The notes beneath the pieces are model-generated. The model searched no databases. It was not told where the DNA came from and worked only from the letters and a program-made list of their open reading frames with translations. Below are positions 1 to 52,162 of a stretch of 52,162 nt of DNA, piece by piece. This stretch comes from a virus (taxonomy: Duplodnaviria > Caudoviricetes), in the IMG/VR virus record IMGVR_UViG_3300043449_000682, positions 1 through 52,162 of that record; one strand, 5' to 3'. Numbering within the stretch: the stretch's first letter is position 1; each line of letters starts with the position of its first letter. Made by a program: the position numbers and the translations under genes.

Positions 1-3
1 TTG

Positions 4-74
4 CAGAGTCTCTAGGAGTCGAACCTAGGCTTACCGCTTTGGAGACGGTAGTGCTTCCGTAACACTTAGACCCT
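4..74 (-). tRNA. trnW: tRNA-Trp (CCA)
   Basis: Reverse complement folds as a cloverleaf: AGGGTCT/AGACTCT acceptor, ACCGT-CTCCAAA-GCGGT anticodon arm, GGTTCGACTCC T-arm; no encoded CCA tail. Confidence 0.93.
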
Positions 75-78
75 AAGT

Positions 79-235
79 GCCAGCCACGGCTTTGGCTCTT
101 AACCTAAACCACCTGCTGGCTGTTATACCTAGTCACGACCACAGAGCCTGTCCATGAGCCTGAACACCTTCTCAAGATGCAGGTGACGCCTATTCGGTAT
201 AACAGATCTCAGTATAGATTGTTCAGACCTATACT
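79..235 (-). ncRNA. putative structured RNA in the tRNA-Gly/tRNA-Trp spacer
   Basis: Nested inverted repeats 120-129/196-205 (10 bp perfect) and 132-136/183-187, plus hairpins 79-84/115-120 and 211-217/229-235; no credible ORF. Confidence 0.45.
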
Positions 236-240
236 TCGAG

Positions 241-311
241 AGCGGATGATGAGAATCGAACTCACCCCTTCTGCTTGGAAGGCAGAGGCACTACCAATAT
301 GCAACATCCGC
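241..311 (-). tRNA. trnG: tRNA-Gly (TCC)
   Basis: GCGGATG/CATCCGC acceptor, TCTGC-CTTCCAA-GCAGA anticodon arm, GTTCGATTC T-loop, U discriminator. Confidence 0.95.
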
Positions 312-333
312 AATACTCTATTTAATTGTTTAG

Positions 334-407
334 TACATCTGGAAGGACTTGAACCTTCGGCTCTCCGCATATAAGGCGGGTACTCTAACCAACTGAGTTA
401 CAGATGT
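334..407 (-). tRNA. trnI: tRNA-Ile (TAT)
   Basis: ACATCTG/CAGATGT acceptor, CCGC-CTTATAT-GCGG anticodon arm, GGTTCAAGTCC T-arm. Confidence 0.9.
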
Positions 408-411
408 GTAG

Positions 412-485
412 TACACCAGGTAGGACTTGAACCTACGATAACCGAATTATGAGTTCGGGGCCTTGACCAACTTGGCTACTGGTGC
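412..485 (-). tRNA. tRNA with CAT anticodon (Ile2-like or elongator Met)
   Basis: GCACCAG/CTGGTGT acceptor, CCGAA-CTCATAA-TTCGG anticodon arm; lacks initiator GGG/CCC stem; C4:G69 and C5:G68 favour Ile2. Confidence 0.9.
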
Positions 486-491
486 TAGTCC

Positions 492-635
492 CTATTTAAT
501 TAATATTCCAAAAAATGTACCAATAAGAAAAGACATAATACCAACAGTCCAATAGTACTGCTTCTTTATGTGTTCTTTTATTATATACAACTTAATTTCT
601 TCTGGAATCTTTTTTAATTTATCATGATCAATCAT
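492..635 (-). CDS. small membrane protein (47 aa)
   Basis: Hand-translated MIDHDKLKK...GILIK*, hydrophobic C-terminus; below ORF-track cutoff. Confidence 0.55.
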   Translation of the reverse strand: MIDHDKLKKIPEEIKLYIIKEHIKKQYYWTVGIMSFLIGTFFGILIK

Positions 636-645
636 CTATAAGCCC

Positions 646-813
646 CTAAAGATTATTAGATGCTAAGAATAGAGACTGCTGAATGATCTGCTCTCTCAAG
701 AAAGCCTGCTTTCTTTCAAATTTAGAAAGTTGTGGCTTTGCTTGAATTCTTTTCTTGTTCTTGTTTGCTCGCTTAATCTTATGCTGCGATACTTTGTTGT
801 TAGACTGTTTCAT
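646..813 (-). CDS. small basic hypothetical protein
   Basis: Hand-translated MKQSNNKVSQHKIKRANKNKKR...; fits minus-strand gene packing. Confidence 0.5.
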   Translation of the reverse strand: MKQSNNKVSQHKIKRANKNKKRIQAKPQLSKFERKQAFLREQIIQQSLFLASNNL

Positions 814-818
814 TTATA

Positions 819-947
819 TCACTGGCTTTCTGCTACTTTGTCGCAAGGACAAATAATTGACTCTGGAAGTTCATGTACTTTTGTTACAATTGTAATCATG
901 GTGTTGCAATCAACACACTTATAGATTTTCTTAACTCGTTTGCTCAT
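819..947 (-). CDS. small zinc-ribbon-like protein
   Basis: MSKRVKKIYKCVDC...ICPCD; extended -10 just upstream of ATG. Confidence 0.55.
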   Translation of the reverse strand: MSKRVKKIYKCVDCNTMITIVTKVHELPESIICPCDKVAESQ

Positions 948-978
948 ATACTAATCATACCATATGAAGTTTTGTGTG

Positions 979-1434
979 TCAAGATTTGTCGCCATCCCAG
1001 GTACCTATCTTTGTGGTTGTAATACCATTAGCACCCCAAAGAGTAATTATGCTTGGGTTATCATCAACTGCATGAACTACATCCCAATACTTCTTAATCT
1101 CATTTAGTATATCTGCTTTAACCTCGTAGTCAGCCCTAAAATCACCATCTTTACGCATATAGAGCGCATTATGACCAATATCATTTTTAGCAAGCCAGTA
1201 CGATGTTAGCCCACGCCACTTCTCCATTCTAGATGTAACGACAAGAACATCCATCTGATCAAAGAAAGCATTGTTAAGCATTTCTAAGACTTCGATATTT
1301 GGCAGGGCATCCACAGAAGCCTCATGAAAGGCGCTGTAGTCCTTATTAGAGCCACGAACAAGGTGGATATATGGATCTACATTAGCGAGAGTCCCATCTA
1401 CATCAAATATGTATGCTGGTCTTTTTTGACTAAT
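979..1434 (-). CDS. HAD-family phosphatase (polynucleotide kinase/phosphatase C-terminal-like), probable ATT start
   Basis: Frame of ORF 979..1314 extends upstream to include IFDVDGTL (HAD motif I); also VVTSR, LYMR, VDDNP motifs. Confidence 0.8.
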   Translation of the reverse strand: MSQKRPAYIFDVDGTLANVDPYIHLVRGSNKDYSAFHEASVDALPNIEVLEMLNNAFFDQMDVLVVTSRMEKWRGLTSYWLAKNDIGHNALYMRKDGDFRADYEVKADILNEIKKYWDVVHAVDDNPSIITLWGANGITTTKIGTWDGDKS

Positions 1435-1775
1435 TTTGATCCACCTTATATGTCATTGCAACATAGCAAGCAACATACCCCATAACGAATGCTGGGATTA
1501 AAAATAGTGCATGAATCATTCAGTATCCTCCAATACTTTATTAAATAGTTTATCATCTTTAGGAACCCAAACCTTCTTGCCATCTTTCCAGACAGGCCAA
1601 TAGCCAAGGCTACGCCAGTCCATTGCCATTATCTTAGGATCTTTTGGCACACCATACCACCCCATCACTCATAGTTTGATGAATATCCCAGAATAGGGGG
1701 TCTTCTTTATAAGTTTTGCATTTTGAGCATTGATCAAGTTCCATATATTAATTATACTATGTGGAGTATATTAAG

Positions 1776-2774
1776 TCAAATGCTTTGATTTTGAAGGTTA
1801 TAGAAAAAGTCTGCAACATGATACTGCATATGAACTCCAGGATGAGCGCTAATATTGGTTTTTTTGCCATCTACAATAGAATAGTCAGAACCTCTAACCC
1901 ATTGTAAAGTATCCTTAAACTCAGAACCATGATCTAGGCTACAACTATCTTTTATAAAATGATTAACACCCTTGATATTATCTTTTGGGAAAAAAGGAGT
2001 ATATCTTTTTAATTGAAAATTGTTTAAGGCAGAAAGTTCTTGCATAATTTTAACTGTTGATATGTCCCAAGTTGTCCAGTATAGTTCTATGTTGTTTGTT
2101 AGACAAAACGCTTCTAGCATGTATATGGCATTCACAGCATTAAAAATTAGTTGATGTGGTGAAACTGCATCTTCTATGTATCTTTTATCTTTTATCTCCA
2201 TAAACATAGAACCTTCATGCATAGTAATTTTTGGATTACAAAATGTTACTATTAGTCCTTCATGATTTCCAAACTTATCTCTTTGTGTTTTCATTTGAGA
2301 AAAATCTGGATCAAACACAATCATACTTCTAAAAAAATCTGGAAACAAGCAAAAAATCTGTTTTGGCATCTTATTATTGACACAGTATTTTATAAGATTA
2401 AGACAAATACTTTCCACCGATGCTCCAGGGCTTCCTAAATTCATAACACTCTTATTCATCCTATTGCCTAAAAAGTTTGTCCATCTTCCTGATTCTGGAA
2501 CACCAAGGCCAAAAGTTATAGAGCATCCAGATGCAAGAACATCTGAGTTCTCATCAATTTCTCCACGAAATCCAAATCGATTGATTTTATAATCATTATG
2601 CTCATCAACTGTTCCAATAAACTTATAGTCTTTTGCATCTGAGACAACAGGCTCTTTTGCATTTGGCCCATAAAGTCCAAGATTGTCTGTGTTTGTAAAG
2701 TATTTTGTCAAATACCAACTAGTACTTGAACTTAGTTTGTAAAAACTTAGAATTTCTTTTGTTAAGGAGTCCAT
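1776..2774 (-). CDS. SGNH/GDSL-like hydrolase-fold protein
   Basis: GCSITFG and NLGSPGAS blocks, C-terminal HPG. Confidence 0.55.
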   Translation of the reverse strand: MDSLTKEILSFYKLSSSTSWYLTKYFTNTDNLGLYGPNAKEPVVSDAKDYKFIGTVDEHNDYKINRFGFRGEIDENSDVLASGCSITFGLGVPESGRWTNFLGNRMNKSVMNLGSPGASVESICLNLIKYCVNNKMPKQIFCLFPDFFRSMIVFDPDFSQMKTQRDKFGNHEGLIVTFCNPKITMHEGSMFMEIKDKRYIEDAVSPHQLIFNAVNAIYMLEAFCLTNNIELYWTTWDISTVKIMQELSALNNFQLKRYTPFFPKDNIKGVNHFIKDSCSLDHGSEFKDTLQWVRGSDYSIVDGKKTNISAHPGVHMQYHVADFFYNLQNQSI

Positions 2775-2800
2775 AATTAATTATACCACGAAGCCATAGT

Positions 2801-3352
2801 TTAATTAAACCTTATTGCTTTTGACAATAGTTTATTATAATAAAAGTAGCATAGGTCCATATTAAAATTGTCCAAATTTATTTTATTGTATCCTGGGATA
2901 ATTTTACTTGATCCTTTTGCCAATCCCCTAGCGTCGTAGTCTGTGTCATCAGGAAATTGTAGATATGATTTCTGGTCTATTTGAAGCAGTTCTAGTGCTT
3001 TCTCTATTACAGCATCTGGAATTGAAACTAAGTCTTTAAAGTCTATAACGTAGTCTGCCTCCTGAAACAAAAAATTATAAAACATGATATAGTTAGTTAT
3101 TATTTCATTTATCTTTGAGTCTGGAGTATCGAATCCTTGAATTCTTTGCAGGGCTATCAAAGAAGTTATTGTGTCTTTTGGATCTCTTGCTATGGTTATA
3201 ATTTTTCTTATTTTTTTATTGTCTTTATCAAATGAAATATTTATGCTATGAGATCTTTGAATGTTAAACATTGTTTTTTCATTTACAAGTTTAGCGAAGT
3301 AGTGAGAACCACTTCTAGGAAATGTTACTAAGTGAGGCAGCAGTGTATCCAT
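2801..3352 (-). CDS. sulfotransferase-like protein
   Basis: TFPRSGSHY (5'-PSB-like loop) and IARDPKDTITS (3'-PB-like motif). Confidence 0.65.
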   Translation of the reverse strand: MDTLLPHLVTFPRSGSHYFAKLVNEKTMFNIQRSHSINISFDKDNKKIRKIITIARDPKDTITSLIALQRIQGFDTPDSKINEIITNYIMFYNFLFQEADYVIDFKDLVSIPDAVIEKALELLQIDQKSYLQFPDDTDYDARGLAKGSSKIIPGYNKINLDNFNMDLCYFYYNKLLSKAIRFN

Positions 3353-3894
3353 TAGAGAATAATCTTTCTTTCTAAAAGTTTATTGTAATAAAAGTAACAT
3401 AACTCCATGTTAAATTCTTCCAGGTTATGTCTTTTATATCCATTTAAAGTTTTGCTTGACTCTACATACTGTGCATGCTTTGTGTTATATTCTCTACTAA
3501 AAAGTGAATAATCCTGTTCAGTTATACCTAACAGGCCTAAAATTTTTTTTACTACAATATGCGGAGACTCTATAAGGTCTTTAAAATCTAAAACATAGTC
3601 TGCGTGTTCATTTAAGAAATTATACATGAGAATATATTCTGTCATCATTTGATTTATTCTTGTTGAGTCGCTTGGCCCAAACTCTTTTTCTGATAGTGCT
3701 ATATAAGAAGCAATGGTGTCGATTGGATCTCTTACTATTGTTATTATTGCTCTTTGTTTGTTATTATTTTTATCAAATAGGTTAGTTACAGTGTGAGACT
3801 TTTCAATACTAATCTGTACCTCTTTGTATATTATATCGTCAAGATAGTGAGATCCGCTTCTAGGAAATGTTACAAGGTGTGGCAAATGCTTCAC
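3352..3894 (-). CDS. sulfotransferase-like protein (tandem paralog)
   Basis: TFPRSGSHY, IVRDPIDTIAS; near-identical C-terminus FNMELCYFYYNKLL with neighbour. Confidence 0.65.
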   Translation of the reverse strand: MKHLPHLVTFPRSGSHYLDDIIYKEVQISIEKSHTVTNLFDKNNNKQRAIITIVRDPIDTIASYIALSEKEFGPSDSTRINQMMTEYILMYNFLNEHADYVLDFKDLIESPHIVVKKILGLLGITEQDYSLFSREYNTKHAQYVESSKTLNGYKRHNLEEFNMELCYFYYNKLLERKIIL

Positions 3895-4031
3895 GATATA
3901 AGGCCCATAGAAAGATGGTCTAAGCAGACATCTGCAATAATAAAGTCATCACGATTAACAACTACATCGTAATGTGTTGCATCTTTCTGACAAAAAAAGC
4001 ATTTGGATTTTTTCATAAAACAATTATACCA

Positions 4032-5459
4032 TTACACAAAGTCAAACCATAGTGGCATGATGTATCTTGAACCATTTGCTGATCCTACATGATACCAATA
4101 GTGAGCATTTCCAGGGAAGATAACCAAATCGCCAGCCTTTGGCTTAAACGATAAACTTTGATTAATAAAAGACAGTTCTCCACCATCATAATCATCATTT
4201 AGATATACCCATCCAGCCAAATGGTTTGAATCTTTACGACCCATATCATCTATTGCTACTGGGGCACTGTTCTTGTGCACCCACTGAGCGAATCTAGAAT
4301 TCCTTGGCTTGAGGTTTACACTAAACTCTTTTTCTAAAATAGATTTGATATCAGGTATATATTTTTCTGAATATGTAAGTGAGTCATAATATAGCAAAGA
4401 TAGAGCAGGCCACCCAGCATCATCGTTCTGAAGACGACGGTTATTGCTTGTCTCTGTACTATTAATCAACTCTATAATTTTTGTGCATTCATCTTTACTA
4501 AGGTAATCTCTGTATACCTTTACATTATCAGGATTACTTCCGATATTATTAAAGTTTTTTACTGTTAGGTCAGAGTATCCTATCACATTTCCTTCAGGAA
4601 TTACGATATCATTAAAGTTTTTTACCATATCCAACAACTTGCTGATGTCTTCTTGATCGGTATGAATCATAAAATCATAAACACCAAATTTTTCAGACAG
4701 GTTTCTTATTTGTGCAACAACATCTACCAATTTCCCTTTTATTAAATGATTTTGCTGTCTCACTGGGGCATTCTTATCATACTTAACATACTTTTCATCG
4801 TCTGGATGAGTAGTAATAAGTGGATCAATAATAACTATTGGCTTTACCTTATCTAGATCAATCTTATTAAACTGATCTCTAAACAAGAGGTTATCATCTA
4901 CATATATATACTCACAATGCTTATTTGCTATTTCAATTGTTGTGTCTGAAGACCCAACTACTGCCATATGCGTCTTATATTGATGCTTTTTCATCAAAGC
5001 CATGACCTTATCCATCCAGACTGCTGATACTGCAACCCTCTTTTCAAGAGTATCAATCAAAGATGAGTCATGCATGTAATGGTCTAATACTAGTTTTTCT
5101 GAAGGACCATTGCCTTCATCTCCCCATCTTCCAGCAACCATGTTTACTCCGATTCTTCCAGGAGCAAAACGATTTAATGTTTCACAAATTTTAGCAGCAT
5201 AGTCAGGGCTTACCCCATATGCTGGCAAAGCAATTGTCATAACTAACTGGTCTGTTTTTTGTAATGCTTCTTGGATAACCAAAGAAAAATCAATTCCACC
5301 TGGACCATATGGAAGCAAAACAGACTTTACGTTAGCACCATCTAATTCTTTTGCCATGCCAAGAATTCCATTAAGGTCTAGGTTCTCAATACTGTCATTG
5401 ATCTGCCAGTGCCTTCTCCACATCCAGTGAAATGTTATAGGCTTTTTTGTATTATCCAT
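4032..5459 (-). CDS. luciferase-like flavin monooxygenase fused to a 2OG-Fe(II) oxygenase-like domain
   Basis: N-terminal SsuD/LLM-like segment (IALPAYGVSPDYAAK..TLNRFAPGRIGVNMVAG); C-terminal YLNDDYDGGELSF..FPGN..GSRY. Confidence 0.7.
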   Translation of the reverse strand: MDNTKKPITFHWMWRRHWQINDSIENLDLNGILGMAKELDGANVKSVLLPYGPGGIDFSLVIQEALQKTDQLVMTIALPAYGVSPDYAAKICETLNRFAPGRIGVNMVAGRWGDEGNGPSEKLVLDHYMHDSSLIDTLEKRVAVSAVWMDKVMALMKKHQYKTHMAVVGSSDTTIEIANKHCEYIYVDDNLLFRDQFNKIDLDKVKPIVIIDPLITTHPDDEKYVKYDKNAPVRQQNHLIKGKLVDVVAQIRNLSEKFGVYDFMIHTDQEDISKLLDMVKNFNDIVIPEGNVIGYSDLTVKNFNNIGSNPDNVKVYRDYLSKDECTKIIELINSTETSNNRRLQNDDAGWPALSLLYYDSLTYSEKYIPDIKSILEKEFSVNLKPRNSRFAQWVHKNSAPVAIDDMGRKDSNHLAGWVYLNDDYDGGELSFINQSLSFKPKAGDLVIFPGNAHYWYHVGSANGSRYIMPLWFDFV

Positions 5460-5703
5460 TTTTTGCTACTCTTCCTTTTGTCTTAAACCAAGAACCTATC
5501 TTGGATTGTGCTACTTTACTTCTAAGAAGTTCACCAAAAGTATCGTGGGATATTTCTGAGCCAAGGTACTCTTGACCAGTTTCAAGGTCAATAAGTTTCC
5601 ATTTCCCTGGTGCTCTTGTGTGTAATATTAAGTCTATGGGGTAGTCGTAGTCATTTACTTCAGAACCATCCAAAAGCGTTCTCTTTTTAATATTATCTGT
5701 CAT
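5452..5703 (-). CDS. hypothetical protein
   Basis: ORF packed between two oxygenase genes. Confidence 0.7.
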   Translation of the reverse strand: MTDNIKKRTLLDGSEVNDYDYPIDLILHTRAPGKWKLIDLETGQEYLGSEISHDTFGELLRSKVAQSKIGSWFKTKGRVAKNG

Positions 5704-5704
5704 C

Positions 5705-6319
5705 TTAAACTATCGTAAACCAAATCGGTAGTGTATATCTGATTCCAGACAAAACTTCTTTAACTTCGTGCGGGTAGTGTAAATTGCCTGGGAATACAAC
5801 GAAGTCTCCAATATTAGGTTTAATAGAGACGCCGTGTAGTTCAAAACTAATCTCGCCACCTTCGTAGTCATTATTTAAATAAATCAGTACTGGTAAATGA
5901 TTATCTGTGACATATCCGAGATCATCAACATGTAGTTTTAGGTATGTTCCTTCTGTCCATTTAACAACGCTTAGGTGAGGCTCTTTTGCTCTAATTCTTT
6001 CTTTTTCAATACCATAAGATGTTGCTATCTGCTCTCTGCATCTTTCTATTATGTTGTTGATATCTTCTACACCGTTGTACTGGTGCATGTATGTTAAAGC
6101 ATTTCCATCGTGATCTTTTTGAGATACAAAACTAATTGAAGTCCTATTGTCTATATCTTTCATTAAATAGTCAATTTCTTCTTTTGTTAAGAAGTTAGGA
6201 ATGAGTTTAATATTTTCAGCAGAATTCCCGACTCTATGGAAAAATTCCATATACGATTCGTTTCTCGCTATGCTTGGTGGATCATTTCCAACTGGGATTC
6301 CGTTAACTATATAAGCCAT
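5705..6319 (-). CDS. 2OG-Fe(II) oxygenase (prolyl 4-hydroxylase-like)
   Basis: HVD..YLNNDYEGGEI..HEV..GIRY motifs; leaderless start after TATAAT. Confidence 0.85.
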   Translation of the reverse strand: MAYIVNGIPVGNDPPSIARNESYMEFFHRVGNSAENIKLIPNFLTKEEIDYLMKDIDNRTSISFVSQKDHDGNALTYMHQYNGVEDINNIIERCREQIATSYGIEKERIRAKEPHLSVVKWTEGTYLKLHVDDLGYVTDNHLPVLIYLNNDYEGGEISFELHGVSIKPNIGDFVVFPGNLHYPHEVKEVLSGIRYTLPIWFTIV

Positions 6320-6363
6320 ATAACCATTATACACTATGAGTAGATATGAAGTATAATTGATGA

Positions 6364-6678
6364 ATGACCCTACTGTATATATTGTATAGCCCCATACACC
6401 GTGCTATTAAAATTGGAATATCTGATGTGTCTGGAAGAAGGTTTGCAAGCCATAGGGCCAAGGGTTGGATATTAATCAAGTACTGGGCGTTTCCCGAACG
6501 GGATAAAGCAAGAGCAGTAGAATCCATATTAGTAAGAACACTTACCAATAAGCATGGACACTATCTAACTAAGGAAGATATGCCACAGGGAGGCTATACT
6601 GAGACATTTGATGCGTCTAAGATAACTCGAAAAGGCTTGATCCATATGGTTAATAAGGCTATAAAAGACCTATCCTGA
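6364..6678 (+). CDS. GIY-YIG-like (T5orf172-type) nuclease-domain protein
   Basis: LYILY..IKIGIS..RRF..H and GYTETF motifs. Confidence 0.6.
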   Translation: MTLLYILYSPIHRAIKIGISDVSGRRFASHRAKGWILIKYWAFPERDKARAVESILVRTLTNKHGHYLTKEDMPQGGYTETFDASKITRKGLIHMVNKAIKDLS

Positions 6679-6683
6679 TATCT

Positions 6684-7250
6684 TTATACTGGCTTTATAG
6701 ACACAGATAGGGCTTTGCTGTAAAACTCATAGAAAAATGATAGGTCAAGTTTTTCTACATATTCTCTTATCTCTTCATACTCATCAACCATTTTGCTAGA
6801 CACTAGGTGGCTAATTTCTGGAAGGTCTTTGATTGTGTTTTCTTGATACTCTTTACTAGTTATTGGCAAATTAATAATTTCTGCCACAGCCATAGTTGTT
6901 TCAAGAGGATGTGCCATTAAGTCTTTATAGTCTATCACAATATAAAAATCTTTGGTTATATCAACCTTCTTTGCTCCTTCAAGATATTCTTCTATGTCTT
7001 TTGTTATCTTGTTATTTCTGATATCATTAATAGTTTCATTGTTCTTATCATAAAATACGCTCATTGCCAACTTTGATGTTATTGCATCTGCTGGGTCTCT
7101 GGCTATTGTTATCATTTTGTTATCTTTAACTATGTGATATTTTTTTATATAAACACCAGTGTGCTGCAGAATTCTATCTTGAAGATAAAAAGATCCCGCT
7201 CTTGGTAGAGTAACTATAGAGTATTCAAGGTTTATCTTGTCGTATGTCAT
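6684..7250 (-). CDS. sulfotransferase-like protein (third paralog)
   Basis: TLPRAGSFY and IARDPADAITS motifs. Confidence 0.6.
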   Translation of the reverse strand: MTYDKINLEYSIVTLPRAGSFYLQDRILQHTGVYIKKYHIVKDNKMITIARDPADAITSKLAMSVFYDKNNETINDIRNNKITKDIEEYLEGAKKVDITKDFYIVIDYKDLMAHPLETTMAVAEIINLPITSKEYQENTIKDLPEISHLVSSKMVDEYEEIREYVEKLDLSFFYEFYSKALSVSIKPV

Positions 7251-7537
7251 GGCTTATTACATTTCGGACATTGTTTTGTAATCTCTTTGGTGCCGTAAGG
7301 TACCTGATACATTCCACCACAGTCAAAGCACAGCACATCAAGCATTATTGCCCCTGTTGTACTTTGTGTAGCAGGAAACACAGTATGTTCCATTCGTAGT
7401 TACCTGTGTCGCATTGGGTTGTCCGCAAATAGAGCATGTTAGTCCAGTCATTGTATAAGTATATCATGTGGTCAAGTTCGGCGAAAAATAGTCTTTAAAG
7501 TTCGGCGACGAATAGAGGTTAGAAACCTTTCAATGCC

Positions 7538-8035
7538 CTAGACGGGCAATATCGGTTGATATTCCTGATTTGCCCATTTCCTTAAATTACATAGTCCGTG
7601 TGCTGGTCTTACATTTTCTAGAGTATCTGAGCCACCCTTTGCAATAGGAACAAGATGATCGATATGCAAACCTTGCTCCCATCCATCAACCCCACATTTT
7701 CGGGGAGCCATAAAGTCAATGGCTAATCCACATAGGTAGCAATCAGTCCCATAAGAAGCAATAACCTGTAGTTCATTATAGTCGTTCGTAATCTTTGCTC
7801 TGCGTCGTCTGCTTTTAGATCGCTCTCGCTCTCTCACCTTATCAAGGTTTGAAGCACGATACTTGGCGGTTACATGAGCACGATTATTTTTGGCATATCG
7901 TAATCTATTATAGACACTTGATGCAGCCAAACACTCTATGCATGGTTTAGTCTTCTGGTTATGGTGTTTGCGATAGCCAGCATAGGTTCCACAGTTGGCA
8001 TATAGCCTATTGTCTATGTCGTTTTTTGTTTCCAT
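7538..8035 (-). CDS. HNH endonuclease
   Basis: CYLCG..HIDHLVPIAKGGSDTLENVRPAHGLCN. Confidence 0.92.
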   Translation of the reverse strand: METKNDIDNRLYANCGTYAGYRKHHNQKTKPCIECLAASSVYNRLRYAKNNRAHVTAKYRASNLDKVRERERSKSRRRRAKITNDYNELQVIASYGTDCYLCGLAIDFMAPRKCGVDGWEQGLHIDHLVPIAKGGSDTLENVRPAHGLCNLRKWANQEYQPILPV

Positions 8036-8118
8036 AGCGAGTCTTAACCTCAGCCTTAGCCTGATCTACAATAGCCTTTGTAATGTCTTCAACACTAAAC
8101 TCTTGGTCGAAGGTTTGT

Positions 8119-8325
8119 TCAGTATCCATTTAGGCACTCATTTCTTGTATGATATAGTCGAATCTTGGTCATTGTCTTTTTGTTTGGGGCATACAATTCT
8201 TCACCACAACAGGCAGTCTTAAGATACCACTCCTTAGCAAAGAAGTCATATATAAGACCCTTAGCGTCAGAGTATTTCTTGGCTACAAAGGTTTGAAATG
8301 GGTCTGGTATTTCCATATTGATCAT
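8119..8325 (-). CDS. hypothetical protein
   Basis: ORF with upstream TTGACA..GATACT promoter-like sequence. Confidence 0.6.
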   Translation of the reverse strand: MINMEIPDPFQTFVAKKYSDAKGLIYDFFAKEWYLKTACCGEELYAPNKKTMTKIRLYHTRNECLNGY

Positions 8326-8361
8326 AGATTAAGTATCCCACATTGGCCAAAGCATGTCAAG

Positions 8362-8389
8362 TGGATAGTTTATACTCATATCCAGGAGT
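8362..8389 (-). ncRNA. repeated H-type pseudoknot motif, copy 1
   Basis: ACTC-CTGGATA-T-GAGT-ATAAAC-TATCCA. Confidence 0.7.
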
Positions 8390-8780
8390 CTCAACCTTTA
8401 CTTTATACACGCTGTTGAGGTAGTCCGTGTCGGTTTTTCGTGGATAGTCACCTACCAAGAAAGGTTGTGAAGGTAATACTCACCATATGGCTTTCGGCTT
8501 CAATACAAGTATAGCGATTATTGCAGATAAAGTCAATAGGGTTAGTCTTCAGGATTAAAATAAGCCATAGCAGACCAGATATCGTTGTAATTATCTAGTT
8601 TGGCTTCTGTTTGATGCTCTTCGATTGTATTATTGTGGGTCATATAATAATTATATCACACACATTAAATCGCTAAAATTTCGGGGGATTTAGAGTGATG
8701 ATCGTAATCCCTAGTATAAGATATAAACCACTATAGGAACATATGCTGGATATGGGGAAATATCCGATGTATCGTAATCT

Positions 8781-8981
8781 TTATTTGCCGTTGGGTTTTA
8801 TAGAGTGTCTGTACTTCCAAACCTTTACACTGAATAAGACCTTTCCTCTGATGACAAACTCAAGTAAGAGATATGTCTTTCGTAATGAACGATCTACTTG
8901 GTACATACGAAAGATACCAGTGCGCTTTAGATATTTAGCCAGATAGTTATATTCCTTTGGACTCAGGTCATCATATATCAT
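8781..8981 (-). CDS. hypothetical protein
   Basis: MIYDDLSPKE... start directly after TGCTATACT extended -10. Confidence 0.45.
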   Translation of the reverse strand: MIYDDLSPKEYNYLAKYLKRTGIFRMYQVDRSLRKTYLLLEFVIRGKVLFSVKVWKYRHSIKPNGK

Positions 8982-8999
8982 GTACTTAGTATAGCAGGA

Positions 9000-9303
9000 A
9001 GTTATCCACAGGGCAAGGTGCTTGGATACCTTAAAATGGATCAAAATAAGGTGTTAGGATACCTTGGTTTGTTAGGCTTTGAATTAAAGTAAATGGCGTT
9101 TTACTTTAAAATAGAGAAATCTTTTAAAGTTTTGGACATAGTTATCCACAGGCTAGTCTCTAAATAGTTCGATTATCCCCCAAGTTATCGCTATGGCTGA
9201 TATGCCAATCATAGCGTAAACCCAGTAGATATACATTGTTGCAAAGTCCATTTGGTCATGATATCATGGTTTTGAATCATAGTTATCCACAGGTTTATCC
9301 ACA
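9000..9303 (+). promoter_or_regulatory. DnaA-box cluster (4 perfect TTATCCACA)
   Basis: 9002-9010, 9142-9150, 9283-9291, 9295-9303. Confidence 0.7.
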
Positions 9304-9425
9304 GATTAATCTTACTGATTATATATTTAGACATTCTAGAAGTGGAGCGATGTGGAGGATAGTGGAGCATAGAGCATATCATAGAAGGGGCGTAATGTCA
9401 AGCGGGGTTTTGAGGACTCTATCAC

Positions 9426-10030
9426 AAACCTCAAACCTTGTCAAACCTCAAACCTCATAGCCCCGATTTGGATGATATCACAGTTATAGTGGTTTGTCAA
9501 ACCTTAAGACCCTATAAAAAAATCCCCTAAAACTAGGGGAAAATTTGCTCATATCGTAATCTTTTTTAATAAAACTATTATGGTTTTTCTAGAAACCAAG
9601 AAGAAATGGTTTGTTATTCTATAGGGGGTAGAAGTTATATGGTTTGGTCTTGATCCCCTGGGATTTCGCCTGGGGCGAATCGGCCTTCGGCCTGATCAAG
9701 TTTAGGGCCCCTGTAAAAATCGGGGGTAAATGAAAAGAAAGGTGACAAACCTATAGCATGTGTAACAGTAACAAAGGTATTCCACATAGAGTCAGAGAAA
9801 GCCCTATATTCTTTTGGCTGTGCTTTTGCATATTGAGCAAAATGATCTCTTCCCATATTTATATTATAACATGGTTTGACAAACCTTGGTTTTCATGATA
9901 TAAGGTTTGGGGATATAAGGTTTGGATCGTAATCTTCTGGAGGGGGAAGGTTTTGGAGGTTCGTAATGTCTGAGGTTGGGGATTTTTTGGATAGGATCGT
10001 AATGTCTTTTGGAAATGAGGTTTGTGGTTT
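9426..10030. repeat. strand-asymmetric AAACCT/AGGTTT repeats, TCGTAA repeats and two GGTTTGWCAAACC palindromes
   Basis: AAACCT at 9426, 9433, 9443, 9450, 9499; AGGTTT at 9903, 9918, 9948, 10018; palindromes 9491-9503 and 9873-9885. Confidence 0.65.
9635..9856 (-). CDS. hypothetical protein
   Basis: ORF with TGTTATAAT just upstream of ATG. Confidence 0.45.
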   Translation of the reverse strand: MGRDHFAQYAKAQPKEYRAFSDSMWNTFVTVTHAIGLSPFFSFTPDFYRGPKLDQAEGRFAPGEIPGDQDQTI

Positions 10031-10078
10031 GTTACAAAAGAGTTTCCGGCCCCCTCGTGAGAGGGGTAGAGACAGAGA

Positions 10079-10351
10079 TTACTCTGTTGCCTCTATCGCC
10101 TCAAACAAGTCCTGCAAGTCGTCAAACCCTGCATCCTCAAAGTTCAACGCTTCCAACAACAAGTCCCATGTCTCATTGATGTATTGCTCAACTGTTGGAG
10201 TCAGATTGATAATTCCTTCTGCATAGCAAAATGCAAGAGGAATCCCGATGTCGTTGTATGCAAAGAAATCTGCCATTTCGTCATCATCTTTATGGTGCAT
10301 CCATACCTGTCCAAGAATTAAAGCCTTGCTTTCAAATGTTGTTGTGGGCAT
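10079..10351 (-). CDS. acidic hypothetical protein
   Basis: SD (GAAGG) and overlap with upstream gene. Confidence 0.75.
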   Translation of the reverse strand: MPTTTFESKALILGQVWMHHKDDDEMADFFAYNDIGIPLAFCYAEGIINLTPTVEQYINETWDLLLEALNFEDAGFDDLQDLFEAIEATE

Positions 10352-10538
10352 AATTTGTACCTTCCTTAGTTTCTTTGGCTGATTCTGCTATTGTCTGTAA
10401 ACGATTATACACTACATAAGGTTGAGACTTGGCTAGGTATTCCCCGACCAATTCTAAATCTACACGAAGGTCAGAAATAATGTTACCCATTTTATTAGCA
10501 ACTTTTTCTTCCTCCGTGATTTGTCTGCTCATACGCAT
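10332..10538 (-). CDS. hypothetical protein
   Basis: SD GGGAG upstream. Confidence 0.7.
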   Translation of the reverse strand: MRMSRQITEEEKVANKMGNIISDLRVDLELVGEYLAKSQPYVVYNRLQTIAESAKETKEGTNYAHNNI

Positions 10539-10632
10539 AGTTTCTCCCTTGTATCAATTGTATCAAAAAGTGGGGGAAAGAGCAAGCCCCACGCTTGCCC
10601 CCTCCACCCGATTAGCCTAGGTGACCCAATAC

Positions 10633-10980
10633 CTAGACTAGCGCTGGGCTATAAGCAGCCACAAATTTATCGAAAGCCACTGAAACATTATCAGTGATAG
10701 TATTGTTAGTGAAGTCAATGAGGATGGTTTGTTCGCCTAGGTCATAGCCATCATTATCAATAGCGTAGATTCCAAACCCTGTTTCCTCTAGAATGCTATC
10801 TTGAATAAGATAACTAATAATCATGCGGGTCCCATAGGATGAGTCTGATAGTCTAGGCTTAGCATGTTGAAGTGCCATTGCCAGGTCCCGCTGCCATTCC
10901 GTCTGGCCCCAGTGACTGTATAGAACTACCATTGGGCCCTGCTCACTGTCTTTAAATACAAAGTTGATCCGTGCTCCCAT
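10633..10980 (-). CDS. hypothetical phage protein
   Basis: Stop/start coupling; LYSHWG motif. Confidence 0.75.
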   Translation of the reverse strand: MGARINFVFKDSEQGPMVVLYSHWGQTEWQRDLAMALQHAKPRLSDSSYGTRMIISYLIQDSILEETGFGIYAIDNDGYDLGEQTILIDFTNNTITDNVSVAFDKFVAAYSPALV

Positions 10981-11318
10981 TAGTCTTGCTCCTCATTCAT
11001 GTCGCCCTCAAAGTCAATAACTACTTTAGTAACTCTGCCGTCCTCGTTCATCTGAACATAGACAGGGTAGTATCCGTCGCCATAGCCTGTGCTAAACACA
11101 ACAGCAGAACCCCTAGCGAGTTCGCCATAGGCGTTTTCAATTGTCGTGGCTGAAGCACCTTGATATGTGTAAGTGCCTACTTTACCTTCTAAGTTCCACT
11201 CGACGCCTTCGTCTGTTTTCCATTGGTCAAGATAGCAGGGGTCACCCACCATTGCTTGTCCTGAGTCTACCGAAAAGTATCCTGCGGTGATAAGATTATC
11301 TACTACATATTGGGTCAT
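10980..11318 (-). CDS. DUF4241-like protein
   Basis: VDSGQ..GDPCY and STGYGDGYYPV motifs. Confidence 0.6.
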   Translation of the reverse strand: MTQYVVDNLITAGYFSVDSGQAMVGDPCYLDQWKTDEGVEWNLEGKVGTYTYQGASATTIENAYGELARGSAVVFSTGYGDGYYPVYVQMNEDGRVTKVVIDFEGDMNEEQD

Positions 11319-11767
11319 TATTTTTCCGTTCCTGTTGGGGTAATTTCTTCTTGTTCTAATTTTAGCATTTCTTCCTCAGTAATGCAAATTGGGCAACGCT
11401 CATGCTCATAGTATCTTTCATTAATTAGTTGGCCATCATCTTCAATCTCAGCCCCGCAACCTTCGCAGTAGTACCAATATGAAGATACCTTAACTTGAAT
11501 AGTAGTATTATCAGGGAAAGGAACCTCAGTGATAAAGTATCCTATTCGATTAACAAATCCCCAGCCAGACCAGATGTAAGACCCACCATCGTCCCCATCG
11601 CCATACATCCAGATATGTTTTTCATTAGACTGTTTAACAAACTCATACTCATCGCCATAAGTTTCAAACATTAAACCATCGAATGAGGCATTAGTGTCTA
11701 TATGATTAGTGATTGGCTTGTAGGTCTTAACGAAGTCGTCAAAGTCCATCTCAATAAATGTATCCAT
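11318..11767 (-). CDS. hypothetical protein with C-terminal CxxC..CxxC
   Basis: Upstream TTGACA-17-TATACT promoter. Confidence 0.75.
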   Translation of the reverse strand: MDTFIEMDFDDFVKTYKPITNHIDTNASFDGLMFETYGDEYEFVKQSNEKHIWMYGDGDDGGSYIWSGWGFVNRIGYFITEVPFPDNTTIQVKVSSYWYYCEGCGAEIEDDGQLINERYYEHERCPICITEEEMLKLEQEEITPTGTEK

Positions 11768-11966
11768 GTGGGGTATCTTTCTATTAGGGTATATCTAAGT
11801 ATAACGGGTTGGGGCTAATCTGTCAACTTCATACGGATAATGTCATAGGCATCGATGGCTCCCGCCGTATAGTCGTCCATCTCATAGTCACCCTCACCCT
11901 GATACTCATCACGCAGTAGGGTTAGTTCTTCAATACGCCCTTCAACAAACGCTAACAGATCGATAC

Positions 11967-12248
11967 TCATTCTCCTGCCTCCTTAGCACTAATAGCAAAC
12001 GATAGGTCATATGTTAGTTTATACATGTGTACATAAGCGTCTAGAATACCCTCTGCATACTTACGCTCTATAGATAGCATAGCGTCTGAGTAGTCGTCTG
12101 CTTCTTCTTGTTTAACTAATTCATCATACTCTTGCTCAGCAATGAGGATTTGATTCTTTAGTTCACCGTGCATGATATCAAGACCTGATACTCCTGCCTT
12201 GACCATACGCTCTAGGTGTGGGTCTATCTTGTCTGCTGATTCTTTCAT
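11967..12248 (-). CDS. hypothetical protein
   Basis: AAAGGAG SD and upstream promoter. Confidence 0.75.
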   Translation of the reverse strand: MKESADKIDPHLERMVKAGVSGLDIMHGELKNQILIAEQEYDELVKQEEADDYSDAMLSIERKYAEGILDAYVHMYKLTYDLSFAISAKEAGE

Positions 12249-12271
12249 AGGGTCTCCTTTGTTATTTATTA

Positions 12272-12293
12272 AGTATATCTTGGGCTACTGACA
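12272..12293 (-). promoter_or_regulatory. PafBC/RecA-NDp-type promoter
   Basis: TGTCAG-N10-TATACT. Confidence 0.65.
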
Positions 12294-12428
12294 AAATATG
12301 GCGGGATGTCTCAATCTCTGCCTGCTTAAGTCTATAGAAATGATAAGCATTAACATAGTCAATCTTCTCTAGGTCTTGATGAAGGCTAACGAGATGTATC
12401 TTTATATATTCAATTAACTCATCAAACA

Positions 12429-12614
12429 TTAGTCTTCTGTCTCCCCGTCTTCGTCCTCATCTTCTTCTGGTTGCTCATCAACTCTAATAGAATAAACCTC
12501 ACCTGAGTAGGAATAGTCTTCATAGTGCCAGCCTAGTTCTTCTGCTTCTTGTGCGTTCTCTGCTTCTACCTCGTAGTTATACTCTACGATTACTTTGATA
12601 TCATATGTTGGCAT
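12429..12614 (-). CDS. small acidic protein
   Basis: GAGGTGG SD; YEVEAENAQEA motif. Confidence 0.7.
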   Translation of the reverse strand: MPTYDIKVIVEYNYEVEAENAQEAEELGWHYEDYSYSGEVYSIRVDEQPEEDEDEDGETED

Positions 12615-12771
12615 TTATGCCACCACCTCTGTAATAGTTAGCCAAGTGGTGCAGTACTTACAGTGCTCCATTTTTAGCGGGGAAGTAACAGAATGAGTAC
12701 TATCTATAATATCCTCAATCTTATCTAATACATCATCTAGAGTCATTGATGAATCTCCTTTTCCTTATATA

Positions 12772-12984
12772 TTAATTATAGGGGTTGGTGTTGATTTTTA
12801 CAACTTCTGGGGATGTGATGTTAGTCACAGTCTCCTGGACAGTGGCATCTTCCCATCCTAACAGGATCAGTTCATTAGGATAATCACACACACAGGTAGG
12901 GGTGTTCTTAAAATCCTGGGTAGTGACCTCAAAGAGGGTATCGCAGTGGGTACAGATAAGATTATACTTAAGCCAGTTAGTCAT
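12772..12984 (-). CDS. Cys-containing hypothetical protein
   Basis: CTHC..CVC, coupled to upstream gene. Confidence 0.6.
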   Translation of the reverse strand: MTNWLKYNLICTHCDTLFEVTTQDFKNTPTCVCDYPNELILLGWEDATVQETVTNITSPEVVKINTNPYN

Positions 12985-13163
12985 TAGAGCCTTCCTTCTA
13001 AATTAACAGATTCACATTCAGCACAAGTGCCATTGGATACATCATCATACCAGTCAGTCTCTACATCTAGCAAGTTGCCCTGATCATCATAAACACCCAA
13101 TTTATGAGATGTTTCGTCATACCAAAACTTACTGGTTTGACCACAGTCTAAACACTTAGGCAT
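12984..13163 (-). CDS. small zinc-ribbon protein
   Basis: CLDC..CAEC; start re-assigned to MPKC. Confidence 0.65.
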   Translation of the reverse strand: MPKCLDCGQTSKFWYDETSHKLGVYDDQGNLLDVETDWYDDVSNGTCAECESVNLEGRL

Positions 13164-13512
13164 TATTCCCCCAATGTAGCATAATAAGCCACATGGCTTG
13201 GTGCAGGGTACAGTCACATTCTCCACCATTCATGTTTTCCATGAAGTCAAAGTGAGAGTAGTTATCCTCATAGATAGAGGTTACGAGTTCGTCGATAGTA
13301 TAGGGTTTATATTTTGTTTGGGTCATATATCAATTATACGCCCATAACCTGGGAAATGTCAACTCTATCGTAAAGAATTTTTGGTTTGACATTTTTAGGG
13401 GAAAAGGTTTGTCTATCGTAATTTAATTTAACATTGACATTTTTATGTCCAAATTGCCCTATTTGTCCTGCCGGAAAAATTTTATGCATTGCAGTGCATA
13501 TTTATTTACTTG

Positions 13513-13586
13513 CGATCCGTACGGGACTTGAACCCGTGACCTCTACCGTGACAGGGTAGCGAACTAACCAACTATTCTAACGGACC
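13513..13586 (-). tRNA. trnD: tRNA-Asp (GTC)
   Basis: GGTCCGT/ACGGATC acceptor, CTACC-CTGTCAC-GGTAG anticodon arm, GGTTCAAGTCC T-arm. Confidence 0.93.
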
Positions 13587-13590
13587 ATGC

Positions 13591-13617
13591 GAGCAGTTTT
13601 AAATCGTGCTCAGGATT
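13591..13617 (-). ncRNA. repeated H-type pseudoknot motif, copy 2
   Basis: AATC-CTGAGCA-C-GATT-TAAAAC-TGCTC, 4 nt before tRNA-Asp. Confidence 0.75.
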
Positions 13618-13631
13618 AATTGTATCAGATG

Positions 13632-14654
13632 CTATGCGAGTTGCATAACATTCTGCACAACTTTCAGCAAACGATTTTTTTCTGCGTTAATTGCAGGGTC
13701 AAATCCTGATGCTGATGCAAGGATAGATTCGTTAGAACCACCACGAGCAGAGCGGTACCAGTCAAGGCGTTCAGTAAGAGCGTTAAATGCACCCCAAGCA
13801 GAACCAGCAATCATGCCATTAAACTCACCTGTGTAGATGTCGTTAATGGTGTCGATTTTGTTTTCCCACTTCTTGAGTGCGCCCTTAGCATCTTTCTCAG
13901 GCTTTGGGTATGCAGCGAGAATGATGTCATTGAAAGACTTAGCATTGACTTCCTTCTCGAACATAGCCTTAGCCATGATGTCGAACTCGTCCATGTAAGC
14001 ATTAGCAAGACCAAGAGTCTCACGAGCAATCTGCACCTTGCCTGATGCAGTCTGAGTGTGGCGAATCTTGAAAGATTGCTTGATGCCCTTATTCTTCTTA
14101 CGACCTACGCCACCAAGAGCAAGGTTAAGAGTGTTAGCGCATACAACACGAACAGGGGTAATAGATGCCTGAATAGCAATAGAACCGTCGTGTGATGTGT
14201 TGATGAGCAAATAAGTTTTTACCTTATCTGCAACACCGCTAGGGTCAAGAACAGTTTCACGCTCTAGTGCAAGAGAGCCGAATACTACACGACCACCCTT
14301 GATTGAGCCAGCAGTTTCCCAACGACCTCCGCCGTCAAGAATGTTGTCACCGAATGAGAATAAATCTTCATTCTGCATTACATGGTAACGCTCACCAACG
14401 ACACCAAGAATGTCGGTCTGCGTGTTGTCAGTAGGATTGGTACGCAATACATACTGATAGTTTTTATCGCTTGTGAGATGTGAGGGGGTTTCCAAATCTT
14501 CCAGACGAACATTCCAACCATTAAGATTAGCAGCAGCCAACATTTCTGATGTGGTTTTTTCTTCTGTAAATACGGTACCCAATCCATGCCAAGCGGGTTC
14601 ACGGAATGATGCAAATGATGCAACGCCGTTTTGTGTTTCGAGGTCATGTGCCAT
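13632..14654 (-). CDS. DUF932 (phage/plasmid TIGR03299-like) protein
   Basis: MAH..REPAWHGLG, GVVGERYHVMQN, ETAGSIKGG, NTSHDGS, TPVRVVCANTL. Confidence 0.9.
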   Translation of the reverse strand: MAHDLETQNGVASFASFREPAWHGLGTVFTEEKTTSEMLAAANLNGWNVRLEDLETPSHLTSDKNYQYVLRTNPTDNTQTDILGVVGERYHVMQNEDLFSFGDNILDGGGRWETAGSIKGGRVVFGSLALERETVLDPSGVADKVKTYLLINTSHDGSIAIQASITPVRVVCANTLNLALGGVGRKKNKGIKQSFKIRHTQTASGKVQIARETLGLANAYMDEFDIMAKAMFEKEVNAKSFNDIILAAYPKPEKDAKGALKKWENKIDTINDIYTGEFNGMIAGSAWGAFNALTERLDWYRSARGGSNESILASASGFDPAINAEKNRLLKVVQNVMQLA

Positions 14655-14685
14655 GAGTTTTCTCCTTTTTGTTGTTGATAATTTA

Positions 14686-14707
14686 AGTATACATGGGGGG
14701 TCTGACA
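14686..14707 (-). promoter_or_regulatory. PafBC/RecA-NDp-type promoter
   Basis: TGTCAG-N10-TATACT upstream of DUF932. Confidence 0.65.
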
Positions 14708-14840
14708 AATGCAAATCGGGATAGTTAGATATGGTATAAATCGGACATTTTTACGGGGTGTCGTAAATCACATCGTAAACATCAGCGTGTCCGCTTGACA
14801 AGATCAAAAAAGGGGCCGGAAAAATTTTGGGAATAAAAAG

Positions 14841-14870
14841 TGAGCAGTTTACATGGCCATGCTCAGGGCC
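14841..14870 (-). ncRNA. repeated H-type pseudoknot motif, copy 3 (degenerate copy adjacent at 14874-14901)
   Basis: GGCC-CTGAGCA-T-GGCC-ATGTAAAC-TGCTCA. Confidence 0.75.
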
Positions 14871-14916
14871 CTCATCCAGTTTAAAGACATTTGACAGGTC
14901 TATTAGTAGCCCCCTA

Positions 14917-15348
14917 CTAAAAATCAATTCTGTCTACACTGGCGGTAAGCCAAGTGATGTTATCAGAATTATATGAAACTGATTCAAAGTCAACATCGTT
15001 AACAATTGATTCTACATCTTCATCGTATGGAACCTGAAGTGTTAGGTTATAGGTGACTGAGACTTCGACTTCAACTTCCTTAGTAAGTTCAAAGCCCATT
15101 ATCTCTGCAATGTCTGTTGCTTGACTTTCTGTAATTGCATCACGCTCTAGTTCTGCCAAGGTCCAGTGCTGCATTCCTTCAACCATACGGTTACGGTCCG
15201 CTGAATCTGAATATGAGCGCTGAGTTACTTTTTGAATCTGTTCTTCTAACTGAGCAATCCGCTGGTCCTTCTGCACAATCTGAGTCTTAAGAAATTCCTC
15301 TGTTGCGTTTACTACGCCTGCAAGTGTTGATAGGTTCTGCTGGTCCAT
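14917..15348 (-). CDS. hypothetical coiled-coil protein
   Basis: SD GAAAGAGG, upstream promoter. Confidence 0.8.
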   Translation of the reverse strand: MDQQNLSTLAGVVNATEEFLKTQIVQKDQRIAQLEEQIQKVTQRSYSDSADRNRMVEGMQHWTLAELERDAITESQATDIAEIMGFELTKEVEVEVSVTYNLTLQVPYDEDVESIVNDVDFESVSYNSDNITWLTASVDRIDF

Positions 15349-15378
15349 GGGGGCCTCTTTCTGTTGTTGTTTATATTA

Positions 15379-15408
15379 ATTATACTCGTGGCCACTGACA
15401 ATTGTCAA
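15379..15408 (-). promoter_or_regulatory. dual promoter (TTGACA-18-TATAAT overlapping TGTCAG-N10-TATAAT)
   Basis: TTGACAATTGTCAGTGGCCACGAGTATAAT. Confidence 0.7.
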
Positions 15409-15421
15409 GGACCCTTGCGGG

Positions 15422-15447
15422 AGGCAGTTTTGGCTCTTACCTAGGAG
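15422..15447 (-). ncRNA. repeated H-type pseudoknot motif, copy 4
   Basis: CTC-CTAGGTA-A-GAG-CCAAAAC-TGCCT (compensatory changes in stem 2). Confidence 0.65.
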
Positions 15448-15561
15448 GTCTGCTTCTTTGGGGCTGCAGTACCCCTGCTCTATAGTATTTCTGTGATCGC
15501 CCTAATCAGCCTGGCGAAGTCTCCACTCTATTTATTTAGCCACGCATTTCTGTGGTCGTGG

Positions 15562-15589
15562 TGAGCCTTTTCCCTTCATGCTCAGGAAG
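15562..15589 (-). ncRNA. repeated H-type pseudoknot motif, copy 5
   Basis: CTTC-CTGAGCA-T-GAAG-GGAAAA-GGCTCA. Confidence 0.7.
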
Positions 15590-15610
15590 TATTATTCTCG
15601 TTATTGAGAA

Positions 15611-16027
15611 TTATAGGTATTGTGCGATAGACTTCATAGTTGAGGCATTTACTGTTTCCTCATCTGTCATTCGCAAAATAGATAGTGCGTTAGTGATTTC
15701 CTGCTTCATGTTCTTGTATTCCCACTCTGCAAGTCGCTCATGCTCACGCTGAGGCTCTTGTGGGAAGTCTGCGCCTGTTGTATCAACATCAAAGTCAATG
15801 TTGAGTGTGTTAGCCCATGTGCGGTGATTTGTGCGGAAGTTAGAAGCCTTCTTGATGTTAGCAATAGCGTAGTCAGTTAGAGCCTTACGATACTTCTCGT
15901 ATTCCTTCTGATACTTTGCTTCTACTTTTTCCTGATTTGCCATTTGTGTTTCAAGTGTAGCCAACTTAGTTTCAAGTGCCTTGATAACCTTTGGTGTTGC
16001 TACCTTAACTGTGATTGCTCTTGCCAT
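15611..16027 (-). CDS. hypothetical protein
   Basis: Start re-assigned to MARAIT after AAAGGAAA SD. Confidence 0.8.
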   Translation of the reverse strand: MARAITVKVATPKVIKALETKLATLETQMANQEKVEAKYQKEYEKYRKALTDYAIANIKKASNFRTNHRTWANTLNIDFDVDTTGADFPQEPQREHERLAEWEYKNMKQEITNALSILRMTDEETVNASTMKSIAQYL

Positions 16028-16061
16028 GTGGGTCGTTTCCTTTTCTGTTAGGGGGTTAGGT

Positions 16062-16089
16062 TGAGCAGTTTTCATTCATGCTCAGGAAT
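16062..16089 (-). ncRNA. repeated H-type pseudoknot motif, copy 6
   Basis: ATTC-CTGAGCA-T-GAAT-GAAAAC-TGCTCA. Confidence 0.75.
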
Positions 16090-16100
16090 AACTATTTAGA

Positions 16101-16265
16101 CTACTTAGCCGTCCAAGTTGTGTAGCGTGATGAACCATTTACATCTAACTTAACACGAACATTACCATTAGCCTGTGGGTTAATCTCGGTAATGATACCT
16201 GTAACCTTTGACTTCTGTGTTGTGAAAGTGTCGCCTACCTTGTATGTTGCTGTTGCTACTGCCAT
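16101..16265 (-). CDS. small SH3/KOW-like protein
   Basis: YKVGDTFTTQKSKVTG; start re-assigned to MAVAT. Confidence 0.7.
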   Translation of the reverse strand: MAVATATYKVGDTFTTQKSKVTGIITEINPQANGNVRVKLDVNGSSRYTTWTAK

Positions 16266-16388
16266 TTGTTTATTTCCTTTTCTGTTAGGGGTTTTTCTGT
16301 ATGTATTAAGTGTAACATTTTTTCTGACATTTTCCAAATCCATTTACTAATAATCTCAAAATGTGAGACATTATTAGTGTGATTTAGG

Positions 16389-16559
16389 TCACTTGCTTGT
16401 CTTGACCATAGCGAAGCGGTGTGCGCCATTTGCAAGTTGCAATGAAACTCTAGTTAGTTTAGAATTGATTGGTGTAAAGTTTTTAATTCGTCCTGTTACA
16501 CCTGTCTTGCTTGTTGTGAATAGGTCACCGATTTGGTAAGTGTATCCGTGAAGTGTCAT
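16389..16559 (-). CDS. small SH3/KOW-like protein (tandem paralog)
   Basis: YQIGDLFTTSKTGVTG; start re-assigned to MTLHG. Confidence 0.7.
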   Translation of the reverse strand: MTLHGYTYQIGDLFTTSKTGVTGRIKNFTPINSKLTRVSLQLANGAHRFAMVKTSK

Positions 16560-16793
16560 TTGGGTCTTGCCTTTCGTTGTGGGGGTTAATTGCTTATAGT
16601 ATAAGTCTAACAGAAAAATGTCAGAAATACCAATTCTAAGGGGGTTTTTGGGTGTGTCCTTAATCACATCTTAAAGGCGTGTCCAAACTTGACAAATCAA
16701 AAAAAATCTCCGGCCCTTTCGGGATCATTGAATAAGAAATATAAAAAACAATAACCAAAATAAAAATATTATTTGAAGTGAATTCACTCTAAC

Positions 16794-17525
16794 TCATTTC
16801 TTAGTCGCAGAGAATACGACATCACTCTTAGAGTATACACAAAGTGAACAAGAAACGCAAGCAGAGCCTGCATTGCTAATTAATGGAATGCGTTTTGCAT
16901 TTTCAGGACACTTAGCGCCAGGTTTATTTGTTAACGCTTTCATGTCTGCCTGGCCCTCTGCAAAATTCTTAGCAAGGTATGCTAATTTAATTCCATGCTC
17001 AGTTTTTAGACCAATTCCAATTGCTTTGTTTTCACTATCAGTGGAATAATATAAAGATAGATTAGGCTGGTCCTTAAGCATAAGCGCTGCAGATTCTACA
17101 CGAGTGTATACCCAAAATTGTACAAAACGATAATCCATGATTACTTGCTTCCAGGCATATGCATATGTATCGCTAAAGAAATCTCCGTCCCAGTGGATAC
17201 GGAATAGCAATGGTGCGTCTTTCTTTGCACAATCTTTAATAAAATCTACGATCATTTCCTTAAGTAGGATGACCATAGTTTCATAGTCTGCGTCTTTGAG
17301 TAGGTCCCAGTTATGGAGTAGGTTAGTCTTTACTCCTGGGAATATCTTTTCCAATTTACCTGCATAGCAAACAGTCTCGCAGACAGTCGTTGCGCCAGGA
17401 CATGAATAGTTCTTTCCTGCGGGTAGTCCGAAAGTGTTTGCGATACTTGCTTGCTTTCCATTAGGTGTGACAAGGTTAGCCACCTTTCTATCTTTAGAGC
17501 GCAGTAGTTTAGCAGTCAAGGCCAA
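16794..17525 (-). CDS. gene product 88 (GP88)-like, radical-SAM-like Cys-cluster protein
   Basis: SCPGAT.VC..VCYA, FRIHWDGDF, FWVYTR, C-terminal CVSCSLC. Confidence 0.75.
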   Translation of the reverse strand: MALTAKLLRSKDRKVANLVTPNGKQASIANTFGLPAGKNYSCPGATTVCETVCYAGKLEKIFPGVKTNLLHNWDLLKDADYETMVILLKEMIVDFIKDCAKKDAPLLFRIHWDGDFFSDTYAYAWKQVIMDYRFVQFWVYTRVESAALMLKDQPNLSLYYSTDSENKAIGIGLKTEHGIKLAYLAKNFAEGQADMKALTNKPGAKCPENAKRIPLISNAGSACVSCSLCVYSKSDVVFSATKK

Positions 17526-17721
17526 GGCTCATTTCTAACGCAATGTCTTCGTTGTATGTTGCAGACATTTCTTCCAATAGGCAATGGGTGCACATTTCTT
17601 CAACCTCATCGACAGAGTTTTCTTTGCATGAGGGGCAAGTAGTTTCATAGTATTCATCTAGGTATTCATCGTTTTCGAATGTCATGGGGGCACGACCTTT
17701 CTTAGTTGTTGTTATATTTTA

Positions 17722-17743
17722 AGTGTAGCATTTCTGACTGACA
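17722..17743 (-). promoter_or_regulatory. PafBC/RecA-NDp-type promoter
   Basis: TGTCAG-N10-TACACT. Confidence 0.6.
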
Positions 17744-17892
17744 TTTTCTACCCTTGCGAGTATATTTCTTTTTAGAAGGCACGGCAGAGGCAGCGTTGCT
17801 ACGGCGTAGTTCCATAAGCCTGCGTAATTCCTCTGGTGTTTTCTTCATATAATAATCTTAGCACACTAGGGAAAAAATATCAACTTCTTAAA

Positions 17893-17908
17893 TGTGACAA
17901 ATCTCACA
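17893..17908. promoter_or_regulatory. CRP-type box
   Basis: TGTGA-CAAATC-TCACA. Confidence 0.7.
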
Positions 17909-17974
17909 CTAATCACGACACGCCCGAACGAGCCGGAAATTTTTGTGCGGGGAAGCACACAAAAACTTTTTAAA

Positions 17975-18220
17975 CTATTCTTCTTCTTCTTCAATAAAAA
18001 CATATAACGGAATTGAATCAGTGTAACTATACTGTGTGACTTCTCTTTCACCGAATTCGTTTTCTGTTTGTATGTCGTAGTTATCTCCTGTTGAATCACT
18101 TTCAATAAAAGTAACTTCAACTATGTCGTCACCAATTTTAATTAAATCACCAAGCATTAGTTGGTCTGGTGTTAAATCATCTGCGTGGATCAATTCCATA
18201 GTTTCCATTGTATCAGACAT
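17975..18220 (-). CDS. acidic hypothetical protein
   Basis: GGAGG SD, abuts upstream gene. Confidence 0.7.
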   Translation of the reverse strand: MSDTMETMELIHADDLTPDQLMLGDLIKIGDDIVEVTFIESDSTGDNYDIQTENEFGEREVTQYSYTDSIPLYVFIEEEEE

Positions 18221-18505
18221 TTAGTCCTCCCAATCAGGTAGCCAGAATGATAAGTGATGCTGTTCAACAATCGCACTTGCAGGGGCTTGAGTTTCTCCAC
18301 GATAGAGAATCTGAAAGTCACCAACCTTTGGCATATCAATCATGCGCTGATAGTCTTCGTCATAGTAGGCGTCGATGGCTTCGATGCATGGCGTTACCAT
18401 TTCTGCGGGGACTGGAGGATAGTGATTACCCTTTAAGTGATAAAGAATCTGAGTCTCAAGGTCCAATACTGTATCCTGAATTCCTAATGCTGTTACTGCT
18501 CCCAT
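18221..18505 (-). CDS. hypothetical phage protein
   Basis: HLKGNHYPPVP motif; start re-assigned to MGAVT. Confidence 0.75.
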   Translation of the reverse strand: MGAVTALGIQDTVLDLETQILYHLKGNHYPPVPAEMVTPCIEAIDAYYDEDYQRMIDMPKVGDFQILYRGETQAPASAIVEQHHLSFWLPDWED

Positions 18506-18720
18506 TATGCAACCACCTTTACTGTTCCGTTTCGATAAAATAACTTGGTGTAACACTTGCCTGTTGGCGTGTGCAGATTAACTGTGCGATATTCTTTAGC
18601 CATTCCCCAATCGGTGAATAGAAAGAAGTTCTCCCATGCGCCATATTCTTTTTCATAGCGTTGTGTCCAATGAGGGGCTTCGCCGTCATAGGCACTTGTG
18701 ATTACATATTCATAGTCCAT
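18505..18720 (-). CDS. hypothetical protein
   Basis: SD GAGG and coupling. Confidence 0.7.
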   Translation of the reverse strand: MDYEYVITSAYDGEAPHWTQRYEKEYGAWENFFLFTDWGMAKEYRTVNLHTPTGKCYTKLFYRNGTVKVVA

Positions 18721-19029
18721 TAGTTAGCCTCTTTCGTTGTAAATAGTGCGCCTTCATTAAGTAAGCCTAACTCTAAATTAAATAATTCATCGCTATTGGC
18801 TTGTGCTAAGTCTATCCAACCTGCACCATCGTTGTCCATTCTAAAAATCTCAATGTATCCCATTAGTGTTGTTCCTCGCAATCAGTAGAATAATCAAACT
18901 CACAATAGTAGCAACCCATTTGCTCGCCATGCTCTTTGCAGACATAGACAAACTGGCTTTCGTCACAACAAAATTTAATTTCATCTTTAACAAAATAAAA
19001 TTCGTTTTGATCAATGTATTCCTTTATCA

Positions 19030-19230
19030 TTATTCACCAACCTTTACTGCGAGATAGCGGTATGTATCTTTAATTGAATTGTAGGGGCGTACTTGAACGA
19101 AGTATGTATCGCAATCCTTGTACCATACATTATTATTTAATTCAGCGGAGATAATTTCTCCCTGAACAGAGTTAGAGCGATAGGACTTGCCCACTAAGAG
19201 GCTTTCGATAGTATAGACATTTGCTGACAT
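19030..19230 (-). CDS. hypothetical protein
   Basis: GAAAGGTG SD. Confidence 0.7.
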   Translation of the reverse strand: MSANVYTIESLLVGKSYRSNSVQGEIISAELNNNVWYKDCDTYFVQVRPYNSIKDTYRYLAVKVGE

Positions 19231-19262
19231 TAGTTGTCACCTTTCTTTTTCTTGATAATACT

Positions 19263-19284
19263 ATCCTAGCCTATGGGACTGACA
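19263..19284 (-). promoter_or_regulatory. PafBC/RecA-NDp-type promoter
   Basis: TGTCAG-N10-TAGGAT. Confidence 0.6.
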
Positions 19285-19333
19285 TTTCTCTACTTACTAG
19301 GCAGTAATTCCAAACTTTGAGACGCTCAGGCCA

Positions 19334-19349
19334 TGTGATAAGGGTCACA
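19334..19349. promoter_or_regulatory. CRP-type box
   Basis: TGTGA-TAAGGG-TCACA. Confidence 0.7.
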
Positions 19350-19466
19350 CCAAAATGTCCGTTTTGTCTGTCAAATCGACACGCCGTAAACTGTGAAAAT
19401 TTTTCTTTGATCTTAAACATAGTGTTTCCCACACCCTGTGGATAACTTTCAGGGCCGGAAAATTTT

Positions 19467-19494
19467 TGAGCAGTTTTGAATCTTGCTCAGGATC
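19467..19494 (-). ncRNA. repeated H-type pseudoknot motif, copy 7
   Basis: GATC-CTGAGCA-A-GATT-CAAAAC-TGCTCA. Confidence 0.75.
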
Positions 19495-19781
19495 ACAATT
19501 TACTTTTGCAAATCGTTTTTGATTTCTTGCCAATCTTCTTTTAGCATTGGCAACATCATGCGGAATAAAACAAAAACGCTACCAACTAAAAATAGTTGAA
19601 CGATTGTTGTGATTAGTCTATTCATTACAAGCCTCCATAAATTTTTCCATTTTGAAATTTGGGTTATCTTCTGCGAACCAAAACGCAAAGTCATCGATTA
19701 AAATATCTAATCGGCAAGTATCGCCTTTTGAGTGCTTTGAAATAATTTTAGCAACCTCTATGTAGTCTTTGCGAGTCATCA

Positions 19782-20039
19782 TTATGCAACCCCCACCAAT
19801 TCTAGGAACATTTCAGTGCCCCCCTCATTGATTACATAGACTTGCTTTTCAATTGAAGCCCAAGACATATCTTCGATGTCTGGCATTAGTTCATCAATTG
19901 CGTCAGTGTTCATTTTGATAAACTGTTCTTTGATTGCAACAATTTGCGGTAGGTAGCGAGAAGTCTCGGCCACCTTTGAAATAAACTGATAGCCCTTATG
20001 TTCAAAAGGGAAGATAGCGAATGCAACTTTGTTAGTCAT
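19782..20039 (-). CDS. hypothetical protein
   Basis: Start re-assigned to MTNKV (coupled to upstream stop). Confidence 0.7.
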   Translation of the reverse strand: MTNKVAFAIFPFEHKGYQFISKVAETSRYLPQIVAIKEQFIKMNTDAIDELMPDIEDMSWASIEKQVYVINEGGTEMFLELVGVA

Positions 20040-20224
20040 TAGAGAGTAGCCTTTCCACGAAGTGTTCCAGAGATTGAGAGAGCGTCGCAAGACACTTTGA
20101 GAGCAACGCCTACTGGCAACTGCTGAGGATACTGCGAGATGAATTGAGCAACTGCACCCTTTGAAGGAAGTGCGATTGATTTTGTTGAGCCATTGAATGA
20201 CTCTAGTTTGATAATGTAGTTCAT
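20039..20224 (-). CDS. small hypothetical protein (paralog of 22275..22463)
   Basis: GAAAGGTGG SD. Confidence 0.75.
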   Translation of the reverse strand: MNYIIKLESFNGSTKSIALPSKGAVAQFISQYPQQLPVGVALKVSCDALSISGTLRGKATL

Positions 20225-20259
20225 GTTGAACCACCTTTCTTTGTTTGTTTGTATAATTA

Positions 20260-20281
20260 AGTATAGCAGGGGGGTCTGACA
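20260..20281 (-). promoter_or_regulatory. PafBC/RecA-NDp-type promoter
   Basis: TGTCAG-ACCCCCCTGC-TATACT. Confidence 0.65.
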
Positions 20282-20309
20282 AATTGGGCACTTATTCGCT
20301 TAGGCTCAC

Positions 20310-20494
20310 TGTGATACTAGTCACATTTATTTGCTAAGGCTCATTGCTTTATTTAGACATTATTTAATTGTATAAGAGAATCTTATCACAAAAATGTCAA
20401 AAAGTCAAGTCTAAACACGGCGTGTCGTATGTGATTAATCTCACATTGGTTATACACAGCCTGTGGATAACTTTTTGGAGGCCGGAAAAATTTT
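20310..20494. promoter_or_regulatory. composite cassette: CRP boxes (20310, 20430), GGCGTGTC (20419), paired DnaA boxes (20450, 20462), GCCGGAAAAATTTT (20481)
   Basis: Motifs read directly from the sequence. Confidence 0.7.
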
Positions 20495-21194
20495 GCAGAG
20501 TTTTATTTCTGCAAAACTATTTTCTTTATTTAAAATCTTTAAAAATTTCTTCTAAAGTTTTTATTTGCTCATCATTTAGATGATCGATGTTGATTGCATT
20601 TGCAAATCCAAATAAATCTTTTTCCATTTTAGTTTTCCTCAATTTCTATTTCTAAACAATTTGTTTCTAGATTTTTTAGCGGGGTATTGTAGATAAGGTA
20701 AGTTGCCTCATCTTGGTCAACGGCATCAACCTCAACGGCGATTGTATAAATAAACTTAGGCATTAGCCACCTCCTCAATGTGGAAAGCGTCGAACTTAGC
20801 AATTTCATCTTCGCTAAGCGGGTAGAGTGATTTATTTAGAGCAAATACCGCTCTCATCTCATCTTCTGCCTCTACGACATAAGAAATTAGCACATTGTAT
20901 TTAGTCATTATTTGACCTCCTTATAGAGATAGTCCCATGCCTTACGGCACATCAAGATAGATTGGCAATTATCACAACAGATAACACCATGTGGGTTAAG
21001 GTCTACATCATAGACATCAACAGGGGCGGAAGATTTGCCACATACAGAGGCAAGGTTAATAAATGTGCTCATTTATTTAAGTCCTTTCGTTCTTTTGATA
21101 ATTCTTTTATCATTGCATACAGCGCAGATAAGGTGGAAAGTATTTTTAAACCATCGCTCTTTCCATAGTAGCGAATTACATTTAGGACAGGCGC

Positions 21195-21377
21195 TCATTG
21201 AGACACCTTCCAATTTGTCCACATAGGTAGACGCTCTGGGTCGGTATCGTTATACCAACGCTCAATGTTTTGTTCACACACTTCGCAGAATGTGAATTGG
21301 TCATCTCCTACCATAGAGATAGCAGATTTATTAGGGGTGTGTGATTTACACACTTCGATTTTTGTTAGTGTTATCAT
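21195..21377 (-). CDS. small Cys-containing protein
   Basis: GAAAGG SD; FCEVC. Confidence 0.65.
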   Translation of the reverse strand: MITLTKIEVCKSHTPNKSAISMVGDDQFTFCEVCEQNIERWYNDTDPERLPMWTNWKVSQ

Positions 21378-21431
21378 TTTGATAACCTTTCTTTAAGGGG
21401 CTTACTTCTTTTTCAACCTTGTATACATACA

Positions 21432-21665
21432 AGTATAGCAGGGGGGTCTGACATTTTGAGGGGTACAAAACGGACATTTAGGAAATAAGGTATTGTGAAT
21501 CACATCACATTTTTAGGGGAATGATAACAATAGCGTAACAATGCCAAGATCATCGGCGTGTTGACTTGACAAAAAGAGGCCGGAAAAAATGTGGGCTAAA
21601 TCACATTAAAAATGTCCGATTTGTCCGTGTCTAAACTTGACTTTTTGACATTTCTATGCTATACT
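21432..21665. promoter_or_regulatory. divergent promoter region (strand switch)
   Basis: Minus-strand TGTCAG-N10-TATACT 21432-21453; CRP boxes 21494 and 21590; plus-strand TTGACT..TGCTATACT about 21638-21665. Confidence 0.7.
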
Positions 21666-21724
21666 TACAGTATTAAGAAAAATTAAATAAGAACAAATAA
21701 CTACTAAAGAAAGGTGTTCATTAA

Positions 21725-21940
21725 ATGAATACACTAGATAAAAATACAATCAAACACTCTAAGTTCGGTCACCTTGACCTAGAACAGCGTATCCACCTCG
21801 CTGCAACTATGGTTGCTAATGGTGAGGTAGTATCTTTTAGAGGTGCTAGTGCTGAAACCTATCGCAAGGTAGAGGCTCTCGCTAACAAGATTAAGTTAGA
21901 GCGTGAGTTCCCACAGTGCCCATGTGGAGAGTGCGACTAA
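21725..21940 (+). CDS. hypothetical protein
   Basis: GAAAGGTG SD; C-terminal CPCGEC. Confidence 0.75.
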   Translation: MNTLDKNTIKHSKFGHLDLEQRIHLAATMVANGEVVSFRGASAETYRKVEALANKIKLEREFPQCPCGECD

Positions 21941-22274
21941 TGCACATCTACCTATGCGACTCATGCAATACACTCGCTACCGTTATCCAAGAGGGTAACA
22001 CAATAACATTAACCCCCTGCCTATGTACTAAGGAGAATAAATAACATGGAATGCATTATTAGAAATTGCGAAAGCACACAGTTAGTTTATAGCGGAACAG
22101 ATGCGTTCATGCTAGGCATACCAACAGAAAAGGTTTGCTATGACCATGCCAACATCTATGCACAGGTAAGTAACCTAGTAGATGCTCAGTGAATTAGATA
22201 GGCGCAGAGCGCACCTCGCAAGCGGGGGAACAATAAGCAATTATGACCGAAGCCATTACAAGAAAGAAGAAAAA

Positions 22275-22463
22275 ATGATTAAAGCAACATTAACAACAAC
22301 ACAAGGCTCTACACGAGGAATGAATTTCGATACTAAGGAGCATCTCCTAGAGTTCATCGAATTGTTTGGTGCCACACTACCCATCGGCACAGCCGTTAAC
22401 ATTGACGCCCCACTAGTAGGGATACACAGTGGCTGGATACAGGGTAGCGCACCCAAAATGTAG
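22275..22463 (+). CDS. small hypothetical protein (paralog of 20039..20224)
   Basis: Start re-assigned to MIKAT; aligns with the paralog (GST..FI..LP.G.A..I.SG..G). Confidence 0.7.
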   Translation: MIKATLTTTQGSTRGMNFDTKEHLLEFIELFGATLPIGTAVNIDAPLVGIHSGWIQGSAPKM

Positions 22464-22484
22464 TGCGTAGTGTATGCAAGATCG

Positions 22485-22518
22485 ATAGTGTGTCTATTAT
22501 GGGCGCACTATTTTTTTT
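22485..22518 (+). terminator. intrinsic terminator
   Basis: ATAGTGTGTC/GGCGCACTAT stem followed by a T run. Confidence 0.7.
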
Positions 22519-22610
22519 GCATTGTTTTCTACATATCATGTATCATACATCTGAACAAAATATTCAGATTTTAGCCTATTTGGTTTTTGCCTCTGGTGTA
22601 TAATAAAGTT

Positions 22611-23780
22611 ATGACACATAAAGAAGGTTTTGACTGGCCCTATTTCTTTAGACTATTAAAGAAAAGAATAGAGGGCAATCACATACCAAACCCAGACAAG
22701 AATAACTCATACTTTGTGGTCACTAGCAAAGCGGTAGAAGATGTTGCGCTAAACGAATATAACAGTTTTATAAAAGATGCTGGTTTTAAAAGATTGGGCT
22801 ATGCGGTTGGATCTGGTTTGTTCACTGCAGAAGAGCCAGGGCATATGAGAAATAAAAAAGAAGTGTCTCCAGCATTCGACAATGATCATATTAAAAAATA
22901 TGAGGGTCAAGCATCACCAATTGTAGACAAGATCATATCTGGCTGGTCTGGAGAGATCAATGTTCGAGAAGAAATGAAGTTTATTGTTTTTAAGAGCGTT
23001 ATGGAAATATTTTTTTCAGAAAACGCAGATGATGATTTTGAGAAAATAAAAAACAATATCGCAGTAGTCATGGATGAAGTTGCTTTTAACTTTAAGTACG
23101 ATGGTTCGGGGGAAGCAACAGAAAAAGTCCACGAAGTATGTAGAAACATAGTAGATAAAAGACTGGCATCTAAAGAAGTAAAAAATGATTTTCTGGATAT
23201 GATAATTAACTCATATAAAAATGGAAAAATAGATTTTGAAGACCTTTACGCAGAGACACTTTCTTTATTTGTGGGCAGTTATGAATCAACAGCACATACT
23301 CTAGAATGGGCAATGTACTATTTGGCGACAAACAAGGTTTGGCAAGAAAAGTTATCTGAAAGAGAAAATTTGGAGGCATTCATAAAAGAGGTTTTGAGAA
23401 TGTGTCCTGCTATCTGGAATAGCCAGAGAATTGCGACGGAAGACGTAGTTGTAGATGGAACCCTCCTTCCTGCTGGAACCAAAGTAACCATAAGTTCATA
23501 TGCAATGCACAGAGATGAAAAGGTTTTTGAAGATCCAGACTCATTCAAACCAGAGAGATGGCTAGAAAACCCTAAATTGGCAAAGGGAGAGTATTTCCCA
23601 TTTATGTTTGGCAAAAGGCAGTGTGTCGGTAAAGAATATGCCTTAATGCAGTTACGCCTAGTAATAGGGAAAGTTGCTGAAATGTTTGATCTCGAACTGC
23701 TAAACGATAAAGTCCATCACATTGGCTCATTGGCGCTTAGAACAGACACCCCAATAAGAATTAACGTAACAAAAAAATAA
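22611..23780 (+). CDS. cytochrome P450
   Basis: I-helix GSYESTA, ExxR (EVLR), PERW, heme motif FMFGKRQCVG. Confidence 0.95.
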   Translation: MTHKEGFDWPYFFRLLKKRIEGNHIPNPDKNNSYFVVTSKAVEDVALNEYNSFIKDAGFKRLGYAVGSGLFTAEEPGHMRNKKEVSPAFDNDHIKKYEGQASPIVDKIISGWSGEINVREEMKFIVFKSVMEIFFSENADDDFEKIKNNIAVVMDEVAFNFKYDGSGEATEKVHEVCRNIVDKRLASKEVKNDFLDMIINSYKNGKIDFEDLYAETLSLFVGSYESTAHTLEWAMYYLATNKVWQEKLSERENLEAFIKEVLRMCPAIWNSQRIATEDVVVDGTLLPAGTKVTISSYAMHRDEKVFEDPDSFKPERWLENPKLAKGEYFPFMFGKRQCVGKEYALMQLRLVIGKVAEMFDLELLNDKVHHIGSLALRTDTPIRINVTKK

Positions 23781-23808
23781 TTTTTCAGATTCTGATATAA
23801 TGGACATT

Positions 23809-23997
23809 ATGGGCATATTAGACAATTTCGAAAACGCTTTAAATGACGACTTTGAGTTTGAATCAAAACCTATCGTAGAAACCGACGCTATGGGCAGAGA
23901 AGTCTTTTGGCAGGACATGGGCAGACCAGAAGAGCCAAATCTCGCTGTAAAATTATTTTCAGAAACCTGCTGTACTAACTGCAGTTGCGGAAACTAG
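23809..23997 (+). CDS. small acidic protein with Cys-rich tail
   Basis: TGATATAAT upstream; CCTNCSC. Confidence 0.6.
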   Translation: MGILDNFENALNDDFEFESKPIVETDAMGREVFWQDMGRPEEPNLAVKLFSETCCTNCSCGN

Positions 23998-23998
23998 T

Positions 23999-24184
23999 TT
24001 ACTTAAAAACGTCTTTAACTTCTAGATCGTCATAGATCAAATTAAACATATAATGTAGCGCTGGATATTGCGAATCGATATTTTGCAGAATATCTGGCTG
24101 ATTCATTCCAGTTTGTCTCATTAGATTTGTATTATATACATTTACCGTATTAATCATTGTTTCAATAACTTCTTCTTTTGTCAT
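23999..24184 (-). CDS. hypothetical protein
   Basis: ATGA overlap with upstream gene. Confidence 0.6.
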   Translation of the reverse strand: MTKEEVIETMINTVNVYNTNLMRQTGMNQPDILQNIDSQYPALHYMFNLIYDDLEVKDVFK

Positions 24185-24951
24185 ACCCATTCCTTTTCTT
24201 GGTCATATGTAACTGAATACTCTCCAGTGAATATCTCAGCATATGAAATGATATCTCTATTATACCTTATAACGGTTTCTATGCCTACTTTGTCACATAC
24301 ATACTTCGTACCCTGGACTAGTGGCTCAAAACTCATCTCCTGGGCTTCTAGGGCCTTATTAAGGGTATTCAGGTATCTTTCCTTGCCGTATCTTTTAGAA
24401 ACAAATGCTTGATCAACATAATCAAATCTTGCTTGTGCATCATTTCTTTTTGCAATGTCCGAATTGTCTATTATGTACTTTGTTGCAAGATGTTCCATCC
24501 GTGTAGACCAGTTTCGCATGTTGTCGCTGTATTTCTCCATGTTCTTGAGAGTTGAATCAGCGAAAGCCATGCGTATAAGGTCTTGCTCGGAGAGATCAGC
24601 CTCTGTTGCGAACGAAACCAAAAAAGCGGTTGCGAAAGGAAACTTGTCGCTATATGTCGAAACGCCGAAGTGCACATTCGGATTGAACGACTCAACTGAC
24701 ATATTATCTTTTAAGAGTCGCATATGGTTGCCAAGAGATACATACTCTTGTCGATTCATATCGCAGTCGACGAACAAGCATTCTTCTGGATTGATACCGT
24801 CGGCGAGACATAAAATATTTTTATCATATGAACCCACTATTTTCGAACCGTTAAAACGCTCTAATAATTTTGCGGTCATAAAACCATCCATGTCAGGGGA
24901 TATAATTAAATTCTTAGAATACTTCAATGTGTCTAGTATGTCTGTTTTCAT
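24181..24951 (-). CDS. DHH-like phosphoesterase-fold protein
   Basis: IISPDMDG, FVDCD, LGNH motifs. Confidence 0.55.
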   Translation of the reverse strand: MKTDILDTLKYSKNLIISPDMDGFMTAKLLERFNGSKIVGSYDKNILCLADGINPEECLFVDCDMNRQEYVSLGNHMRLLKDNMSVESFNPNVHFGVSTYSDKFPFATAFLVSFATEADLSEQDLIRMAFADSTLKNMEKYSDNMRNWSTRMEHLATKYIIDNSDIAKRNDAQARFDYVDQAFVSKRYGKERYLNTLNKALEAQEMSFEPLVQGTKYVCDKVGIETVIRYNRDIISYAEIFTGEYSVTYDQEKEWV

Positions 24952-24981
24952 TTTTGCAAAATACCCCTTATAATAACTTTT

Positions 24982-25266
24982 ATGGCGCTTAACGAATGGC
25001 TTGGTCTAATCCTCACAACTTTATCAATTGTAGCACTTTCCGCAGGGGCTGTCAAGAAGTATATTGATGCTAAGTTTCAGCCAATAGCACATGTTGTCGA
25101 AGAAATTCGGGCAGAGACTAAAACAAATGGTGGATCTTCAATGCGTGATGAAATTAAGTATATAAAGAAAGAACAAGAAGAAGCAAAACAAATTCGCCAA
25201 GAATCAAATGAAAAATTAAACCATATGTATGATATTCTATTAGAGTATATCGCTAAATCTAAGTAA
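24982..25266 (+). CDS. membrane protein (holin-like, actinophage NGGSSMRD type)
   Basis: N-terminal TM helix, KTNGGSSMRD, coiled coil. Confidence 0.6.
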   Translation: MALNEWLGLILTTLSIVALSAGAVKKYIDAKFQPIAHVVEEIRAETKTNGGSSMRDEIKYIKKEQEEAKQIRQESNEKLNHMYDILLEYIAKSK

Positions 25267-25457
25267 CTATATATACTATATATAAGATAGTTTTAAAAAC
25301 TATAATGATACTCTTTTCTCTTATATATATTTAAGTATACACCATCCAAATACTGGCATTCTATTCCAAAAGTAACAAAACGGACATTGGCTATTATAAC
25401 AATTTGATAACTTTTAATATAATGTCCATTTTATCCCTATATGGTATAATTTATTAT

Positions 25458-25512
25458 TGGCTAATACCTTGGTTTGTCCTATACCCACCAACCTTGGTAT
25501 TAGTCATTTTTT
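25458..25512 (+). ncRNA. putative small hairpin RNA or terminator with its own promoter
   Basis: TGGTATAAT at 25442, stem TGGCTAATACC/GGTATTAGTCA, T-tract. Confidence 0.4.
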
Positions 25513-25529
25513 ATGGTATAATCAAGATT

Positions 25530-25910
25530 ATGACTATGTGTGGACCAGAAATATTTGGAGCAGATCCTGCTCACATTAAATGGAATGTTGTAAGAGGTGA
25601 TACCTCTCCACTCAGAATTGAATTTTTAGAAGATGATGAGATAACTCATTTTGACACTTCTGGCTGGACATACAAAGCAACTACATATGACTCAAAAACA
25701 GATTTCCTAGATGAACTAGAGGTAACCCCTGGAGAGGGATATGTCGACATTCTGGCACCATCATCAATTACAGAACTTTGGGGTACAGGATATAAGAGTA
25801 TGGTTGCTGAACTAGTTTTTGATCTACAGGTAACTATCGATGATGAAACAACATGGACACCAGTTATTGGAACAGTAGCAGTAATTGGCAATGTAACTGG
25901 GAGTCTCTAA
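25530..25910 (+). CDS. putative virion structural protein (BppU-N-like)
   Basis: W.VVRGDT..FDLQV motifs shared with 27869 and 34045. Confidence 0.65.
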   Translation: MTMCGPEIFGADPAHIKWNVVRGDTSPLRIEFLEDDEITHFDTSGWTYKATTYDSKTDFLDELEVTPGEGYVDILAPSSITELWGTGYKSMVAELVFDLQVTIDDETTWTPVIGTVAVIGNVTGSL

Positions 25911-26009
25911 TGGCAGTAGTTAAAATATCAAACCCAAGACCTGAGTTGCCTGCAATTATTAAAATTAAAAGCAAAACCTTTAAAGTAAATAAATGATATA
26001 ATCATTTTT

Positions 26010-26282
26010 ATGACAACTCACTCAAACCCACAACTTAGCAACACAGAGGCCACACGCCTTACTCCAAATGGCATGCACTCTGGTATGGATATTACAGTTC
26101 AAAACCTAAGCGACACTTCTTATGTGTACCTTGGTGGAGAAGGAGTTAATCAAGAAGATTTTGGATACCGTCTAGCACCAGGTGCAGCATGGTCTGTTGA
26201 ACTACCTGGCCTAGATGCACTTTATGCAATTGCTGACACAAATGGGATATATGTTGCAGTTCTTAAGACAGGACTTGAATAA
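26010..26282 (+). CDS. putative virion protein
   Basis: VQNL...VYLGG..V....GYRL motif. Confidence 0.65.
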   Translation: MTTHSNPQLSNTEATRLTPNGMHSGMDITVQNLSDTSYVYLGGEGVNQEDFGYRLAPGAAWSVELPGLDALYAIADTNGIYVAVLKTGLE

Positions 26283-26284
26283 TA

Positions 26285-27109
26285 ATGGCACGGTTTACTA
26301 CAGCAGGTGGAGAAGGATCTGGAGCACCAGGACCACAAGGTCCACAGGGTATTCAAGGTGAACCTGGAGAAACTCCAAACCTTTCATCATATGCAGGAGA
26401 TATTCTTCCATCATTAGATAACACATATGTTTTGGGTAATTCAGATAATAGATGGAAGTCTATATCTATTGGTGAAGGAACTATTTATATTACTGACGCT
26501 ACCCTTGGAACAGAGGTCGGTCTTACTATTGACAACGGTATATTTTTTATTGACGGTATTGCACAAGCACAGTTGACAGATCTTTCTGTTACCAATTTAA
26601 CTTTTGCAGATAACAGTGTGCAGACAACTGCTTATACAGGTGCTGCTGGAGTAAGCGGTAATGGAGAGGTCACAAGATGGTCTCCAAACTTTAGAGCAAC
26701 TGGTTTAACATTTACTGGAACAGGTGCTACATACCCAACATATAATTCACACTATGTTAAGAATGGTCGCTCTGTTACTTTTTTTATTGAGATTGATATG
26801 ACTACCGTTACAAATTTCGGTACTGGACAATACATTGCAGAACTTCCATTTATGCCATTGACAGGAACAATGAATCATTTTCAAGCATGGTCACTAGTTG
26901 ATCCAGCAGTAAATCCAGATATTTCAGGACATGTGGTTTTGCAAGCAGATCATTTAGCAAATACTAAAGATCTTGATTTGCATTACTTAAAGCAAGCAGG
27001 TGGTGCAAACTCTCCACTAATGGAGGCCCTATTTAAGCAGGGTACGCCAGCAACTTTAACCACATCAAGCAAGATTTATATTAATGGTACATATATAACT
27101 GCTGAATAA
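26285..27109 (+). CDS. tail-fibre-like protein with short collagen repeat
   Basis: GPQGPQGIQGEPG; ILP.LDNTY.LG...RW; C-terminal head domain. Confidence 0.7.
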   Translation: MARFTTAGGEGSGAPGPQGPQGIQGEPGETPNLSSYAGDILPSLDNTYVLGNSDNRWKSISIGEGTIYITDATLGTEVGLTIDNGIFFIDGIAQAQLTDLSVTNLTFADNSVQTTAYTGAAGVSGNGEVTRWSPNFRATGLTFTGTGATYPTYNSHYVKNGRSVTFFIEIDMTTVTNFGTGQYIAELPFMPLTGTMNHFQAWSLVDPAVNPDISGHVVLQADHLANTKDLDLHYLKQAGGANSPLMEALFKQGTPATLTTSSKIYINGTYITAE

Positions 27110-27129
27110 TATCGTGAGATAATACAGTT

Positions 27130-27861
27130 ATGGCTGTTTCTAAATCAATGGATTTCCCAGGTGCAAAAAAATCTTCTTATGCTGCACAAGTAGAGCAAAG
27201 TCAATCAACGGGTCTGCCAGATAACACTTTGTCCTTTCTTCCTGTGCCAGGACCAGTAGGACCACAAGGACCATCAGGTAGAGACGGCAAGGATGGCAAG
27301 GAAGGTCCAGAGGGGCCAGAAGGAAAGCCAGGTACAAGAGGTGCCCAAGGACCAGCAGGTAAAGATGGAGCAAGTTCTTTATCATCTTCAGGACAGCAGG
27401 CAGGCTGGGCTTCTTATATAAATGCTTTTGATAAGCAAATAAAACTTGGCATATCTCAAGGAGATGATGGTTGGGTTACTCTTCTTCTAGACACAAAAGA
27501 CAAGTTCCAAAATGAGACATATCTTCCTAAAGGTTGTACTAGTCTTTGGAATAGCCATCAAAGAGCCCTAAACTTTCACGGTATAAAAGAAGGATCTCAG
27601 ATCTTTGTAACATACAACTTTGAACTAACAACCTATACTCCAAACACAGAGGTTTGGCTAAGGACATACTTTACAAAGAAAAATCAGGAATTTGTTCAAT
27701 TTGTTGGTTCTTTAAAGTATCAGAATGTCTACAATTTGTCAGTTACACAGAACATATTTATTGAAGACAGGGATATGTGGGCAAGTGGGGCAGTCCCACA
27801 AATTAGAACAGATTTTGATGCATCTGTAATTCTCAATTCTGTCTATGTCAGCGTGGTATAA
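27130..27861 (+). CDS. collagen triple-helix repeat protein
   Basis: (GXY)n about 14 triplets. Confidence 0.8.
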   Translation: MAVSKSMDFPGAKKSSYAAQVEQSQSTGLPDNTLSFLPVPGPVGPQGPSGRDGKDGKEGPEGPEGKPGTRGAQGPAGKDGASSLSSSGQQAGWASYINAFDKQIKLGISQGDDGWVTLLLDTKDKFQNETYLPKGCTSLWNSHQRALNFHGIKEGSQIFVTYNFELTTYTPNTEVWLRTYFTKKNQEFVQFVGSLKYQNVYNLSVTQNIFIEDRDMWASGAVPQIRTDFDASVILNSVYVSVV

Positions 27862-27868
27862 TAAAAAC

Positions 27869-28309
27869 ATGGCATTTCCAGCGACCTATGACTTTAACTA
27901 CTATAAGGGTGATACCTATGAGTTTCGTATCTACCCAAAAAAGAACGACGGTACAGTTTTTAATCTGTCGTCCTACCAAATTGAGTCAAACACATCAAGC
28001 ACAATAGATAATGTTACAGACTCTATAGCCCCATACGATAGTGCAAGGTTTACAATTTCTACCGCAAGAGGTACTGCTGGAGTAGAAAACAAAGTTAACT
28101 GTTATGCAAGAATTTGGGATGATGGAACACATGTTCGTTGTGCAATTAGACCAGAAGATTCAGCAACTCTAGTTGCTGGGACAGAATATGTCTATGACGT
28201 AGAAGTTGTTAAGCCAGCAGGCACTGCAGGAAATCCAGAGTCATATTCTCTTGTTCACACACTTTTAACTGGCAAGATAACAATTACTGATCAGGTAACT
28301 GGAGCATAG
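27869..28309 (+). CDS. putative virion structural protein (BppU-N-like)
   Basis: YYKGDT..YVYDVEV..LLTGKITI. Confidence 0.7.
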   Translation: MAFPATYDFNYYKGDTYEFRIYPKKNDGTVFNLSSYQIESNTSSTIDNVTDSIAPYDSARFTISTARGTAGVENKVNCYARIWDDGTHVRCAIRPEDSATLVAGTEYVYDVEVVKPAGTAGNPESYSLVHTLLTGKITITDQVTGA

Positions 28310-28311
28310 CC

Positions 28312-28908
28312 TTGGCAGACATACTTTTATCTAATGATGATTTAACAGTTTTTGGTGGACCAGAAACGATTAGTTTAGATTTAGATTTTGGACCAACTGG
28401 AGACCGTGGAAGCATTATCATTGGTGTTCAAGGTGATCCAAGAGAAGCAAGTGTCTCTAATGCAATTTCTCAAGATGTTCAAGCATTAGATGTTGCTATA
28501 GACTATAGTCCAAGTTCTGATACGTACAAAACAGTTTTCCAAAATGTTGCAACGCCAAGTGGAACTCAGTGGACTCCTCTTGTAAGTTTGAAGTCAAACT
28601 TTTATTCAGAAACTAAGGGACCATTAACTCCAGTAAATGGTAAGTTGACTATTTCTCCAATAAACCTTGCAAGCATATATGACATATCAGAAGGAACAGT
28701 TAGTTCTTTAAGGTTTTCTGTTCAATACTCAATATCATCACTAGAAAGCGCTGGACCACTGGCAACAAATTTAATTATAAAAGATGTAGATACTACACAG
28801 GGCTTTATTGCCCTACCGCTTGAAATAGAGGGAGTGGAATATTTAGATGGAGCATGGGTGCCTATGACTGGCGAAAAGTATGTTCATCTTTTTATTACGG
28901 TGGTATAA
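28312..28908 (+). CDS. putative virion structural protein
   Basis: Position in structural block; GPTGDRGS. Confidence 0.65.
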   Translation: MADILLSNDDLTVFGGPETISLDLDFGPTGDRGSIIIGVQGDPREASVSNAISQDVQALDVAIDYSPSSDTYKTVFQNVATPSGTQWTPLVSLKSNFYSETKGPLTPVNGKLTISPINLASIYDISEGTVSSLRFSVQYSISSLESAGPLATNLIIKDVDTTQGFIALPLEIEGVEYLDGAWVPMTGEKYVHLFITVV

Positions 28909-28927
28909 TGAAACAGGGTGATCTATA

Positions 28928-30919
28928 GTGGCAGCAGAAAATATTGACAATACCGTCGACGGTAGTGGTTTCTTTCCCACAAAAGTCCCAGGCCTTTCAG
29001 ATGCAGCAGATATTCAGGCAGCGCTAAGGCTTTACCACTATGGATCATATACATATGATGGTGCTAATACAAATAAGGTAAACCTTGTAAATCCTTCTAT
29101 TGCTAAGCATCTTCAAAACCTTGTAGATGCAGATGCAGCAGAGGTGGTAAATAGAAATTCTGCTATTTCAACACATAATGCAGATACCGCAGATGTCCAC
29201 GGGATAGCAGATACATCTCTTCTAGCAACAAAGTCTTATGTAGACACTGGAATTACTAGTGCAATTAACGGTGCAACTGGTGCATACTCAGATCTTGCTG
29301 GAAATGGCATTGACTGGAATTCCGTTGATGAAAGATTTGATATTGAGCCAAAGATTTTAAATTTTTCAACAGCAATAACAAAAAATACTTCATTTACTCT
29401 AGAAGAGGCAGATGTAAACAAGATTATCCTTTTAGACACATCCTCTTCAATGACTTTGACAATTCCGTCAAATGCTTCAGTGGCAATTCCAGTTGGATAC
29501 CAGTATAATTTTATTGAAATTGGAACAGGAAGAACAACATTTGCTCCAGACTCTGGTGTTGTCATTGGAAGCAAAAACTCTCAACTATTTTTAGATGGAA
29601 GATACAGTAAGGGAACAGTCGTAAAGGTTGCAACAGATACATGGGTTTTGTATGGAGACATATATGAAGGATCAAGTTCTGTAACCCCAGCAGTTACTCC
29701 TGCTGTAACACCAGCAGTAACACCAGCAGTAACACCAGAAGTTACTCCAGTTACTCCAGTTACTCCAGTTACTCCAGTTACTCCAGTTACTCCAGTTACT
29801 CCAGTTACTCCAGTTACTCCAGTTACTCCAGTTACTCCAGTTACTCCAGTTACTTGTGGAGCATGTGAATCGTACGAGGTTGTACAGCCAACATGTAATG
29901 GGGAGGATTCTTATGAAGGCATCTATGTTGGAACGAGAAAGACCTGCTCTGATGGTTCATACGAAATTTGTACACAGCCAACGTTTGACCGCTTTGGAAA
30001 CCTGTTAGAAGCAAATGCTGTAAGTTGTGGTGGTTCAGGAGCAGTAACTCCAGCAGCATCATATAAGATTTATGCCCTATGTAATGGCTTCTCTGATTCT
30101 TTGTCAATTAATTACACAGGAAATAATGGACAGGACAACTACCCAACACCTGGCTCTGGATATAGCATAACAACTGGTACTACTTCAAGCCTAGGTCTTA
30201 CAGATCAAGAAATTGTTGCAATTGTTGGTGTTCCTCCTGCATGTACTAACCCTTATGCATCTGTAACACCAGCAGTTACTCCTGCTGTAACACCAGCAGT
30301 TACCCCAGCAGTAACTCCTGCAGTTACTCCAGCAGTTACACCTTCTGTAACTCCTGCCACAACTTGGTATTGCACAACCAAATACTATATTAATGGACTT
30401 CCAGTAGAACAGTATGAATCTTCTACAAATGATACTGCAAACGTATGTGAAAATTATCACACAGAATGTTCTCAGTCAACTTATCCTGGAACACCATCTA
30501 GACCTCCAGCATGTAGTGTAACACCAGCAGTAACACCATCAGTAACACCAGCAGTAACACCATCAGTAACACCAGCAGTTACTCCTGTAGACTGTACACC
30601 AGTTTATTCATATAATGAATATCGTTCATCATGTGGAGGATCTGTAGCAATTTATGTAAATCCATGTACTGGGGCAGAGTCCTATACTTGTCCAGGAGTT
30701 ACCCCAGCAGTAACACCAGCCGTTACCCCAGCAGTAACACCAGCAGTAACACCAGCCGTAACCCCAGCCGTAACCCCAGCCGTAACACCAGCATGTACTC
30801 CAAACTGTCAACCAACAGGAAATTATGTCTGTGCTGGATGGGCAGCAATCTACTCATACTATGATGCCAATGGTTGTGGTGCATGTGCAAGCGTTACAGA
30901 TGACTACGGTTGTGCATAA
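28928..30919 (+). CDS. fibre-like virion protein with (VTPA)n/(VTP)n linkers and Cys-rich modules
   Basis: VHGIADTS motif, four VTP(A) tracts alternating with Cys-rich segments. Confidence 0.8.
29741..29854 (+). repeat. perfect 9-bp tandem repeat (GTTACTCCA)x12 plus partial
   Basis: Read directly; encodes (VTP)12. Confidence 0.95.
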
Positions 30920-30957
30920 AAAATATTTTATGATATACTAATTTAAAGGAGAAAAAA

Positions 30958-31329
30958 ATGACACAATTTGTATTAAAAATAGACGAAGATTTAGTAGATT
31001 TTATTTATATAGAGACAGATAAAGACGGCAATACAGTTAATGATCAAGAATCAGAGTTGTTAACTGTTCTTAGTTCAGATCCTTCTGTGGTAGACATGAG
31101 CAATTTAACATATATCCCATACCTGGATTCAGAATGGGATGGAACAGACTTTATTGATACTGAAAATAGAGATGTTGTAGATATTCAGGAGTCTAAGGTG
31201 CAAGATAAGAAGTTTGCATTTTTAGTTGATGGTAAGTATAAGTTTTTTTACGGCGTAGTAGACTCAGAAGAGAATGCAATGACTATTGCTGCTCTTTCTA
31301 GCAGCCCACAAGTTCTAATAAAGGAATAG
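30958..31329 (+). CDS. hypothetical protein with internal duplication
   Basis: LSSDP / LSSSP repeated halves. Confidence 0.75.
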   Translation: MTQFVLKIDEDLVDFIYIETDKDGNTVNDQESELLTVLSSDPSVVDMSNLTYIPYLDSEWDGTDFIDTENRDVVDIQESKVQDKKFAFLVDGKYKFFYGVVDSEENAMTIAALSSSPQVLIKE

Positions 31330-31334
31330 TTCTA

Positions 31335-31574
31335 GTGTCAGAAAACCTGAGTGCTTGGGAAAAGTATAAGCAAAATCTTGGAGATACTAGACCATGGGAT
31401 TTAGTAAACCCAAAATCACAAAAAGTAGATTCAGAGCATGCTGAGGAAAGATATCAAATATGTCTGTCTTGCCCAGAATTAATAAATTTAACAAAGCAAT
31501 GCAAAAAGTGTGGATGTTTTATGTTTGCAAAAACTAAACTAGAATTGGCAACATGCCCGTTAGGAAAATGGTAA
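31335..31574 (+). CDS. small Cys-rich metal-binding protein
   Basis: ICLSC..QCKKCGCFM..CPLGKW. Confidence 0.8.
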   Translation: MSENLSAWEKYKQNLGDTRPWDLVNPKSQKVDSEHAEERYQICLSCPELINLTKQCKKCGCFMFAKTKLELATCPLGKW

Positions 31575-32170
31575 TGAATAGAAAAGAATTAGCGCCAGGT
31601 ATATTTGTTTATTCTGATGTTATTAAAAACTTTAGTACCTTTTGTGCTGATATCGAAGAGGGTATGGTTAGTGCACGTATGGAGTGGTCTCCATCTTCAA
31701 TTAAAAGTGGTGAGACAGTAAAAATAGATACGGACTACAGAGACACAATGGCTATAACTGTGCCATATAACGAAAATATTATTGAGAATTATTCAAATCT
31801 TGCTGAGGCATTTTACTTAAGTTTGTCAAACATTTTTCTTTCAGCCTTTTTGCCAGCAGAGTTTGACTATAAATCAGAGCATAATTTGGAAACAACCTGG
31901 CATGACGGCTATAGTATTTTAAAGTATGGGAAGGGTCAGAAGTTTACAAACCATGTTGACGATCACAAAGACTACCACCGAAGAATGTCCTTGGTATATT
32001 ATATAAACGATGACTATACTGGTGGAGAAATACGTTTTCCAAGGTTTGGAATAACCTACAAGCCAAAGGCAAATGAACTACTCATATTTCCATCAACATA
32101 TGTTTACAATCACTCAGTACTTCCAGTTACAGAAGGAATTCGATATGCTGTAGTTAGTTGGTTAAGATGA
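31574..32170 (+). CDS. 2OG-Fe(II) oxygenase (prolyl 4-hydroxylase-like)
   Basis: HVD..YINDDYTGGE..HSV..GIRYAVVSW. Confidence 0.9.
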   Translation: MNRKELAPGIFVYSDVIKNFSTFCADIEEGMVSARMEWSPSSIKSGETVKIDTDYRDTMAITVPYNENIIENYSNLAEAFYLSLSNIFLSAFLPAEFDYKSEHNLETTWHDGYSILKYGKGQKFTNHVDDHKDYHRRMSLVYYINDDYTGGEIRFPRFGITYKPKANELLIFPSTYVYNHSVLPVTEGIRYAVVSWLR

Positions 32171-32742
32171 AGATAGATATGTCAATAGTACAGCAGGCTA
32201 TAGATGAAAATAGAATTCATATTTTTAAAGATGTCTTTACAGACCTTCCTTCATTAGACACAATAATGTCAGTAGTCTCTAAGTATGTTGATGAAGATTT
32301 GGCTGCTTTTCCAGAAAGATCTTATCTTTTAAATGATTTTGTTGAGGGAGAGTCTTCCGATATGAGACTTAAGTGTAGATTTTGGTCAAGAATGGCGTTT
32401 CAGTTGTTTGATCCAAAAGACTTATACATGTCAGCCATTCCAGAGTTGTCTCCAATAACAGAATGGGGTCTGTCAGAATACTCATCAAATATTTACCAGG
32501 GCAACTTCTGCCTAGTTTCTCTAATGAAAAATAGAGGGGTTGTTGGAAGCAAGCATAGAGACTATGTAGATCAGTTCCAATGGGTAGTTAAGGGTGAAAT
32601 GATCTGGCGTACTGGAGAAAATCTAGAAAATGAGTACCATGTTGTTGAGGGGGACTTTATATTTGTTCCAAAAAACCTTGCCCACGAGGTTGAAACTATC
32701 AAGGCTCCAAGAGCAGCAATAAATCTTATTTTAAGAAACTAA
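32167..32742 (+). CDS. JmjC/cupin-fold dioxygenase-like protein
   Basis: HRD..GEMIW..GDFIFVPK..HEV. Confidence 0.75.
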   Translation: MKIDMSIVQQAIDENRIHIFKDVFTDLPSLDTIMSVVSKYVDEDLAAFPERSYLLNDFVEGESSDMRLKCRFWSRMAFQLFDPKDLYMSAIPELSPITEWGLSEYSSNIYQGNFCLVSLMKNRGVVGSKHRDYVDQFQWVVKGEMIWRTGENLENEYHVVEGDFIFVPKNLAHEVETIKAPRAAINLILRN

Positions 32743-32778
32743 AAAGCACCTACCAGGTTTCCCCAATAGGTGCCTTTA
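32743..32778. terminator. hairpin between convergent genes
   Basis: GCACCTA/TAGGTGC stem with flanking A and T runs. Confidence 0.55.
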
Positions 32779-32788
32779 GTATTCATTA

Positions 32789-33352
32789 CTACTTAGGGAA
32801 TTTGCTCATCCACATTCTAGTCTTAGGGGTTATACCCTTCCAAGAAGACCAGTCGTCACCACCGCTTGTCATGTAGTATGCAATCTCTGCATTCTTTACG
32901 GGGTTGAACAGTTCGGCATTTGACTCAATGTCAAACTTGGTTCTACGATCAGGACCAAGGTCGTCAATCATATTGATTTGAAACATTCCATAAGATGAGT
33001 CACCTGTCTTATGGTTGCCGTTGTAGGCCAATGGTCGCCCATTAGACTCCTTTTTTGCTACTGCCCAAGCAACAACAAGGTCTTTACCATTGAAGCCAAC
33101 TAGGGATAGTAGTTCTTTTAGTTCTAGATCAGTAAGAGATGTTTTGTTTTCAAAACTCTCTAACTTTTTTGCCTTAGAAACCAAAAAAACCTCTTTCGAG
33201 GTGGTTTCCGATGTCTGAGCCTGTTCCAGGCTAAGATTGTTCTTAGTATCAAGACTTATAGCAGCATTGGCAGTATTAGAAAAAACACTGACAAGTGCCA
33301 CGATACTGAGTGTGCTAATGATCTCTTTGTTTCTTTCGATAAATTTAATCAT
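32789..33352 (-). CDS. secreted lysozyme-like/lytic transglycosylase
   Basis: Signal peptide, catalytic ES (AKKESNG), YGMFQIN, NPVKNA, WSSW. Confidence 0.85.
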   Translation of the reverse strand: MIKFIERNKEIISTLSIVALVSVFSNTANAAISLDTKNNLSLEQAQTSETTSKEVFLVSKAKKLESFENKTSLTDLELKELLSLVGFNGKDLVVAWAVAKKESNGRPLAYNGNHKTGDSSYGMFQINMIDDLGPDRRTKFDIESNAELFNPVKNAEIAYYMTSGGDDWSSWKGITPKTRMWMSKFPK

Positions 33353-33456
33353 AGTTTCCTCCTTAGAAAACAATAACACCCTGGTAGGTGTCTACTACCA
33401 AGTATAACACAAAATTTTATCAAAAGTCAACTTTAGATGGTGGTATAATAAAGATT

Positions 33457-34032
33457 ATGCCTAATCAATCATCTAACTATCCTAGCATGAAGTATCCTAT
33501 TTCTTCTGATCCAGTCAATGTTCACGGAGACTTTAAGGCTTTAGTTGATGCTTTAAATGATATTTTGCCACCGCTAGGAATGACAAGCGTTGCATCTCCA
33601 GTAAGAAATGGAAGTTCTTCTGCTCCAATTTTAGCGGGGACTCCAGTATTTATTTCAGGTAGTGTCTCTAATAGTGGACAACTAAAAGCAACTGTAGAAA
33701 AATATGATCCATCAAGTTCTAGTCACAACCCAGATGTTCCTATTCTTGGATTAGTCCAAGCAGATATTCTCCCTGCAGGAGCAGGAAGCATTGGCGACGG
33801 AATTGTTGTTGTATCTGGAATAATACAGTTAAACACAACTTCTCTTGGGCCAGCAGGAACAAGGGTTTATGTAAATTCAAGTGGAGCCCTTAGTGGAACT
33901 AGACCATCTACTGGCCCAGCAAGATATATTGGAGTAGTTGGAATTCAAGCAACAAAGCCGAATGGTGGAATGATAATAGTTCAGGCAAAAGGAAACGGTA
34001 CTTGGGGTGCACTCAAAGACGGTTTGTCGTGA
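33457..34032 (+). CDS. putative virion structural protein
   Basis: Leaderless start; beta-rich Gly/Ser composition. Confidence 0.7.
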   Translation: MPNQSSNYPSMKYPISSDPVNVHGDFKALVDALNDILPPLGMTSVASPVRNGSSSAPILAGTPVFISGSVSNSGQLKATVEKYDPSSSSHNPDVPILGLVQADILPAGAGSIGDGIVVVSGIIQLNTTSLGPAGTRVYVNSSGALSGTRPSTGPARYIGVVGIQATKPNGGMIIVQAKGNGTWGALKDGLS

Positions 34033-34044
34033 TATAATAAAACT

Positions 34045-34455
34045 ATGGCAAATCTAAGAGGATCTCAAACATCATATGATATAGGAAATAAACCTCCTAC
34101 AGTTATTTGGACAGTCGTCCGTGGAGATACCTCTGGTTTTAAGGTTTATGTAACAGATGACGCAAAGCAGCCACTAGTCTTAAAAGGCGAAGGATCTGAA
34201 TGGGACATTGCCATGAAAATCAAAAGACCTAATACTACTCCAGGAATTATTACAGACGACGCAACACTTGTATTGACAATAACTCCAGTGGCAGATGAAG
34301 ATGATCTTGTTGGAGAGTTTACAGTTTGGCTTACATCAGAAGAATCAGCGCAACTTGAAACAGGAGACATCTTTGATATTCAGGTATCAGACCCAACAAG
34401 AGTATGGACAGTTTGCCAGGGTAGCATGAAGATTCTTGAAGATGTAACAGATTAA
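34045..34455 (+). CDS. putative virion structural protein (BppU-N-like)
   Basis: WTVVRGDT..FDIQV. Confidence 0.7.
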   Translation: MANLRGSQTSYDIGNKPPTVIWTVVRGDTSGFKVYVTDDAKQPLVLKGEGSEWDIAMKIKRPNTTPGIITDDATLVLTITPVADEDDLVGEFTVWLTSEESAQLETGDIFDIQVSDPTRVWTVCQGSMKILEDVTD

Positions 34456-34679
34456 TGGCAACAGCAGTAATACTTGACAACTTAAAAGTTAAGACTGAAA
34501 GCATATTCCCAATAGACTATCCTGAAGTTCGGATAGAAGACTTTACAAGAAAAACAATAATTACTGAGGTTTTGCCATTTAGAGTTAAGTTTACAGCAAT
34601 TCAGATACAGGCTATTGGTTTGGGGAATACCCCAGCAATTCCTTTGCAGGTTATTGGATACAGCAACTATATTCTTTAA
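34455..34679 (+). CDS. hypothetical protein
   Basis: Coupled to upstream gene. Confidence 0.65.
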   Translation: MATAVILDNLKVKTESIFPIDYPEVRIEDFTRKTIITEVLPFRVKFTAIQIQAIGLGNTPAIPLQVIGYSNYIL

Positions 34680-34714
34680 TAATATTATTTTAAAAGAGGG
34701 GTTATAATTACAAC

Positions 34715-35161
34715 ATGGCAAAGATATCAATCCCAGGAGTTAAGAGCCTATTCCAAACAGGAGATAGACCTACTCAAGAAAACTACGAAGACCTTATTGA
34801 TACCCTTTCATCCCAGTCAACAGACCTGGGTTCAGCGGGTAACAATGAGAACACAATCACAGGTATTGAGAACGTAACTGTTATTGATAACTTTGATGCA
34901 ACAGTTTGGCGTATGGTTAAGTATATTATTTCAATATCAAAGACCACAGCAGGGGACAACAAGTTCTACGCAACTGAAATGACAATTCTCGTTGACGGTA
35001 CAGATGTATCAGTCAGCGAATACGGAACAATCGACAATGATGGGAATATTGGCACCATTAATGTCTCTCGCACTGGAAATACCGTGGCCTTAACAGTCAC
35101 TCCAGATACTGCGATCAAGCCAGTCACTGTACGTTTTGCACGTATGGGACTTAAGGCATAA
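34715..35161 (+). CDS. putative virion structural protein
   Basis: FQTGDRPTQ.. and SEYGTI motifs. Confidence 0.75.
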   Translation: MAKISIPGVKSLFQTGDRPTQENYEDLIDTLSSQSTDLGSAGNNENTITGIENVTVIDNFDATVWRMVKYIISISKTTAGDNKFYATEMTILVDGTDVSVSEYGTIDNDGNIGTINVSRTGNTVALTVTPDTAIKPVTVRFARMGLKA

Positions 35162-35178
35162 CTAAGGAGATATAAAAA

Positions 35179-36669
35179 ATGGCAACAGTAAATAAAGATT
35201 TTAAAATCAAGAGTGGGCTTATCGTTGAAGGTACAACAGCAACAGTTAACGGTCACAACATTCTTACAGAATCTACATCAGGTGATCAGTATATCCTCAA
35301 CCTTATTGGTGGAGAAACACTTGTAAAATCAGTTTCAAGCGAATTTGATGTTTCACAGGGTGGAGAACTTTCACTTGATCGTGGAGTAGTAGATGCTTAC
35401 TATGATGCAGCAGGAGATGCAGCAGCAGCACAGGCTGCAGCAGAAGCAACTGCCTCAGCAGATGCAACTTCAAAGGCTAATGCTGCACAGGCTGCAGCAG
35501 AGGCTACAGCATCAGCAGATGCTACATCTAAGGCCAACGCAGCCCAAGCAGCAGCAGAGGCAACCGCTTCAGCAGATGCAACTTCTAAGGCAAATGCTGC
35601 AGAGTCAAACGCTAATACATATACAGACAACAAGATTAACGATGCTTCAAATGCTACAGATAAGGTTTGGTCAGCATACAAGACAAGCACAGAGATTGGT
35701 CTTGCTCAGGCAGCAGCAGAAACTCATGCAGATGAAGCAATCGCTGCACTCGTCGGTGCTGCTCCACTTGTTCTTGACACACTTGAAGAGTTGGCAACAG
35801 CACTTGAGAACAATCCAGATATTATTGCTGACCTTGAGAATGTTGCAGCAGGAAAGCAGAATACATTAACTGCTGGAGCAAACATTGATATTACAGCAGA
35901 TACAATCTCTGTAACTGGTCTTGATACAGAAGATGTAGCAGAATCACCTGCTGGACCTCTTTACTTCACAAGCCAAAGAGCACTTGATGCTACAGCATCA
36001 GCATACGATGTAGCAGGAGCAGCAGCGACTGCAGAAGCAAATGCAATTGCTCATGCAGATGCGCTTACAACAGATGATGTTGCAGAAGGCATAAACAATC
36101 AGTACTTCACAAACCAAAGAGGACTTGATGCAGCAGCACAACTTTTGACTCAGGCAGAAACTACAAACATCACAATCAGTGGCACAGGCAATGGCCTTAC
36201 TATTACTGCTGAAAATGGTGTGGCAGATTCTACAACTGATGATTTAGCAGAAGGCTCTATAAACAAGTACTTCTCAGATTCCCTTGCTCTTGGTGCAATC
36301 TCTGGCTCAAATATTCAACCAGAATCAATTGACATCACATGGGTTCGTCGTGAAGAAGCAACTTGGACAGGTGTCGCAACTGCTTCAACAGCAACAGTCC
36401 ACTCATTTGGCACAAACGAGGGTAGCGTAAAGTACCTTGTTCGTGTAATTAGTGGAGGAAACTCTCATGTTACTGAACTTCTTGCAACAACAGACCAGAA
36501 CAATAACGTAGCAGTTGTTGAGTATGGAACAATCTATACCTCAGAAAATCCATTGGCAACAGCAACTATTGTCTGGGATGGACAGTCAGCGTATAACCTA
36601 AACGTAACAACAGCAAATAACAACTCAGAGGTCCTTGTAGCAGCAACATTGCTTGCTTACAATGACTAA
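35179..36669 (+). CDS. tail fibre-like protein with Ala-rich 19-aa repeats
   Basis: (AAQAAAEATASADATSKAN)x3, LDTLEELA, TDDVAEG..YFT repeats. Confidence 0.8.
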   Translation: MATVNKDFKIKSGLIVEGTTATVNGHNILTESTSGDQYILNLIGGETLVKSVSSEFDVSQGGELSLDRGVVDAYYDAAGDAAAAQAAAEATASADATSKANAAQAAAEATASADATSKANAAQAAAEATASADATSKANAAESNANTYTDNKINDASNATDKVWSAYKTSTEIGLAQAAAETHADEAIAALVGAAPLVLDTLEELATALENNPDIIADLENVAAGKQNTLTAGANIDITADTISVTGLDTEDVAESPAGPLYFTSQRALDATASAYDVAGAAATAEANAIAHADALTTDDVAEGINNQYFTNQRGLDAAAQLLTQAETTNITISGTGNGLTITAENGVADSTTDDLAEGSINKYFSDSLALGAISGSNIQPESIDITWVRREEATWTGVATASTATVHSFGTNEGSVKYLVRVISGGNSHVTELLATTDQNNNVAVVEYGTIYTSENPLATATIVWDGQSAYNLNVTTANNNSEVLVAATLLAYND

Positions 36670-36708
36670 GTTTTAAAAATAAAAAATAGTTAGAAGAAGG
36701 AGTAGTAA

Positions 36709-37158
36709 ATGGCAACAGTCGAAAAAGACTTTAAGGTCAAAAATGGACTAATCGTCGCAAACGGTGGTTCTTTTGGCGGGGCAGTTGAGGTAGGAGTACC
36801 TACTGAAAATGCTCACGCAGCAACTAAGGAGTATGTTGATTCAAGATCAATGGCCGTTGGCTCTACTGCTCCTTCTTCACCAACTAATGGTACACAGTGG
36901 TTAGACACTAGTACTAATAGGATCAATTTTTATTACAATGGAGCATGGTACACCCAGGCAACTATTGATGATACAAATAATCTTCCTCAGCACATTCACG
37001 ATACCGCAATTGATGGAACTGGTTTCATAGTATCTCAGTTCTACGAAGGCGGATCATTCAACAGCCCATTGGGTGCAGGGTTGGATGCAGGTGGGCCCTC
37101 TACAACAGAGTGGACAGTTGTGTTCGACGGCGGTAGTGTAGTAGATAACTTCAACTAA
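36709..37158 (+). CDS. fibre-associated virion protein
   Basis: KDFKVKNGL, HAATKEYVD, APSSPTNG.QW motifs. Confidence 0.75.
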   Translation: MATVEKDFKVKNGLIVANGGSFGGAVEVGVPTENAHAATKEYVDSRSMAVGSTAPSSPTNGTQWLDTSTNRINFYYNGAWYTQATIDDTNNLPQHIHDTAIDGTGFIVSQFYEGGSFNSPLGAGLDAGGPSTTEWTVVFDGGSVVDNFN

Positions 37159-37214
37159 AATTGATGTTATAATAAGATAAGTAATTGGGCAGCCCCCATA
37201 AGGAGAAATAAAAT

Positions 37215-38846
37215 ATGGCAACAAGAATGCAACAGCGCAGAGGTACTGCAGCCCAATGGACGGCTGCAAATCCAGTTCTAGCAGCAGGAGAAATCGGCTT
37301 TGAGACCGACACAAATAAATTTAAGATGGGTAATGGAACATCAGCATGGAACTCTTTAGCATACTTTGCAAATGCCACTGAACTAGCAGCAGCGATAGAT
37401 GCAGTTGTTGGTATTGCTCCAGAAACACTAGACACATTGGCAGAAATCGCAGCATCACTTGGTGATGACCCAGACTTCTTGTCAGATCTAGCAACAAATG
37501 CAAGAGTTGATACAGTAGTCCTTAATGCTGAAGCAGCCCTAGTTTCAGCAAGAGAATATTCTGCAAACTCTCTTACAAGCCACCTAAATAACACAGAGAA
37601 TGTACACGGAATTCCAAATACTTCAATATTGGCAACATTGCCAGATGTAGCAACTGCTAAAACAGAAGCAATAGTCGCAGCAGCAGATGATGCTACAACT
37701 AAGGCTGCAACTGCTAAATCAGAGGCCATTGCTGAAATTACACCAGCCTCCCTAGGTCTTGGCTCAGTAGATAATACATCAGATGCAAGCAAGCCAGTTT
37801 CAGCAGCACAAGAATACGCAATCGCAGCAGCAAAGACTGAAGCAATTACAGATGCAGCATCAGCAGCAGACGACAAGATATCTGCTCACAACCTTGATGA
37901 TACCAATGTTCACGGTATTGCTGATACGTCAGTCTTAGTAACACAAACAGACCTTACAAACGCTATTAGCGGTGTTTCTGTAGATCAGTCAGCACTTGCT
38001 GGTACAGGCCTTGCATGGGATGGAGTTGCAGAGCAGTTTACTGTTGACACAACGATTGCAACCAAGACATATGCCGATAACGCTGTTTCAACACATGAAG
38101 CAGACACAACATCTGTTCATGGTATCTCAGATACAGCACAGTTAGCATACAAGAATGCAGCAAATCAGACATTTACAGGAAATCTAGAAGTTGACGGAAA
38201 CCTTGTTGTTGATGGAGACATCACAGTTAATGGTGGAAGTTTTAACGCTTCAGCAACATCTATTACAATTGAAGATAACCTCGTACAACTTGCTCACCAA
38301 AATACAGCAAATACAGTTGACCTTGGTATCGTAGTTGGATACAATGATGGTGCAGCAAAGCATGCAGGTTTTGTAAGAGACGTATCTGATGCTAAGTGGA
38401 AGTTGTTTAAGGGTGTAACAACAGAGCCTTCTACAACAGTAGACTTTACTCAGGGATCACTTGATGACCTCAAGGTTGCAGCATTTGAAGCAACAACAGT
38501 AACCCCTTCATCTGGAATCGTCTTCTCAGACGGAACACAGACAAAGGTTGGAGTACCATCTGTTACAACAATTGCAACAGCAATCTCATCATCTTCAACA
38601 CTTGCAGCGGGAGAAGCAGATAAGTTTGTTCCACTAACTGGAGCAGTTACAATTACTCTTCCTGCAACAGGATACTCAACTGGACAGTCAATTGACTTCT
38701 ATCAGGAATCAGGTACAGGAGCGCAGTTTGCATCAACAAATAGCGTTGTTGGAACACCAGGTTTGAAGTTTAGAACTACAAACTCAGTTGTAACAGCAAT
38801 GAAGACTTCAAGTGGATGGTTGGTCTTCGGAGACCTATCAGCATAA
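37215..38846 (+). CDS. tail fibre protein (Mtd-N/hyaluronidase-N-like amino terminus)
   Basis: QRRGTAAQW..NPVLAAGEIGFETDT.KFK.G.G; VHGI repeats. Confidence 0.85.
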   Translation: MATRMQQRRGTAAQWTAANPVLAAGEIGFETDTNKFKMGNGTSAWNSLAYFANATELAAAIDAVVGIAPETLDTLAEIAASLGDDPDFLSDLATNARVDTVVLNAEAALVSAREYSANSLTSHLNNTENVHGIPNTSILATLPDVATAKTEAIVAAADDATTKAATAKSEAIAEITPASLGLGSVDNTSDASKPVSAAQEYAIAAAKTEAITDAASAADDKISAHNLDDTNVHGIADTSVLVTQTDLTNAISGVSVDQSALAGTGLAWDGVAEQFTVDTTIATKTYADNAVSTHEADTTSVHGISDTAQLAYKNAANQTFTGNLEVDGNLVVDGDITVNGGSFNASATSITIEDNLVQLAHQNTANTVDLGIVVGYNDGAAKHAGFVRDVSDAKWKLFKGVTTEPSTTVDFTQGSLDDLKVAAFEATTVTPSSGIVFSDGTQTKVGVPSVTTIATAISSSSTLAAGEADKFVPLTGAVTITLPATGYSTGQSIDFYQESGTGAQFASTNSVVGTPGLKFRTTNSVVTAMKTSSGWLVFGDLSA

Positions 38847-38870
38847 TACGAATTAAAGGGAGAATAACAT

Positions 38871-40103
38871 ATGTCAAAGCAAGCAGGTAGAATGAGTCAA
38901 GGAGCAAACGACTTCTTGGCTCCAGGAACACCAACAATAACATCAGTAACAGATGTTGGAACAAATAGACCATATAATAATGGTGCAGTAGATGTAGCAT
39001 TTAATGCAACAGGCGTTTACGCAGCATCATCTTATACTGTGCTATCCAGTAACGGACAAACGACTACTGGTTCTTCTTCTCCAATTCGTGTAGAGGGTCT
39101 TTCATCCGATACAGCGTATTCATTTACAGTAAAAGCAATCAATGCTGGTGGTGAATCTGCGTATTCTTCATCATCATCTAATGTGACTGTAACAACAGTA
39201 CCAGCAAAGCCATCAGCACCATCAGCATCTTCGCCATCAGCAGGAACAGACTCTGTTTCATGGTCTGCTCCAGCAAATGGTGGAAAGGCTATAACTAACT
39301 ATAGATGGGCATCTAATGATGGAAAGGCTGGAGATACTTCAGGAACATCTGTAAATGTCGGTCAAGAGCAAGGAACAGCACAGACTTATACTGTTTATGC
39401 AACTAATGCTAATGGTAACTCAGAAACATCTGATCCTTCAGGATCTGTTACTACTACATTTGCTGCTTTCGGTGCATTCGGTGCATTCGGTGCTTTCGGT
39501 GCATTCGGTGCATTCGGTGCTTTCGGTGCATTCGGTGCATTCGGTGCTTTCGGTGCTTTCGGTGCATTCGGTGCTTTCGGTGCATTCAATGCTTTTGGAG
39601 CATTTGGTGCTTACTTCAAGTCTATCAGTCTACACACCTTAGTTTTAACTACAGAAGGATATACACAGGCATCAAACCTTAAGGTTGGAGATCAACTTGT
39701 TTCTACAGAAATCCCTGGACTGGGAATGAACTTTACACTACAAGATGTTGCAAATTGGACGGGTAATCCATCAGAACTTACAATGGTTCCTGACAAGGTA
39801 ACAACAATTGTTGGATTAGGCTCATCACAGGCAACAGAGTCTGTATCTGTAAACGGAGAATTTTATTCAGGAAACCACACTATGCTTGTAACTAGAGATG
39901 GCATTGCTAAAATGGTAACAAGTAGAGACCTACTTGAAACAGATCAGTTATGGTCTACAGACACAAATACCTGGACACCTATAACAGAACTAGTTATTTC
40001 AAGTATTCCTCACGAGGTTATATCTATTAACTGTGAGCCTTACGATATGTTCTATACAGACCACTTCTTGGTTTATGACGGTTATCAAATAGAAAACCAG
40101 TAG
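38871..40103 (+). CDS. fibronectin type III protein with (FGA)n tract and C-terminal Hint-like domain
   Basis: Two FN3-like domains; 13 FGA + FNA + 2 FGA; SISLHTLVLT..ASNLKVGDQL..NH..VISINCEPYDMFY.D.FLVYD. Confidence 0.8.
   Translation: MSKQAGRMSQGANDFLAPGTPTITSVTDVGTNRPYNNGAVDVAFNATGVYAASSYTVLSSNGQTTTGSSSPIRVEGLSSDTAYSFTVKAINAGGESAYSSSSSNVTVTTVPAKPSAPSASSPSAGTDSVSWSAPANGGKAITNYRWASNDGKAGDTSGTSVNVGQEQGTAQTYTVYATNANGNSETSDPSGSVTTTFAAFGAFGAFGAFGAFGAFGAFGAFGAFGAFGAFGAFGAFGAFNAFGAFGAYFKSISLHTLVLTTEGYTQASNLKVGDQLVSTEIPGLGMNFTLQDVANWTGNPSELTMVPDKVTTIVGLGSSQATESVSVNGEFYSGNHTMLVTRDGIAKMVTSRDLLETDQLWSTDTNTWTPITELVISSIPHEVISINCEPYDMFYTDHFLVYDGYQIENQ
39468..39611 (+). repeat. 9-bp tandem repeat TTCGGTGC(A/T) encoding (FGA)n
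   Basis: Read directly; 27-bp higher-order A,A,T pattern. Confidence 0.95.
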
Positions 40104-40105
40104 TC

Positions 40106-40624
40106 ATGGTTCGTGTTGTTGATACTTCAGGATTTAAAGAACTTGAATATCCAGAACAGTTGAGCGGTTCTTGGTTTTACTATGTGCTGTTTGAGAATCA
40201 TCCAAACCCAGATATAAGTGGAATATCTTGTATATACTTTAATGACAAATACCCTAGTGGTTCTGTGTGTATGGGAAGACATCTTTTAAATGATTATCCA
40301 GATGCATATTGCGTATTAGGAAAGTTTGATGATGAAGGAAATATGGCAACAGGAAGAATGTTTGTGGCACCACCACTAAGACAGCAGGGTGTTGCTTCAG
40401 CAGGAGTGGCCTACGGAGTAAGAATGATAGGATATCTGTTTAATAAAGAAGTTGTTCACTCGTATGGCTCAGAAATTGGAAATAAAACCTATGCTGCTGC
40501 TGCTGAAATTGGAAAACTTTCGTTTGACGGAGCAGAAATAGAAGAAGGCTTTCACATGAAAAAAGAATATTTTGATCAGCCTGTACATCCATATATTTTT
40601 TTTGGTAGAAGGTTCTCAACATGA
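40106..40624 (+). CDS. GNAT-like acetyltransferase
   Basis: Motif A: FVAPPLRQQGVAS. Confidence 0.55.
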   Translation: MVRVVDTSGFKELEYPEQLSGSWFYYVLFENHPNPDISGISCIYFNDKYPSGSVCMGRHLLNDYPDAYCVLGKFDDEGNMATGRMFVAPPLRQQGVASAGVAYGVRMIGYLFNKEVVHSYGSEIGNKTYAAAAEIGKLSFDGAEIEEGFHMKKEYFDQPVHPYIFFGRRFST

Positions 40625-41037
40625 TAGATTATATAATTTCCAATGTAGAAGATAATGTTAATAACACAATAAGCACTTTAGTGCAAAGAATGTGTAAAGA
40701 AAATAAAATAAACTATATAAAGCAAGAATATAAAGTTTTATTTTCTAATGAAAAGATGCTTTTAAAATATAACAACATTAAATTTACATCTGGCTCAAAA
40801 AAAGATCTATCTTTTTATGGAAAGGTTTATAGAAATAAAAAGGGTAAAGTCGTTGAGAATATTTTTTTACATGATGATTTTATTGAATTTGAACCAAAAG
40901 AAACTGAACTGGTGGTGATCTCTGGAGGCATAGACAACTCAACAGTTGTAGATATTGATCAAGAGTTGTTGTACTTTTATGTTGCTCCAAGCCATTTGCT
41001 TGAGGTCCAAGACTCAAATTTGTGGCAAGCCCTTTAA
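40621..41037 (+). CDS. hypothetical protein
   Basis: ATGA overlap. Confidence 0.65.
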   Translation: MIDYIISNVEDNVNNTISTLVQRMCKENKINYIKQEYKVLFSNEKMLLKYNNIKFTSGSKKDLSFYGKVYRNKKGKVVENIFLHDDFIEFEPKETELVVISGGIDNSTVVDIDQELLYFYVAPSHLLEVQDSNLWQAL

Positions 41038-41069
41038 TATGCTATAATTAATATAAATGAAAGGCTTGT

Positions 41070-41783
41070 ATGAATACTGTTAGATTTCTTCAGATGTATC
41101 CTCAGTTAACCAATATTGTTCCAGAGCCAGAACAGGCTACAAAGAATGTTCCTACATGGTATAAAGAGCAGCCAGCCATAGCGGGAAGCGATATACCAGA
41201 TAGAGGCGTCATGAGGCTTACTGTAAAAAAATGTCAAGCATTTTTTGATGCAATGGCAATGGGCTATATGCTAAAGGTTCCATGTGACATATATATAGAT
41301 ACAACTGATGGAAATGTCAACATTCAACTTCCTGCTGCTATGAACAAATACTTTTCATTACTTATAAGCGAACACTCTCAAGAACAGGTTTCTCATTTAC
41401 CAATAGACAAAGATGTATACTGTAATAAGATTCTAAGAATTCATCCTACATGGATGGTTCAGACTGATCCTGGATACAGCACATTATTTACAAGTCCAAT
41501 GCATCAAAGCCCATCACCATTAAAGGCCATAGATGCAGTCGTTGATACTGATAACTATTTTACTGATGGGCATCTATCATTCTTGGTAAAGAAGAATTTT
41601 AAAGGAACTATAAAACAGGGAACTCCAATGTCTCAAATTTTTCCATTTAAAAGAGAAGAATGGACAATGGAATTAGATAAAAACTTTTCAACAAAAAAGG
41701 TAGAAGAGCAAAGTAATAAAGTTAGATCTACTTTCCAAAATGGGTATAGACTCAAGTTTTGGCAAAAGAAGATATTTAAGTAA
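41070..41783 (+). CDS. conserved phage beta-fold protein
   Basis: P.WYK..TVKKC..F.DAM..GY; W...T.PGYS.LF..P; VDTD; GTP..Q.FPFKRE.W. Confidence 0.75.
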   Translation: MNTVRFLQMYPQLTNIVPEPEQATKNVPTWYKEQPAIAGSDIPDRGVMRLTVKKCQAFFDAMAMGYMLKVPCDIYIDTTDGNVNIQLPAAMNKYFSLLISEHSQEQVSHLPIDKDVYCNKILRIHPTWMVQTDPGYSTLFTSPMHQSPSPLKAIDAVVDTDNYFTDGHLSFLVKKNFKGTIKQGTPMSQIFPFKREEWTMELDKNFSTKKVEEQSNKVRSTFQNGYRLKFWQKKIFK

Positions 41784-41791
41784 AACTCTCA

Positions 41792-41807
41792 ACAATACAT
41801 TTAGGTA
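41792..41807. promoter_or_regulatory. possible NrdR box
   Basis: ACAATACATTTAGGTA resembles acaCwAtATaTwGtgt, upstream of the RNR promoter. Confidence 0.35.
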
Positions 41808-41872
41808 GAGTTTTGCTTTTTCAAAAACTCTGCTATAATTAAGACTATTCCGTTTTTGAAAGGACGATACAC

Positions 41873-43906
41873 ATGTCAGATTTTTTTAGTTTTAGACTTC
41901 CAGAAGATTTTGTAGAAAAGTACAAAAATACAGAAAGTCCATTTGGGTTTAAGGACGCAGCAGAAAACTCACTTGGAGAAATTACTTTTATTCGTACTTA
42001 TTCTCGCATGAAGGAGGATGGAACTAAGGAGCGCTGGCATGAAGTATGTCGTCGTGTAATCGAGGGGATGTACTCGGTACAGAAAAACCATGCCAAGGAA
42101 AATCGTCTACCATGGAATGACTATAAGGCTCAGAAATCAGCACAGGAGGCATTCCAGAGAATGTTTGAGTTGAAGTGGACACCACCAGGACGAGGCATGT
42201 GGGCATTTGGAACTCCTATGACTATGGAGAAGAAGAATTCAGCAGCACTACAAAACTGTGCAATGGTATCTACTAAGGACCTTGATAAGAATGATCCAGG
42301 AGCCCTATTTGCTTGGGTTATGGATGCGTTGATGCTTGGTATTGGTGTAGGGTTTGATACAGTTGGACAGGATAAGAATTTTGCAATCTACTCCCCAACA
42401 GAACCAGAACAGATCTTTGAAATTCCAGACACTCGTGAGGGCTGGGTAGAGTCGGTACGACTTCTGATTAACTCTTACCTAAGACCAAATCAAAGCATCC
42501 AAAAGTTTAACTATGATTTGATCAGACCTCTTGGAGCGCCTATTAAGGGCTTTGGAGGCGTTGCATCAGGGCCTGCACCTCTTATCAAGTTACATGACCA
42601 GATAGACCGTGTAATCGGCTCCAGAGGCGGAGAAACACTAGACTCTCGTGCTATCGTAGACCTGGTAAACCTAATTGGCACTTGCGTTGTTTCTGGTAAC
42701 GTTCGTCGATCAGCAACCCTTGCTTTGGGTACCGCAGGCGATGAAACATTTATGAACCTAAAGAATTCAGAGATGTTCCCAGAGCGTAACTCTTTTGATC
42801 CAGAAAACCCAGGATGGGCATGGATGTCTAACAATTCTATTTCAGCAGAAGTGGGAACAAAGTACGAAGACTATGTAGATTTAGTTACAGAAAATGGAGA
42901 GCCAGGGTTTATCTGGCTTGATGTTGCTCGTAATTATGGAAGACTGAAGGATGCGCCAGACGGTAAAGATTATCGTGTGATGGGATTTAACCCATGTGCG
43001 GAGCAGCCATTAGAGTCATACGAACTCTGTACGCTTGTAGAAGTGCACTTGAATCGTCATGAATCTAAGGAGGACTTCTTGCGTACCCTGAAGTTTGCAT
43101 ACCTTTACGGAAAGACTGTCACCCTTGTCCCAACACACTGGCCACAAACAAACGGGATCATGCAACGCAACCGTCGTATTGGTACATCACTTACAGGTAT
43201 TGCATCTTTTGCAGATCAAAAGGGATTGCCAGTTGTTCGTGAGTGGATGGATGAAGGATATAACAAGATTCGTCACTATGATCATCAGTATTCAGAATGG
43301 CTCTGTGTTCGTGAATCAATTCGTGTAACAACAGTTAAGCCATCAGGATCAGTTTCAATTCTTTCTGGCGCAACTCCTGGAGTTCACTGGGGACCTGGAG
43401 GAAACTTCTTCCTTCGTGCAGTTAGATTTGGAAACACAGATCCAATGATGCACTTGTTCAAAGCAGCAGGGTACACAATTGAAGATGACGTAGTGTCAGC
43501 AAACACATCAGTAGTTTACTTCCCAATTAAGTCAGGTCATCCAAGATCTGAAAAGGATGTAACATTGTTTGAGAAGATTGCTCTTGCTGCAACCGCTCAG
43601 AAATATTGGTCTGATAATGGTGTTTCTGTAACACTTTCATTTGACAAAGAAACAGAGTCAAAGCATGTCGTTCCAGCGCTCCACATGTACGAAGGACAAC
43701 TGAAGGCAGTCTCATTCCTTCCAATGGGAAATACTGTTTATCCTCAGCAGCCATATACTCAGATTACTGAAGAAGAATATGAGTCTTATATTGGCAAGTT
43801 GAAGCATATTGACTTTGGTGCAATTTATGATGGTGTTGATAATCTTGAGGCTCAGGGTGAAGCATACTGCACAACAGACTACTGTGAAATTAAAATAAAC
43901 AAGTAG
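41873..43906 (+). CDS. nrdJ: class II (adenosylcobalamin-dependent) ribonucleotide reductase, RTPR type
   Basis: PPGRG.W, LQNC, GNVRRSA, NPCAEQ, RNRRIG, TTVKPSG, C-terminal CTTDYC. Confidence 0.95.
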   Translation: MSDFFSFRLPEDFVEKYKNTESPFGFKDAAENSLGEITFIRTYSRMKEDGTKERWHEVCRRVIEGMYSVQKNHAKENRLPWNDYKAQKSAQEAFQRMFELKWTPPGRGMWAFGTPMTMEKKNSAALQNCAMVSTKDLDKNDPGALFAWVMDALMLGIGVGFDTVGQDKNFAIYSPTEPEQIFEIPDTREGWVESVRLLINSYLRPNQSIQKFNYDLIRPLGAPIKGFGGVASGPAPLIKLHDQIDRVIGSRGGETLDSRAIVDLVNLIGTCVVSGNVRRSATLALGTAGDETFMNLKNSEMFPERNSFDPENPGWAWMSNNSISAEVGTKYEDYVDLVTENGEPGFIWLDVARNYGRLKDAPDGKDYRVMGFNPCAEQPLESYELCTLVEVHLNRHESKEDFLRTLKFAYLYGKTVTLVPTHWPQTNGIMQRNRRIGTSLTGIASFADQKGLPVVREWMDEGYNKIRHYDHQYSEWLCVRESIRVTTVKPSGSVSILSGATPGVHWGPGGNFFLRAVRFGNTDPMMHLFKAAGYTIEDDVVSANTSVVYFPIKSGHPRSEKDVTLFEKIALAATAQKYWSDNGVSVTLSFDKETESKHVVPALHMYEGQLKAVSFLPMGNTVYPQQPYTQITEEEYESYIGKLKHIDFGAIYDGVDNLEAQGEAYCTTDYCEIKINK

Positions 43907-43931
43907 TCTTCTGTGGTAAAATAGACCTATA

Positions 43932-46900
43932 ATGTCTACTCCATCAAACCTATACGCAGAAAAGGTGTTTGCAGAACACCCAATAGGGTTATGGGCTCTT
44001 GATGATAATGCCGACTATATTTCGTTAATATCAGAACAGCAAAGAGATCTGTCTGCTTGGAGAATTTTTGGTGGTACGGCATCAGAGTATACGGATTCCA
44101 TAGGCGAACCATTTATTAATAGTTATGTGGGAAAAATTACCGCAAATCAAATTCCTACAAAAACTGCCTCTATAACTGCCATAAGTCCAGAGATCGTTAA
44201 TGTAAAAGACCTAAATGCATACCTAGGAACTTTTTCCGTTGGAGGATATTTTTATTCAGAAAGTTCTTATATTACTGGGTTTTCAATAGGTTATCAGTAC
44301 ACCGATAAAACCAGTGAAACAGAAATCCGTCATGTAAAGAATTTTGATACAGTGGTAAATAATAACTGGATATTTATAGCAGAAACATTTGATATCCCAG
44401 CGGATGACTCAGGTATTAGGATTGTTTTTAAAATTAACTTTGTTGGAGATGAAGAGGTTGAGCATGCATTTAGAATAAATGGTATAACTCTTGGTCAGTG
44501 GTCAGAAGAATTTTCTTCCACTTCTCTTGGAGTAAACACCATCAGCATTCCATCAAATATTTCTATTGCTCCACAGAGCGGAATTGTTGCAAAGTGCTAT
44601 GGACTACAAGAACTGAATGGGTATTACCTTTCTTCTGATAAAATGCTAAAGGCAAAAAATTCTGGTATCCCTTTAGTTTATGGAACTACTGGCCATACAA
44701 CCTTGTATGAAAATAACGGCCTACCATCGCTAATCGTTCCTGCATCTGGAATGCTAAACTCTTCTGGACAGTATAAACAGTATACTCTAGAGACATGGCT
44801 AAGGGTAAACTCGTATACAAATGATGTAAAAAGAATTATTGGGCCACTCGGCTCCTCAGATGGAATTTATGTTGATGGCCCAGCAATTGGTTTAAAAATT
44901 GGAAATGAGTATAGGACAAACTACGTGGGCGAATGGACTAGGCCCATGCTTGTTCACCTAAAGGTTGGAAAGGATACTGCATCTCTCTTGATAAATGGAG
45001 ATGAAGTAATATCTATACCATACTCACAAGAGTTAGCAAATCTTCCATCAAAATTAGACGGTAACGATAAAGATCAAGATTGGATTGGCTTTTATGCTTA
45101 TGACGATGTATCTCCAGTAGATATAGACTGTGTTGGCATTTATCCTTATTTGGTTGCTAACCAGGTTGCAAAAAGAAGGTATGTCTTTGGCCAAGGAGTT
45201 GAAGTTCCAGAGAACATCAATACCTCATATAGCGGAACATCTGTTGCAATAGACTATTCATTTGCTGACTATACAGCAAACTATTCCTATCCAAAAACAG
45301 GATCTTGGAGTCAGGGTTTCAGCGATAATATATCAACAGCAAATAGATCTATATCTGTAATCTCTCACCCACTTCCAGAACTAGTTCTTTCTTCTAAAAC
45401 AAGTTCAGAACTATTCGAAGATAACAAAGTTGCAAATGCTACAGAGAACACAAATAACTTTTTTTATGATGAAAGAGAATATTTTTCACTTAGGCCCAAT
45501 GACTCATGGAATAGCGTTTCTGGGTATTTGTTTTTTGAAAACTTTGATATTTTAAAAACTCCGATTTCTGCATTCTACGGGTGCTTTCAGTTAAAGGCTA
45601 ATGTTTCAACACCGCAAATACTTTTTAAAATTGAAAAAGAAAACACGTCAAACTACTTTAAAATACAAGTAGAAAATAATACTTTAAAGTATATTATAAG
45701 CACAAATGGACAATCAGAAACCCTATATAGTTCTGAAATTTTAAATAGCAATGAATTTTTTGAGGCAGGTATTAATATTCCGAAGTTTGTAGAAATCTTT
45801 GGAAATCCTGCATCAGACTTTTTTGGTTCTTTTGCAGACCTAAGAATGTATGTTGGTGGAGATAAAACAAATACAGGAACATTTGCTGGCAAGATTTATA
45901 ATGTTGGGTTTGCAACAAAGTACAATTTCCAAAAAATTAAAAATCTTTTTAATGAGGTAGGAGTTCCAAAACTTAATGAGGATCTATTTTTTGTTTACCA
46001 AAATAACGAAATAGTTGATATTGATGCAGGTATAGACACAACATCTTTACCACCTTATGGAGGCTCAACAGACACATACCCAGGAGCAATATCTGGCGGA
46101 GGAGTGGTTCTTTTAGAAGAAGACTTCTTAATTGAACATACAGCAAGTTATACTCTTGTCCCAGATATTTTGTTTGATACATATACTCTTGCCGTTGCAG
46201 CAAATGCTTACTGGGAAGATAATCTTCCTTTGACATATTTTGCAGAGTCTGTTTTTGATAAGAGGGGGGATCAATATTTTGACCTTGACTTTATCCAGTT
46301 TAACATTAACTATCCTATACCAACAAAGACGGTTGCAATAGAAACAGATCCTATTGACTGGACATACGGAGACCTTGCTAACCAGTACGGCGCACCAGTT
46401 CAAAGAACTTACGAATCATTAGATAACTATCTATTTACTGGATACAACGATTATGAAGACCTAAAGAATAAAGTTTCAAAAGATTATAGATACGATACTG
46501 ATGGATCAATTGTAAAGACGTATATAACATTTCAATATACTGAACTTGGAGCAAACGCAACATCTGCTTACTTTACTAAAATTGAGAGACCTTCAAGAAA
46601 TGGAGTGCTGATCCCAGGTTCTGACTGGATGACAACTAAATACGAAGTTGTTGATAATATGATTATCTATCCACCTTCTGGTGTTGACTTTAATGATTTA
46701 TCAATAGTTACTCATATAGATATCAATGTAAAAAATTCTCAGATAAATAATGTAAGTATTAAGAATATGTCTTATGCGTCTCAAGCACTAAACGAATCAG
46801 ATGCAAGCCCTATTGGTACGAGATTTGGAACACCTATATATCCATATACAAAAACTGGAATTTACTATAACTTTAAAAAGAATAACCCATTTTCAATTTA

Positions 46901-47672
46901 CAACTCTTCTTCTCCGTATCTTTATTTGACAAAGACAAGCGGTATTCAATTAAAGGGGGAATATGATCCTCTAGTAAATAGAGGGCTTATGGTTCCAGTT
47001 AATGCAAGCAGGGCAGAAGGATTTAGAGTTATTGCAATGCAACTTGCAATTAGATTTGATGGAGACTACTTCCCATATGCTCCAACACAGATTTTTGAAA
47101 TAGAGAGTAAAGGTTCATACATTAAGTTCTATCTTGTAGCATGTGATCCAAGTGGGAGACGAGCAAAAATTTATGCAATTGATACAAAGACTGGGCTTGT
47201 TCAAAATGGAATAGGATTTTACTGGAATGGTAAAATTGTAAAAGAGCCAGTTGTGACTCTACAGGACTGGGGATTCCTTGGTATTAGTTTCTCAGATAGT
47301 CTAGACTTCTCATATTTCGAGGGGGCTATTAGATTAACTGGCCCACTTCTATTTAATAACATATCTTTCTATCAGTCGACAAACCTTCAAGAGGTTCAGA
47401 ACGTGTCTGAGCGACCTTGGTTTAGGGTCAAGGTCCTAAATTCAACAGATTTAGACTGGAAATTCTGGAATACTGGATCATTTAACTGGAATAAGGTACT
47501 TGTTTTGTCTGAAACTAGTTATTATGGTGTAAACCCATCAGAGGTTTATAAGAGTTATACGGGCACCAACAAGATTATAGTGGATGATGACAAGGTTCTA
47601 AGGTTTGGAAACTACAAATATACAGGGTATTCGGATATTGGCTGGAACCAAATAGTCGTTGATCCAGTTTAA
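43932..47672 (+). CDS. large virion structural protein (LamG-like segments)
   Basis: P.GLWALDD and YTLETWLR motifs; 1246 aa beta-rich. Confidence 0.7.
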   Translation: MSTPSNLYAEKVFAEHPIGLWALDDNADYISLISEQQRDLSAWRIFGGTASEYTDSIGEPFINSYVGKITANQIPTKTASITAISPEIVNVKDLNAYLGTFSVGGYFYSESSYITGFSIGYQYTDKTSETEIRHVKNFDTVVNNNWIFIAETFDIPADDSGIRIVFKINFVGDEEVEHAFRINGITLGQWSEEFSSTSLGVNTISIPSNISIAPQSGIVAKCYGLQELNGYYLSSDKMLKAKNSGIPLVYGTTGHTTLYENNGLPSLIVPASGMLNSSGQYKQYTLETWLRVNSYTNDVKRIIGPLGSSDGIYVDGPAIGLKIGNEYRTNYVGEWTRPMLVHLKVGKDTASLLINGDEVISIPYSQELANLPSKLDGNDKDQDWIGFYAYDDVSPVDIDCVGIYPYLVANQVAKRRYVFGQGVEVPENINTSYSGTSVAIDYSFADYTANYSYPKTGSWSQGFSDNISTANRSISVISHPLPELVLSSKTSSELFEDNKVANATENTNNFFYDEREYFSLRPNDSWNSVSGYLFFENFDILKTPISAFYGCFQLKANVSTPQILFKIEKENTSNYFKIQVENNTLKYIISTNGQSETLYSSEILNSNEFFEAGINIPKFVEIFGNPASDFFGSFADLRMYVGGDKTNTGTFAGKIYNVGFATKYNFQKIKNLFNEVGVPKLNEDLFFVYQNNEIVDIDAGIDTTSLPPYGGSTDTYPGAISGGGVVLLEEDFLIEHTASYTLVPDILFDTYTLAVAANAYWEDNLPLTYFAESVFDKRGDQYFDLDFIQFNINYPIPTKTVAIETDPIDWTYGDLANQYGAPVQRTYESLDNYLFTGYNDYEDLKNKVSKDYRYDTDGSIVKTYITFQYTELGANATSAYFTKIERPSRNGVLIPGSDWMTTKYEVVDNMIIYPPSGVDFNDLSIVTHIDINVKNSQINNVSIKNMSYASQALNESDASPIGTRFGTPIYPYTKTGIYYNFKKNNPFSIYNSSSPYLYLTKTSGIQLKGEYDPLVNRGLMVPVNASRAEGFRVIAMQLAIRFDGDYFPYAPTQIFEIESKGSYIKFYLVACDPSGRRAKIYAIDTKTGLVQNGIGFYWNGKIVKEPVVTLQDWGFLGISFSDSLDFSYFEGAIRLTGPLLFNNISFYQSTNLQEVQNVSERPWFRVKVLNSTDLDWKFWNTGSFNWNKVLVLSETSYYGVNPSEVYKSYTGTNKIIVDDDKVLRFGNYKYTGYSDIGWNQIVVDPV

Positions 47673-47690
47673 TATGGTATACTTATAGTT

Positions 47691-48077
47691 ATGGATTCAC
47701 TAATAGACCCAAAAACTGGTCAACCAATTGTAAAGAATGTCAGACGTCAGGTAATTGAAAAGAATTACGACTGGGGTCTTTATGTGTATAAAAAAGCAAA
47801 TGGAAAATGGTTTACAGACGGCAATGGGTCTGTCCTAAATATTCCTTCAGATAAAAACGATATTTCAAGAATGGCAGAACTAAAAAAGACTGCTATGCAT
47901 TATGGAGACCCAGGAGATGGAACATGCGTATTTGTCCCAGGGCTAACAAGAGTAAGCGAAGAAGAATATTCAGAGCAGGTTGATCGTCTAAAGGCTGGGC
48001 TTATCCCTTCACTAAATGACCTTGGTGCTGTACAGGCAGCAAAGGACACAATTGCTAAGTATGGGGACGAGGGCTAA
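47691..48077 (+). CDS. hypothetical protein upstream of portal
   Basis: Leaderless start. Confidence 0.75.
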   Translation: MDSLIDPKTGQPIVKNVRRQVIEKNYDWGLYVYKKANGKWFTDGNGSVLNIPSDKNDISRMAELKKTAMHYGDPGDGTCVFVPGLTRVSEEEYSEQVDRLKAGLIPSLNDLGAVQAAKDTIAKYGDEG

Positions 48078-48079
48078 TC

Positions 48080-49672
48080 ATGCAAGATGATGAGTATGAG
48101 ATTGGTGCAAGAATTGACGATGCTCCAAAAAAGGATGACACATTTTCTAAGTCAGACCCATTTAATGGTAATTGGGAAACACTAAAAACCTTAGACGGTC
48201 TAGATTCAAACTTTAAAAGACGAACAAGCAGAATGTCAACCAAGATGGTTGAGCCAACTACGCAATACACAACAGCAGCACTTGCTGGAAAAAGCGGTAT
48301 TGATGGAGCACAGTCAAAAGAAATAAACCCAGGCCTAGTCTATGTAAACGGCTACGGAATGTTTGATGTAATCACACCTCCGTGGAATCTTTATGAATTA
48401 GCAAACTACTACGATACATCGTTTGCAAACCACGCAGCAATTGATGCAAAGGTTGAGAACATCGTTGGTCTTGGGTACGAGTTCAAGGTTTCTCCAAGAA
48501 CCATGCTTAGGCTTGAGGCATCAGAAGATAATAGTGCTACACAAAAAGCACGTAAAAGAATTGAAAGAGCAAAGATTGAAATGCGTGACTGGCTAGAGTC
48601 TCTCAATGATGATGACTCATTCACAGCCACAATGGAAAAGGTTTATACAGATTTACAGTCAACAGGAAATGGCTACCTAGAAATTGGTAGAACAACTCGT
48701 GGAGAAATAGGATACGTTGGACATATACCAGCAACAACGATGCGAGTAAGAAGAATAAGAGACGGATATGTTCAGATCATTGGAAACAAAATTGTTTATT
48801 TCCGTAACTTTGGAGCAAAGAATCAGAACCCACTAACAACAGATGCTAGACCAAATGAGATTATTCACTTTAAGCAATACTCACCTCTAAATACATTTTA
48901 TGGAGTGCCAGATATTATGTCGGCAATTAACTCACTACATGGAGACTCTCTTGCTTCACAATATAATATCGACTATTTTGCAAATAAAGCAGTCCCAAGA
49001 TATGTTGTAACATTAAAGGGTGCGAAACTTTCTGGAGATGCAGAAGACAAGATGTTTAGATTCTTGCAGACAAGTCTCAGAGGGCAGTCTCACAGAACGC
49101 TATATATTCCACTTCCAGGTGATAGCGAAAATAATAAAGTTGAATTTAAGATGGAGCCCATCGAAGACGGTATACAGGACGGCTCATTTAAAGAGTATCG
49201 TAAACAAAACCGTGATGATATCCTGGTAGCACATCAAGTGCCACTGTCTAAACTTGGAGGTGGCGATTCTGGTTCTATTGCAGCAGCACTTGCACAGGAT
49301 CGCACCTTTAAGGAGCAGGTTGCAAGACCAGCACAGAGACAACTTGAAAAGATGATCAACAAGATAATTCGTGAAAAGACAGACATCATTGAGTTTGTGT
49401 TTAACGAGTTGACGCTAACAGATGAGATTGCACAGTCTCAGATCCTTGAAAGATATGTTAAGAATCAGATCATGACTCCTAACGAAGCAAGAGTTGTTTT
49501 GGATATGCCACAAAGAGATGGTGGAGATGATGTGTTAGACCTGAGTCCAGCAGCATCAGCAGAAGCAAGAACAATAAGATCAAGAGACGCAGAAAGAACA
49601 AACAACAATTCTGATAGTCCATCAACTGTTGCAGGCCGAAATCCAAAAGGAGAAGGGCGCTCTGCTCAATAA
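48080..49672 (+). CDS. portal protein
   Basis: TGNGYLE, NEIIHF, YGVP, ILVAHQVP, MTPNEAR motifs. Confidence 0.92.
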   Translation: MQDDEYEIGARIDDAPKKDDTFSKSDPFNGNWETLKTLDGLDSNFKRRTSRMSTKMVEPTTQYTTAALAGKSGIDGAQSKEINPGLVYVNGYGMFDVITPPWNLYELANYYDTSFANHAAIDAKVENIVGLGYEFKVSPRTMLRLEASEDNSATQKARKRIERAKIEMRDWLESLNDDDSFTATMEKVYTDLQSTGNGYLEIGRTTRGEIGYVGHIPATTMRVRRIRDGYVQIIGNKIVYFRNFGAKNQNPLTTDARPNEIIHFKQYSPLNTFYGVPDIMSAINSLHGDSLASQYNIDYFANKAVPRYVVTLKGAKLSGDAEDKMFRFLQTSLRGQSHRTLYIPLPGDSENNKVEFKMEPIEDGIQDGSFKEYRKQNRDDILVAHQVPLSKLGGGDSGSIAAALAQDRTFKEQVARPAQRQLEKMINKIIREKTDIIEFVFNELTLTDEIAQSQILERYVKNQIMTPNEARVVLDMPQRDGGDDVLDLSPAASAEARTIRSRDAERTNNNSDSPSTVAGRNPKGEGRSAQ

Positions 49673-50265
49673 TGAAATCTATACATAAGTCTAATTTCTT
49701 TAACGATAGTGATTTTGATAAAATAAAAGAAAGCGTATACGCAAAAATAAATGACGAGTTTGGTCTTGCTTATGCAGAAGACTGTACAAGAAGTTACAGA
49801 ATAACCTTTTTACCAATCAATGTTCAGGATCTTTTGCTAGATAGAGCAAAGCAAGAAACTGGAGATGACTCAATCCAAATCCTATACAACCAGATCGTCA
49901 AGTATCAGATTAAAGATGGCGTATCTCCAAAACTGAAAAGGCACAAAGATGTTGCAGTTGGAGAGTGGGTAATGGACATAGTTCTTGATTCTACTATAGA
50001 CTGGCCTATCGTTATTGAGGACCAGAGTTTTTCAAATACTACAAACTCCGTGACTTTTATTCGTGGCGAAGAAGAGCCTCACTGGAGACCAGACTTCCCA
50101 TCTGAGGATCAAGAGGATTTTGTCCTACTCCTTTTTGTTCATCTAGCAAACAAAGGTAGCAACCATGCAAAGATTTCTAGGCAGGTGCTTGAGATGGGGG
50201 AAGCAAAAGCAGATTCTTTCTTGAGGTCGGTAGTCCCATCATGGGGCAAAAAGTATAACGTATAG
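49672..50265 (+). CDS. 2OG-Fe(II) oxygenase-like protein
   Basis: LKRHKD (HxD), WPI, EPHWR, LFVH. Confidence 0.6.
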   Translation: MKSIHKSNFFNDSDFDKIKESVYAKINDEFGLAYAEDCTRSYRITFLPINVQDLLLDRAKQETGDDSIQILYNQIVKYQIKDGVSPKLKRHKDVAVGEWVMDIVLDSTIDWPIVIEDQSFSNTTNSVTFIRGEEEPHWRPDFPSEDQEDFVLLLFVHLANKGSNHAKISRQVLEMGEAKADSFLRSVVPSWGKKYNV

Positions 50266-50314
50266 GATTTAGGTCTCAATATTCAAGATATAAAAAAAGG
50301 TGGTATATAATATA

Positions 50315-51652
50315 ATGGTGAGCAATATATCAAAGGCCCATTGGAATTCAGATGGGGAAAATCTTCGTCTTTCGATGCCTTTTAATAAGGTAGACAAAGA
50401 GAGACGTATCGTTTCAGGTTTTGCATCTCTTGACAATCTTGACAAGCAGATGGATATTGTAACATCTGAAGCATCTATGAATGCGTTTGCAAAGTTTCGT
50501 GGTAACATTAGAGAAATGCATCAGCCACTAGCAGTAGGCAAGATGGTAAACTTTAAAGAAGATAAATACTTCGATCCAGAATCAAAGAAGTTCTATAAGG
50601 GTGTTTTTGTATCAGCATATGTTTCAAAGGGCGCACAGGACACTTGGGAAAAGGTTCTTGATGGAACACTTACTGGTTTTTCAATTGGCGGAAGAATGAA
50701 TAAGTGGGATGACGCATATGATGAGAAGTCAGACTCACAGATTAGAATTATTAAGGAATATGATTTGGTAGAGTTGAGTCTTGTTGATTCACCAGCAAAT
50801 CAGTTTGCAAACATTGTTTCAGTTGAAAAGGTTGATGGCGTAGATGTTATCAAAGCAGACTCAACAGTGTTAGAAAATGTTTTTTATGATAAAGAAAATG
50901 GAATTGTTATTGCATCTGAAAACGAGTCAGAACTTAGCCCAGTTACTGGAGAGCAGATGGAGAACATAGGATTCGTTGAAAAAACGGATGATGAAAAAAC
51001 AAACATGATAAAATTCTTAGTTGATAGTGCTAAAGGCATTAATACTTCTAAGATTAACAAGGAGGTACAACCTATGACAAAATCAAAAACACAAGTTGAA
51101 AAAACAGATGTAGTTGAAGATGTTGTGGTCGCTCCAGAGGCAGATGCCGTGGTTGAAGAAGTTACCGAAGAAGTTGCAAAGGCAGAAGAGACAGAGACAG
51201 CAGATGTTGTCAAGTCAGACGAAGCACCAGCAGCAGAAACTGAAGAAGCACCAGTTGCTGAAGCAGTTGAAAAAGTAGCAGACGCAGACGCAAATGTATC
51301 TAAGTCAGATGATGTAGTTGTTGAAGCAATTGCAGAAATCAAGAATAATCTAACATCAGCCTTTAGCGATCTATTATCAACAGTAAAGTCTTTGCAAGCA
51401 GAAGTAGAACTTCTTAAGTCTTCAAAGGTAGATGTTGATACAGTAAAGGATTCATTTGCAGCAGTTGCAAAAGATATTGCAGCAGTATCAAGTGAGTTTA
51501 ATGAATTTGGAAAACGAGTAGACGCTGTGGAAGCAGACACCGCATTCCGAAAGTCTGGAGATATCGGCGATATCTTCCAGTCTCAGCCTGAAATGGTTGA
51601 AAAATCCCTATGGGGCGGTAGTTTCCTCAAAACAGCCGATCTATTCAAATGA
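50315..51652 (+). CDS. prohead protease (HK97 type) fused to acidic scaffold-like domain
   Basis: REMH, GFSIGG, ELSLVDSPAN; Glu/Ala/Val-rich C-terminal half. Confidence 0.9.
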   Translation: MVSNISKAHWNSDGENLRLSMPFNKVDKERRIVSGFASLDNLDKQMDIVTSEASMNAFAKFRGNIREMHQPLAVGKMVNFKEDKYFDPESKKFYKGVFVSAYVSKGAQDTWEKVLDGTLTGFSIGGRMNKWDDAYDEKSDSQIRIIKEYDLVELSLVDSPANQFANIVSVEKVDGVDVIKADSTVLENVFYDKENGIVIASENESELSPVTGEQMENIGFVEKTDDEKTNMIKFLVDSAKGINTSKINKEVQPMTKSKTQVEKTDVVEDVVVAPEADAVVEEVTEEVAKAEETETADVVKSDEAPAAETEEAPVAEAVEKVADADANVSKSDDVVVEAIAEIKNNLTSAFSDLLSTVKSLQAEVELLKSSKVDVDTVKDSFAAVAKDIAAVSSEFNEFGKRVDAVEADTAFRKSGDIGDIFQSQPEMVEKSLWGGSFLKTADLFK

Positions 51653-51675
51653 ACAAATCACTAGGAGGTGACAAT

Positions 51676-52162
51676 ATGTCAGAAGAAATAATCAAAAACC
51701 AGCCAGGCGCTAGTGGAGATCTAGGTGGAACTGCACCAGGACTTTACCAGGGTCAAGGTGCTTTCGCATCAGGTGGAATTGGTGGAGTAGAAAACCCAGG
51801 TGCAAATACACTTGGTAACATTCCAACAGCAACTCTTGGATCTACAAGCGGAGCAAACGCTGTTAACCCTAGTGGTTCAGCGGCTTCTGGAATTTTGCGC
51901 CCTGAGCAGGCACGTCGTTTTATCGACTATGTTTGGGATGCAACAGTATTAGCAAAGGATGGCCGTCGTGTAACAATGAAGGCTAATTCTATGGAACTTG
52001 AGAAGGTAAACGTCGGTGAGCGTGTAATTCGTGCAGCAGCGCAAGCAGTTGGATCATACACAAACACAGGTGCAACATTCTCTAAGGTCGAACTTACTAC
52101 CAAGAAGATTCGTCTTGATTGGGAAGTAACAGCAGAATCATTGGAAGATGGTGTAGAAGGTG
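51676..52162 (+). CDS. major capsid protein (5' part, runs off window)
   Basis: AGGAGG SD; GILRPEQARRFIDY..L..KKIRLDWEVT.E.LED; follows the protease. Confidence 0.85.
   Translation, partial: MSEEIIKNQPGASGDLGGTAPGLYQGQGAFASGGIGGVENPGANTLGNIPTATLGSTSGANAVNPSGSAASGILRPEQARRFIDYVWDATVLAKDGRRVTMKANSMELEKVNVGERVIRAAAQAVGSYTNTGATFSKVELTTKKIRLDWEVTAESLEDGVEG

Follow-up and report, generated by a model that had tools for sequence, protein, structure and literature searches.

A widespread, compact RNA pseudoknot that follows stop codons in phages and prophages

A 52,162-nt stretch of viral DNA (IMG/VR record IMGVR_UViG_3300043449_000682; "the window") contains seven copies of an element of about 27 nt that, judged by its sequence, folds into a compact H-type RNA pseudoknot. 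The knot is a very widespread module rather than a peculiarity of this phage: at least 119 viral contigs of IMG/VR and at least 118 genome contigs carry the same H-type pseudoknot of 27 nt. It follows stop codons on the coding strand, and we tentatively propose that it acts as a cap at the 3' end of the upstream cistron.

The first-pass annotation had reported seven copies on the minus strand of the window, and all of them are present at those places. For all seven, the minus strand is the coding strand. The source phage is a freshwater phage, and the seven knots lie just behind the ends of early genes. Each copy consists of S1a (NNNC), CU, S2a (5 nt ending in A), one nucleotide (N), S1b (GNNN), L3 (ending in AAAC), and S2b. 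The training set of a covariance model (R1) included six window copies but not copy 5; bit scores below are from this model.

8363-8389, minus strand: pseudoknot copy 1; stem 1 ACTC/GAGT, variant stem 2 GGATA/TATCC; 22.3 bits (training member)
13512-13586, minus strand: tRNA-Asp (GTC), directly downstream of copy 2
13591-13617, minus strand: pseudoknot copy 2; stem 1 AATC/GATT, stem 2 GAGCA/TGCTC; 36.7 bits (training member)
14842-14870, minus strand: pseudoknot copy 3; stem 1 GGCC/GGCC, loop 3 of 8 nt, then the T run ACTTTTTATT (read directly from the sequence); 29.2 bits (training member)
14874-14901, minus strand: decayed copy at best; stem 1 AGAC/GTCT and AAAC kept, 9-nt loop, stem 2 lost; 6.3 bits, E 6.6
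15422-15448, minus strand: pseudoknot copy 4; stem 1 CTC/GAG, variant stem 2 AGGTA/TGCCT; 22.6 bits (training member)
15562-15589, minus strand: pseudoknot copy 5; stem 1 CTTC/GAAG, stem 2 of 4 pairs (GAGC/GCTC), linker GGAAAAG; 14.8 bits, E 0.05 (outside the training set)
16063-16089, minus strand: pseudoknot copy 6; stem 1 ATTC/GAAT; 36.3 bits (training member)
19468-19494, minus strand: pseudoknot copy 7; stem 1 GATC/GATT with one G-U pair; 36.7 bits (training member)

The scores of the six training copies (22-37 bits) are circular, but copy 5, which the model had not seen, stands out from the next match in the window (9.4 bits). A degenerate eighth copy had also been claimed at 14874. Its stem 1 and AAAC are indeed there, but we grade it as a decayed copy at best because it has a 9-nt loop, no stem 2, and a score of only 6.3 bits. 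A strict word pattern for the knot matched the window three times, versus no matches in 100 shuffles. Similarly, CCTGAGCA occurs six times on the minus strand; five of these occurrences are copies of the knot, and stem 1 is paired in all five. A structure-aware scan found six copies on the minus strand and, on the plus strand, two weak look-alikes without the AAAC linker. There are seven copies in 11 kb of the window, and they are dispersed: we found no tandem array of knots there.

In the knot, stem 1 is 4 bp long and stem 2 is 5 bp; loop 1 (CU) has 2 nt, a single nucleotide forms the junction, and loop 3, about 6 nt long, ends in AAAC. Hundreds of homologues outside the window strongly support the suggestion that the element acts as RNA, not as a DNA site, and is an H-type pseudoknot whose stems covary and whose loop 3 is A-rich. 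Our exact search pattern left the three outer pairs of stem 1 free. Among the viral matches listed, the inner two free pairs were kept in 147 of 147 and all three in 123 of 147; among the genome-contig matches listed, the inner two were kept in 100 of 121. The pairs themselves vary (among the matches listed, TA 142, AT 83, and CG 21 at one position and GC 142, AT 49, CG 30, and TA 26 at the next). In copies whose 5' arm of stem 2 departs from the consensus, stem 2 is fully paired in 39 of 55, versus 1 of 55 if the next 5 nt are used as a control. We saw 15 distinct pairs of stem-2 arms, including GGACA/TGTCC, GGGTA/TACCC, AAGCA/TGCTT, GGCCA/TGGCC, and GGGCG/CGCCC. Covariation thus strongly supports both stems and hence the predicted fold. 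Stem 1 varies freely, while the loops, the junction, and stem 2 are near-invariant (this conservation of words is partly imposed, as the loci were fetched by conserved words). By nearest-neighbour energies, stem 1 alone is worth +0.4 to -2.2 kcal/mol and stem 2 alone -1.8 to -3.9 kcal/mol in six of the seven window copies. Lone helices this weak are also the typical look of a ligand aptamer.

The first-pass annotation could not place the element in a known RNA family, and we found no match to the pseudoknot in Rfam 15. It is apparently an undescribed RNA module of phages and prophages. The cultured phages that carry it infect cyanobacteria, Paracoccus, Mycobacterium, Arthrobacter, Bacillus, Lactobacillus, and Streptococcus, and the hosts of knot-bearing phages span many phyla. 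The carriers include T7-like phages, T4-like phages, and siphoviruses. Many phages have a single copy (for example ParMal1, S-RIM4, and Labelle). Where there are several, they obey a one-strand rule (all copies are on one strand in 47 of 50 multi-copy loci) and cluster in islands of small genes, with 8 copies in 5 kb of one contig and others with 4 in 1.4 kb or 3 in 1.3 kb. The genes that flank the knots are unrelated (DUF932, HSP20, SNase, RNR, scaffold).

What the loci share is the link to the upstream stop codon. We measured how far stem 1 lies from the stop codon of the longest ORF upstream (at least 70 codons). This gap has a sharp floor at 5 nt and is most commonly 5-9 nt. In the viral set (n = 184, with 33 lacking such an ORF nearby), there was one case at 0-4 nt and there were 21, 13, 6, 11, and 10 cases at 5, 6, 7, 8, and 9 nt; in the genome set (n = 114, with 44 lacking such an ORF), there were 9, 8, and 8 cases at 5, 6, and 7 nt. 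The tail extends beyond 100 nt, and the distance from the knot to the next start codon is far looser. In annotated cultured phages, the gap is 6 nt in ParMal1, 10 nt in S-RIM4, and 6 nt in Labelle, in each case on the coding strand. There is also one class of instances in which a UGA inside the knot is the stop codon, so there the ribosome must melt the knot.

As had been noted for the window, five of its copies follow a stop codon at about 5-50 nt. Copy 7 lies 5 nt past the TAA of a 64-aa ORF, which is also the floor of the spacing seen elsewhere. Copy 6 lies 11 nt past the TAG of an 80-aa ORF and about 35 nt upstream of an ATG at 16027; copy 2 starts 14 nt after the TAG of a 360-aa DUF932 ORF; and copy 5 lies 21 nt past the TAA of a 154-aa ORF. 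Copy 3 is 46 nt from a stop codon, with the decayed copy (15 nt past the TAG of a 143-aa ORF) in between. Copies 1 and 4 have no clear ORF directly upstream. A promoter-like site (8360-8332; TTGACA, 17 nt, GATACT, with a TG) begins 2 nt downstream of copy 1, and a sigma-70-like site (15408-15379, 12/12) begins 13 nt downstream of copy 4. With these sites so close behind, copies 1 and 4 cannot belong to the downstream transcript.

Several kinds of predicted RNA ends lie just behind the knot. Copy 2 was correctly described as ending 4 nt before tRNA-Asp, whose 5' end is the RNase P site. Across 301 instances and 117 tRNAs, a same-strand tRNA begins 4-14 nt downstream in 21 instances, and only 2 have a tRNA whose end lies within the 100 nt upstream. 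These 21 cases are not independent, because 15 are tRNA-Asp and many are from relatives of the window phage. A pattern for the 3' half of the knot followed by a hammerhead core matched 19 viral contigs, of which 18 have the knot (17 perfect and one with a stem-2 mismatch); the reverse order matched 14 contigs, none with a pseudoknot. The predicted cleavage site is mostly 5-8 nt behind the knot. The Rfam model Hammerhead_3 confirms six type III hammerheads that abut a knot (L161 twice, L258, L259, L260, and L264), and two more in the same contigs have no knot. Runs of at least 5 T within 12 nt behind the knot were found in 42 of 299 instances, versus 3-9 of 299 at six control offsets. Other neighbours include a twister-like match near a knot, the DUF2800 RNA (a structured RNA downstream of knots), an SD and a start codon within 45 nt (87 of 301 instances), and, in some instances, a canonical terminator 10-15 nt behind. 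In most instances there is no recognisable cut site. The RNA data were assembled contigs. In one of these, with a depth of 2.9, copy 2 is fused to the gene that precedes copy 7; one side of this joint covers 25 nt.

The knot resembles several known systems in part. Like the preQ1-I riboswitch aptamer (RF00522), it is a very small H-type pseudoknot with a variable stem 1, conserved loops, an A-rich 3' linker into a short stem 2, and weak helices. Unlike that aptamer, it has no Rfam match, its junction is 1 nt and its stem 2 is 5 bp, it follows stop codons instead of preceding queuosine genes, and its stem 2 covers no Shine-Dalgarno site. Read-through pseudoknots and the compact frameshifting knots of luteovirids (BWYV type) measure about 28 nt; their loop 1 has 2 nt, their junction has 1 nt, their loop 3 is rich in A, and they start 5-9 nt behind the A-site codon. 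The phage knot matches them in size, loop 1, junction, loop 3, and spacing, but its reference codon is an ordinary stop that ends unrelated ORFs, an overlapping or extended frame is not evident, and tRNAs, ribozymes, promoters, or T runs lie behind it. Structures that stabilise 3' ends, such as the RNase III-processed hairpins of T7 early mRNAs, REP hairpins, and terminator hairpins, lie between cistrons, behind a stop codon and before a processing point, and are proposed to be barriers to 3' exonucleases. They share the position and the proposed role of the knot, but they are long or G+C-rich and have no fixed sequence, whereas the knot is a 9-bp pseudoknot with near-invariant loops that is shared across phyla. 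The exoribonuclease-resistant RNAs of flaviviruses and plant viruses (xrRNA, coremin) also use a small knotted fold as a mechanical block, as we propose for the knot, but they block the 5'-to-3' enzyme Xrn1 in eukaryotes, and the putative block by the phage knot is to 3'-to-5' enzymes. A link between frameshifter knots and nuclease resistance is reported in PMC10321173. The acceptor-arm pseudoknot of tymovirus tRNA-like structures likewise puts a stacked helix at an RNA 3' end, but an ACCA tail lies behind just 16 of 299 knots, and there are no further tRNA-like parts.

The spacing could instead reflect an encounter with the ribosome. A knot at the mRNA entrance of a ribosome on the stop codon might act on termination or on the steps after it, blocking read-through or post-termination sliding and so shielding downstream genes or structured RNAs (tRNA, ribozyme, or DUF2800 RNA) from translation of the upstream gene. 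The 5-nt floor and the 5-9 nt mode match the spacing of recoding pseudoknots, the knot is built like a compact frameshifter (2-nt loop 1, 1-nt junction, and A-rich loop 3), and structured RNAs lie directly behind some knots. We doubt this role, as the gap is a floor with a tail beyond 100 nt and not a fixed distance, copies 1 and 4 follow no clear ORF, and there is nothing to insulate behind those knots that precede promoters, T runs, or convergent genes. We also think it unlikely that the knot is a tiny "terminal" riboswitch or operator that needs a small ligand, an ion, or a conserved protein as its partner in order to fold and then switches termination, decay, or downstream expression. A free stem 1 beside near-invariant loops, junction, and stem 2 is what the smallest known aptamers show, the two helices are marginal, and spread across phyla would call for a universal partner. 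However, fetching the loci by conserved words imposes part of this conservation, the genes nearby share neither a function nor a candidate for the partner, the carriers are as different as T7-like phages, T4-like phages, and siphoviruses, and the knot is tied to the upstream stop codon and not to a downstream start. The knot may bind a ligand or protein; its helices are weak alone.

T runs 0-3 nt behind the knot are about 5-10 times commoner than at control offsets, and the early region of the window has canonical terminator-like sites at no more than chance level (11 versus 8.2 expected), which would fit a knot whose stem 2, stacked on stem 1, replaces the hairpin of an intrinsic terminator. 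This is rather improbable, given that 86% of instances have no T run, some have a separate canonical terminator behind them, and a stem of 5 bp that closes an 11-nt loop makes a poor terminator hairpin. It seems very unlikely that the knot is primarily a module boundary, with 27 nt of gene-end homology that shuffles cassettes between phages and an RNA fold that is secondary. The clustering in islands of small genes and the RNA contig joining copy 2 to the gene before copy 7 would fit, but that contig is a single low-depth joint, homology is broken by the differing stem 1, and it leaves the compensatory changes in two stems, the strand rule, and the 5-nt floor unexplained. We give equally little credence to the idea that the knot is a small self-cleaving ribozyme of a new kind, which would separate the genes of polycistronic RNA. 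New ribozymes have been discovered in such neighbourhoods: the knot is a phage element with a pseudoknot in its conserved core, beside hammerheads and near a twister-like match. But all known natural self-cleavers are far larger, and self-cutting would make a hammerhead or tRNA directly behind it redundant. The first-pass annotation had also raised a ToxI-like decoy; such an antitoxin RNA would counter an endoribonuclease toxin of the host. Type III antitoxin RNAs such as ToxI are small pseudoknotted units in phage-related DNA, and the knot is likewise small and present in several copies in a phage. But ToxI units stand in tandem ahead of a toxin gene, whereas the knots are dispersed or single and behind varied ORFs, with no recurring toxin gene among the neighbours, and we consider this idea scarcely credible.

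The other functions suggested at the outset, an end protector or processing signal, fit the context: the stop-codon link, followed by tRNA 5' ends, hammerhead sites, and T runs. Reasoning from position only, our best reading, held tentatively, is that the knot is a 3'-terminal cap that stops 3'-to-5' decay before it reaches the stop codon. Several observations sit awkwardly with a cap: in some instances a canonical terminator 10-15 nt on makes a second protector seem redundant, most instances have no recognisable cut site behind the knot, the class with its stop codon inside the knot requires melting by the ribosome, and two of the hammerheads have no knot. Because the helices are weak alone, a block to exonucleases would depend on tertiary contacts or a bound partner. 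As a cap, the knot would belong to the 3' end of the upstream cistron and would be set as near behind the stop codon as a terminating ribosome permits (at least 5 nt, perhaps reflecting the ribosome's footprint), so that it could stay folded during translation. The transcript would often end or be cut within a few bases behind it, by RNase P at a tRNA 5' end, by self-cleavage of a type III hammerhead, or at a U tract. The knot and its short tail would then halt 3'-to-5' exoribonucleases ahead of the stop codon, with a possible effect on mRNA half-life, and the upstream message would stay intact and still be able to terminate normally.

All seven pseudoknots (knots) that the first-pass annotation had claimed were confirmed on the minus strand, at the positions it assigned:

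8363-8389 (-), copy 1
13591-13617 (-), copy 2
14842-14870 (-), copy 3
15422-15448 (-), copy 4
15562-15589 (-), copy 5
16063-16089 (-), copy 6
19468-19494 (-), copy 7
14874-14901 (-), a decayed copy, 3 nt upstream of copy 3

Common layout of the copies, 5' to 3'
Stem 1, 5' arm: NNNC
Loop 1: CU
Stem 2, 5' arm: 5 nt with a final A (GAGCA five times, GGATA and AGGTA once each)
Junction: one base
Stem 1, 3' arm: GNNN
Loop 3: AAAC at its end
Stem 2, 3' arm: last element

These are not chance matches: a strict word pattern matches the window 3 times versus 0 in 100 shuffles; five of the six minus-strand occurrences of the word CCTGAGCA in the window are knot copies; and a covariance model scored copy 5, which was outside its training set, at 14.8 bits, versus 9.4 bits for the best unrelated match. 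The copy that had been called degenerate does keep stem 1 and AAAC, but its stem 2 is gone (6.3 bits, E = 6.6).

The window (G+C content of 38.8%; its 52,162 bp are the entire assembly for this virus) has a block of small genes on the minus strand up to ~22 kb and, beyond that, structural genes on the plus strand; the plus-strand genes include tail fibres, ribonucleotide reductase, portal, and head protease. The nearest named relatives of the portal protein are from Streptomyces phages (49% identity). Near-identical DNA is present in freshwater metagenomes, and megablast of 13000-17000 against named phages gave no match.

It is strongly supported that the knots are a real structured RNA family that is missing from Rfam 15. 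We fetched loci with a pattern that fixed the conserved words and placed no constraint on the outer three stem-1 pairs, so the conservation of those words is inflated. Among the viral matches listed, the inner two free pairs form in 147/147 and all three form in 123/147; among the genome contigs listed, the inner two form in 100/121. The chance expectation for two pairs is ~14%. U-A, A-U, C-G, and G-C pairs are all represented. For stem 2, we considered extra copies in the same loci, at fixed geometry and with stem 1 present, whose 5' arm was not GAGCA. Stem 2 was fully paired in 39 of these 55 copies, versus 1 of 55 if the next five bases were used as a control; there were 15 different arm pairs, and each of the five positions was changed somewhere. 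An alignment of 140 distinct copies has changes on both sides in 8 of the 9 pairs (the percentage of paired positions in this alignment is partly circular, as pairing was used to choose its rows). These results uphold the original claim of a covarying pseudoknot. G-U pairs occur, the element is always on the coding strand, and all copies are on the same strand in 47 of 50 multi-copy loci, so this is a structure of RNA, or at least of a single strand.

The helices themselves are marginal. In six of the seven window copies, stem 1 alone has a predicted energy of +0.4 to -2.2 kcal/mol and stem 2 alone has -1.8 to -3.9 kcal/mol. Given these energies and the near-invariance of loop 1, the junction pair, and AAAC, the fold is probably compact and held by tertiary contacts or by a partner.

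The element is far more widespread than could be seen from the window. One exact pattern, built from the consensus words, matched at least 119 contigs in IMG/VR and at least 118 contigs from bacterial or archaeal genome assemblies. The genome matches listed are mostly from metagenome-assembled genomes of many groups: Saccharibacteria and other candidate phyla, Lachnospiraceae, Lactobacillaceae, Paenibacillus, Clostridium, Cyanobacteria (Calothrix), Actinomycetes, Desulfobacterota, Aminicenantes, Anaerolineae, Bacteroidota, Verrucomicrobiota, and Spirochaetota. The element is also on two contigs that were binned as Methanobrevibacter. About 15 of the 121 genome matches listed are due to chance (they lie inside genes and stem 1 is unpaired). 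With short BLAST queries, we located the element in intergenic regions of very different cultured phages: Paracoccus phages ParMal1 and ParKuw1 (Autographiviridae); cyanophages S-RIM4 and S-EIVl; Microcystis phage Mwe-JY13 and Nostoc phage NMeng1; Mycobacterium phage Labelle; Arthrobacter phage Molivia; Bacillus phages WH1 and Edson; Lactobacillus phage JNU_P7; Celeribacter phage P12053L; and Streptococcus prophages. One of the nearest named relatives of the window phage, Streptomyces phage Jay2Jay, lacks the motif (its 1 match to a loose pattern equals the reversed-control count), and a 39-nt instance, with one stem-1 variant, was unmatched in 5,426 genomes of E. coli. Five whole genomes have one small island each, with 8 knots in 5 kb, 4 in 1.4 kb, 3 in 1.3 kb, 2 in 0.6 kb, or just 1. 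In a Selenomonadaceae contig (L204, 2150-4150), there are 7-8 knots in 5 kb, some of them separated by only 90-200 nt; obvious ORFs are scarce between the knots, and a canonical terminator lies 6 nt behind one.

The first-pass annotation also placed most copies just behind stop codons. This is correct for five window copies (gaps of 5, 11, 14, 21, and 46 nt) and appears to be a property of the family. The distance from the stop codon to the knot has a sharp floor, while the distance to the next start codon is far looser.

Gap from the stop codon of the upstream ORF (at least 70 codons) to the first base of stem 1
Viral instances (n = 184): no nearby ORF end of 70+ codons, 33; 0-4 nt, 1; 5, 6, 7, 8, and 9 nt, 21, 13, 6, 11, and 10
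Genome instances (n = 114): no nearby ORF end of 70+ codons, 44; 0-4 nt, 0; 5, 6, 7, 8, and 9 nt, 9, 8, 8, 1, and 4

The annotated phages ParMal1, S-RIM4, and Labelle have the knot on the strand of the coding sequence before it, at gaps of 6, 10, and 6 nt, and in Lactobacillus and Streptococcus phages it lies between the head gene and the scaffold gene. The mRNA exits the channel of the ribosome about five bases past the A-site codon, so the floor implies that the knot is never where a terminating ribosome must melt it.

There is an exception. In at least 16 genome loci, a tiny ORF ends at a UGA inside the knot, with a canonical terminator behind. This ORF is conserved, with ~20-26 codons and a Cys-rich C-terminus (M-K/R-R-F/Y-x-V/I-P-R-x-A/S-H-C-x-x-G-C...S), and synonymous third-base changes suggest that it is translated. 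It is found in genome contigs L128, L134, L142, L150, L170, L172, L177, L181, L187, L191, L197, L200, L210, L211, L231, L237, and L238, often behind a glutamine-amidotransferase-like gene, and the peptide has no NCBIfam family. The internal UGA also ends some longer ORFs, six of them from genome contigs and one from a viral contig. We considered selenocysteine insertion or read-through at the UGA of the tiny ORFs and dropped it, as the "codons" downstream are merely the motif.

What lies behind the knot is often a cut site. In 21 instances, there is a tRNA gene on the same strand whose start is 4-14 nt behind the knot (Asp 15, Ser 3, Arg 2, Gln 1); a tRNA whose end is at most 100 nt before the knot is seen in only 2. 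The tRNA-Asp cases are not independent, as many are from relatives of the window phage. A joined pattern of the knot's 3' half and the hammerhead core matched 19 viral contigs. The knot is present in 18 of these and, by eye, a three-stem type III hammerhead is present in 17; in the reverse order, 14 contigs matched, with no knot and no convincing ribozyme in any of them. Stem III of the hammerhead starts 0-15 nt behind the knot, so the predicted cleavage site is mostly 5-8 nt behind it. Rfam's Hammerhead_3 model confirmed six ribozymes that abut knots (E = 2e-8 to 8e-3, with two above the gathering score); two more hammerheads in the same contigs lack a knot. Also, strong promoter-like sites start 2 nt behind copy 1 and 13 nt behind copy 4, and a Shine-Dalgarno sequence and a start codon lie within 45 nt behind 87 of 301 instances. 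Flanking ORFs (488, clustered) were in lineage-specific families only, with no common partner protein or theme.

Several other elements lie nearby. A DUF2800 RNA lies 1-2 nt behind the knot in two contigs (L192, 5407-5592 (+), 156 bits; L229, 5051-5236 (-), 153 bits). In viral contig L252, a type-P1 twister-like match (2027-2086 (+), 50.6 bits, E = 2.5e-8, below the gathering score of 67.2) is ~800 nt upstream of a knot-plus-hammerhead unit. In the window, the word AAAATTTTTCCGGCCC is behind copies 3 and 7 (14813-14835 (-) and 19435-19465 (-)) and at 20460-20487 (-), with TCCACAGG ~10 nt after it in two places; similar words are behind the knots of relatives (L003, L007, L012, L015, L084, and L115). 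TTCCGGCCC with at most one mismatch occurs 9 times versus 2.6 expected. The AAAATTTTTCCGGCCC/TTCCGGCCC word may be a phage-specific promoter or operator. The hairpin TTTAGTAGGGGGCTACTAATA at 14901-14923 (-) overlaps the stop codon of a 143-aa ORF and recurs verbatim before knots in L003, L028, and L115. Within the ORF-poor region 8400-9650, at 8988-9312 (+), (AG)TTATCCACAG(G) occurs four times; three of the occurrences are 140-141 nt apart and one is 12 nt further on. TTATCCACAG equals the DnaA-box consensus, and with its neighboring short repeats, this region looks like a candidate replication origin.

We compared 8000-20000 to four freshwater metatranscriptome runs; the matches are assembled contigs from relatives, which are silent on RNA ends and whose gaps in cover are uninformative. 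The 113-nt non-coding stretch between copies 5 and 4 (15449-15561 (-)), which has three small hairpins and a repeated CACAGAAAT, is at a depth of ~20 in two runs, and may be a small RNA that is bracketed by two knots.

As the first-pass annotation supposed, the motif does not belong to a known RNA family: Rfam 15 has no match on any window copy. With the gathering cut-off, the whole window yields only 5 tRNAs; with E ≤ 10, 13400-16200 yields tRNA and four chance-level eukaryotic matches. Nor did Rfam 15 match the motif itself in 53 motif loci (gathering cut-off) or 17 loci (E-value searches), where the only families adjoining knots were tRNA, Hammerhead_3, and DUF2800. We did not find a description of the motif in the full-text literature, where sequence figures and supplementary motif lists are beyond the reach of text searches. 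Passages of PMC10690425, the Minerva preprint, and PMC6765202, and the main text of the 2017 survey (PMC5737381), do not mention such a motif. It may have been listed earlier, for instance among the RAGATH candidate motifs, which were found near twister and hammerhead genes.

Architecturally, the nearest counterparts of the knot are the smallest aptamer knots (preQ1-I) and the compact frameshifter knots of luteovirids. In its proposed role, it is closest to the 3' stabilizing hairpins of T7 early mRNAs and to REP elements, and it resembles viral exonuclease-resistant RNAs by analogy only. It does not have all of the defining features of preQ1-I, of the T7 or REP hairpins, or of exonuclease-resistant RNAs. 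preQ1-I riboswitches are in the 5' UTR of queuosine or preQ1 genes and their stem 2 sequesters the ribosome-binding site. We rejected this identity because the genes that flank the knot are varied and the knot is tied to the upstream stop codon; the Shine-Dalgarno sequence, where present, is 10-40 nt farther downstream. tRNA-like elements have NCCA at the 3' end, right after a stacked helix; ACCA is behind just 16/299 knots (a single A is behind 178/299), so we do not consider the knot to be a mimic of the acceptor arm.

Of the functions that had been suggested, an exonuclease-blocking end protector or processing signal is the best-supported idea; it would fit the stop-codon floor and the cut sites behind the knot. 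Given the RNase P and hammerhead cuts and the promoter directly behind the knot, the position of the element implies that it is the 3'-terminal part of the upstream cistron. We tentatively propose that it is a 3' cap that guards the upstream message. Cutting by RNase P or the hammerhead would part the knot from the downstream RNA, and the upstream piece would keep the knot and a few trailing bases. There, the compact knot would be impassable to 3'-to-5' exonucleases. Since it would lie just beyond the ribosome's reach, the stop codon would survive and termination would stay normal. Of the mechanisms compatible with the floor, with the cut sites, and with the breadth of hosts, a 3' cap is the simplest. 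A simple plug is disfavored by the weak helices, by the many instances with no visible cut site, and by the separate terminator behind some knots.

Another proposal, which we consider unlikely, is that the knot, rather than being a passive plug, would be a universal 27-nt sensor at the mRNA entrance of the ribosome (a terminal riboswitch or ribosome-contacting module) that responds to a ligand, to Mg2+, or to the terminating ribosome. Depending on the state of the knot, the message would be kept, cut, or terminated, or the next gene would be read. A ligand or protein aptamer and a ribosome-linked insulator or termination element are each unlikely as well. Frameshift or read-through elements have a slippery heptamer or a leaky stop 5-9 nt upstream and a frame that encodes an extended or overlapping product; here, the spacing from the stop codon fits, but tRNAs, hammerheads, promoters, or T runs lie directly behind.

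Intrinsic terminators are stable G+C-rich hairpins with a U tract directly behind. A run of at least five Ts is found within 12 nt of only 42/299 knots, and the helices are weak (-1.8 to -3.9 kcal/mol), so the knots in general are not terminators. At six control offsets, such runs are found for just 3-9 of 299; this enrichment is real, so a subset of knots may act as intrinsic terminators. That the knot is a surrogate for the terminator hairpin in the T-run subset is quite unlikely, in our judgment. We give very little credence to the knot being a new self-cleaving RNA. Nor do we consider it to be part of a hammerhead ribozyme. Hammerheads have three stems around a conserved catalytic core, which the knot lacks; over 90% of knots have no hammerhead, and the Hammerhead_3 matches are separate units that start at, or 2-3 nt inside, the last bases of the knot. 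A recombination boundary is similarly very unlikely. An RNA contig from a relative in one run (X17, depth 2.9) joins 13616 to 19504 with 22 other letters between, and so connects copy 2 and its tRNA with the gene that precedes copy 7. This single weak joint hints that relatives differ by knot-bounded modules. Finally, a ToxI-like decoy, as had been suggested, is extremely unlikely. ToxI units are in tandem directly upstream of an endoribonuclease toxin gene. The copies in 8000-20000 are dispersed, with no tandem array, and the closest full copies (5 and 4) have 113 nt of other sequence between them; ParMal1, S-RIM4, and Labelle, which are complete phage genomes, have exactly one copy each, and the neighboring proteins are varied.

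Even if it has another function, this is a well-supported RNA family that is new to Rfam 15, and the 5-nt floor is a clean and testable tie between the ribosome's footprint and an RNA structure. If the sensor proposal were true, then no smaller widespread class of regulatory RNA would be known, and this one would be the first in bacteria and their phages to act from a position behind the stop codon. If the knot is a 3' cap, then many unrelated phage families, and the prophage-like islands of many bacterial phyla, would share one tiny and portable RNA part for the ends of messages. It would keep the upstream piece usable when polycistronic phage RNA is cut by RNase P or a hammerhead, it could serve as a 27-nt stabilizer or insulator in synthetic operons, and it would provide both a partner and a role for the many phage hammerheads that lack an explanation.

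Follow-up and report, generated by a model that had tools for sequence, protein, structure and literature searches.

A lineage-specific word at the boundaries of early transcription units in a family of lake phages

Introduction

Avoidance of palindromes is known from phage genomes, and the first-entering DNA of T5 is free of EcoRI sites. T5 DNA also carries site-specific nicks, all in one strand and distributed along the entire genome, whilst in Bacillus phage SPO1 the host-takeover module is placed inside the terminal redundancy. In cluster A mycobacteriophages, the stoperators are 13 bp in length. As described in the cited sections of earlier work, these are many short intergenic sites that are read by one phage protein (PMC6550527, PMC9283540, PMC4351075). 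Cluster O mycobacteriophages carry a 17-bp dyad-symmetric repeat, 5'-TGTTCGGNNNCCGAACA, which the cited part of PMC4351075 reports in more than 30 copies genome-wide, about a third of them in genes, and with the same sequence in five phages; its authors predict that a dimeric protein binds there and give the function as not known. The Streptomyces cluster BE phages (Stanwilliamsviridae) have long terminal repeats (~11 kb), a feature shared with T5-like genome designs according to the cited sections of PMC5764925, in which a box repeat motif goes unmentioned.

The sites considered here are short boxes between the early transcription units of a lake phage and its relatives. Like stoperators, they are intergenic and differ in specificity among related phages, and the action of stoperators on transcription between genes may be counted as a further likeness. 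Unlike stoperators, which in the cited accounts are asymmetric, oriented with transcription, distributed over the whole genome of temperate phages and read by a known repressor, the boxes have a 4-6-bp palindromic core, occur in both orientations and are limited to an early or terminal-repeat block. An asymmetric one-way site of the stoperator type was therefore rejected. With the cluster O repeat, so far as the cited description goes, the boxes share shortness, dyad symmetry in multiple copies (CCGG, ACGT, GACGTC and CCG-SSS-CGG), a 3-nt centre, a mostly intergenic position and an actinophage setting; unlike the boxes, that repeat has no tie to terminators or to a terminal repeat, and neither a lineage-specific swap of the word nor its purge is reported in the cited sections. 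Since the conserved core of the boxes is 4-9 bp and is found in one ~11-kb block, a 17-bp genome-wide repeat of the cluster O type was also rejected.

Results

CCGG in the window is confined to eight boxes

The window, that is the whole stretch of DNA analysed (IMGVR_UViG_3300043449_000682:1-52162), is 52,162 nt from a lake phage and covers 48% of the genome. An exact count over its 52,162 bases finds CCGG eight times, at 10046, 13471, 14816, 16710, 17933, 19455, 20482 and 21580 (successive gaps of 3425, 1345, 1894, 1223, 1522, 1027 and 1098 bases), and these are the very sites to which the initial annotation had confined the word. That annotation had expected dozens from base composition, and rightly so: 100 dinucleotide-preserving shuffles give a mean of 43.07 (sd 6.40), with at least eight CCGG in every one of the 100, and Markov models of order 1 and 2 predict 41.8 and 28.4.

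All eight sites are intergenic on the ORF map, as had been proposed, and all lie between transcription units of a ~11.5-kb minus-strand block of small genes; two are overlapped, solely by weak alternative ORFs (13334-13489 and 17866-18120) that are taken as spurious. At every site one of the strands reads TCCGGC, flanked by an A/T tract on its T side, and the extended motif GGCCGGAAA is exact in five of the eight, so that the shared motif and tract seen by eye withstand exact matching. The TCCGGC unit is on the minus (gene) strand at six sites and on the plus strand at two, 10046 and 16710, the same two that had been called reversed. With eight occurrences against ~43 expected, and all eight of them in boxes, the suggestion that CCGG has been purged and yet retained at these places holds.

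AGCT and CGCG are wholly absent from the window (Markov expectations of 167-230 and 23-26, respectively), a wider palindrome pattern that the earlier reading overlooked. ACGT, with 31 occurrences against 87-96 expected, is also far under its Markov expectation; GGCC is not avoided (64 against 78-84).

The absence of AGCT and CGCG, and of CCGG outside the boxes, resembles restriction-site avoidance. Unlike the case of T5, however, an avoided word is here retained at every boundary of a probably first-entering block, which is the reverse pattern. Plain avoidance with scattered leftovers was rejected, since all eight sites share motif and position, as do other words in relatives.

Layout of the boxes and spacers

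The boxes are distributed through an early, host-takeover-like block, in which a Pfam scan found DUF932 and GP88 genes. The block and its boxes are as follows.

9857..21724, minus strand: early, host-takeover-like block; small genes in ~10 short units
10036..10054, plus strand: box 1, AAAAGAGTTT-CCGG-CCCCC, reversed relative to the genes; family D12
13467..13483, minus strand: box 2, AAAATTTTT-CCGG-CAGG on the gene strand; family D6
14812..14828, minus strand: box 3, AAAATTTTT-CCGG-CCCC on the gene strand; upstream of the DUF932 gene
16699..16716, plus strand: box 4, AAAAAAAATCT-CCGG-CCC, reversed; family D12
17930..17944, minus strand: box 5, AAAAATTT-CCGG-CTC on the gene strand
19452..19467, minus strand: box 6, AAAAATTTT-CCGG-CCC on the gene strand; family D6
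20478..20494, minus strand: box 7, AAAATTTTT-CCGG-CCTC on the gene strand
21576..21590, minus strand: box 8, ATTTTTT-CCGG-CCTC on the gene strand; in the divergent control region heading the early block

The order of elements in the spacers is a terminator hairpin, the box, a DnaA-type box or TTGTCAAG/GACAC, a CRP-type box, and a promoter of the PafBC or sigma-70 type, and many repeated modules are common to the spacers. In seven of the eight sites the box starts 0-8 nt past a hairpin or U tract. On the gene strand, box 1 directly follows the hairpin CCCCTC-TCAC-GAGGGG (z -3.0) and box 4 immediately follows CCCGAAAGGG; box 2 is 8 nt past a small hairpin that comes after tRNA-Asp, box 5 is 3 nt past a 13-bp hairpin (z -2.2), and box 7 is 5 nt past the hairpin TTTTGCAGA..TCTGCAAAA (z -4.0). 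Boxes 6 and 7 are followed by DnaA-type boxes (TTATCCACA at 19437-19445, and 20462-20470, respectively), whilst box 3 is flanked by a gene-end hairpin (GAGCA..TGCTC) and TTGTCAAG-GACACGC. Five of the eight boxes have a PafBC-type promoter 109-201 nt behind them, and the distance from box to promoter element is not fixed in the window.

CCGG belongs to no consistent RNA stem, being unpaired (as at boxes 1 and 7) or variably paired across the eight folds. The possibility that the box is itself the stem or U tract of an intrinsic terminator was rejected on this ground, and because the hairpins precede the box and the unit is inverted in two of the eight sites.

The word is exchanged between lineages

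The comparison set consisted of 80 related lake-phage loci; DNA identity of relatives is only ~70-83%. CCGG is absent from 73 of the 80 loci, with another palindrome at the same positions, so that conservation of the CCGG motif itself in related phages, which the initial annotation had named as a check, is not borne out. In the closest relative (L078) there are 10 ACGT where 39 are expected, and eight of the 10 are positional homologues of the eight boxes of the window; the flanks, which are site-specific, are conserved with the window orthologue and the box alone is exchanged. All GACGTC sites fall within one ~11-kb stretch in G003 (8/8), G009 (8/8) and G013 (5/5); the other 13 genomes have 0-5, and the reversed control gives 42-72. 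CTCGGG is placed in the early stretch at 8/8 sites in G001 (three forward, five reverse), 5/5 in G005 and 6/8 in G002. L153 has 14 CTAG (67 expected), L110 has 10 TCGA (36 expected), and L105 has five GCCAGCC (0.9 expected), a word that is not palindromic. Among genomes of the CCGG type, the complete G006 has all seven of its CCGG in the first 11.6 kb and none in 20-100 kb (five shuffle expectations total ~66), and L130 (seven sites) and L097 (eight) repeat the same context at 15/15 sites with varying flanks (CCGGC, CCGGG, CCGGA).

The rule, counted in 15 related genomes or loci from a family of 381 detected relatives, is one word per genome, present at all boundaries and scarce or absent elsewhere, complete genomes included. 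The CCGG sites of the window represent one allele of a boundary box that occurs throughout the family and whose word is lineage-specific. The dedicated role first proposed for the sites stands in so far as it concerns position, because the box positions are conserved in the relatives and in cultured Streptomyces phages; it does not stand for CCGG as such, which is replaced.

The purge tracks the word. CTAG numbers 10-22 in the eight CTAG-box loci and 26-95 in the other 72, and in the TCGA-type genome G010 the pieces outside the early stretch have 3, 5, 2 and 3 TCGA per 20 kb (22-24 expected per 20 kb) and 4 in the last 5.1-kb piece, with 10 in the early stretch. The link is not exclusive, since TCGA is also low in some lineages without TCGA boxes; the word is missing altogether from 14 relatives. 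In G016 the purge of CTAG is confined to the early stretch and is not genome-wide. The sets of missing or rare palindromes differ among lineages, and the contigs of related phages have recombination joints within spacers.

A fixed word in cultured Streptomyces phages

The portal protein of the window is 49% identical to that of the Streptomyces cluster BE phages, in which the layout of hairpin, GC box, A tract and promoter is identical. Like the window, these phages have 20-26 small one-strand genes in many short units, a DUF932/DUF945 gene, and a box in nearly every spacer. Their box, CCG-SSS-CGG, is a 9-bp interrupted palindrome confined to the ~11-12.6-kb terminal repeats. In Karimac, 14 boxes point one way and five the opposite way from an equal place in the spacer, and in seven of the 11 countable spacers the -10 hexamer follows 47-48 nt downstream of the box end. 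CCG-SSS-CGG is no classical restriction site and shows no clear depletion elsewhere, and it is common to BE phages isolated on three Streptomyces species; this single word across hosts contrasts with the window family, where the word varies by lineage.

The early block and the long terminal repeat of the BE phages are homologous, judged by the DUF932 gene and the spacer architecture, both of which are common to the window and Karimac. The block is also probably the terminal repeat of the window phage itself, a predicted repeat where that of the BE phages is physical. A centromere of the parS/ParB type was rejected, since the core is 4-9 bp against a 16-bp palindrome and a search of the window at E 1 gave no match to the Karimac protein with a ParB N-terminal domain.

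Discussion

The occurrence of a different word at the same spots in relatives points to a putative DNA-reading protein or enzyme. We tentatively favour, with somewhat less than even confidence, the view that the boxes are deliberate cut-or-mark targets of a putative restriction-modification-type activity. CCGG is the invariant core of a boundary box, made up of an A/T tract and TCCGGC(C), that is placed on duplex DNA where one early unit has ended in its intrinsic terminator and the regulator sites and promoter of the following unit are still to come. On this view the boxes would be the only targets that the phage tolerates, and purposely retains, for an activity that recognises a palindrome of 4-6 bp in the manner of restriction-modification enzymes. 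The putative enzyme, more probably from the usual host of the lineage than from the phage, may methylate the DNA, or cut unmodified DNA, solely between units, and therefore no transcription unit would be broken; after a cut in the box no unit would be parted from its promoter or terminator, and the other repeat copy could be used for repair. Because the box occurs in both orientations and CCGG lies outside any consistent RNA stem, reading takes place on duplex DNA, with a specificity like that of restriction enzymes. Invariance of the 4-6-bp palindrome only, with variable flanks, is typical of restriction-modification enzymes and not of operators. The purge of the word outside the boxes, the other words at equal positions in relatives and the way in which the purge tracks the word also speak for such targets. 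What we observe is the word and its positions, its uniformity in a genome and exchange between genomes, its scarcity elsewhere and its indifference to orientation; an enzyme as the reader, whose enzyme it is, and the use to which a cut or mark would be put are what we infer.

A phage-borne restriction-modification system of the families searched for was rejected: the C5 methylase family PF00145 was not found in five of five genomes, the N4/N6 methylase family PF01555 was above the cut-off in 0 of 19, and RE_TaqI and RE_HpaII each gave 0 of 5 in searches that included a TCGA-type and a CCGG-type genome, respectively. Retaining eight cleavable sites seems costly, and the constancy of the BE box over three host species is more readily expected of a conserved DNA-binding protein, whether from phage or host, than of strain-specific restriction enzymes. 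One version of an enzymatic role, which we consider unlikely, is that the boxes are bait, with one target of a host-population enzyme offered per boundary of the first-entering terminal repeat, and at no other place, and restriction triggering counter-defence genes. An attack on unmodified DNA would cut between units and leave the early units intact, and the broken ends would be resected to single-stranded DNA that turns on the PafBC-type promoters (a single-strand-DNA alarm), so that restriction itself would set off the counter-defence genes of the phage. The damage would be repaired from the second repeat copy, and the word would switch whenever a lineage meets a new enzyme.

The main rival, which is possible though we give it less credence than cut-or-mark targets, is that the boxes are operators for a phage-encoded dimeric DNA-binding protein, perhaps to be sought among the numerous small and partly Cys-rich proteins of the early block. 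Such a protein, bound in the gap from one tandem early unit to the next, could be a roadblock and an insulator, or it could repress or activate the promoter that follows; its specificity would co-evolve with the boxes, as for the repressor and stoperators of cluster A mycobacteriophages. The dyad symmetry suits a dimer, several small zinc-ribbon-like ORFs lie within the early block, the same spacer architecture in distant cultured relatives suggests one homologous reader, and the limited DNA identity of the relatives leaves time for co-evolution. The spacing in Karimac amounts to a fixed, activator-like position, and the early-stretch-only purge of CTAG in G016 fits a factor that acts only during early transcription. 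Yet the CCGG and ACGT lineages have just 4 invariant bp, not enough for specific binding by a protein that would be titrated by the host chromosome, and a binder does not account for G010 and G006, in which the bare word has been lost genome-wide. Nor does the window have the fixed box-promoter distance of Karimac; a Pfam scan of 50 ORFs at E 0.001, from 48% of the genome, gave no DNA-binding domain for the 40 early ones, and the four ORFs tested for co-variation with the box word do not track box type. Doubtful to a greater degree is a phage nickase that, as in T5, would introduce programmed single-strand nicks into the virion DNA, possibly serving stepwise DNA entry. The boxes have a regular spacing inside a probable terminal repeat, and six of the eight units share one orientation; T5 nicks, too, are at few defined sites, in a phage with ~10-kb terminal repeats. 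Terminal repeats of ~11 kb also occur in T5-like designs, according to the cited sections of PMC5764925. A palindromic core, however, would be cut on each of the two strands, the boxes occur in both orientations, and T5 nicks are one-stranded and genome-wide. Assembled contigs show no site at which molecules start or stop. The sole HNH gene of the window (7538-8035) has an 89% identical copy in an ACGT-type relative and is absent from the complete CCGG-type genome.

A passive role is improbable as well. The box would here be a G+C-rich clamp by an A/T tract that aids termination or shields the next promoter, the palindromes being incidental and their uniformity the result of concerted evolution. 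Its place after a terminator-like hairpin, its G+C-rich composition and its flanking A/T tracts are as such a clamp predicts, and the repeated modules common to the spacers, together with the recombination joints inside the spacers of relatives, are consistent with concerted evolution. What a clamp does not explain is that site-specific flanks are conserved with the orthologue while the box alone is exchanged, that the core is exactly palindromic in nearly every lineage (GACGTC in 8/8; a 9-bp interrupted palindrome in the BE phages), or that word and purge are linked; moreover, it is the avoided CCGG that stays constant, although GGCC is not avoided. Although CCGG is purged family-wide, it is hardly credible that the eight sites are functionless chance survivors of a general purge, given that one flanking motif and one kind of position are found at all of them, that other words are uniform at orthologous positions in relatives, and that the 15 CCGG sites of two other relatives repeat the context.

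In large lytic phages with long terminal repeats, the organisation of the start block of many tiny units is poorly known. The boxes provide a simple, countable rule for this block, with one restriction-site-like word per lineage at each unit boundary, and the rule extends, with a fixed word, to cultured Streptomyces phages that are open to bench work. Should the reader be an enzyme, as we tentatively favour, restriction-modification would be tied to phage gene organisation in a manner not described before, and uncultured phages might be matched to host strains by their word. If a phage protein reads it, the boxes would represent a new, fast-evolving regulator-operator pair. Under either reading there is a caution, in that the leftover restriction sites of a purged genome can be functional marks.

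Depleted words and the box in the window

The CCGG sites of the window are one allele of a boundary box that is found throughout the phage family. CCGG occurs only eight times in the 52,162 bases, as the initial annotation had found by eye, and a word count places it at exactly the positions read there (10046, 13471, 14816, 16710, 17933, 19455, 20482 and 21580). The expectation is 43.07 ± 6.40 from dinucleotide-preserving shuffles of the window, and 41.8 or 28.4 from Markov models. The sites had also been described as intergenic copies of a longer motif, and this holds at all eight: each lies in a gap between minus-strand genes, within 10.0–21.6 kb, and each carries TCCGGC flanked at its T end by an A/T tract, on the gene strand at six sites and inverted at two, the orientations originally assigned. 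CCGG is nevertheless not the most extreme word in the window. AGCT and CGCG, neither of which was part of the original finding, are both absent (167–230 and 23–26 expected, respectively), and ACGT occurs 31 times against 87–96 expected, about one-third of expectation, so these purges are as strong as or stronger than that of CCGG.

With a G+C content of 38.8%, the viral contig that makes up the window is estimated to be 48% complete. Between 1 and about 21,400 its genes are on the minus strand, and from about 21,700 onward they are on the plus strand, the latter including those for tail fibres, ribonucleotide reductase, portal and protease. Scanning viral contigs for exact 15-mers gave 72 stretches with no relatives among them, the matches being chance singletons and, in one unrelated high-G+C contig, a pair of copies. 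Other features in and around the early block are as follows.

Features of the window in and around the early block
3–485 and 13512–13586 (−): five tRNA genes (Trp, Gly, Ile-TAT, Met, Asp), of which that for Asp falls within the early block, immediately upstream of box 2 (site 13471)
3352–3894, 6684–7250, 4032–5459 and 5705–6334 (−): two sulfotransferase-like and two 2OG-Fe(II) oxygenase-like genes, grouped downstream of the early block
8300–9660: a stretch of about 1.3 kb with almost no credible genes, in which there are several sigma-70-type promoters as well as repeats that end in GATCGTAAT; possibly a replication origin, or else a region close to one end of the genome
9002, 9142, 9283 and 9295 (+): four DnaA-type boxes in that stretch, with a spacing of about 140 bp
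9857–21724 (−): early block of small genes in about ten short units
16794–17483 (−): conserved, Cys-rich GP88-family protein with CX7CX3C near the N terminus and CX2CX2C near the C terminus; an atlas look-up gave only viral families of unknown function, the nearest clusters being DUF7227 and, at a low score of 0.76 and as a lead only, DUF5131
22587–23780 (+): cytochrome P450 gene (Pfam E 4.7e-52), just past the early block

Anatomy of the early spacers

The box stands at the unit boundaries of the early block and is present in eight of its roughly ten large spacers; the spacers at 15349–15610 and 10539–10632 have none. At each site the order in the direction of the genes is stop codon, terminator-like hairpin, then box. 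The box starts 0–8 nt past the hairpin or its U tract at seven of the eight sites, and 22 nt past the hairpin at 14816. Three of the hairpins are more stable than shuffled sequence (z of −4.0 at 20482, −2.2 at 17933 and −3.0 at 10046), and in the RNA folds CCGG is either unpaired or not paired consistently. Since the folds make no consistent use of it, a role for the box in RNA structure was rejected.

After the box comes either a DnaA-type box (TTATCCACA, six in the window against 0.57 expected) or TTGTCAAG-GACACGCC. This is followed by a CRP-type box (TGTGA-N6-TCACA with at most one mismatch), of which there are 11 in the window against 2.78 expected, nine of them in the early spacers between 12814 and 21605. 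The last element is a promoter, of either PafBC or sigma-70 type. The PafBC (RecA-NDp) pattern TGTCRG-N10-TANNNT occurs nine times on the two strands of the whole window against 0.92 expected; eight of the nine are on the minus strand, at 12272–21453, and three of these eight share the identical core TGTCAGACCCCCC.

The gene ends also hold an element, CCTGAGCA..(loop)..AAACTGCTC, whose sequence is nearly invariant over 16 and 66 aligned relatives and which is probably an RNA pseudoknot.

Copies of the gene-end element in the window
14834–14870
13591–13619
16063–16091
19468–19496
15562–15596

The box word in related phages

The DUF932 protein encoded at 13632–14654 has 381 relatives detected in viral contigs, from which 80 loci were retained. 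CCGG is missing from 73 of these loci, and the other seven have 3–10 copies each, spaced as in the window. In two of these seven all 15 sites are in a window-like context, with CCGG invariant and the flanks variable. The closest relative by DUF932 protein, whose block is 81% identical in DNA, has ACGT at these places: it holds 10 ACGT against 39 expected, eight of which are positional homologues of the eight boxes of the window, and the hairpins, the DnaA boxes and the TTGTCAAG flanks are retained, with only about 10–15 nt swapped. Four bases only are invariant, in both the CCGG and the ACGT lineages. The site orthologous to 14816 was aligned in 81 sequences, the window and its 80 relatives, as sets of 16 and 66 with the window in each, and the words found there are listed below.

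Words at the site orthologous to 14816
CCGG
CACGTG or CACGTC
GACGTC
CTCGG(G/C)
CTAG
TCGA
GCCAGCC
a few others

A single word thus serves throughout one genome, with other words in related genomes, and each genome has few copies of its word away from the boxes. Among the loci (7–21 kb in length), the eight with CTAG boxes have 10–22 CTAG sites and the other 72 have 26–95. All seven CCGG of a complete CCGG-type genome of 101.5 kb (G006) fall before 11.6 kb, with none from 20 to 100 kb, against shuffle means that sum to about 66. GACGTC is restricted to a single stretch, about 11 kb long, in three genomes (8/8 in G003, 8/8 in G009 and 5/5 in G013) and is found 0–5 times in the other 13, against 42–72 times for the reversed control word. 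CTCGGG, in both orientations, is confined to the early stretch in G001 (8/8) and G005 (5/5) and largely so in G002 (6/8). The loss of CTAG in a complete CTAG-type genome (G016) is regional: a continuous early stretch of 22 kb has only 10 CTAG, at box spacing, against 23–45 per 20 kb in the rest. In a TCGA-type genome (G010) the early stretch holds 10 TCGA, whilst four 20-kb pieces outside it have 3, 5, 2 and 3, with 22–24 per 20 kb expected, and the last piece, of 5.1 kb, has 4; the counts per piece are 9–17 in G006 and 6–21 in G016. The association between box word and purge is not exclusive, since TCGA is also low in some lineages without TCGA boxes and is absent from 14 relatives.

The relatives also fall into two purge types, by AGCT and TCGA. 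AGCT is absent from 65 of the 80 loci, and the loci without any TCGA, 14 in number, all belong to the 15 in which AGCT is tolerated, one locus (L152) being the exception. Probably the two types reflect host groups that differ in their restriction enzymes. Separately, contigs of related phages from freshwater runs fuse different spacers of the region corresponding to 9800–21800, one joint, from 17908 to 13479, having a CTCGGG-type box between its halves. These joints suggest that the early units are shuffled at their spacers.

Cultured Streptomyces phages

For the cluster BE phages of Streptomyces, the BE1 genome paper (PMC5764925) gives terminal repeats that are about 11 kb long and hold 20–25 genes; motif, promoter, terminator and intergenic are words that its main text does not use. 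In one of these phages, Karimac, a DUF945/DUF932 gene is among the 26 small genes that occupy the minus strand of the first 12.6 kb, and the spacers run in the order UUCG-loop hairpin, about 6 nt, CGCCCCGG(Y), AAAAGATCTTG, then TTGAC and TGnTAGACT. Of 39 CGCCCCGG in the Karimac genome, 38 are inside the terminal repeats; each of the two copies has 14 facing one way and 5 facing the opposite way, and a control word gives 0+2. Counted from the sequence, in 7 of 11 spacers 47–48 nt separate the end of the box from the −10 hexamer. The more general CCG-SSS-CGG occurs 23 times in Jay2Jay (11+11 in the repeats, 1 elsewhere), 28 in Mildred21 (14+14 in the repeats), 38 in CeilingFan (19+19 in the repeats) and 35 in Birchlyn, with controls at 0–2.

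An actinobacterial host for the window would agree with its PafBC-type and CRP-type sites and with its portal, which is 49% identical to that of Streptomyces phages.

Search for the reader of the box

No C5 methylase (PF00145), RE_TaqI or RE_HpaII was found in the five phage genomes tested for each, and no N4/N6 methylase (PF01555) scored above its cut-off in 19. Nor was a recognisable DNA-binding domain found in any of the 40 early-block ORFs among 50 scanned against Pfam, and the ParB-N-terminal-domain and Lsr2-like proteins of Karimac have no match in the window. The presence of an HNH gene and three other ORFs does not track box type, and all four were rejected as readers.

ORFs rejected as readers of the box
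7538–8035: HNH gene, matching 3 of 19 genomes, the ACGT-type relative included, with no match in the complete CCGG-type genome
24181–24951: 256-aa ORF, with matches in 7 of 19 genomes that are unrelated to box type
1776–2774 (−): 332-aa ORF of a protein family of unknown function and about 300–340 aa, present in 13 of 19 genomes in up to five copies and absent from six, the complete CCGG-type genome among them
20629–20808: 59-aa ORF, with 0/25 matches

A reading as integron-like cassette sites was dropped because no recombinase was seen. Restriction enzymes often have no recognisable family, so a phage-encoded enzyme may remain a candidate.

What the box may be

Dyad repeats of unknown function are already known in cluster O phages (PMC4351075), and stoperators and palindrome avoidance are likewise known phenomena. 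A literature search, with supplementary files outside its scope, returned no published description of this box, nor any of one restriction-type word per lineage at the orthologous unit boundaries of a terminal-repeat block, a word that is exchanged between relatives and avoided elsewhere.

Both orientations of the box work at the same place and the RNA folds ignore the word, so it is read on duplex DNA. The invariant core of four bases in the CCGG and ACGT lineages points further, to a restriction-modification type of reading and not to an operator. An operator is nonetheless the main rival: a fast-evolving phage DNA-binding protein would insulate or regulate the tandem units. The fixed distance from box to promoter in Karimac and the regional extent of the CTAG purge are in its favour, but with so short a core and with purges that are genome-wide in other lineages we consider it rather unlikely. 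A passive G+C clamp is less likely than either of these readings and seems improbable, T5-like nicks are more doubtful still, and chance is scarcely credible.

We tentatively prefer to see in the boxes targets that are kept deliberately for an activity of the restriction-modification type, a reading that is opposed by the fixed and non-classical box of the BE phages, by the non-palindromic word of one lineage and by the keeping of boxes without a demonstrated benefit. As targets of such an activity, the boxes would stand at points where neither cutting nor methylation would harm a transcription unit.

Follow-up and report, generated by a model that had tools for sequence, protein, structure and literature searches.

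The window analysed here is a 52,162-nt stretch of DNA from a virus of the Caudoviricetes. Between 13.3 and 21.7 kb it carries leftward small genes, and seven real non-coding gaps separate the minus-strand open reading frames (ORFs): cassettes G (13327-13511), A (14655-14916), B (16562-16793), C (17849-17974), D (19231-19499), E (20225-20628) and F (21378-21724). An eighth cassette, a 262-nt minus-strand spacer without an ORF (15349-15610), was missing from the earlier list of seven. The spacers are operon boundaries, with an RNA 3′ hairpin first, then operator-like sites, and the promoter last. The usual order is a 3′ hairpin, an A/T tract with GCCGG, a DnaA-box pair, GACACGCC, a palindrome and the promoter. 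The first-pass annotation described shuffled cassettes, but the order of parts is stereotyped and only the non-palindromic parts flip. Nor does every spacer hold every part; cassette G lacks both a TGTCAG promoter and a palindrome, yet has a consensus TTGACA/TATAAT promoter. A simple terminator scan found 10 candidates against 6.9 ± 2.5 expected, which is no enrichment, so the term "operon end" is drawn from position.

On the minus strand, cassette G lies downstream of tRNA-Asp (13512-13586) and begins with a small hairpin followed by AAAATTTTTCCGGC (13470-13477). It contains two 47-nt direct repeats (13351-13397 and 13399-13445) and a sigma-A promoter with a 12/12 match to consensus (TTGACA 13362-13357, TATAAT 13338-13333). 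With the ATG (13326) 6 nt past the -10, a leaderless mRNA is likely. The RNA hairpin HP (CCUGAGCA-loop-UGCUC; 13591-13619, minus strand; -5.5 kcal/mol, z -2.1) stops 4 nt ahead of the 5′ end of the tRNA. In cassette A (minus strand), an HP-like hairpin (14842-14867) and TTTCCGGC (14815-14822) are followed by TTGTCAAG with GACACGC (14785-14791), a degenerate palindrome TGTGATTTACGACACC, AAAATGTCCGATTT (14738-14753), a PafBC-type promoter (TGTCAG-N10-TATACT, 14686-14707), an SD sequence and the ATG at 14654. The eighth cassette has an HP variant (15562-15596) and a hybrid promoter (15379-15408) in which a TTGACA -35 and a -26 box, TTGTCAGTGGC, precede TATAAT; this -26 box is identical to the host recA box discussed below. 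The fold of 15410-15600 (z 0.20) is not better than that of shuffled sequences.

Cassette B, also on the minus strand, has a short stem plus T-run (CCCGAAAGGGCCGGAGATTTTTTTT), TTGTCAAG with GGACACGCC (16677-16683), a one-mismatch palindrome (16653-16668) and a promoter-like CTGACA-17-TACTAT (16596-16624). Cassette C (minus strand) runs from a hairpin through AAAATTTCCGGC (17932-17939), GGGCGTGTCG on the plus strand (17917-17923) and the perfect palindrome TGTGACAAATCTCACA (17893-17908) to the promoter TTGATA-17-TG-n-TAAGAT (17855-17883). Its mRNA is likely leaderless as well, since the ATG (17848) is 6 nt past the -10. A further PafBC-type match, TGTCAGTC-N8-TACACT (17722-17743, minus strand), sits within a small ORF (17702-17848) and upstream of the ORF at 17509-17685.

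Cassettes D and E, both read on the minus strand, are richer. Cassette D has an HP hairpin (19468-19496), AAAATTTTCCGGCC (19454-19461), GTTATCCACAGG (19437-19445) facing a degenerate box, GGCGTGTCG on the plus strand (19378-19384), AAAACGGACATTTT (19355-19361), the perfect palindrome TGTGACCCTTATCACA (19334-19349), centred at -85.5 relative to the assumed start, and a PafBC-type promoter (19263-19284). In cassette E, a hairpin (20491-20516) and TTTCCGGC (20481-20488) are followed by a convergent DnaA-box pair (20462-20470 perfect; 20450-20458 with one mismatch), a palindrome (20430-20445), GACACGCCG (20420-20426) and a sigma-A promoter (TTGACT-17-TAAGAT, 20380-20408). A second palindrome (20310-20325) lies between GCTWAGGCTCA repeats ahead of a PafBC-type promoter (20260-20281), and each palindrome is centred at -64.5 from its own promoter's assumed start. 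Cassette F is divergent. Leftward are a PafBC-type promoter (21432-21453), AAATGTCCG (21471-21477) and a palindrome (21494-21509); in the middle, GGCGTGTTGACTTGACA (21554-21571) and GCCGGAAAAAA (21579-21586); rightward, a one-mismatch palindrome (21590-21605), AAATGTCCGATTTGTCCGTGTC (21610-21632) and a sigma-A promoter (TTGACT-17-TG-n-TATACT, 21637-21665).

The reuse of parts among these spacers is far over chance. Counted on both strands of the window against a first-order Markov expectation, TGTCAG-N10-TAnnnT occurs 9 times (8 on the minus strand; 0.75 expected) and the palindrome TGTGA-N6-TCACA 7 times (0.11 expected), with 5 of these inside 13300-21725 (0.017 expected). Other enriched parts are GGCGTGTC (4 versus 0.32), AAATGTCCG (4 versus 0.25), GCCGGAAA (7 versus 0.54; full 14-mer 3 versus 0.001), GAGCA-N11-TGCTCAGG (3 versus 0.001) and the DnaA box TTATCCACA (6 versus 0.71), which has 2 copies within the spacer region and 4 clustered at 9002-9303. 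TTGACA alone (48 versus 47.3) and the relaxed DnaA box TTWTNCACA (9 versus 8.5) are not enriched in the window.

In a set of 88 related loci totalling about 1.49 Mb (expectations per strand), all motifs but one are found again. The TGTCAG promoter is found 597 times in sense and 55 times in antisense (8.0 expected) and the perfect palindrome 395 times (2.4 expected), each in 88/88 loci. The sense/antisense counts are 171/210 for TTATCCACA (8.2 expected; 85/88 loci), 113/207 for GACACGCC (5.3 expected) and 32/141 for CGGACATTT (3.7 expected). The exception, GCCGGAAAAATTTT, shows no conservation among the 88 loci and is specific to the genome under study, while TTTCCGGC is found in 4/88 loci only (7 matches on both strands against about 6.7 expected per strand). 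Conservation extends to syntenic spacers. In 62 relatives, the 750 nt upstream of a GP88-family gene hold the TGTCAG promoter in 48/62 and a perfect palindrome in 27/62; for the 450 nt downstream, the figures are 33/62 and 32/62. Because the motifs are kept in these spacers, the loss of conservation that had been named as grounds for rejecting the regulatory idea is not what is seen. A wrapped leftward block of the complete relative G001 (about 102-113 kb together with 1-7 kb) contains its minus-strand promoter matches, its perfect palindromes and the bulk of the remaining motif instances.

Could the spacers resemble each other merely as the trace of recent promoter-cassette duplication within the genome? 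Near-identical 28-46-nt promoter blocks (D4, D6) and the genome-bound or rare GCCGGAAAAATTTT and TTTCCGGC are what such copying would leave. So is the inverted block, which is real and longer than the 29 bp first reported (20384-20420 versus 21625-21661; 37 nt, 86% complementary). Both copies comprise a sigma-A-type promoter and the flank upstream of it (TTGACT-17-TAAGAT / TATACT); one copy serves leftward genes and the other rightward genes. However, the core motifs stay put while the flanks vary, in relatives whose GP88-family proteins are 74-92% identical, and the hairpin shows compensatory changes. We consider non-functional repeats a scarcely credible account of the whole; for the core motifs they are contradicted by conservation in relatives, and only the GCCGG tract could be explained in this way. 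The pseudoknot that had been reported was not found in the spacers, which have a conserved simple hairpin instead.

The majority of the spacer promoters have no -35; their TGTCAG box is followed, after 10 nt, by an extended -10. The logo of 508 distinct promoter instances reads AwwTGTCAGtccc...TGnTAnaaT. The PafBC promoter consensus is given in PMC8635444 as tGTCgg(N10)tA(N3)T, a 22-nt layout of "sigma adaptation" promoters that lack a -35; recognition of the box takes place at -23 to -28, with the GTC triplet as the base-specific contact. The phage promoters have the same 22-nt layout (PMC8635444), and the box also lies upstream of recA in candidate hosts, so the name "PafBC-type promoter" is well founded. 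In the relatives, the two bases after TGTC are AG 597 times versus GG 43 times.

The candidate hosts are small genomes of one actinobacterial class, selected on size; the host's identity, the binding proteins and the timing are inferences. In 15 genomes of 1.3-1.5 Mb, the recA upstream region holds exactly one TGTC-N12-TAnnnT in 15/15. In 12/15 the sequence is TTGTCAG...CCTGCTACCTT with a LexA-type box after it, and in 3/15 the box is TGTCGG. The motif is also present in 18/20 larger genomes of the same class (11 GG, 5 AG, 1 AC, 1 GT). Across 12 small genomes, TTGTCAG-N10-TAnnnT has 54 sites against 16 for a backwards control, and in 400 kb of the small genome G197 the sole TGTCAG-N10-TAnnnT match is directly upstream of a nuclease-like ORF (PF13482). 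Phage and host recA promoters share the TGTCAG box, the spacing and the CCTGCTA -10 context but differ past the box (TGTCAG-tccc versus TGTCAG-TGGC). From this likeness in sequence, the phage early promoters probably copy the DNA-damage promoter of the likely host's recA.

The CRP-type and DnaA-type sites that had been claimed are present, with perfect consensus sequences; PMC10187061 describes the recognition motif of CRP and its TGTGA-N6-TCACA consensus. Across 233 distinct contexts, the position of the palindrome centre relative to the assumed start has peaks at -64.5 (43), -74.5 (15) and -85.5 (26). These peaks are about 3 nt off the classical class I positions, and each may represent one inherited spacer rather than independent events. 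The 12 candidate host genomes contain 1 perfect palindrome against 3 for the control, and 400 kb of a candidate host has 3 one-mismatch sites against 7 in the control, none intergenic. Being so scarce there, the palindromes gain no confirmation from these genomes as sites for host CRP. It also follows that, in an infected cell, the sites on phage DNA would outrank all others in strength.

That scarcity is one reason to consider a DNA sponge, in which perfect CRP and DnaA sites, and perhaps PafBC boxes, would titrate host regulators onto replicating phage DNA. Their main role would then be to shut off the host's cAMP-controlled genes, DNA-damage response and initiation of replication, and not to regulate phage genes. 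The numbers are suitable: 8 minus-strand TGTCAG promoter matches in the window and 5 in G001 compare with about 4.5 TTGTCAG-type sites per candidate host genome, and promoter-free DnaA-box clusters exist (window 9002-9303; G001 102588-103430). However, the strand bias of the boxes (597 versus 55), their fixed distance to the -10 and the SD sequence and start codon downstream indicate working promoters, and titration does not need palindromes at a few fixed distances from promoters. We regard the sponge as improbable.

A rival with a somewhat better, though still small, chance of being right is that phage-encoded regulators read the same cassettes and the likeness to host sites is convergence or coincidence. 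Small early proteins would bind TGTCAG (MotA-like), the palindrome (as a Cro/repressor-like dimer), GACACGCC and CGGACATTT. For example, palindromes plentiful in phages (395 in 88 loci) and nearly absent from candidate hosts have the character of a private operator, and T4 MotA/AsiA, mentioned in PMC8635444, provides an earlier case of a phage activator box that takes the place of the -35. The CGGACA core is also shared with Streptomyces phage Jay2Jay (23 sense copies versus 3.4-3.7 expected; by our reading in 13/14 early spacers); the two hosts are very different. Such recurrence is as compatible with a factor of the phage lineage as with a host factor and hints that at least some sites serve the former. 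GGCGTGTC and AAATGTCCG match no nameable regulator, and the sequence at the GCCGG position varies among relatives (GACGTGC, TCGACCCG, CCGGGCCG), as is possible for a site co-evolving with a phage protein.

Against phage-encoded regulators, Pfam detected no regulator or DNA-binding family among the 92 window ORFs, nor did PHROGs among 14 large and 48 small ORFs. Small phage DNA-binding proteins are often missed by both. The five complete relatives (109-115 kb) all encode WhiB, and WYL, HTH_Crp_2, HTH_11, Sigma70_r2 and Bac_DnaA are found in 0/5. PafBC-like pairs, a single CRP and DnaA are encoded by the candidate hosts. Of the small genomes tested, 5/5 contain two WYL genes in tandem and a single Crp-family gene. 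For CRP, G197 was the one genome examined; its protein matches PDB 3i54 at E 4e-79, and the "asretvnkaladfa" helix is the same in both. The agreement of box, spacing and -10 context with host recA promoters, and of the TTATCCACA boxes with host boxes adjoining dnaA, also speaks against phage-encoded readers. In G197, five DnaA-type boxes, GTTATCCACA among them, are directly downstream of dnaA. Against a reading by host factors, no phage motif is enriched in 400 kb of G197 (45% GC, versus 38-40% in the phages), and no RNA run contained the sequence.

Because the phages lack recognizable factor families that the candidate hosts possess, host-factor wiring of the early genes is plausible, most strongly for PafBC. 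The recA-like promoters and the CRP- and DnaA-type sites together suggest that early phage genes are probably placed under host regulators. With modest confidence, we favour spacers that are conserved early-operon control regions read by host PafBC, CRP and DnaA. The host-sensing idea of the first-pass annotation thus stands in its PafBC-type promoter, perfect sites, conservation and factor distribution and fails for GCCGGAAAAATTTT; its "cell cycle" and "carbon" sensing are guesses.

As proposed, the phage, about 110 kb long and encoding whiB, would infect low-GC freshwater Actinobacteria and carry a string of short leftward early operons, each spacer holding the previous operon's 3′ end (a small RNA hairpin), operator-like sites and, last, a promoter. 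One of the two promoter classes is ordinary sigma-A, with -35 and -10, two of its members being near enough to the ATG for probably leaderless mRNA. The commoner class, which has no -35 but an extended -10 (TGnTAnaaT) and TGTCAG at roughly -28 to -23, would be activated by the host PafBC heterodimer through sigma adaptation, as at host recA. PafBC is described as activated by single-stranded DNA (PMC11804915); these operons would come on when phage DNA entry or replication yields ssDNA to which PafBC binds. The perfect CRP-type palindromes, phased about 10-11 bp apart, would add host CRP input, and paired DnaA boxes host DnaA input.

Perfect TTATCCACA boxes come in pairs and also form a cluster at 9.0-9.3 kb. 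In the poorly coding stretch 8988-9460 (plus strand), four AGTTATCCACAGG boxes share one orientation (9002, 9142, 9283 and 9295), and repeats of GTGGAG (three, 9341-9370) and CAAACCTCAAACCT (two, 9425 and 9442) are also present; the stretch may be an origin of replication or a locus bound by DnaA. A similar cluster of five boxes is seen at 102588-103430 of G001.

The large spacers between the leftward early genes, from about 13.3 to 21.7 kb, hold a small set of parts that are used repeatedly. The seven spacers described in the first-pass annotation are true gaps between leftward ORFs, and its claim that parts are reused among them is borne out by counts made against a first-order Markov expectation over the whole window, by which the listed motifs are strongly over-represented. 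For example, the promoter motif TGTCAG-N10-TAnnnT is found 9 times (8 of them leftward) where 0.75 is expected, and the palindrome TGTGA-N6-TCACA occurs in 7 perfect copies against 0.11. The other parts include GGCGTGTC (4 against 0.32), AAATGTCCG (4 against 0.25), GCCGGAAA (7 against 0.54), the perfect DnaA 9-mer TTATCCACA (6 against 0.71), and a hairpin, GAGCA-N11-TGCTCAGG (3 against 0.001). No enrichment is seen in the window for plain TTGACA (48 versus 47.3 expected) or for a relaxed DnaA box (9 versus 8.5).

The spacers are less shuffled than had been claimed. When they are read in the direction of the genes, their order is largely fixed, and usually a small hairpin right after the previous stop codon is followed by AAAATTTTTCCGGC, a pair of DnaA boxes, GACACGCC, the palindrome, and finally the promoter, SD, and start. 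Besides the palindrome, the parts include a GTTATCCACAGG pair, CGACACGCCGT, and CAAATCGGACATTT. The varying orientation that was reported holds for the non-palindromic parts only, and no pseudoknot is seen in the spacers. The copied, inverted block is real and covers 37 nt at 86%, and an eighth cassette, absent from the earlier list, lies at 15349-15610.

Conservation of the motifs was checked on 88 related loci (about 1.49 Mb, oriented with the early genes forward, expectations per strand), and the core motifs recur in 74-88 of them. The TGTCAG promoter motif (597 forward and 55 reverse, 8.0 expected) and the palindrome (395, 2.4 expected) are present in all 88. The DnaA 9-mer is found in 85 (171 forward and 210 reverse against 8.2, or 381 against about 16 on both strands), GACACGCC in 83 (113 and 207 against 5.3), the hairpin CCTGAGCA-N11-TGCTC in 81 (177 and 0 against 0.01), and CGGACATTT in 74 (32 and 141 against 3.7). 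The logos of the motifs read AwwTGTCAGtccc...TGnTAnaaT, TGTGAnnTnnATCACA, CGACACGCCGT, gaCAAAtCGGACATTT, and aaaGTTATCCACAgG. One part fails as a family part: TTTCCGGC is at chance level (4 and 3 copies versus 6.7 expected, in 4 of 88 loci), so the GCCGG part is peculiar to the window genome, and other GC-rich words take its place in relatives. Flanks of the GP88-family gene were long enough for comparison in 62 relatives: within 750 nt upstream, 48 contain the TGTCAG promoter, 27 a perfect palindrome, and 40 TGTG-N8-CACA, and within 450 nt downstream, 33 contain the promoter and 32 a perfect palindrome. The complete relative phage G001 has its minus-strand promoter matches and perfect palindromes, along with most other motifs, in a leftward block that wraps the ends of the record (about 102-113 kb plus 1-7 kb). 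The spacers read as working control regions of early operons and not as a random mosaic.

With its 52,162 bases, the window takes in an entire IMG/VR virus record; it is estimated to be about 48% complete and has a GC content of 31-45%. Its small leftward genes run from about 21.4 kb down to a tRNA cluster at the left end, and the rightward genes from 21.7 kb include those for a P450, tail fibre-like proteins, a class II ribonucleotide reductase, a portal, and a prohead protease. Positions 13000-22000 have no near-identical match among 50,697 deposited phage records. The metagenomic family to which the window belongs is very large: the GP88-family ORF (16794-17525) has at least 597 related viral contigs in IMG/VR, of which the best 80 were retained, and the 169-aa ORF (19782-20291) has 9. 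All five complete relatives (109-115 kb) encode WhiB, which among 14 control genomes is found only in Corynebacterium; this protein is described as exclusive to Actinobacteriota and as a marker of actinophages (PMC10202952). Among phages, the DUF932 ORF (13632-14714) is best matched, at about 50% identity, by those of Streptomyces and Mycobacterium. With WhiB in the relatives and these matches, the window is therefore read as an actinophage, and the phage GC of 38-40% points to a low-GC freshwater actinobacterium as the probable host.

Genome contigs were also searched for kin of the phage genes. WhiB aligned to 11 loci (L100-L110) at 63-79% identity, all on MAG contigs that carry labels of unrelated taxa (Chitinophagaceae, Acidimicrobiaceae, Methylococcus, Polynucleobacter, Aquiluna, and others). 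These are likely phage contigs swept into bins, and they served only as a way to a genome of the class, not as host evidence. As a host marker the P450 ORF gave 185 pattern matches in genome contigs with no relative among them, and no close relative is found in 185,579 species genomes. Genes of auxiliary type, for a cytochrome P450, two sulfotransferase-like, and three 2OG-Fe(II) oxygenase-like proteins, lie at 22587-23780, 3352-3894, 6684-7250, 4032-6334, and 31553-32170. A 1246-aa ORF (43932-47672) between the ribonucleotide reductase and portal genes has no Pfam, PHROG, or PDB sequence match.

The TGTCAG promoters are the part for which a host factor is most readily named. The published PafBC consensus is tGTCgg(N10)tA(N3)T; it has no -35, and the protein contacts the box at -23 to -28 and reads its GTC triplet (PMC8635444). 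Single-stranded DNA switches PafBC on (PMC11804915). The phage motif has the same 22-nt spacing and keeps GTC, with A in place of the mycobacterial g at position 5. It shares with PafBC-dependent (RecA-NDp) promoters the bipartite layout of a GTC-containing box at -28 to -23, 10 nt, TAnnnT, and no -35, but it lies on a phage genome, with 5-8 copies in 10-20 kb. A logo made from 508 distinct instances has no conserved -35 and an extended -10, TGnTAnaaT, and an SD and start codon follow, most often about 30 nt downstream (189 of the 508 contexts). One window copy (15379-15408) is a hybrid in which TTGACA is present as well.

The phage promoters also resemble the recA promoters of candidate hosts. 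The class was reached via a MAG containing a binned phage contig; RecA was found in 250 of the 251 genomes sampled, and the DNA upstream of recA was taken from 15 single-contig genomes of 1.3-1.5 Mb. Exactly one TGTC-N12-TAnnnT is found upstream of recA in each of the 15, and in 12 the box reads TTGTCAG(T/A/C)...CCTGCTACCTT, then TCGAACAGATGTTCGGA, the other three having TGTCGG. Phage promoter copies read TTTGTCAGACCCCCCTGCTATACTT and have the same TTGTCAG variant and CCTGCTA -10 context as those 12 genomes, but the bases after the box are tccc instead of the TGGC of host recA, and the LexA box that follows the host promoter is absent. In larger genomes of the class, the motif is seen upstream of recA in 18 of 20 (11 GG, 5 AG, 2 other). 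Across 12 small genomes there are 54 sites of TTGTCAG-N10-TAnnnT, several of them syntenic, versus 16 for a backwards control; this is about 4.5 per genome, fewer than the 8 TGTCAG promoters of the window alone. Within 400 kb of the candidate host G197, no phage motif shows enrichment, and the sole match to TGTCAG-N10-TAnnnT comes just before a nuclease-like ORF. A tandem pair of WYL proteins is encoded by five of five candidate hosts sampled from the class, and WYL, HTH_11, and sigma domains are found in none of the five complete phages. In the window, no regulator family is recognized by Pfam among 92 ORFs or by PHROGs among 14 large and 48 small ORFs.

On the simplest reading, which we favor with moderate confidence, the phage promoters would be clients of host PafBC. 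PafBC has been compared with the sigma appropriation of T4 (PMC8635444). The middle promoters of T4 (a MotA box plus a sigma-70 -10) likewise have no -35, carry an activator box upstream of a normal -10, and stand beside ordinary early promoters. In T4, the phage itself encodes both the activator and the co-activator, which remodel sigma region 4. The freshwater family differs from T4 in having no recognizable phage activator and a box equal to the host's own. Among the papers listed on PafBC together with phages or mycobacteriophages, none was found to report phage promoters built around the PafBC -26 box.

No RNA runs are listed as containing window sequence. Contigs from four runs (RNA or possibly DNA) are mostly 90-95% alike and give no transcript starts or ends; joints in them, with short sides and less than 95% likeness, were left out. 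Some motif matches fall within coding sequence or at its border, namely TGTCAG-type promoters at 12272-12293 and 19208-19229 and a perfect palindrome at 12814-12829, and these may be internal promoters or chance. The 169-aa ORF at 19782-20291 overlaps a TGTCAG promoter and its 5' leader at 20225-20291, and another frame, of 61 aa (20039-20224), starts from an ATG at 20224 that has a strong SD. The relatives' match to residues 1-20 of the 169-aa ORF may be promoter conservation at the DNA level. The start codons at 13326 and 17848 each come 6 nt after the -10 hexamer (TATAAT-TGATAT-ATG and TAAGAT-TATTAT-ATG), with no space for an SD, and the mRNAs starting there are probably leaderless. Leaderless mRNAs are common in Actinobacteria.

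The palindrome is harder to assign. Its centers upstream of TGTCAG promoters, in 233 distinct contexts and assuming a start 7 nt after the -10, peak at -64.5 (43), -70.5 (16), -74.5 (15), and -85.5 (26), and the window coordinates place its own at -64.5 twice, -74.5, -76.5, -85.5, -69.5, and -52.5. Steps of this kind, 10-11 bp long, hint that the palindromes lie on one face of the helix, and the peaks may be inherited spacers instead of independent events. Classical class I CRP positions are -61.5, -71.5, and -82.5. Under the assumed start, the phage centers are about 3 nt off these, and the phage sites share with CRP/GlxR class I-type sites both the perfect 16-bp consensus and promoter-upstream places about 10-11 bp apart. 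TGTGA-N6-TCACA is the CRP consensus, from which natural sites usually deviate, whereas the phage sites are perfect and numerous (PMC10187061). A host CRP acting on unusually strong sites would fit the one Crp-family gene in each of five candidate hosts, the absence of a Crp-family protein from the five complete phages, and the CRP of G197, the only one examined, which matches the solved actinobacterial CRP 3i54 in PDB at 4e-79 with an identical recognition helix. An operator for an unrecognized phage protein would fit the candidate host genomes, as perfect palindromes are nearly absent from 12 of them (1 site versus 3 in the control) and near-perfect ones are not enriched in 400 kb of a candidate host. 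The chances of host CRP and of a phage repressor seem to us about even. At 20290-20345, the palindrome 20310-20325 is flanked by the plus-strand direct repeats GCTTAGGCTCAC and GCTAAGGCTCAT.

The two DnaA boxes of the early region are halves of convergent pairs, namely GTTATCCACAGGCTGTGTATAAC at 20450-20470, with its perfect box at 20462, and the box at 19437 with a weaker partner. Four further boxes, each reading AGTTATCCACAGG in the same orientation, are found at 9002-9303 (spaced 140, 141, and 12 nt) beside short iterons in a poorly coding stretch. The surrounding 8988-9460 has three GTGGAG repeats and two CAAACCTCAAACCT repeats, and GC skew turns positive there, which makes it a candidate phage replication origin; the relative G001 has a five-box cluster at the matching place. 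A DnaA gene is found in none of the five complete phages, so any DnaA acting at the boxes would be the host's. E. coli datA is a DnaA-titrating locus. Like oriC arrays and datA, the phage has the perfect 9-mer in close pairs and in a four- or five-box cluster, but its boxes often sit in promoter spacers instead of an origin. They share the extended form GTTATCCACA with boxes beside dnaA in a candidate host, where five boxes, GTTATCCACA included, fall within 112 nt just downstream of the gene. The boxes are likely bound by host DnaA.

The view that the spacers are read by host factors thus stands in part, with PafBC on balance its best-founded element, DnaA likely, and CRP evenly matched against a phage repressor. 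One could go further and propose, as a tentative idea that we consider rather unlikely, that the early program is run through host stress and growth sensors, that the same sites drain the regulators, and that this is a first case of sigma adaptation by a phage. Single-stranded DNA would set off the phage's copies of the host recA PafBC promoter, perfect CRP sites would tune transcription to cAMP, and DnaA-box pairs would tune early promoters to the replication initiator. Super-consensus sites would also drain regulators from a streamlined host with only a handful of such sites. The sponge role that had been suggested seems unlikely and is not needed. Phages borrowing host regulators are already known, and no paper among those listed describes phage promoters of PafBC type. 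If the PafBC reading is right, a lytic phage uses the host's single-stranded DNA alarm as its own timer, and the actinobacterial DNA-damage response is tied to phage development. Arrays of TGTCAG-N10-TAnnnT could also serve as a sequence signature that links uncultured phages to actinobacterial hosts. Because the family is abundant in lakes and probably infects some of the most numerous freshwater bacteria, its control logic bears on the turnover of host populations.

Another conserved element is the hairpin, a strand-specific CCU-GAGCA-(11-nt loop ending AAAC)-UGCUC with a stem of 5-6 bp and about -6 kcal/mol. In the window there are copies at 13591-13619, 16063-16091, and 19468-19496 and variants at 14842-14867 and 15562-15596. 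A relaxed pattern gives 311 fully paired forward matches versus 0 reverse, the partly paired background being alike on both strands. Stem variants stay paired (AAGCA/TGCTT 27, GGACA/TGTCC 9, GAGTA/TACTC 5, GAACA/TGTTC 4), and 61 are G-U forms. In relatives, it lies 3-9 nt (mostly 3-5, most often 4) upstream of 55 of 69 forward tRNA genes, and tRNA-Asp makes up 67 of the 77 tRNAs on either strand; the window copy at 13591-13619 has the same position. The only Rfam matches in the window at gathering thresholds are its 5 tRNAs, and neither the hairpin nor the supposed pseudoknot matches a family. An intrinsic terminator was considered and set aside, as a scan for a GC-rich stem with a T-run gave 10 sites versus 6.9 +/- 2.5 in shuffles with no hairpin copy among them, and an A/T tract follows just 35 of 246 distinct copies. 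Our guess is an RNA processing or stabilizing signal. A small RNA in the ORF-free spacer 15410-15600 is unsupported (fold z 0.20).

Some of the words match no regulator that can be named, as is the case for CGACACGCCGT and CAAATCGGACATTT. For GACACGCC, GACAC, which we take to be the WhiA site, was considered and dropped, since GACAC by itself shows no enrichment in the window (10 and 6 versus 9.2 and 5.2 expected), and a second PafB site was considered for AAATGTCCG. CAAATCGGACATTT recurs in Streptomyces phage Jay2Jay (L176), which also has the motif (A)AATCGGACATTT and a DUF932 homolog (about 50% identity) in common with the freshwater family and the window, respectively. The terminal-repeat early block of this phage (Stanwilliamsviridae) resembles the window in its many small leftward genes and in spacers of 70-210 nt with a 3' hairpin, a CGGACA-type motif, and a TG-extended -10 promoter. 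Its promoters differ from those of the window in having a -35-like TTGTAT and a TAGACT -10, and its first 14 kb contain no TGTC[AG]G-N10-TAnnnT, perfect palindrome, or TT[AG]TCCACA box. CGGACA occurs 23 times in the sense direction in positions 1-10500 versus 3.4-3.7 expected, and on reading the sequence a motif of this type is seen in 13 of 14 early spacers. The CGGACA / AAATCGGACATTT motif that these spacers share with the freshwater family suggests a regulatory word conserved across distant actinophages. With CGGACA present in Jay2Jay and the other sites absent there, the vocabulary would be partly old in the phage lineage and partly special to the freshwater family, the latter part being the PafBC-type promoters, the palindromes, and the DnaA boxes.
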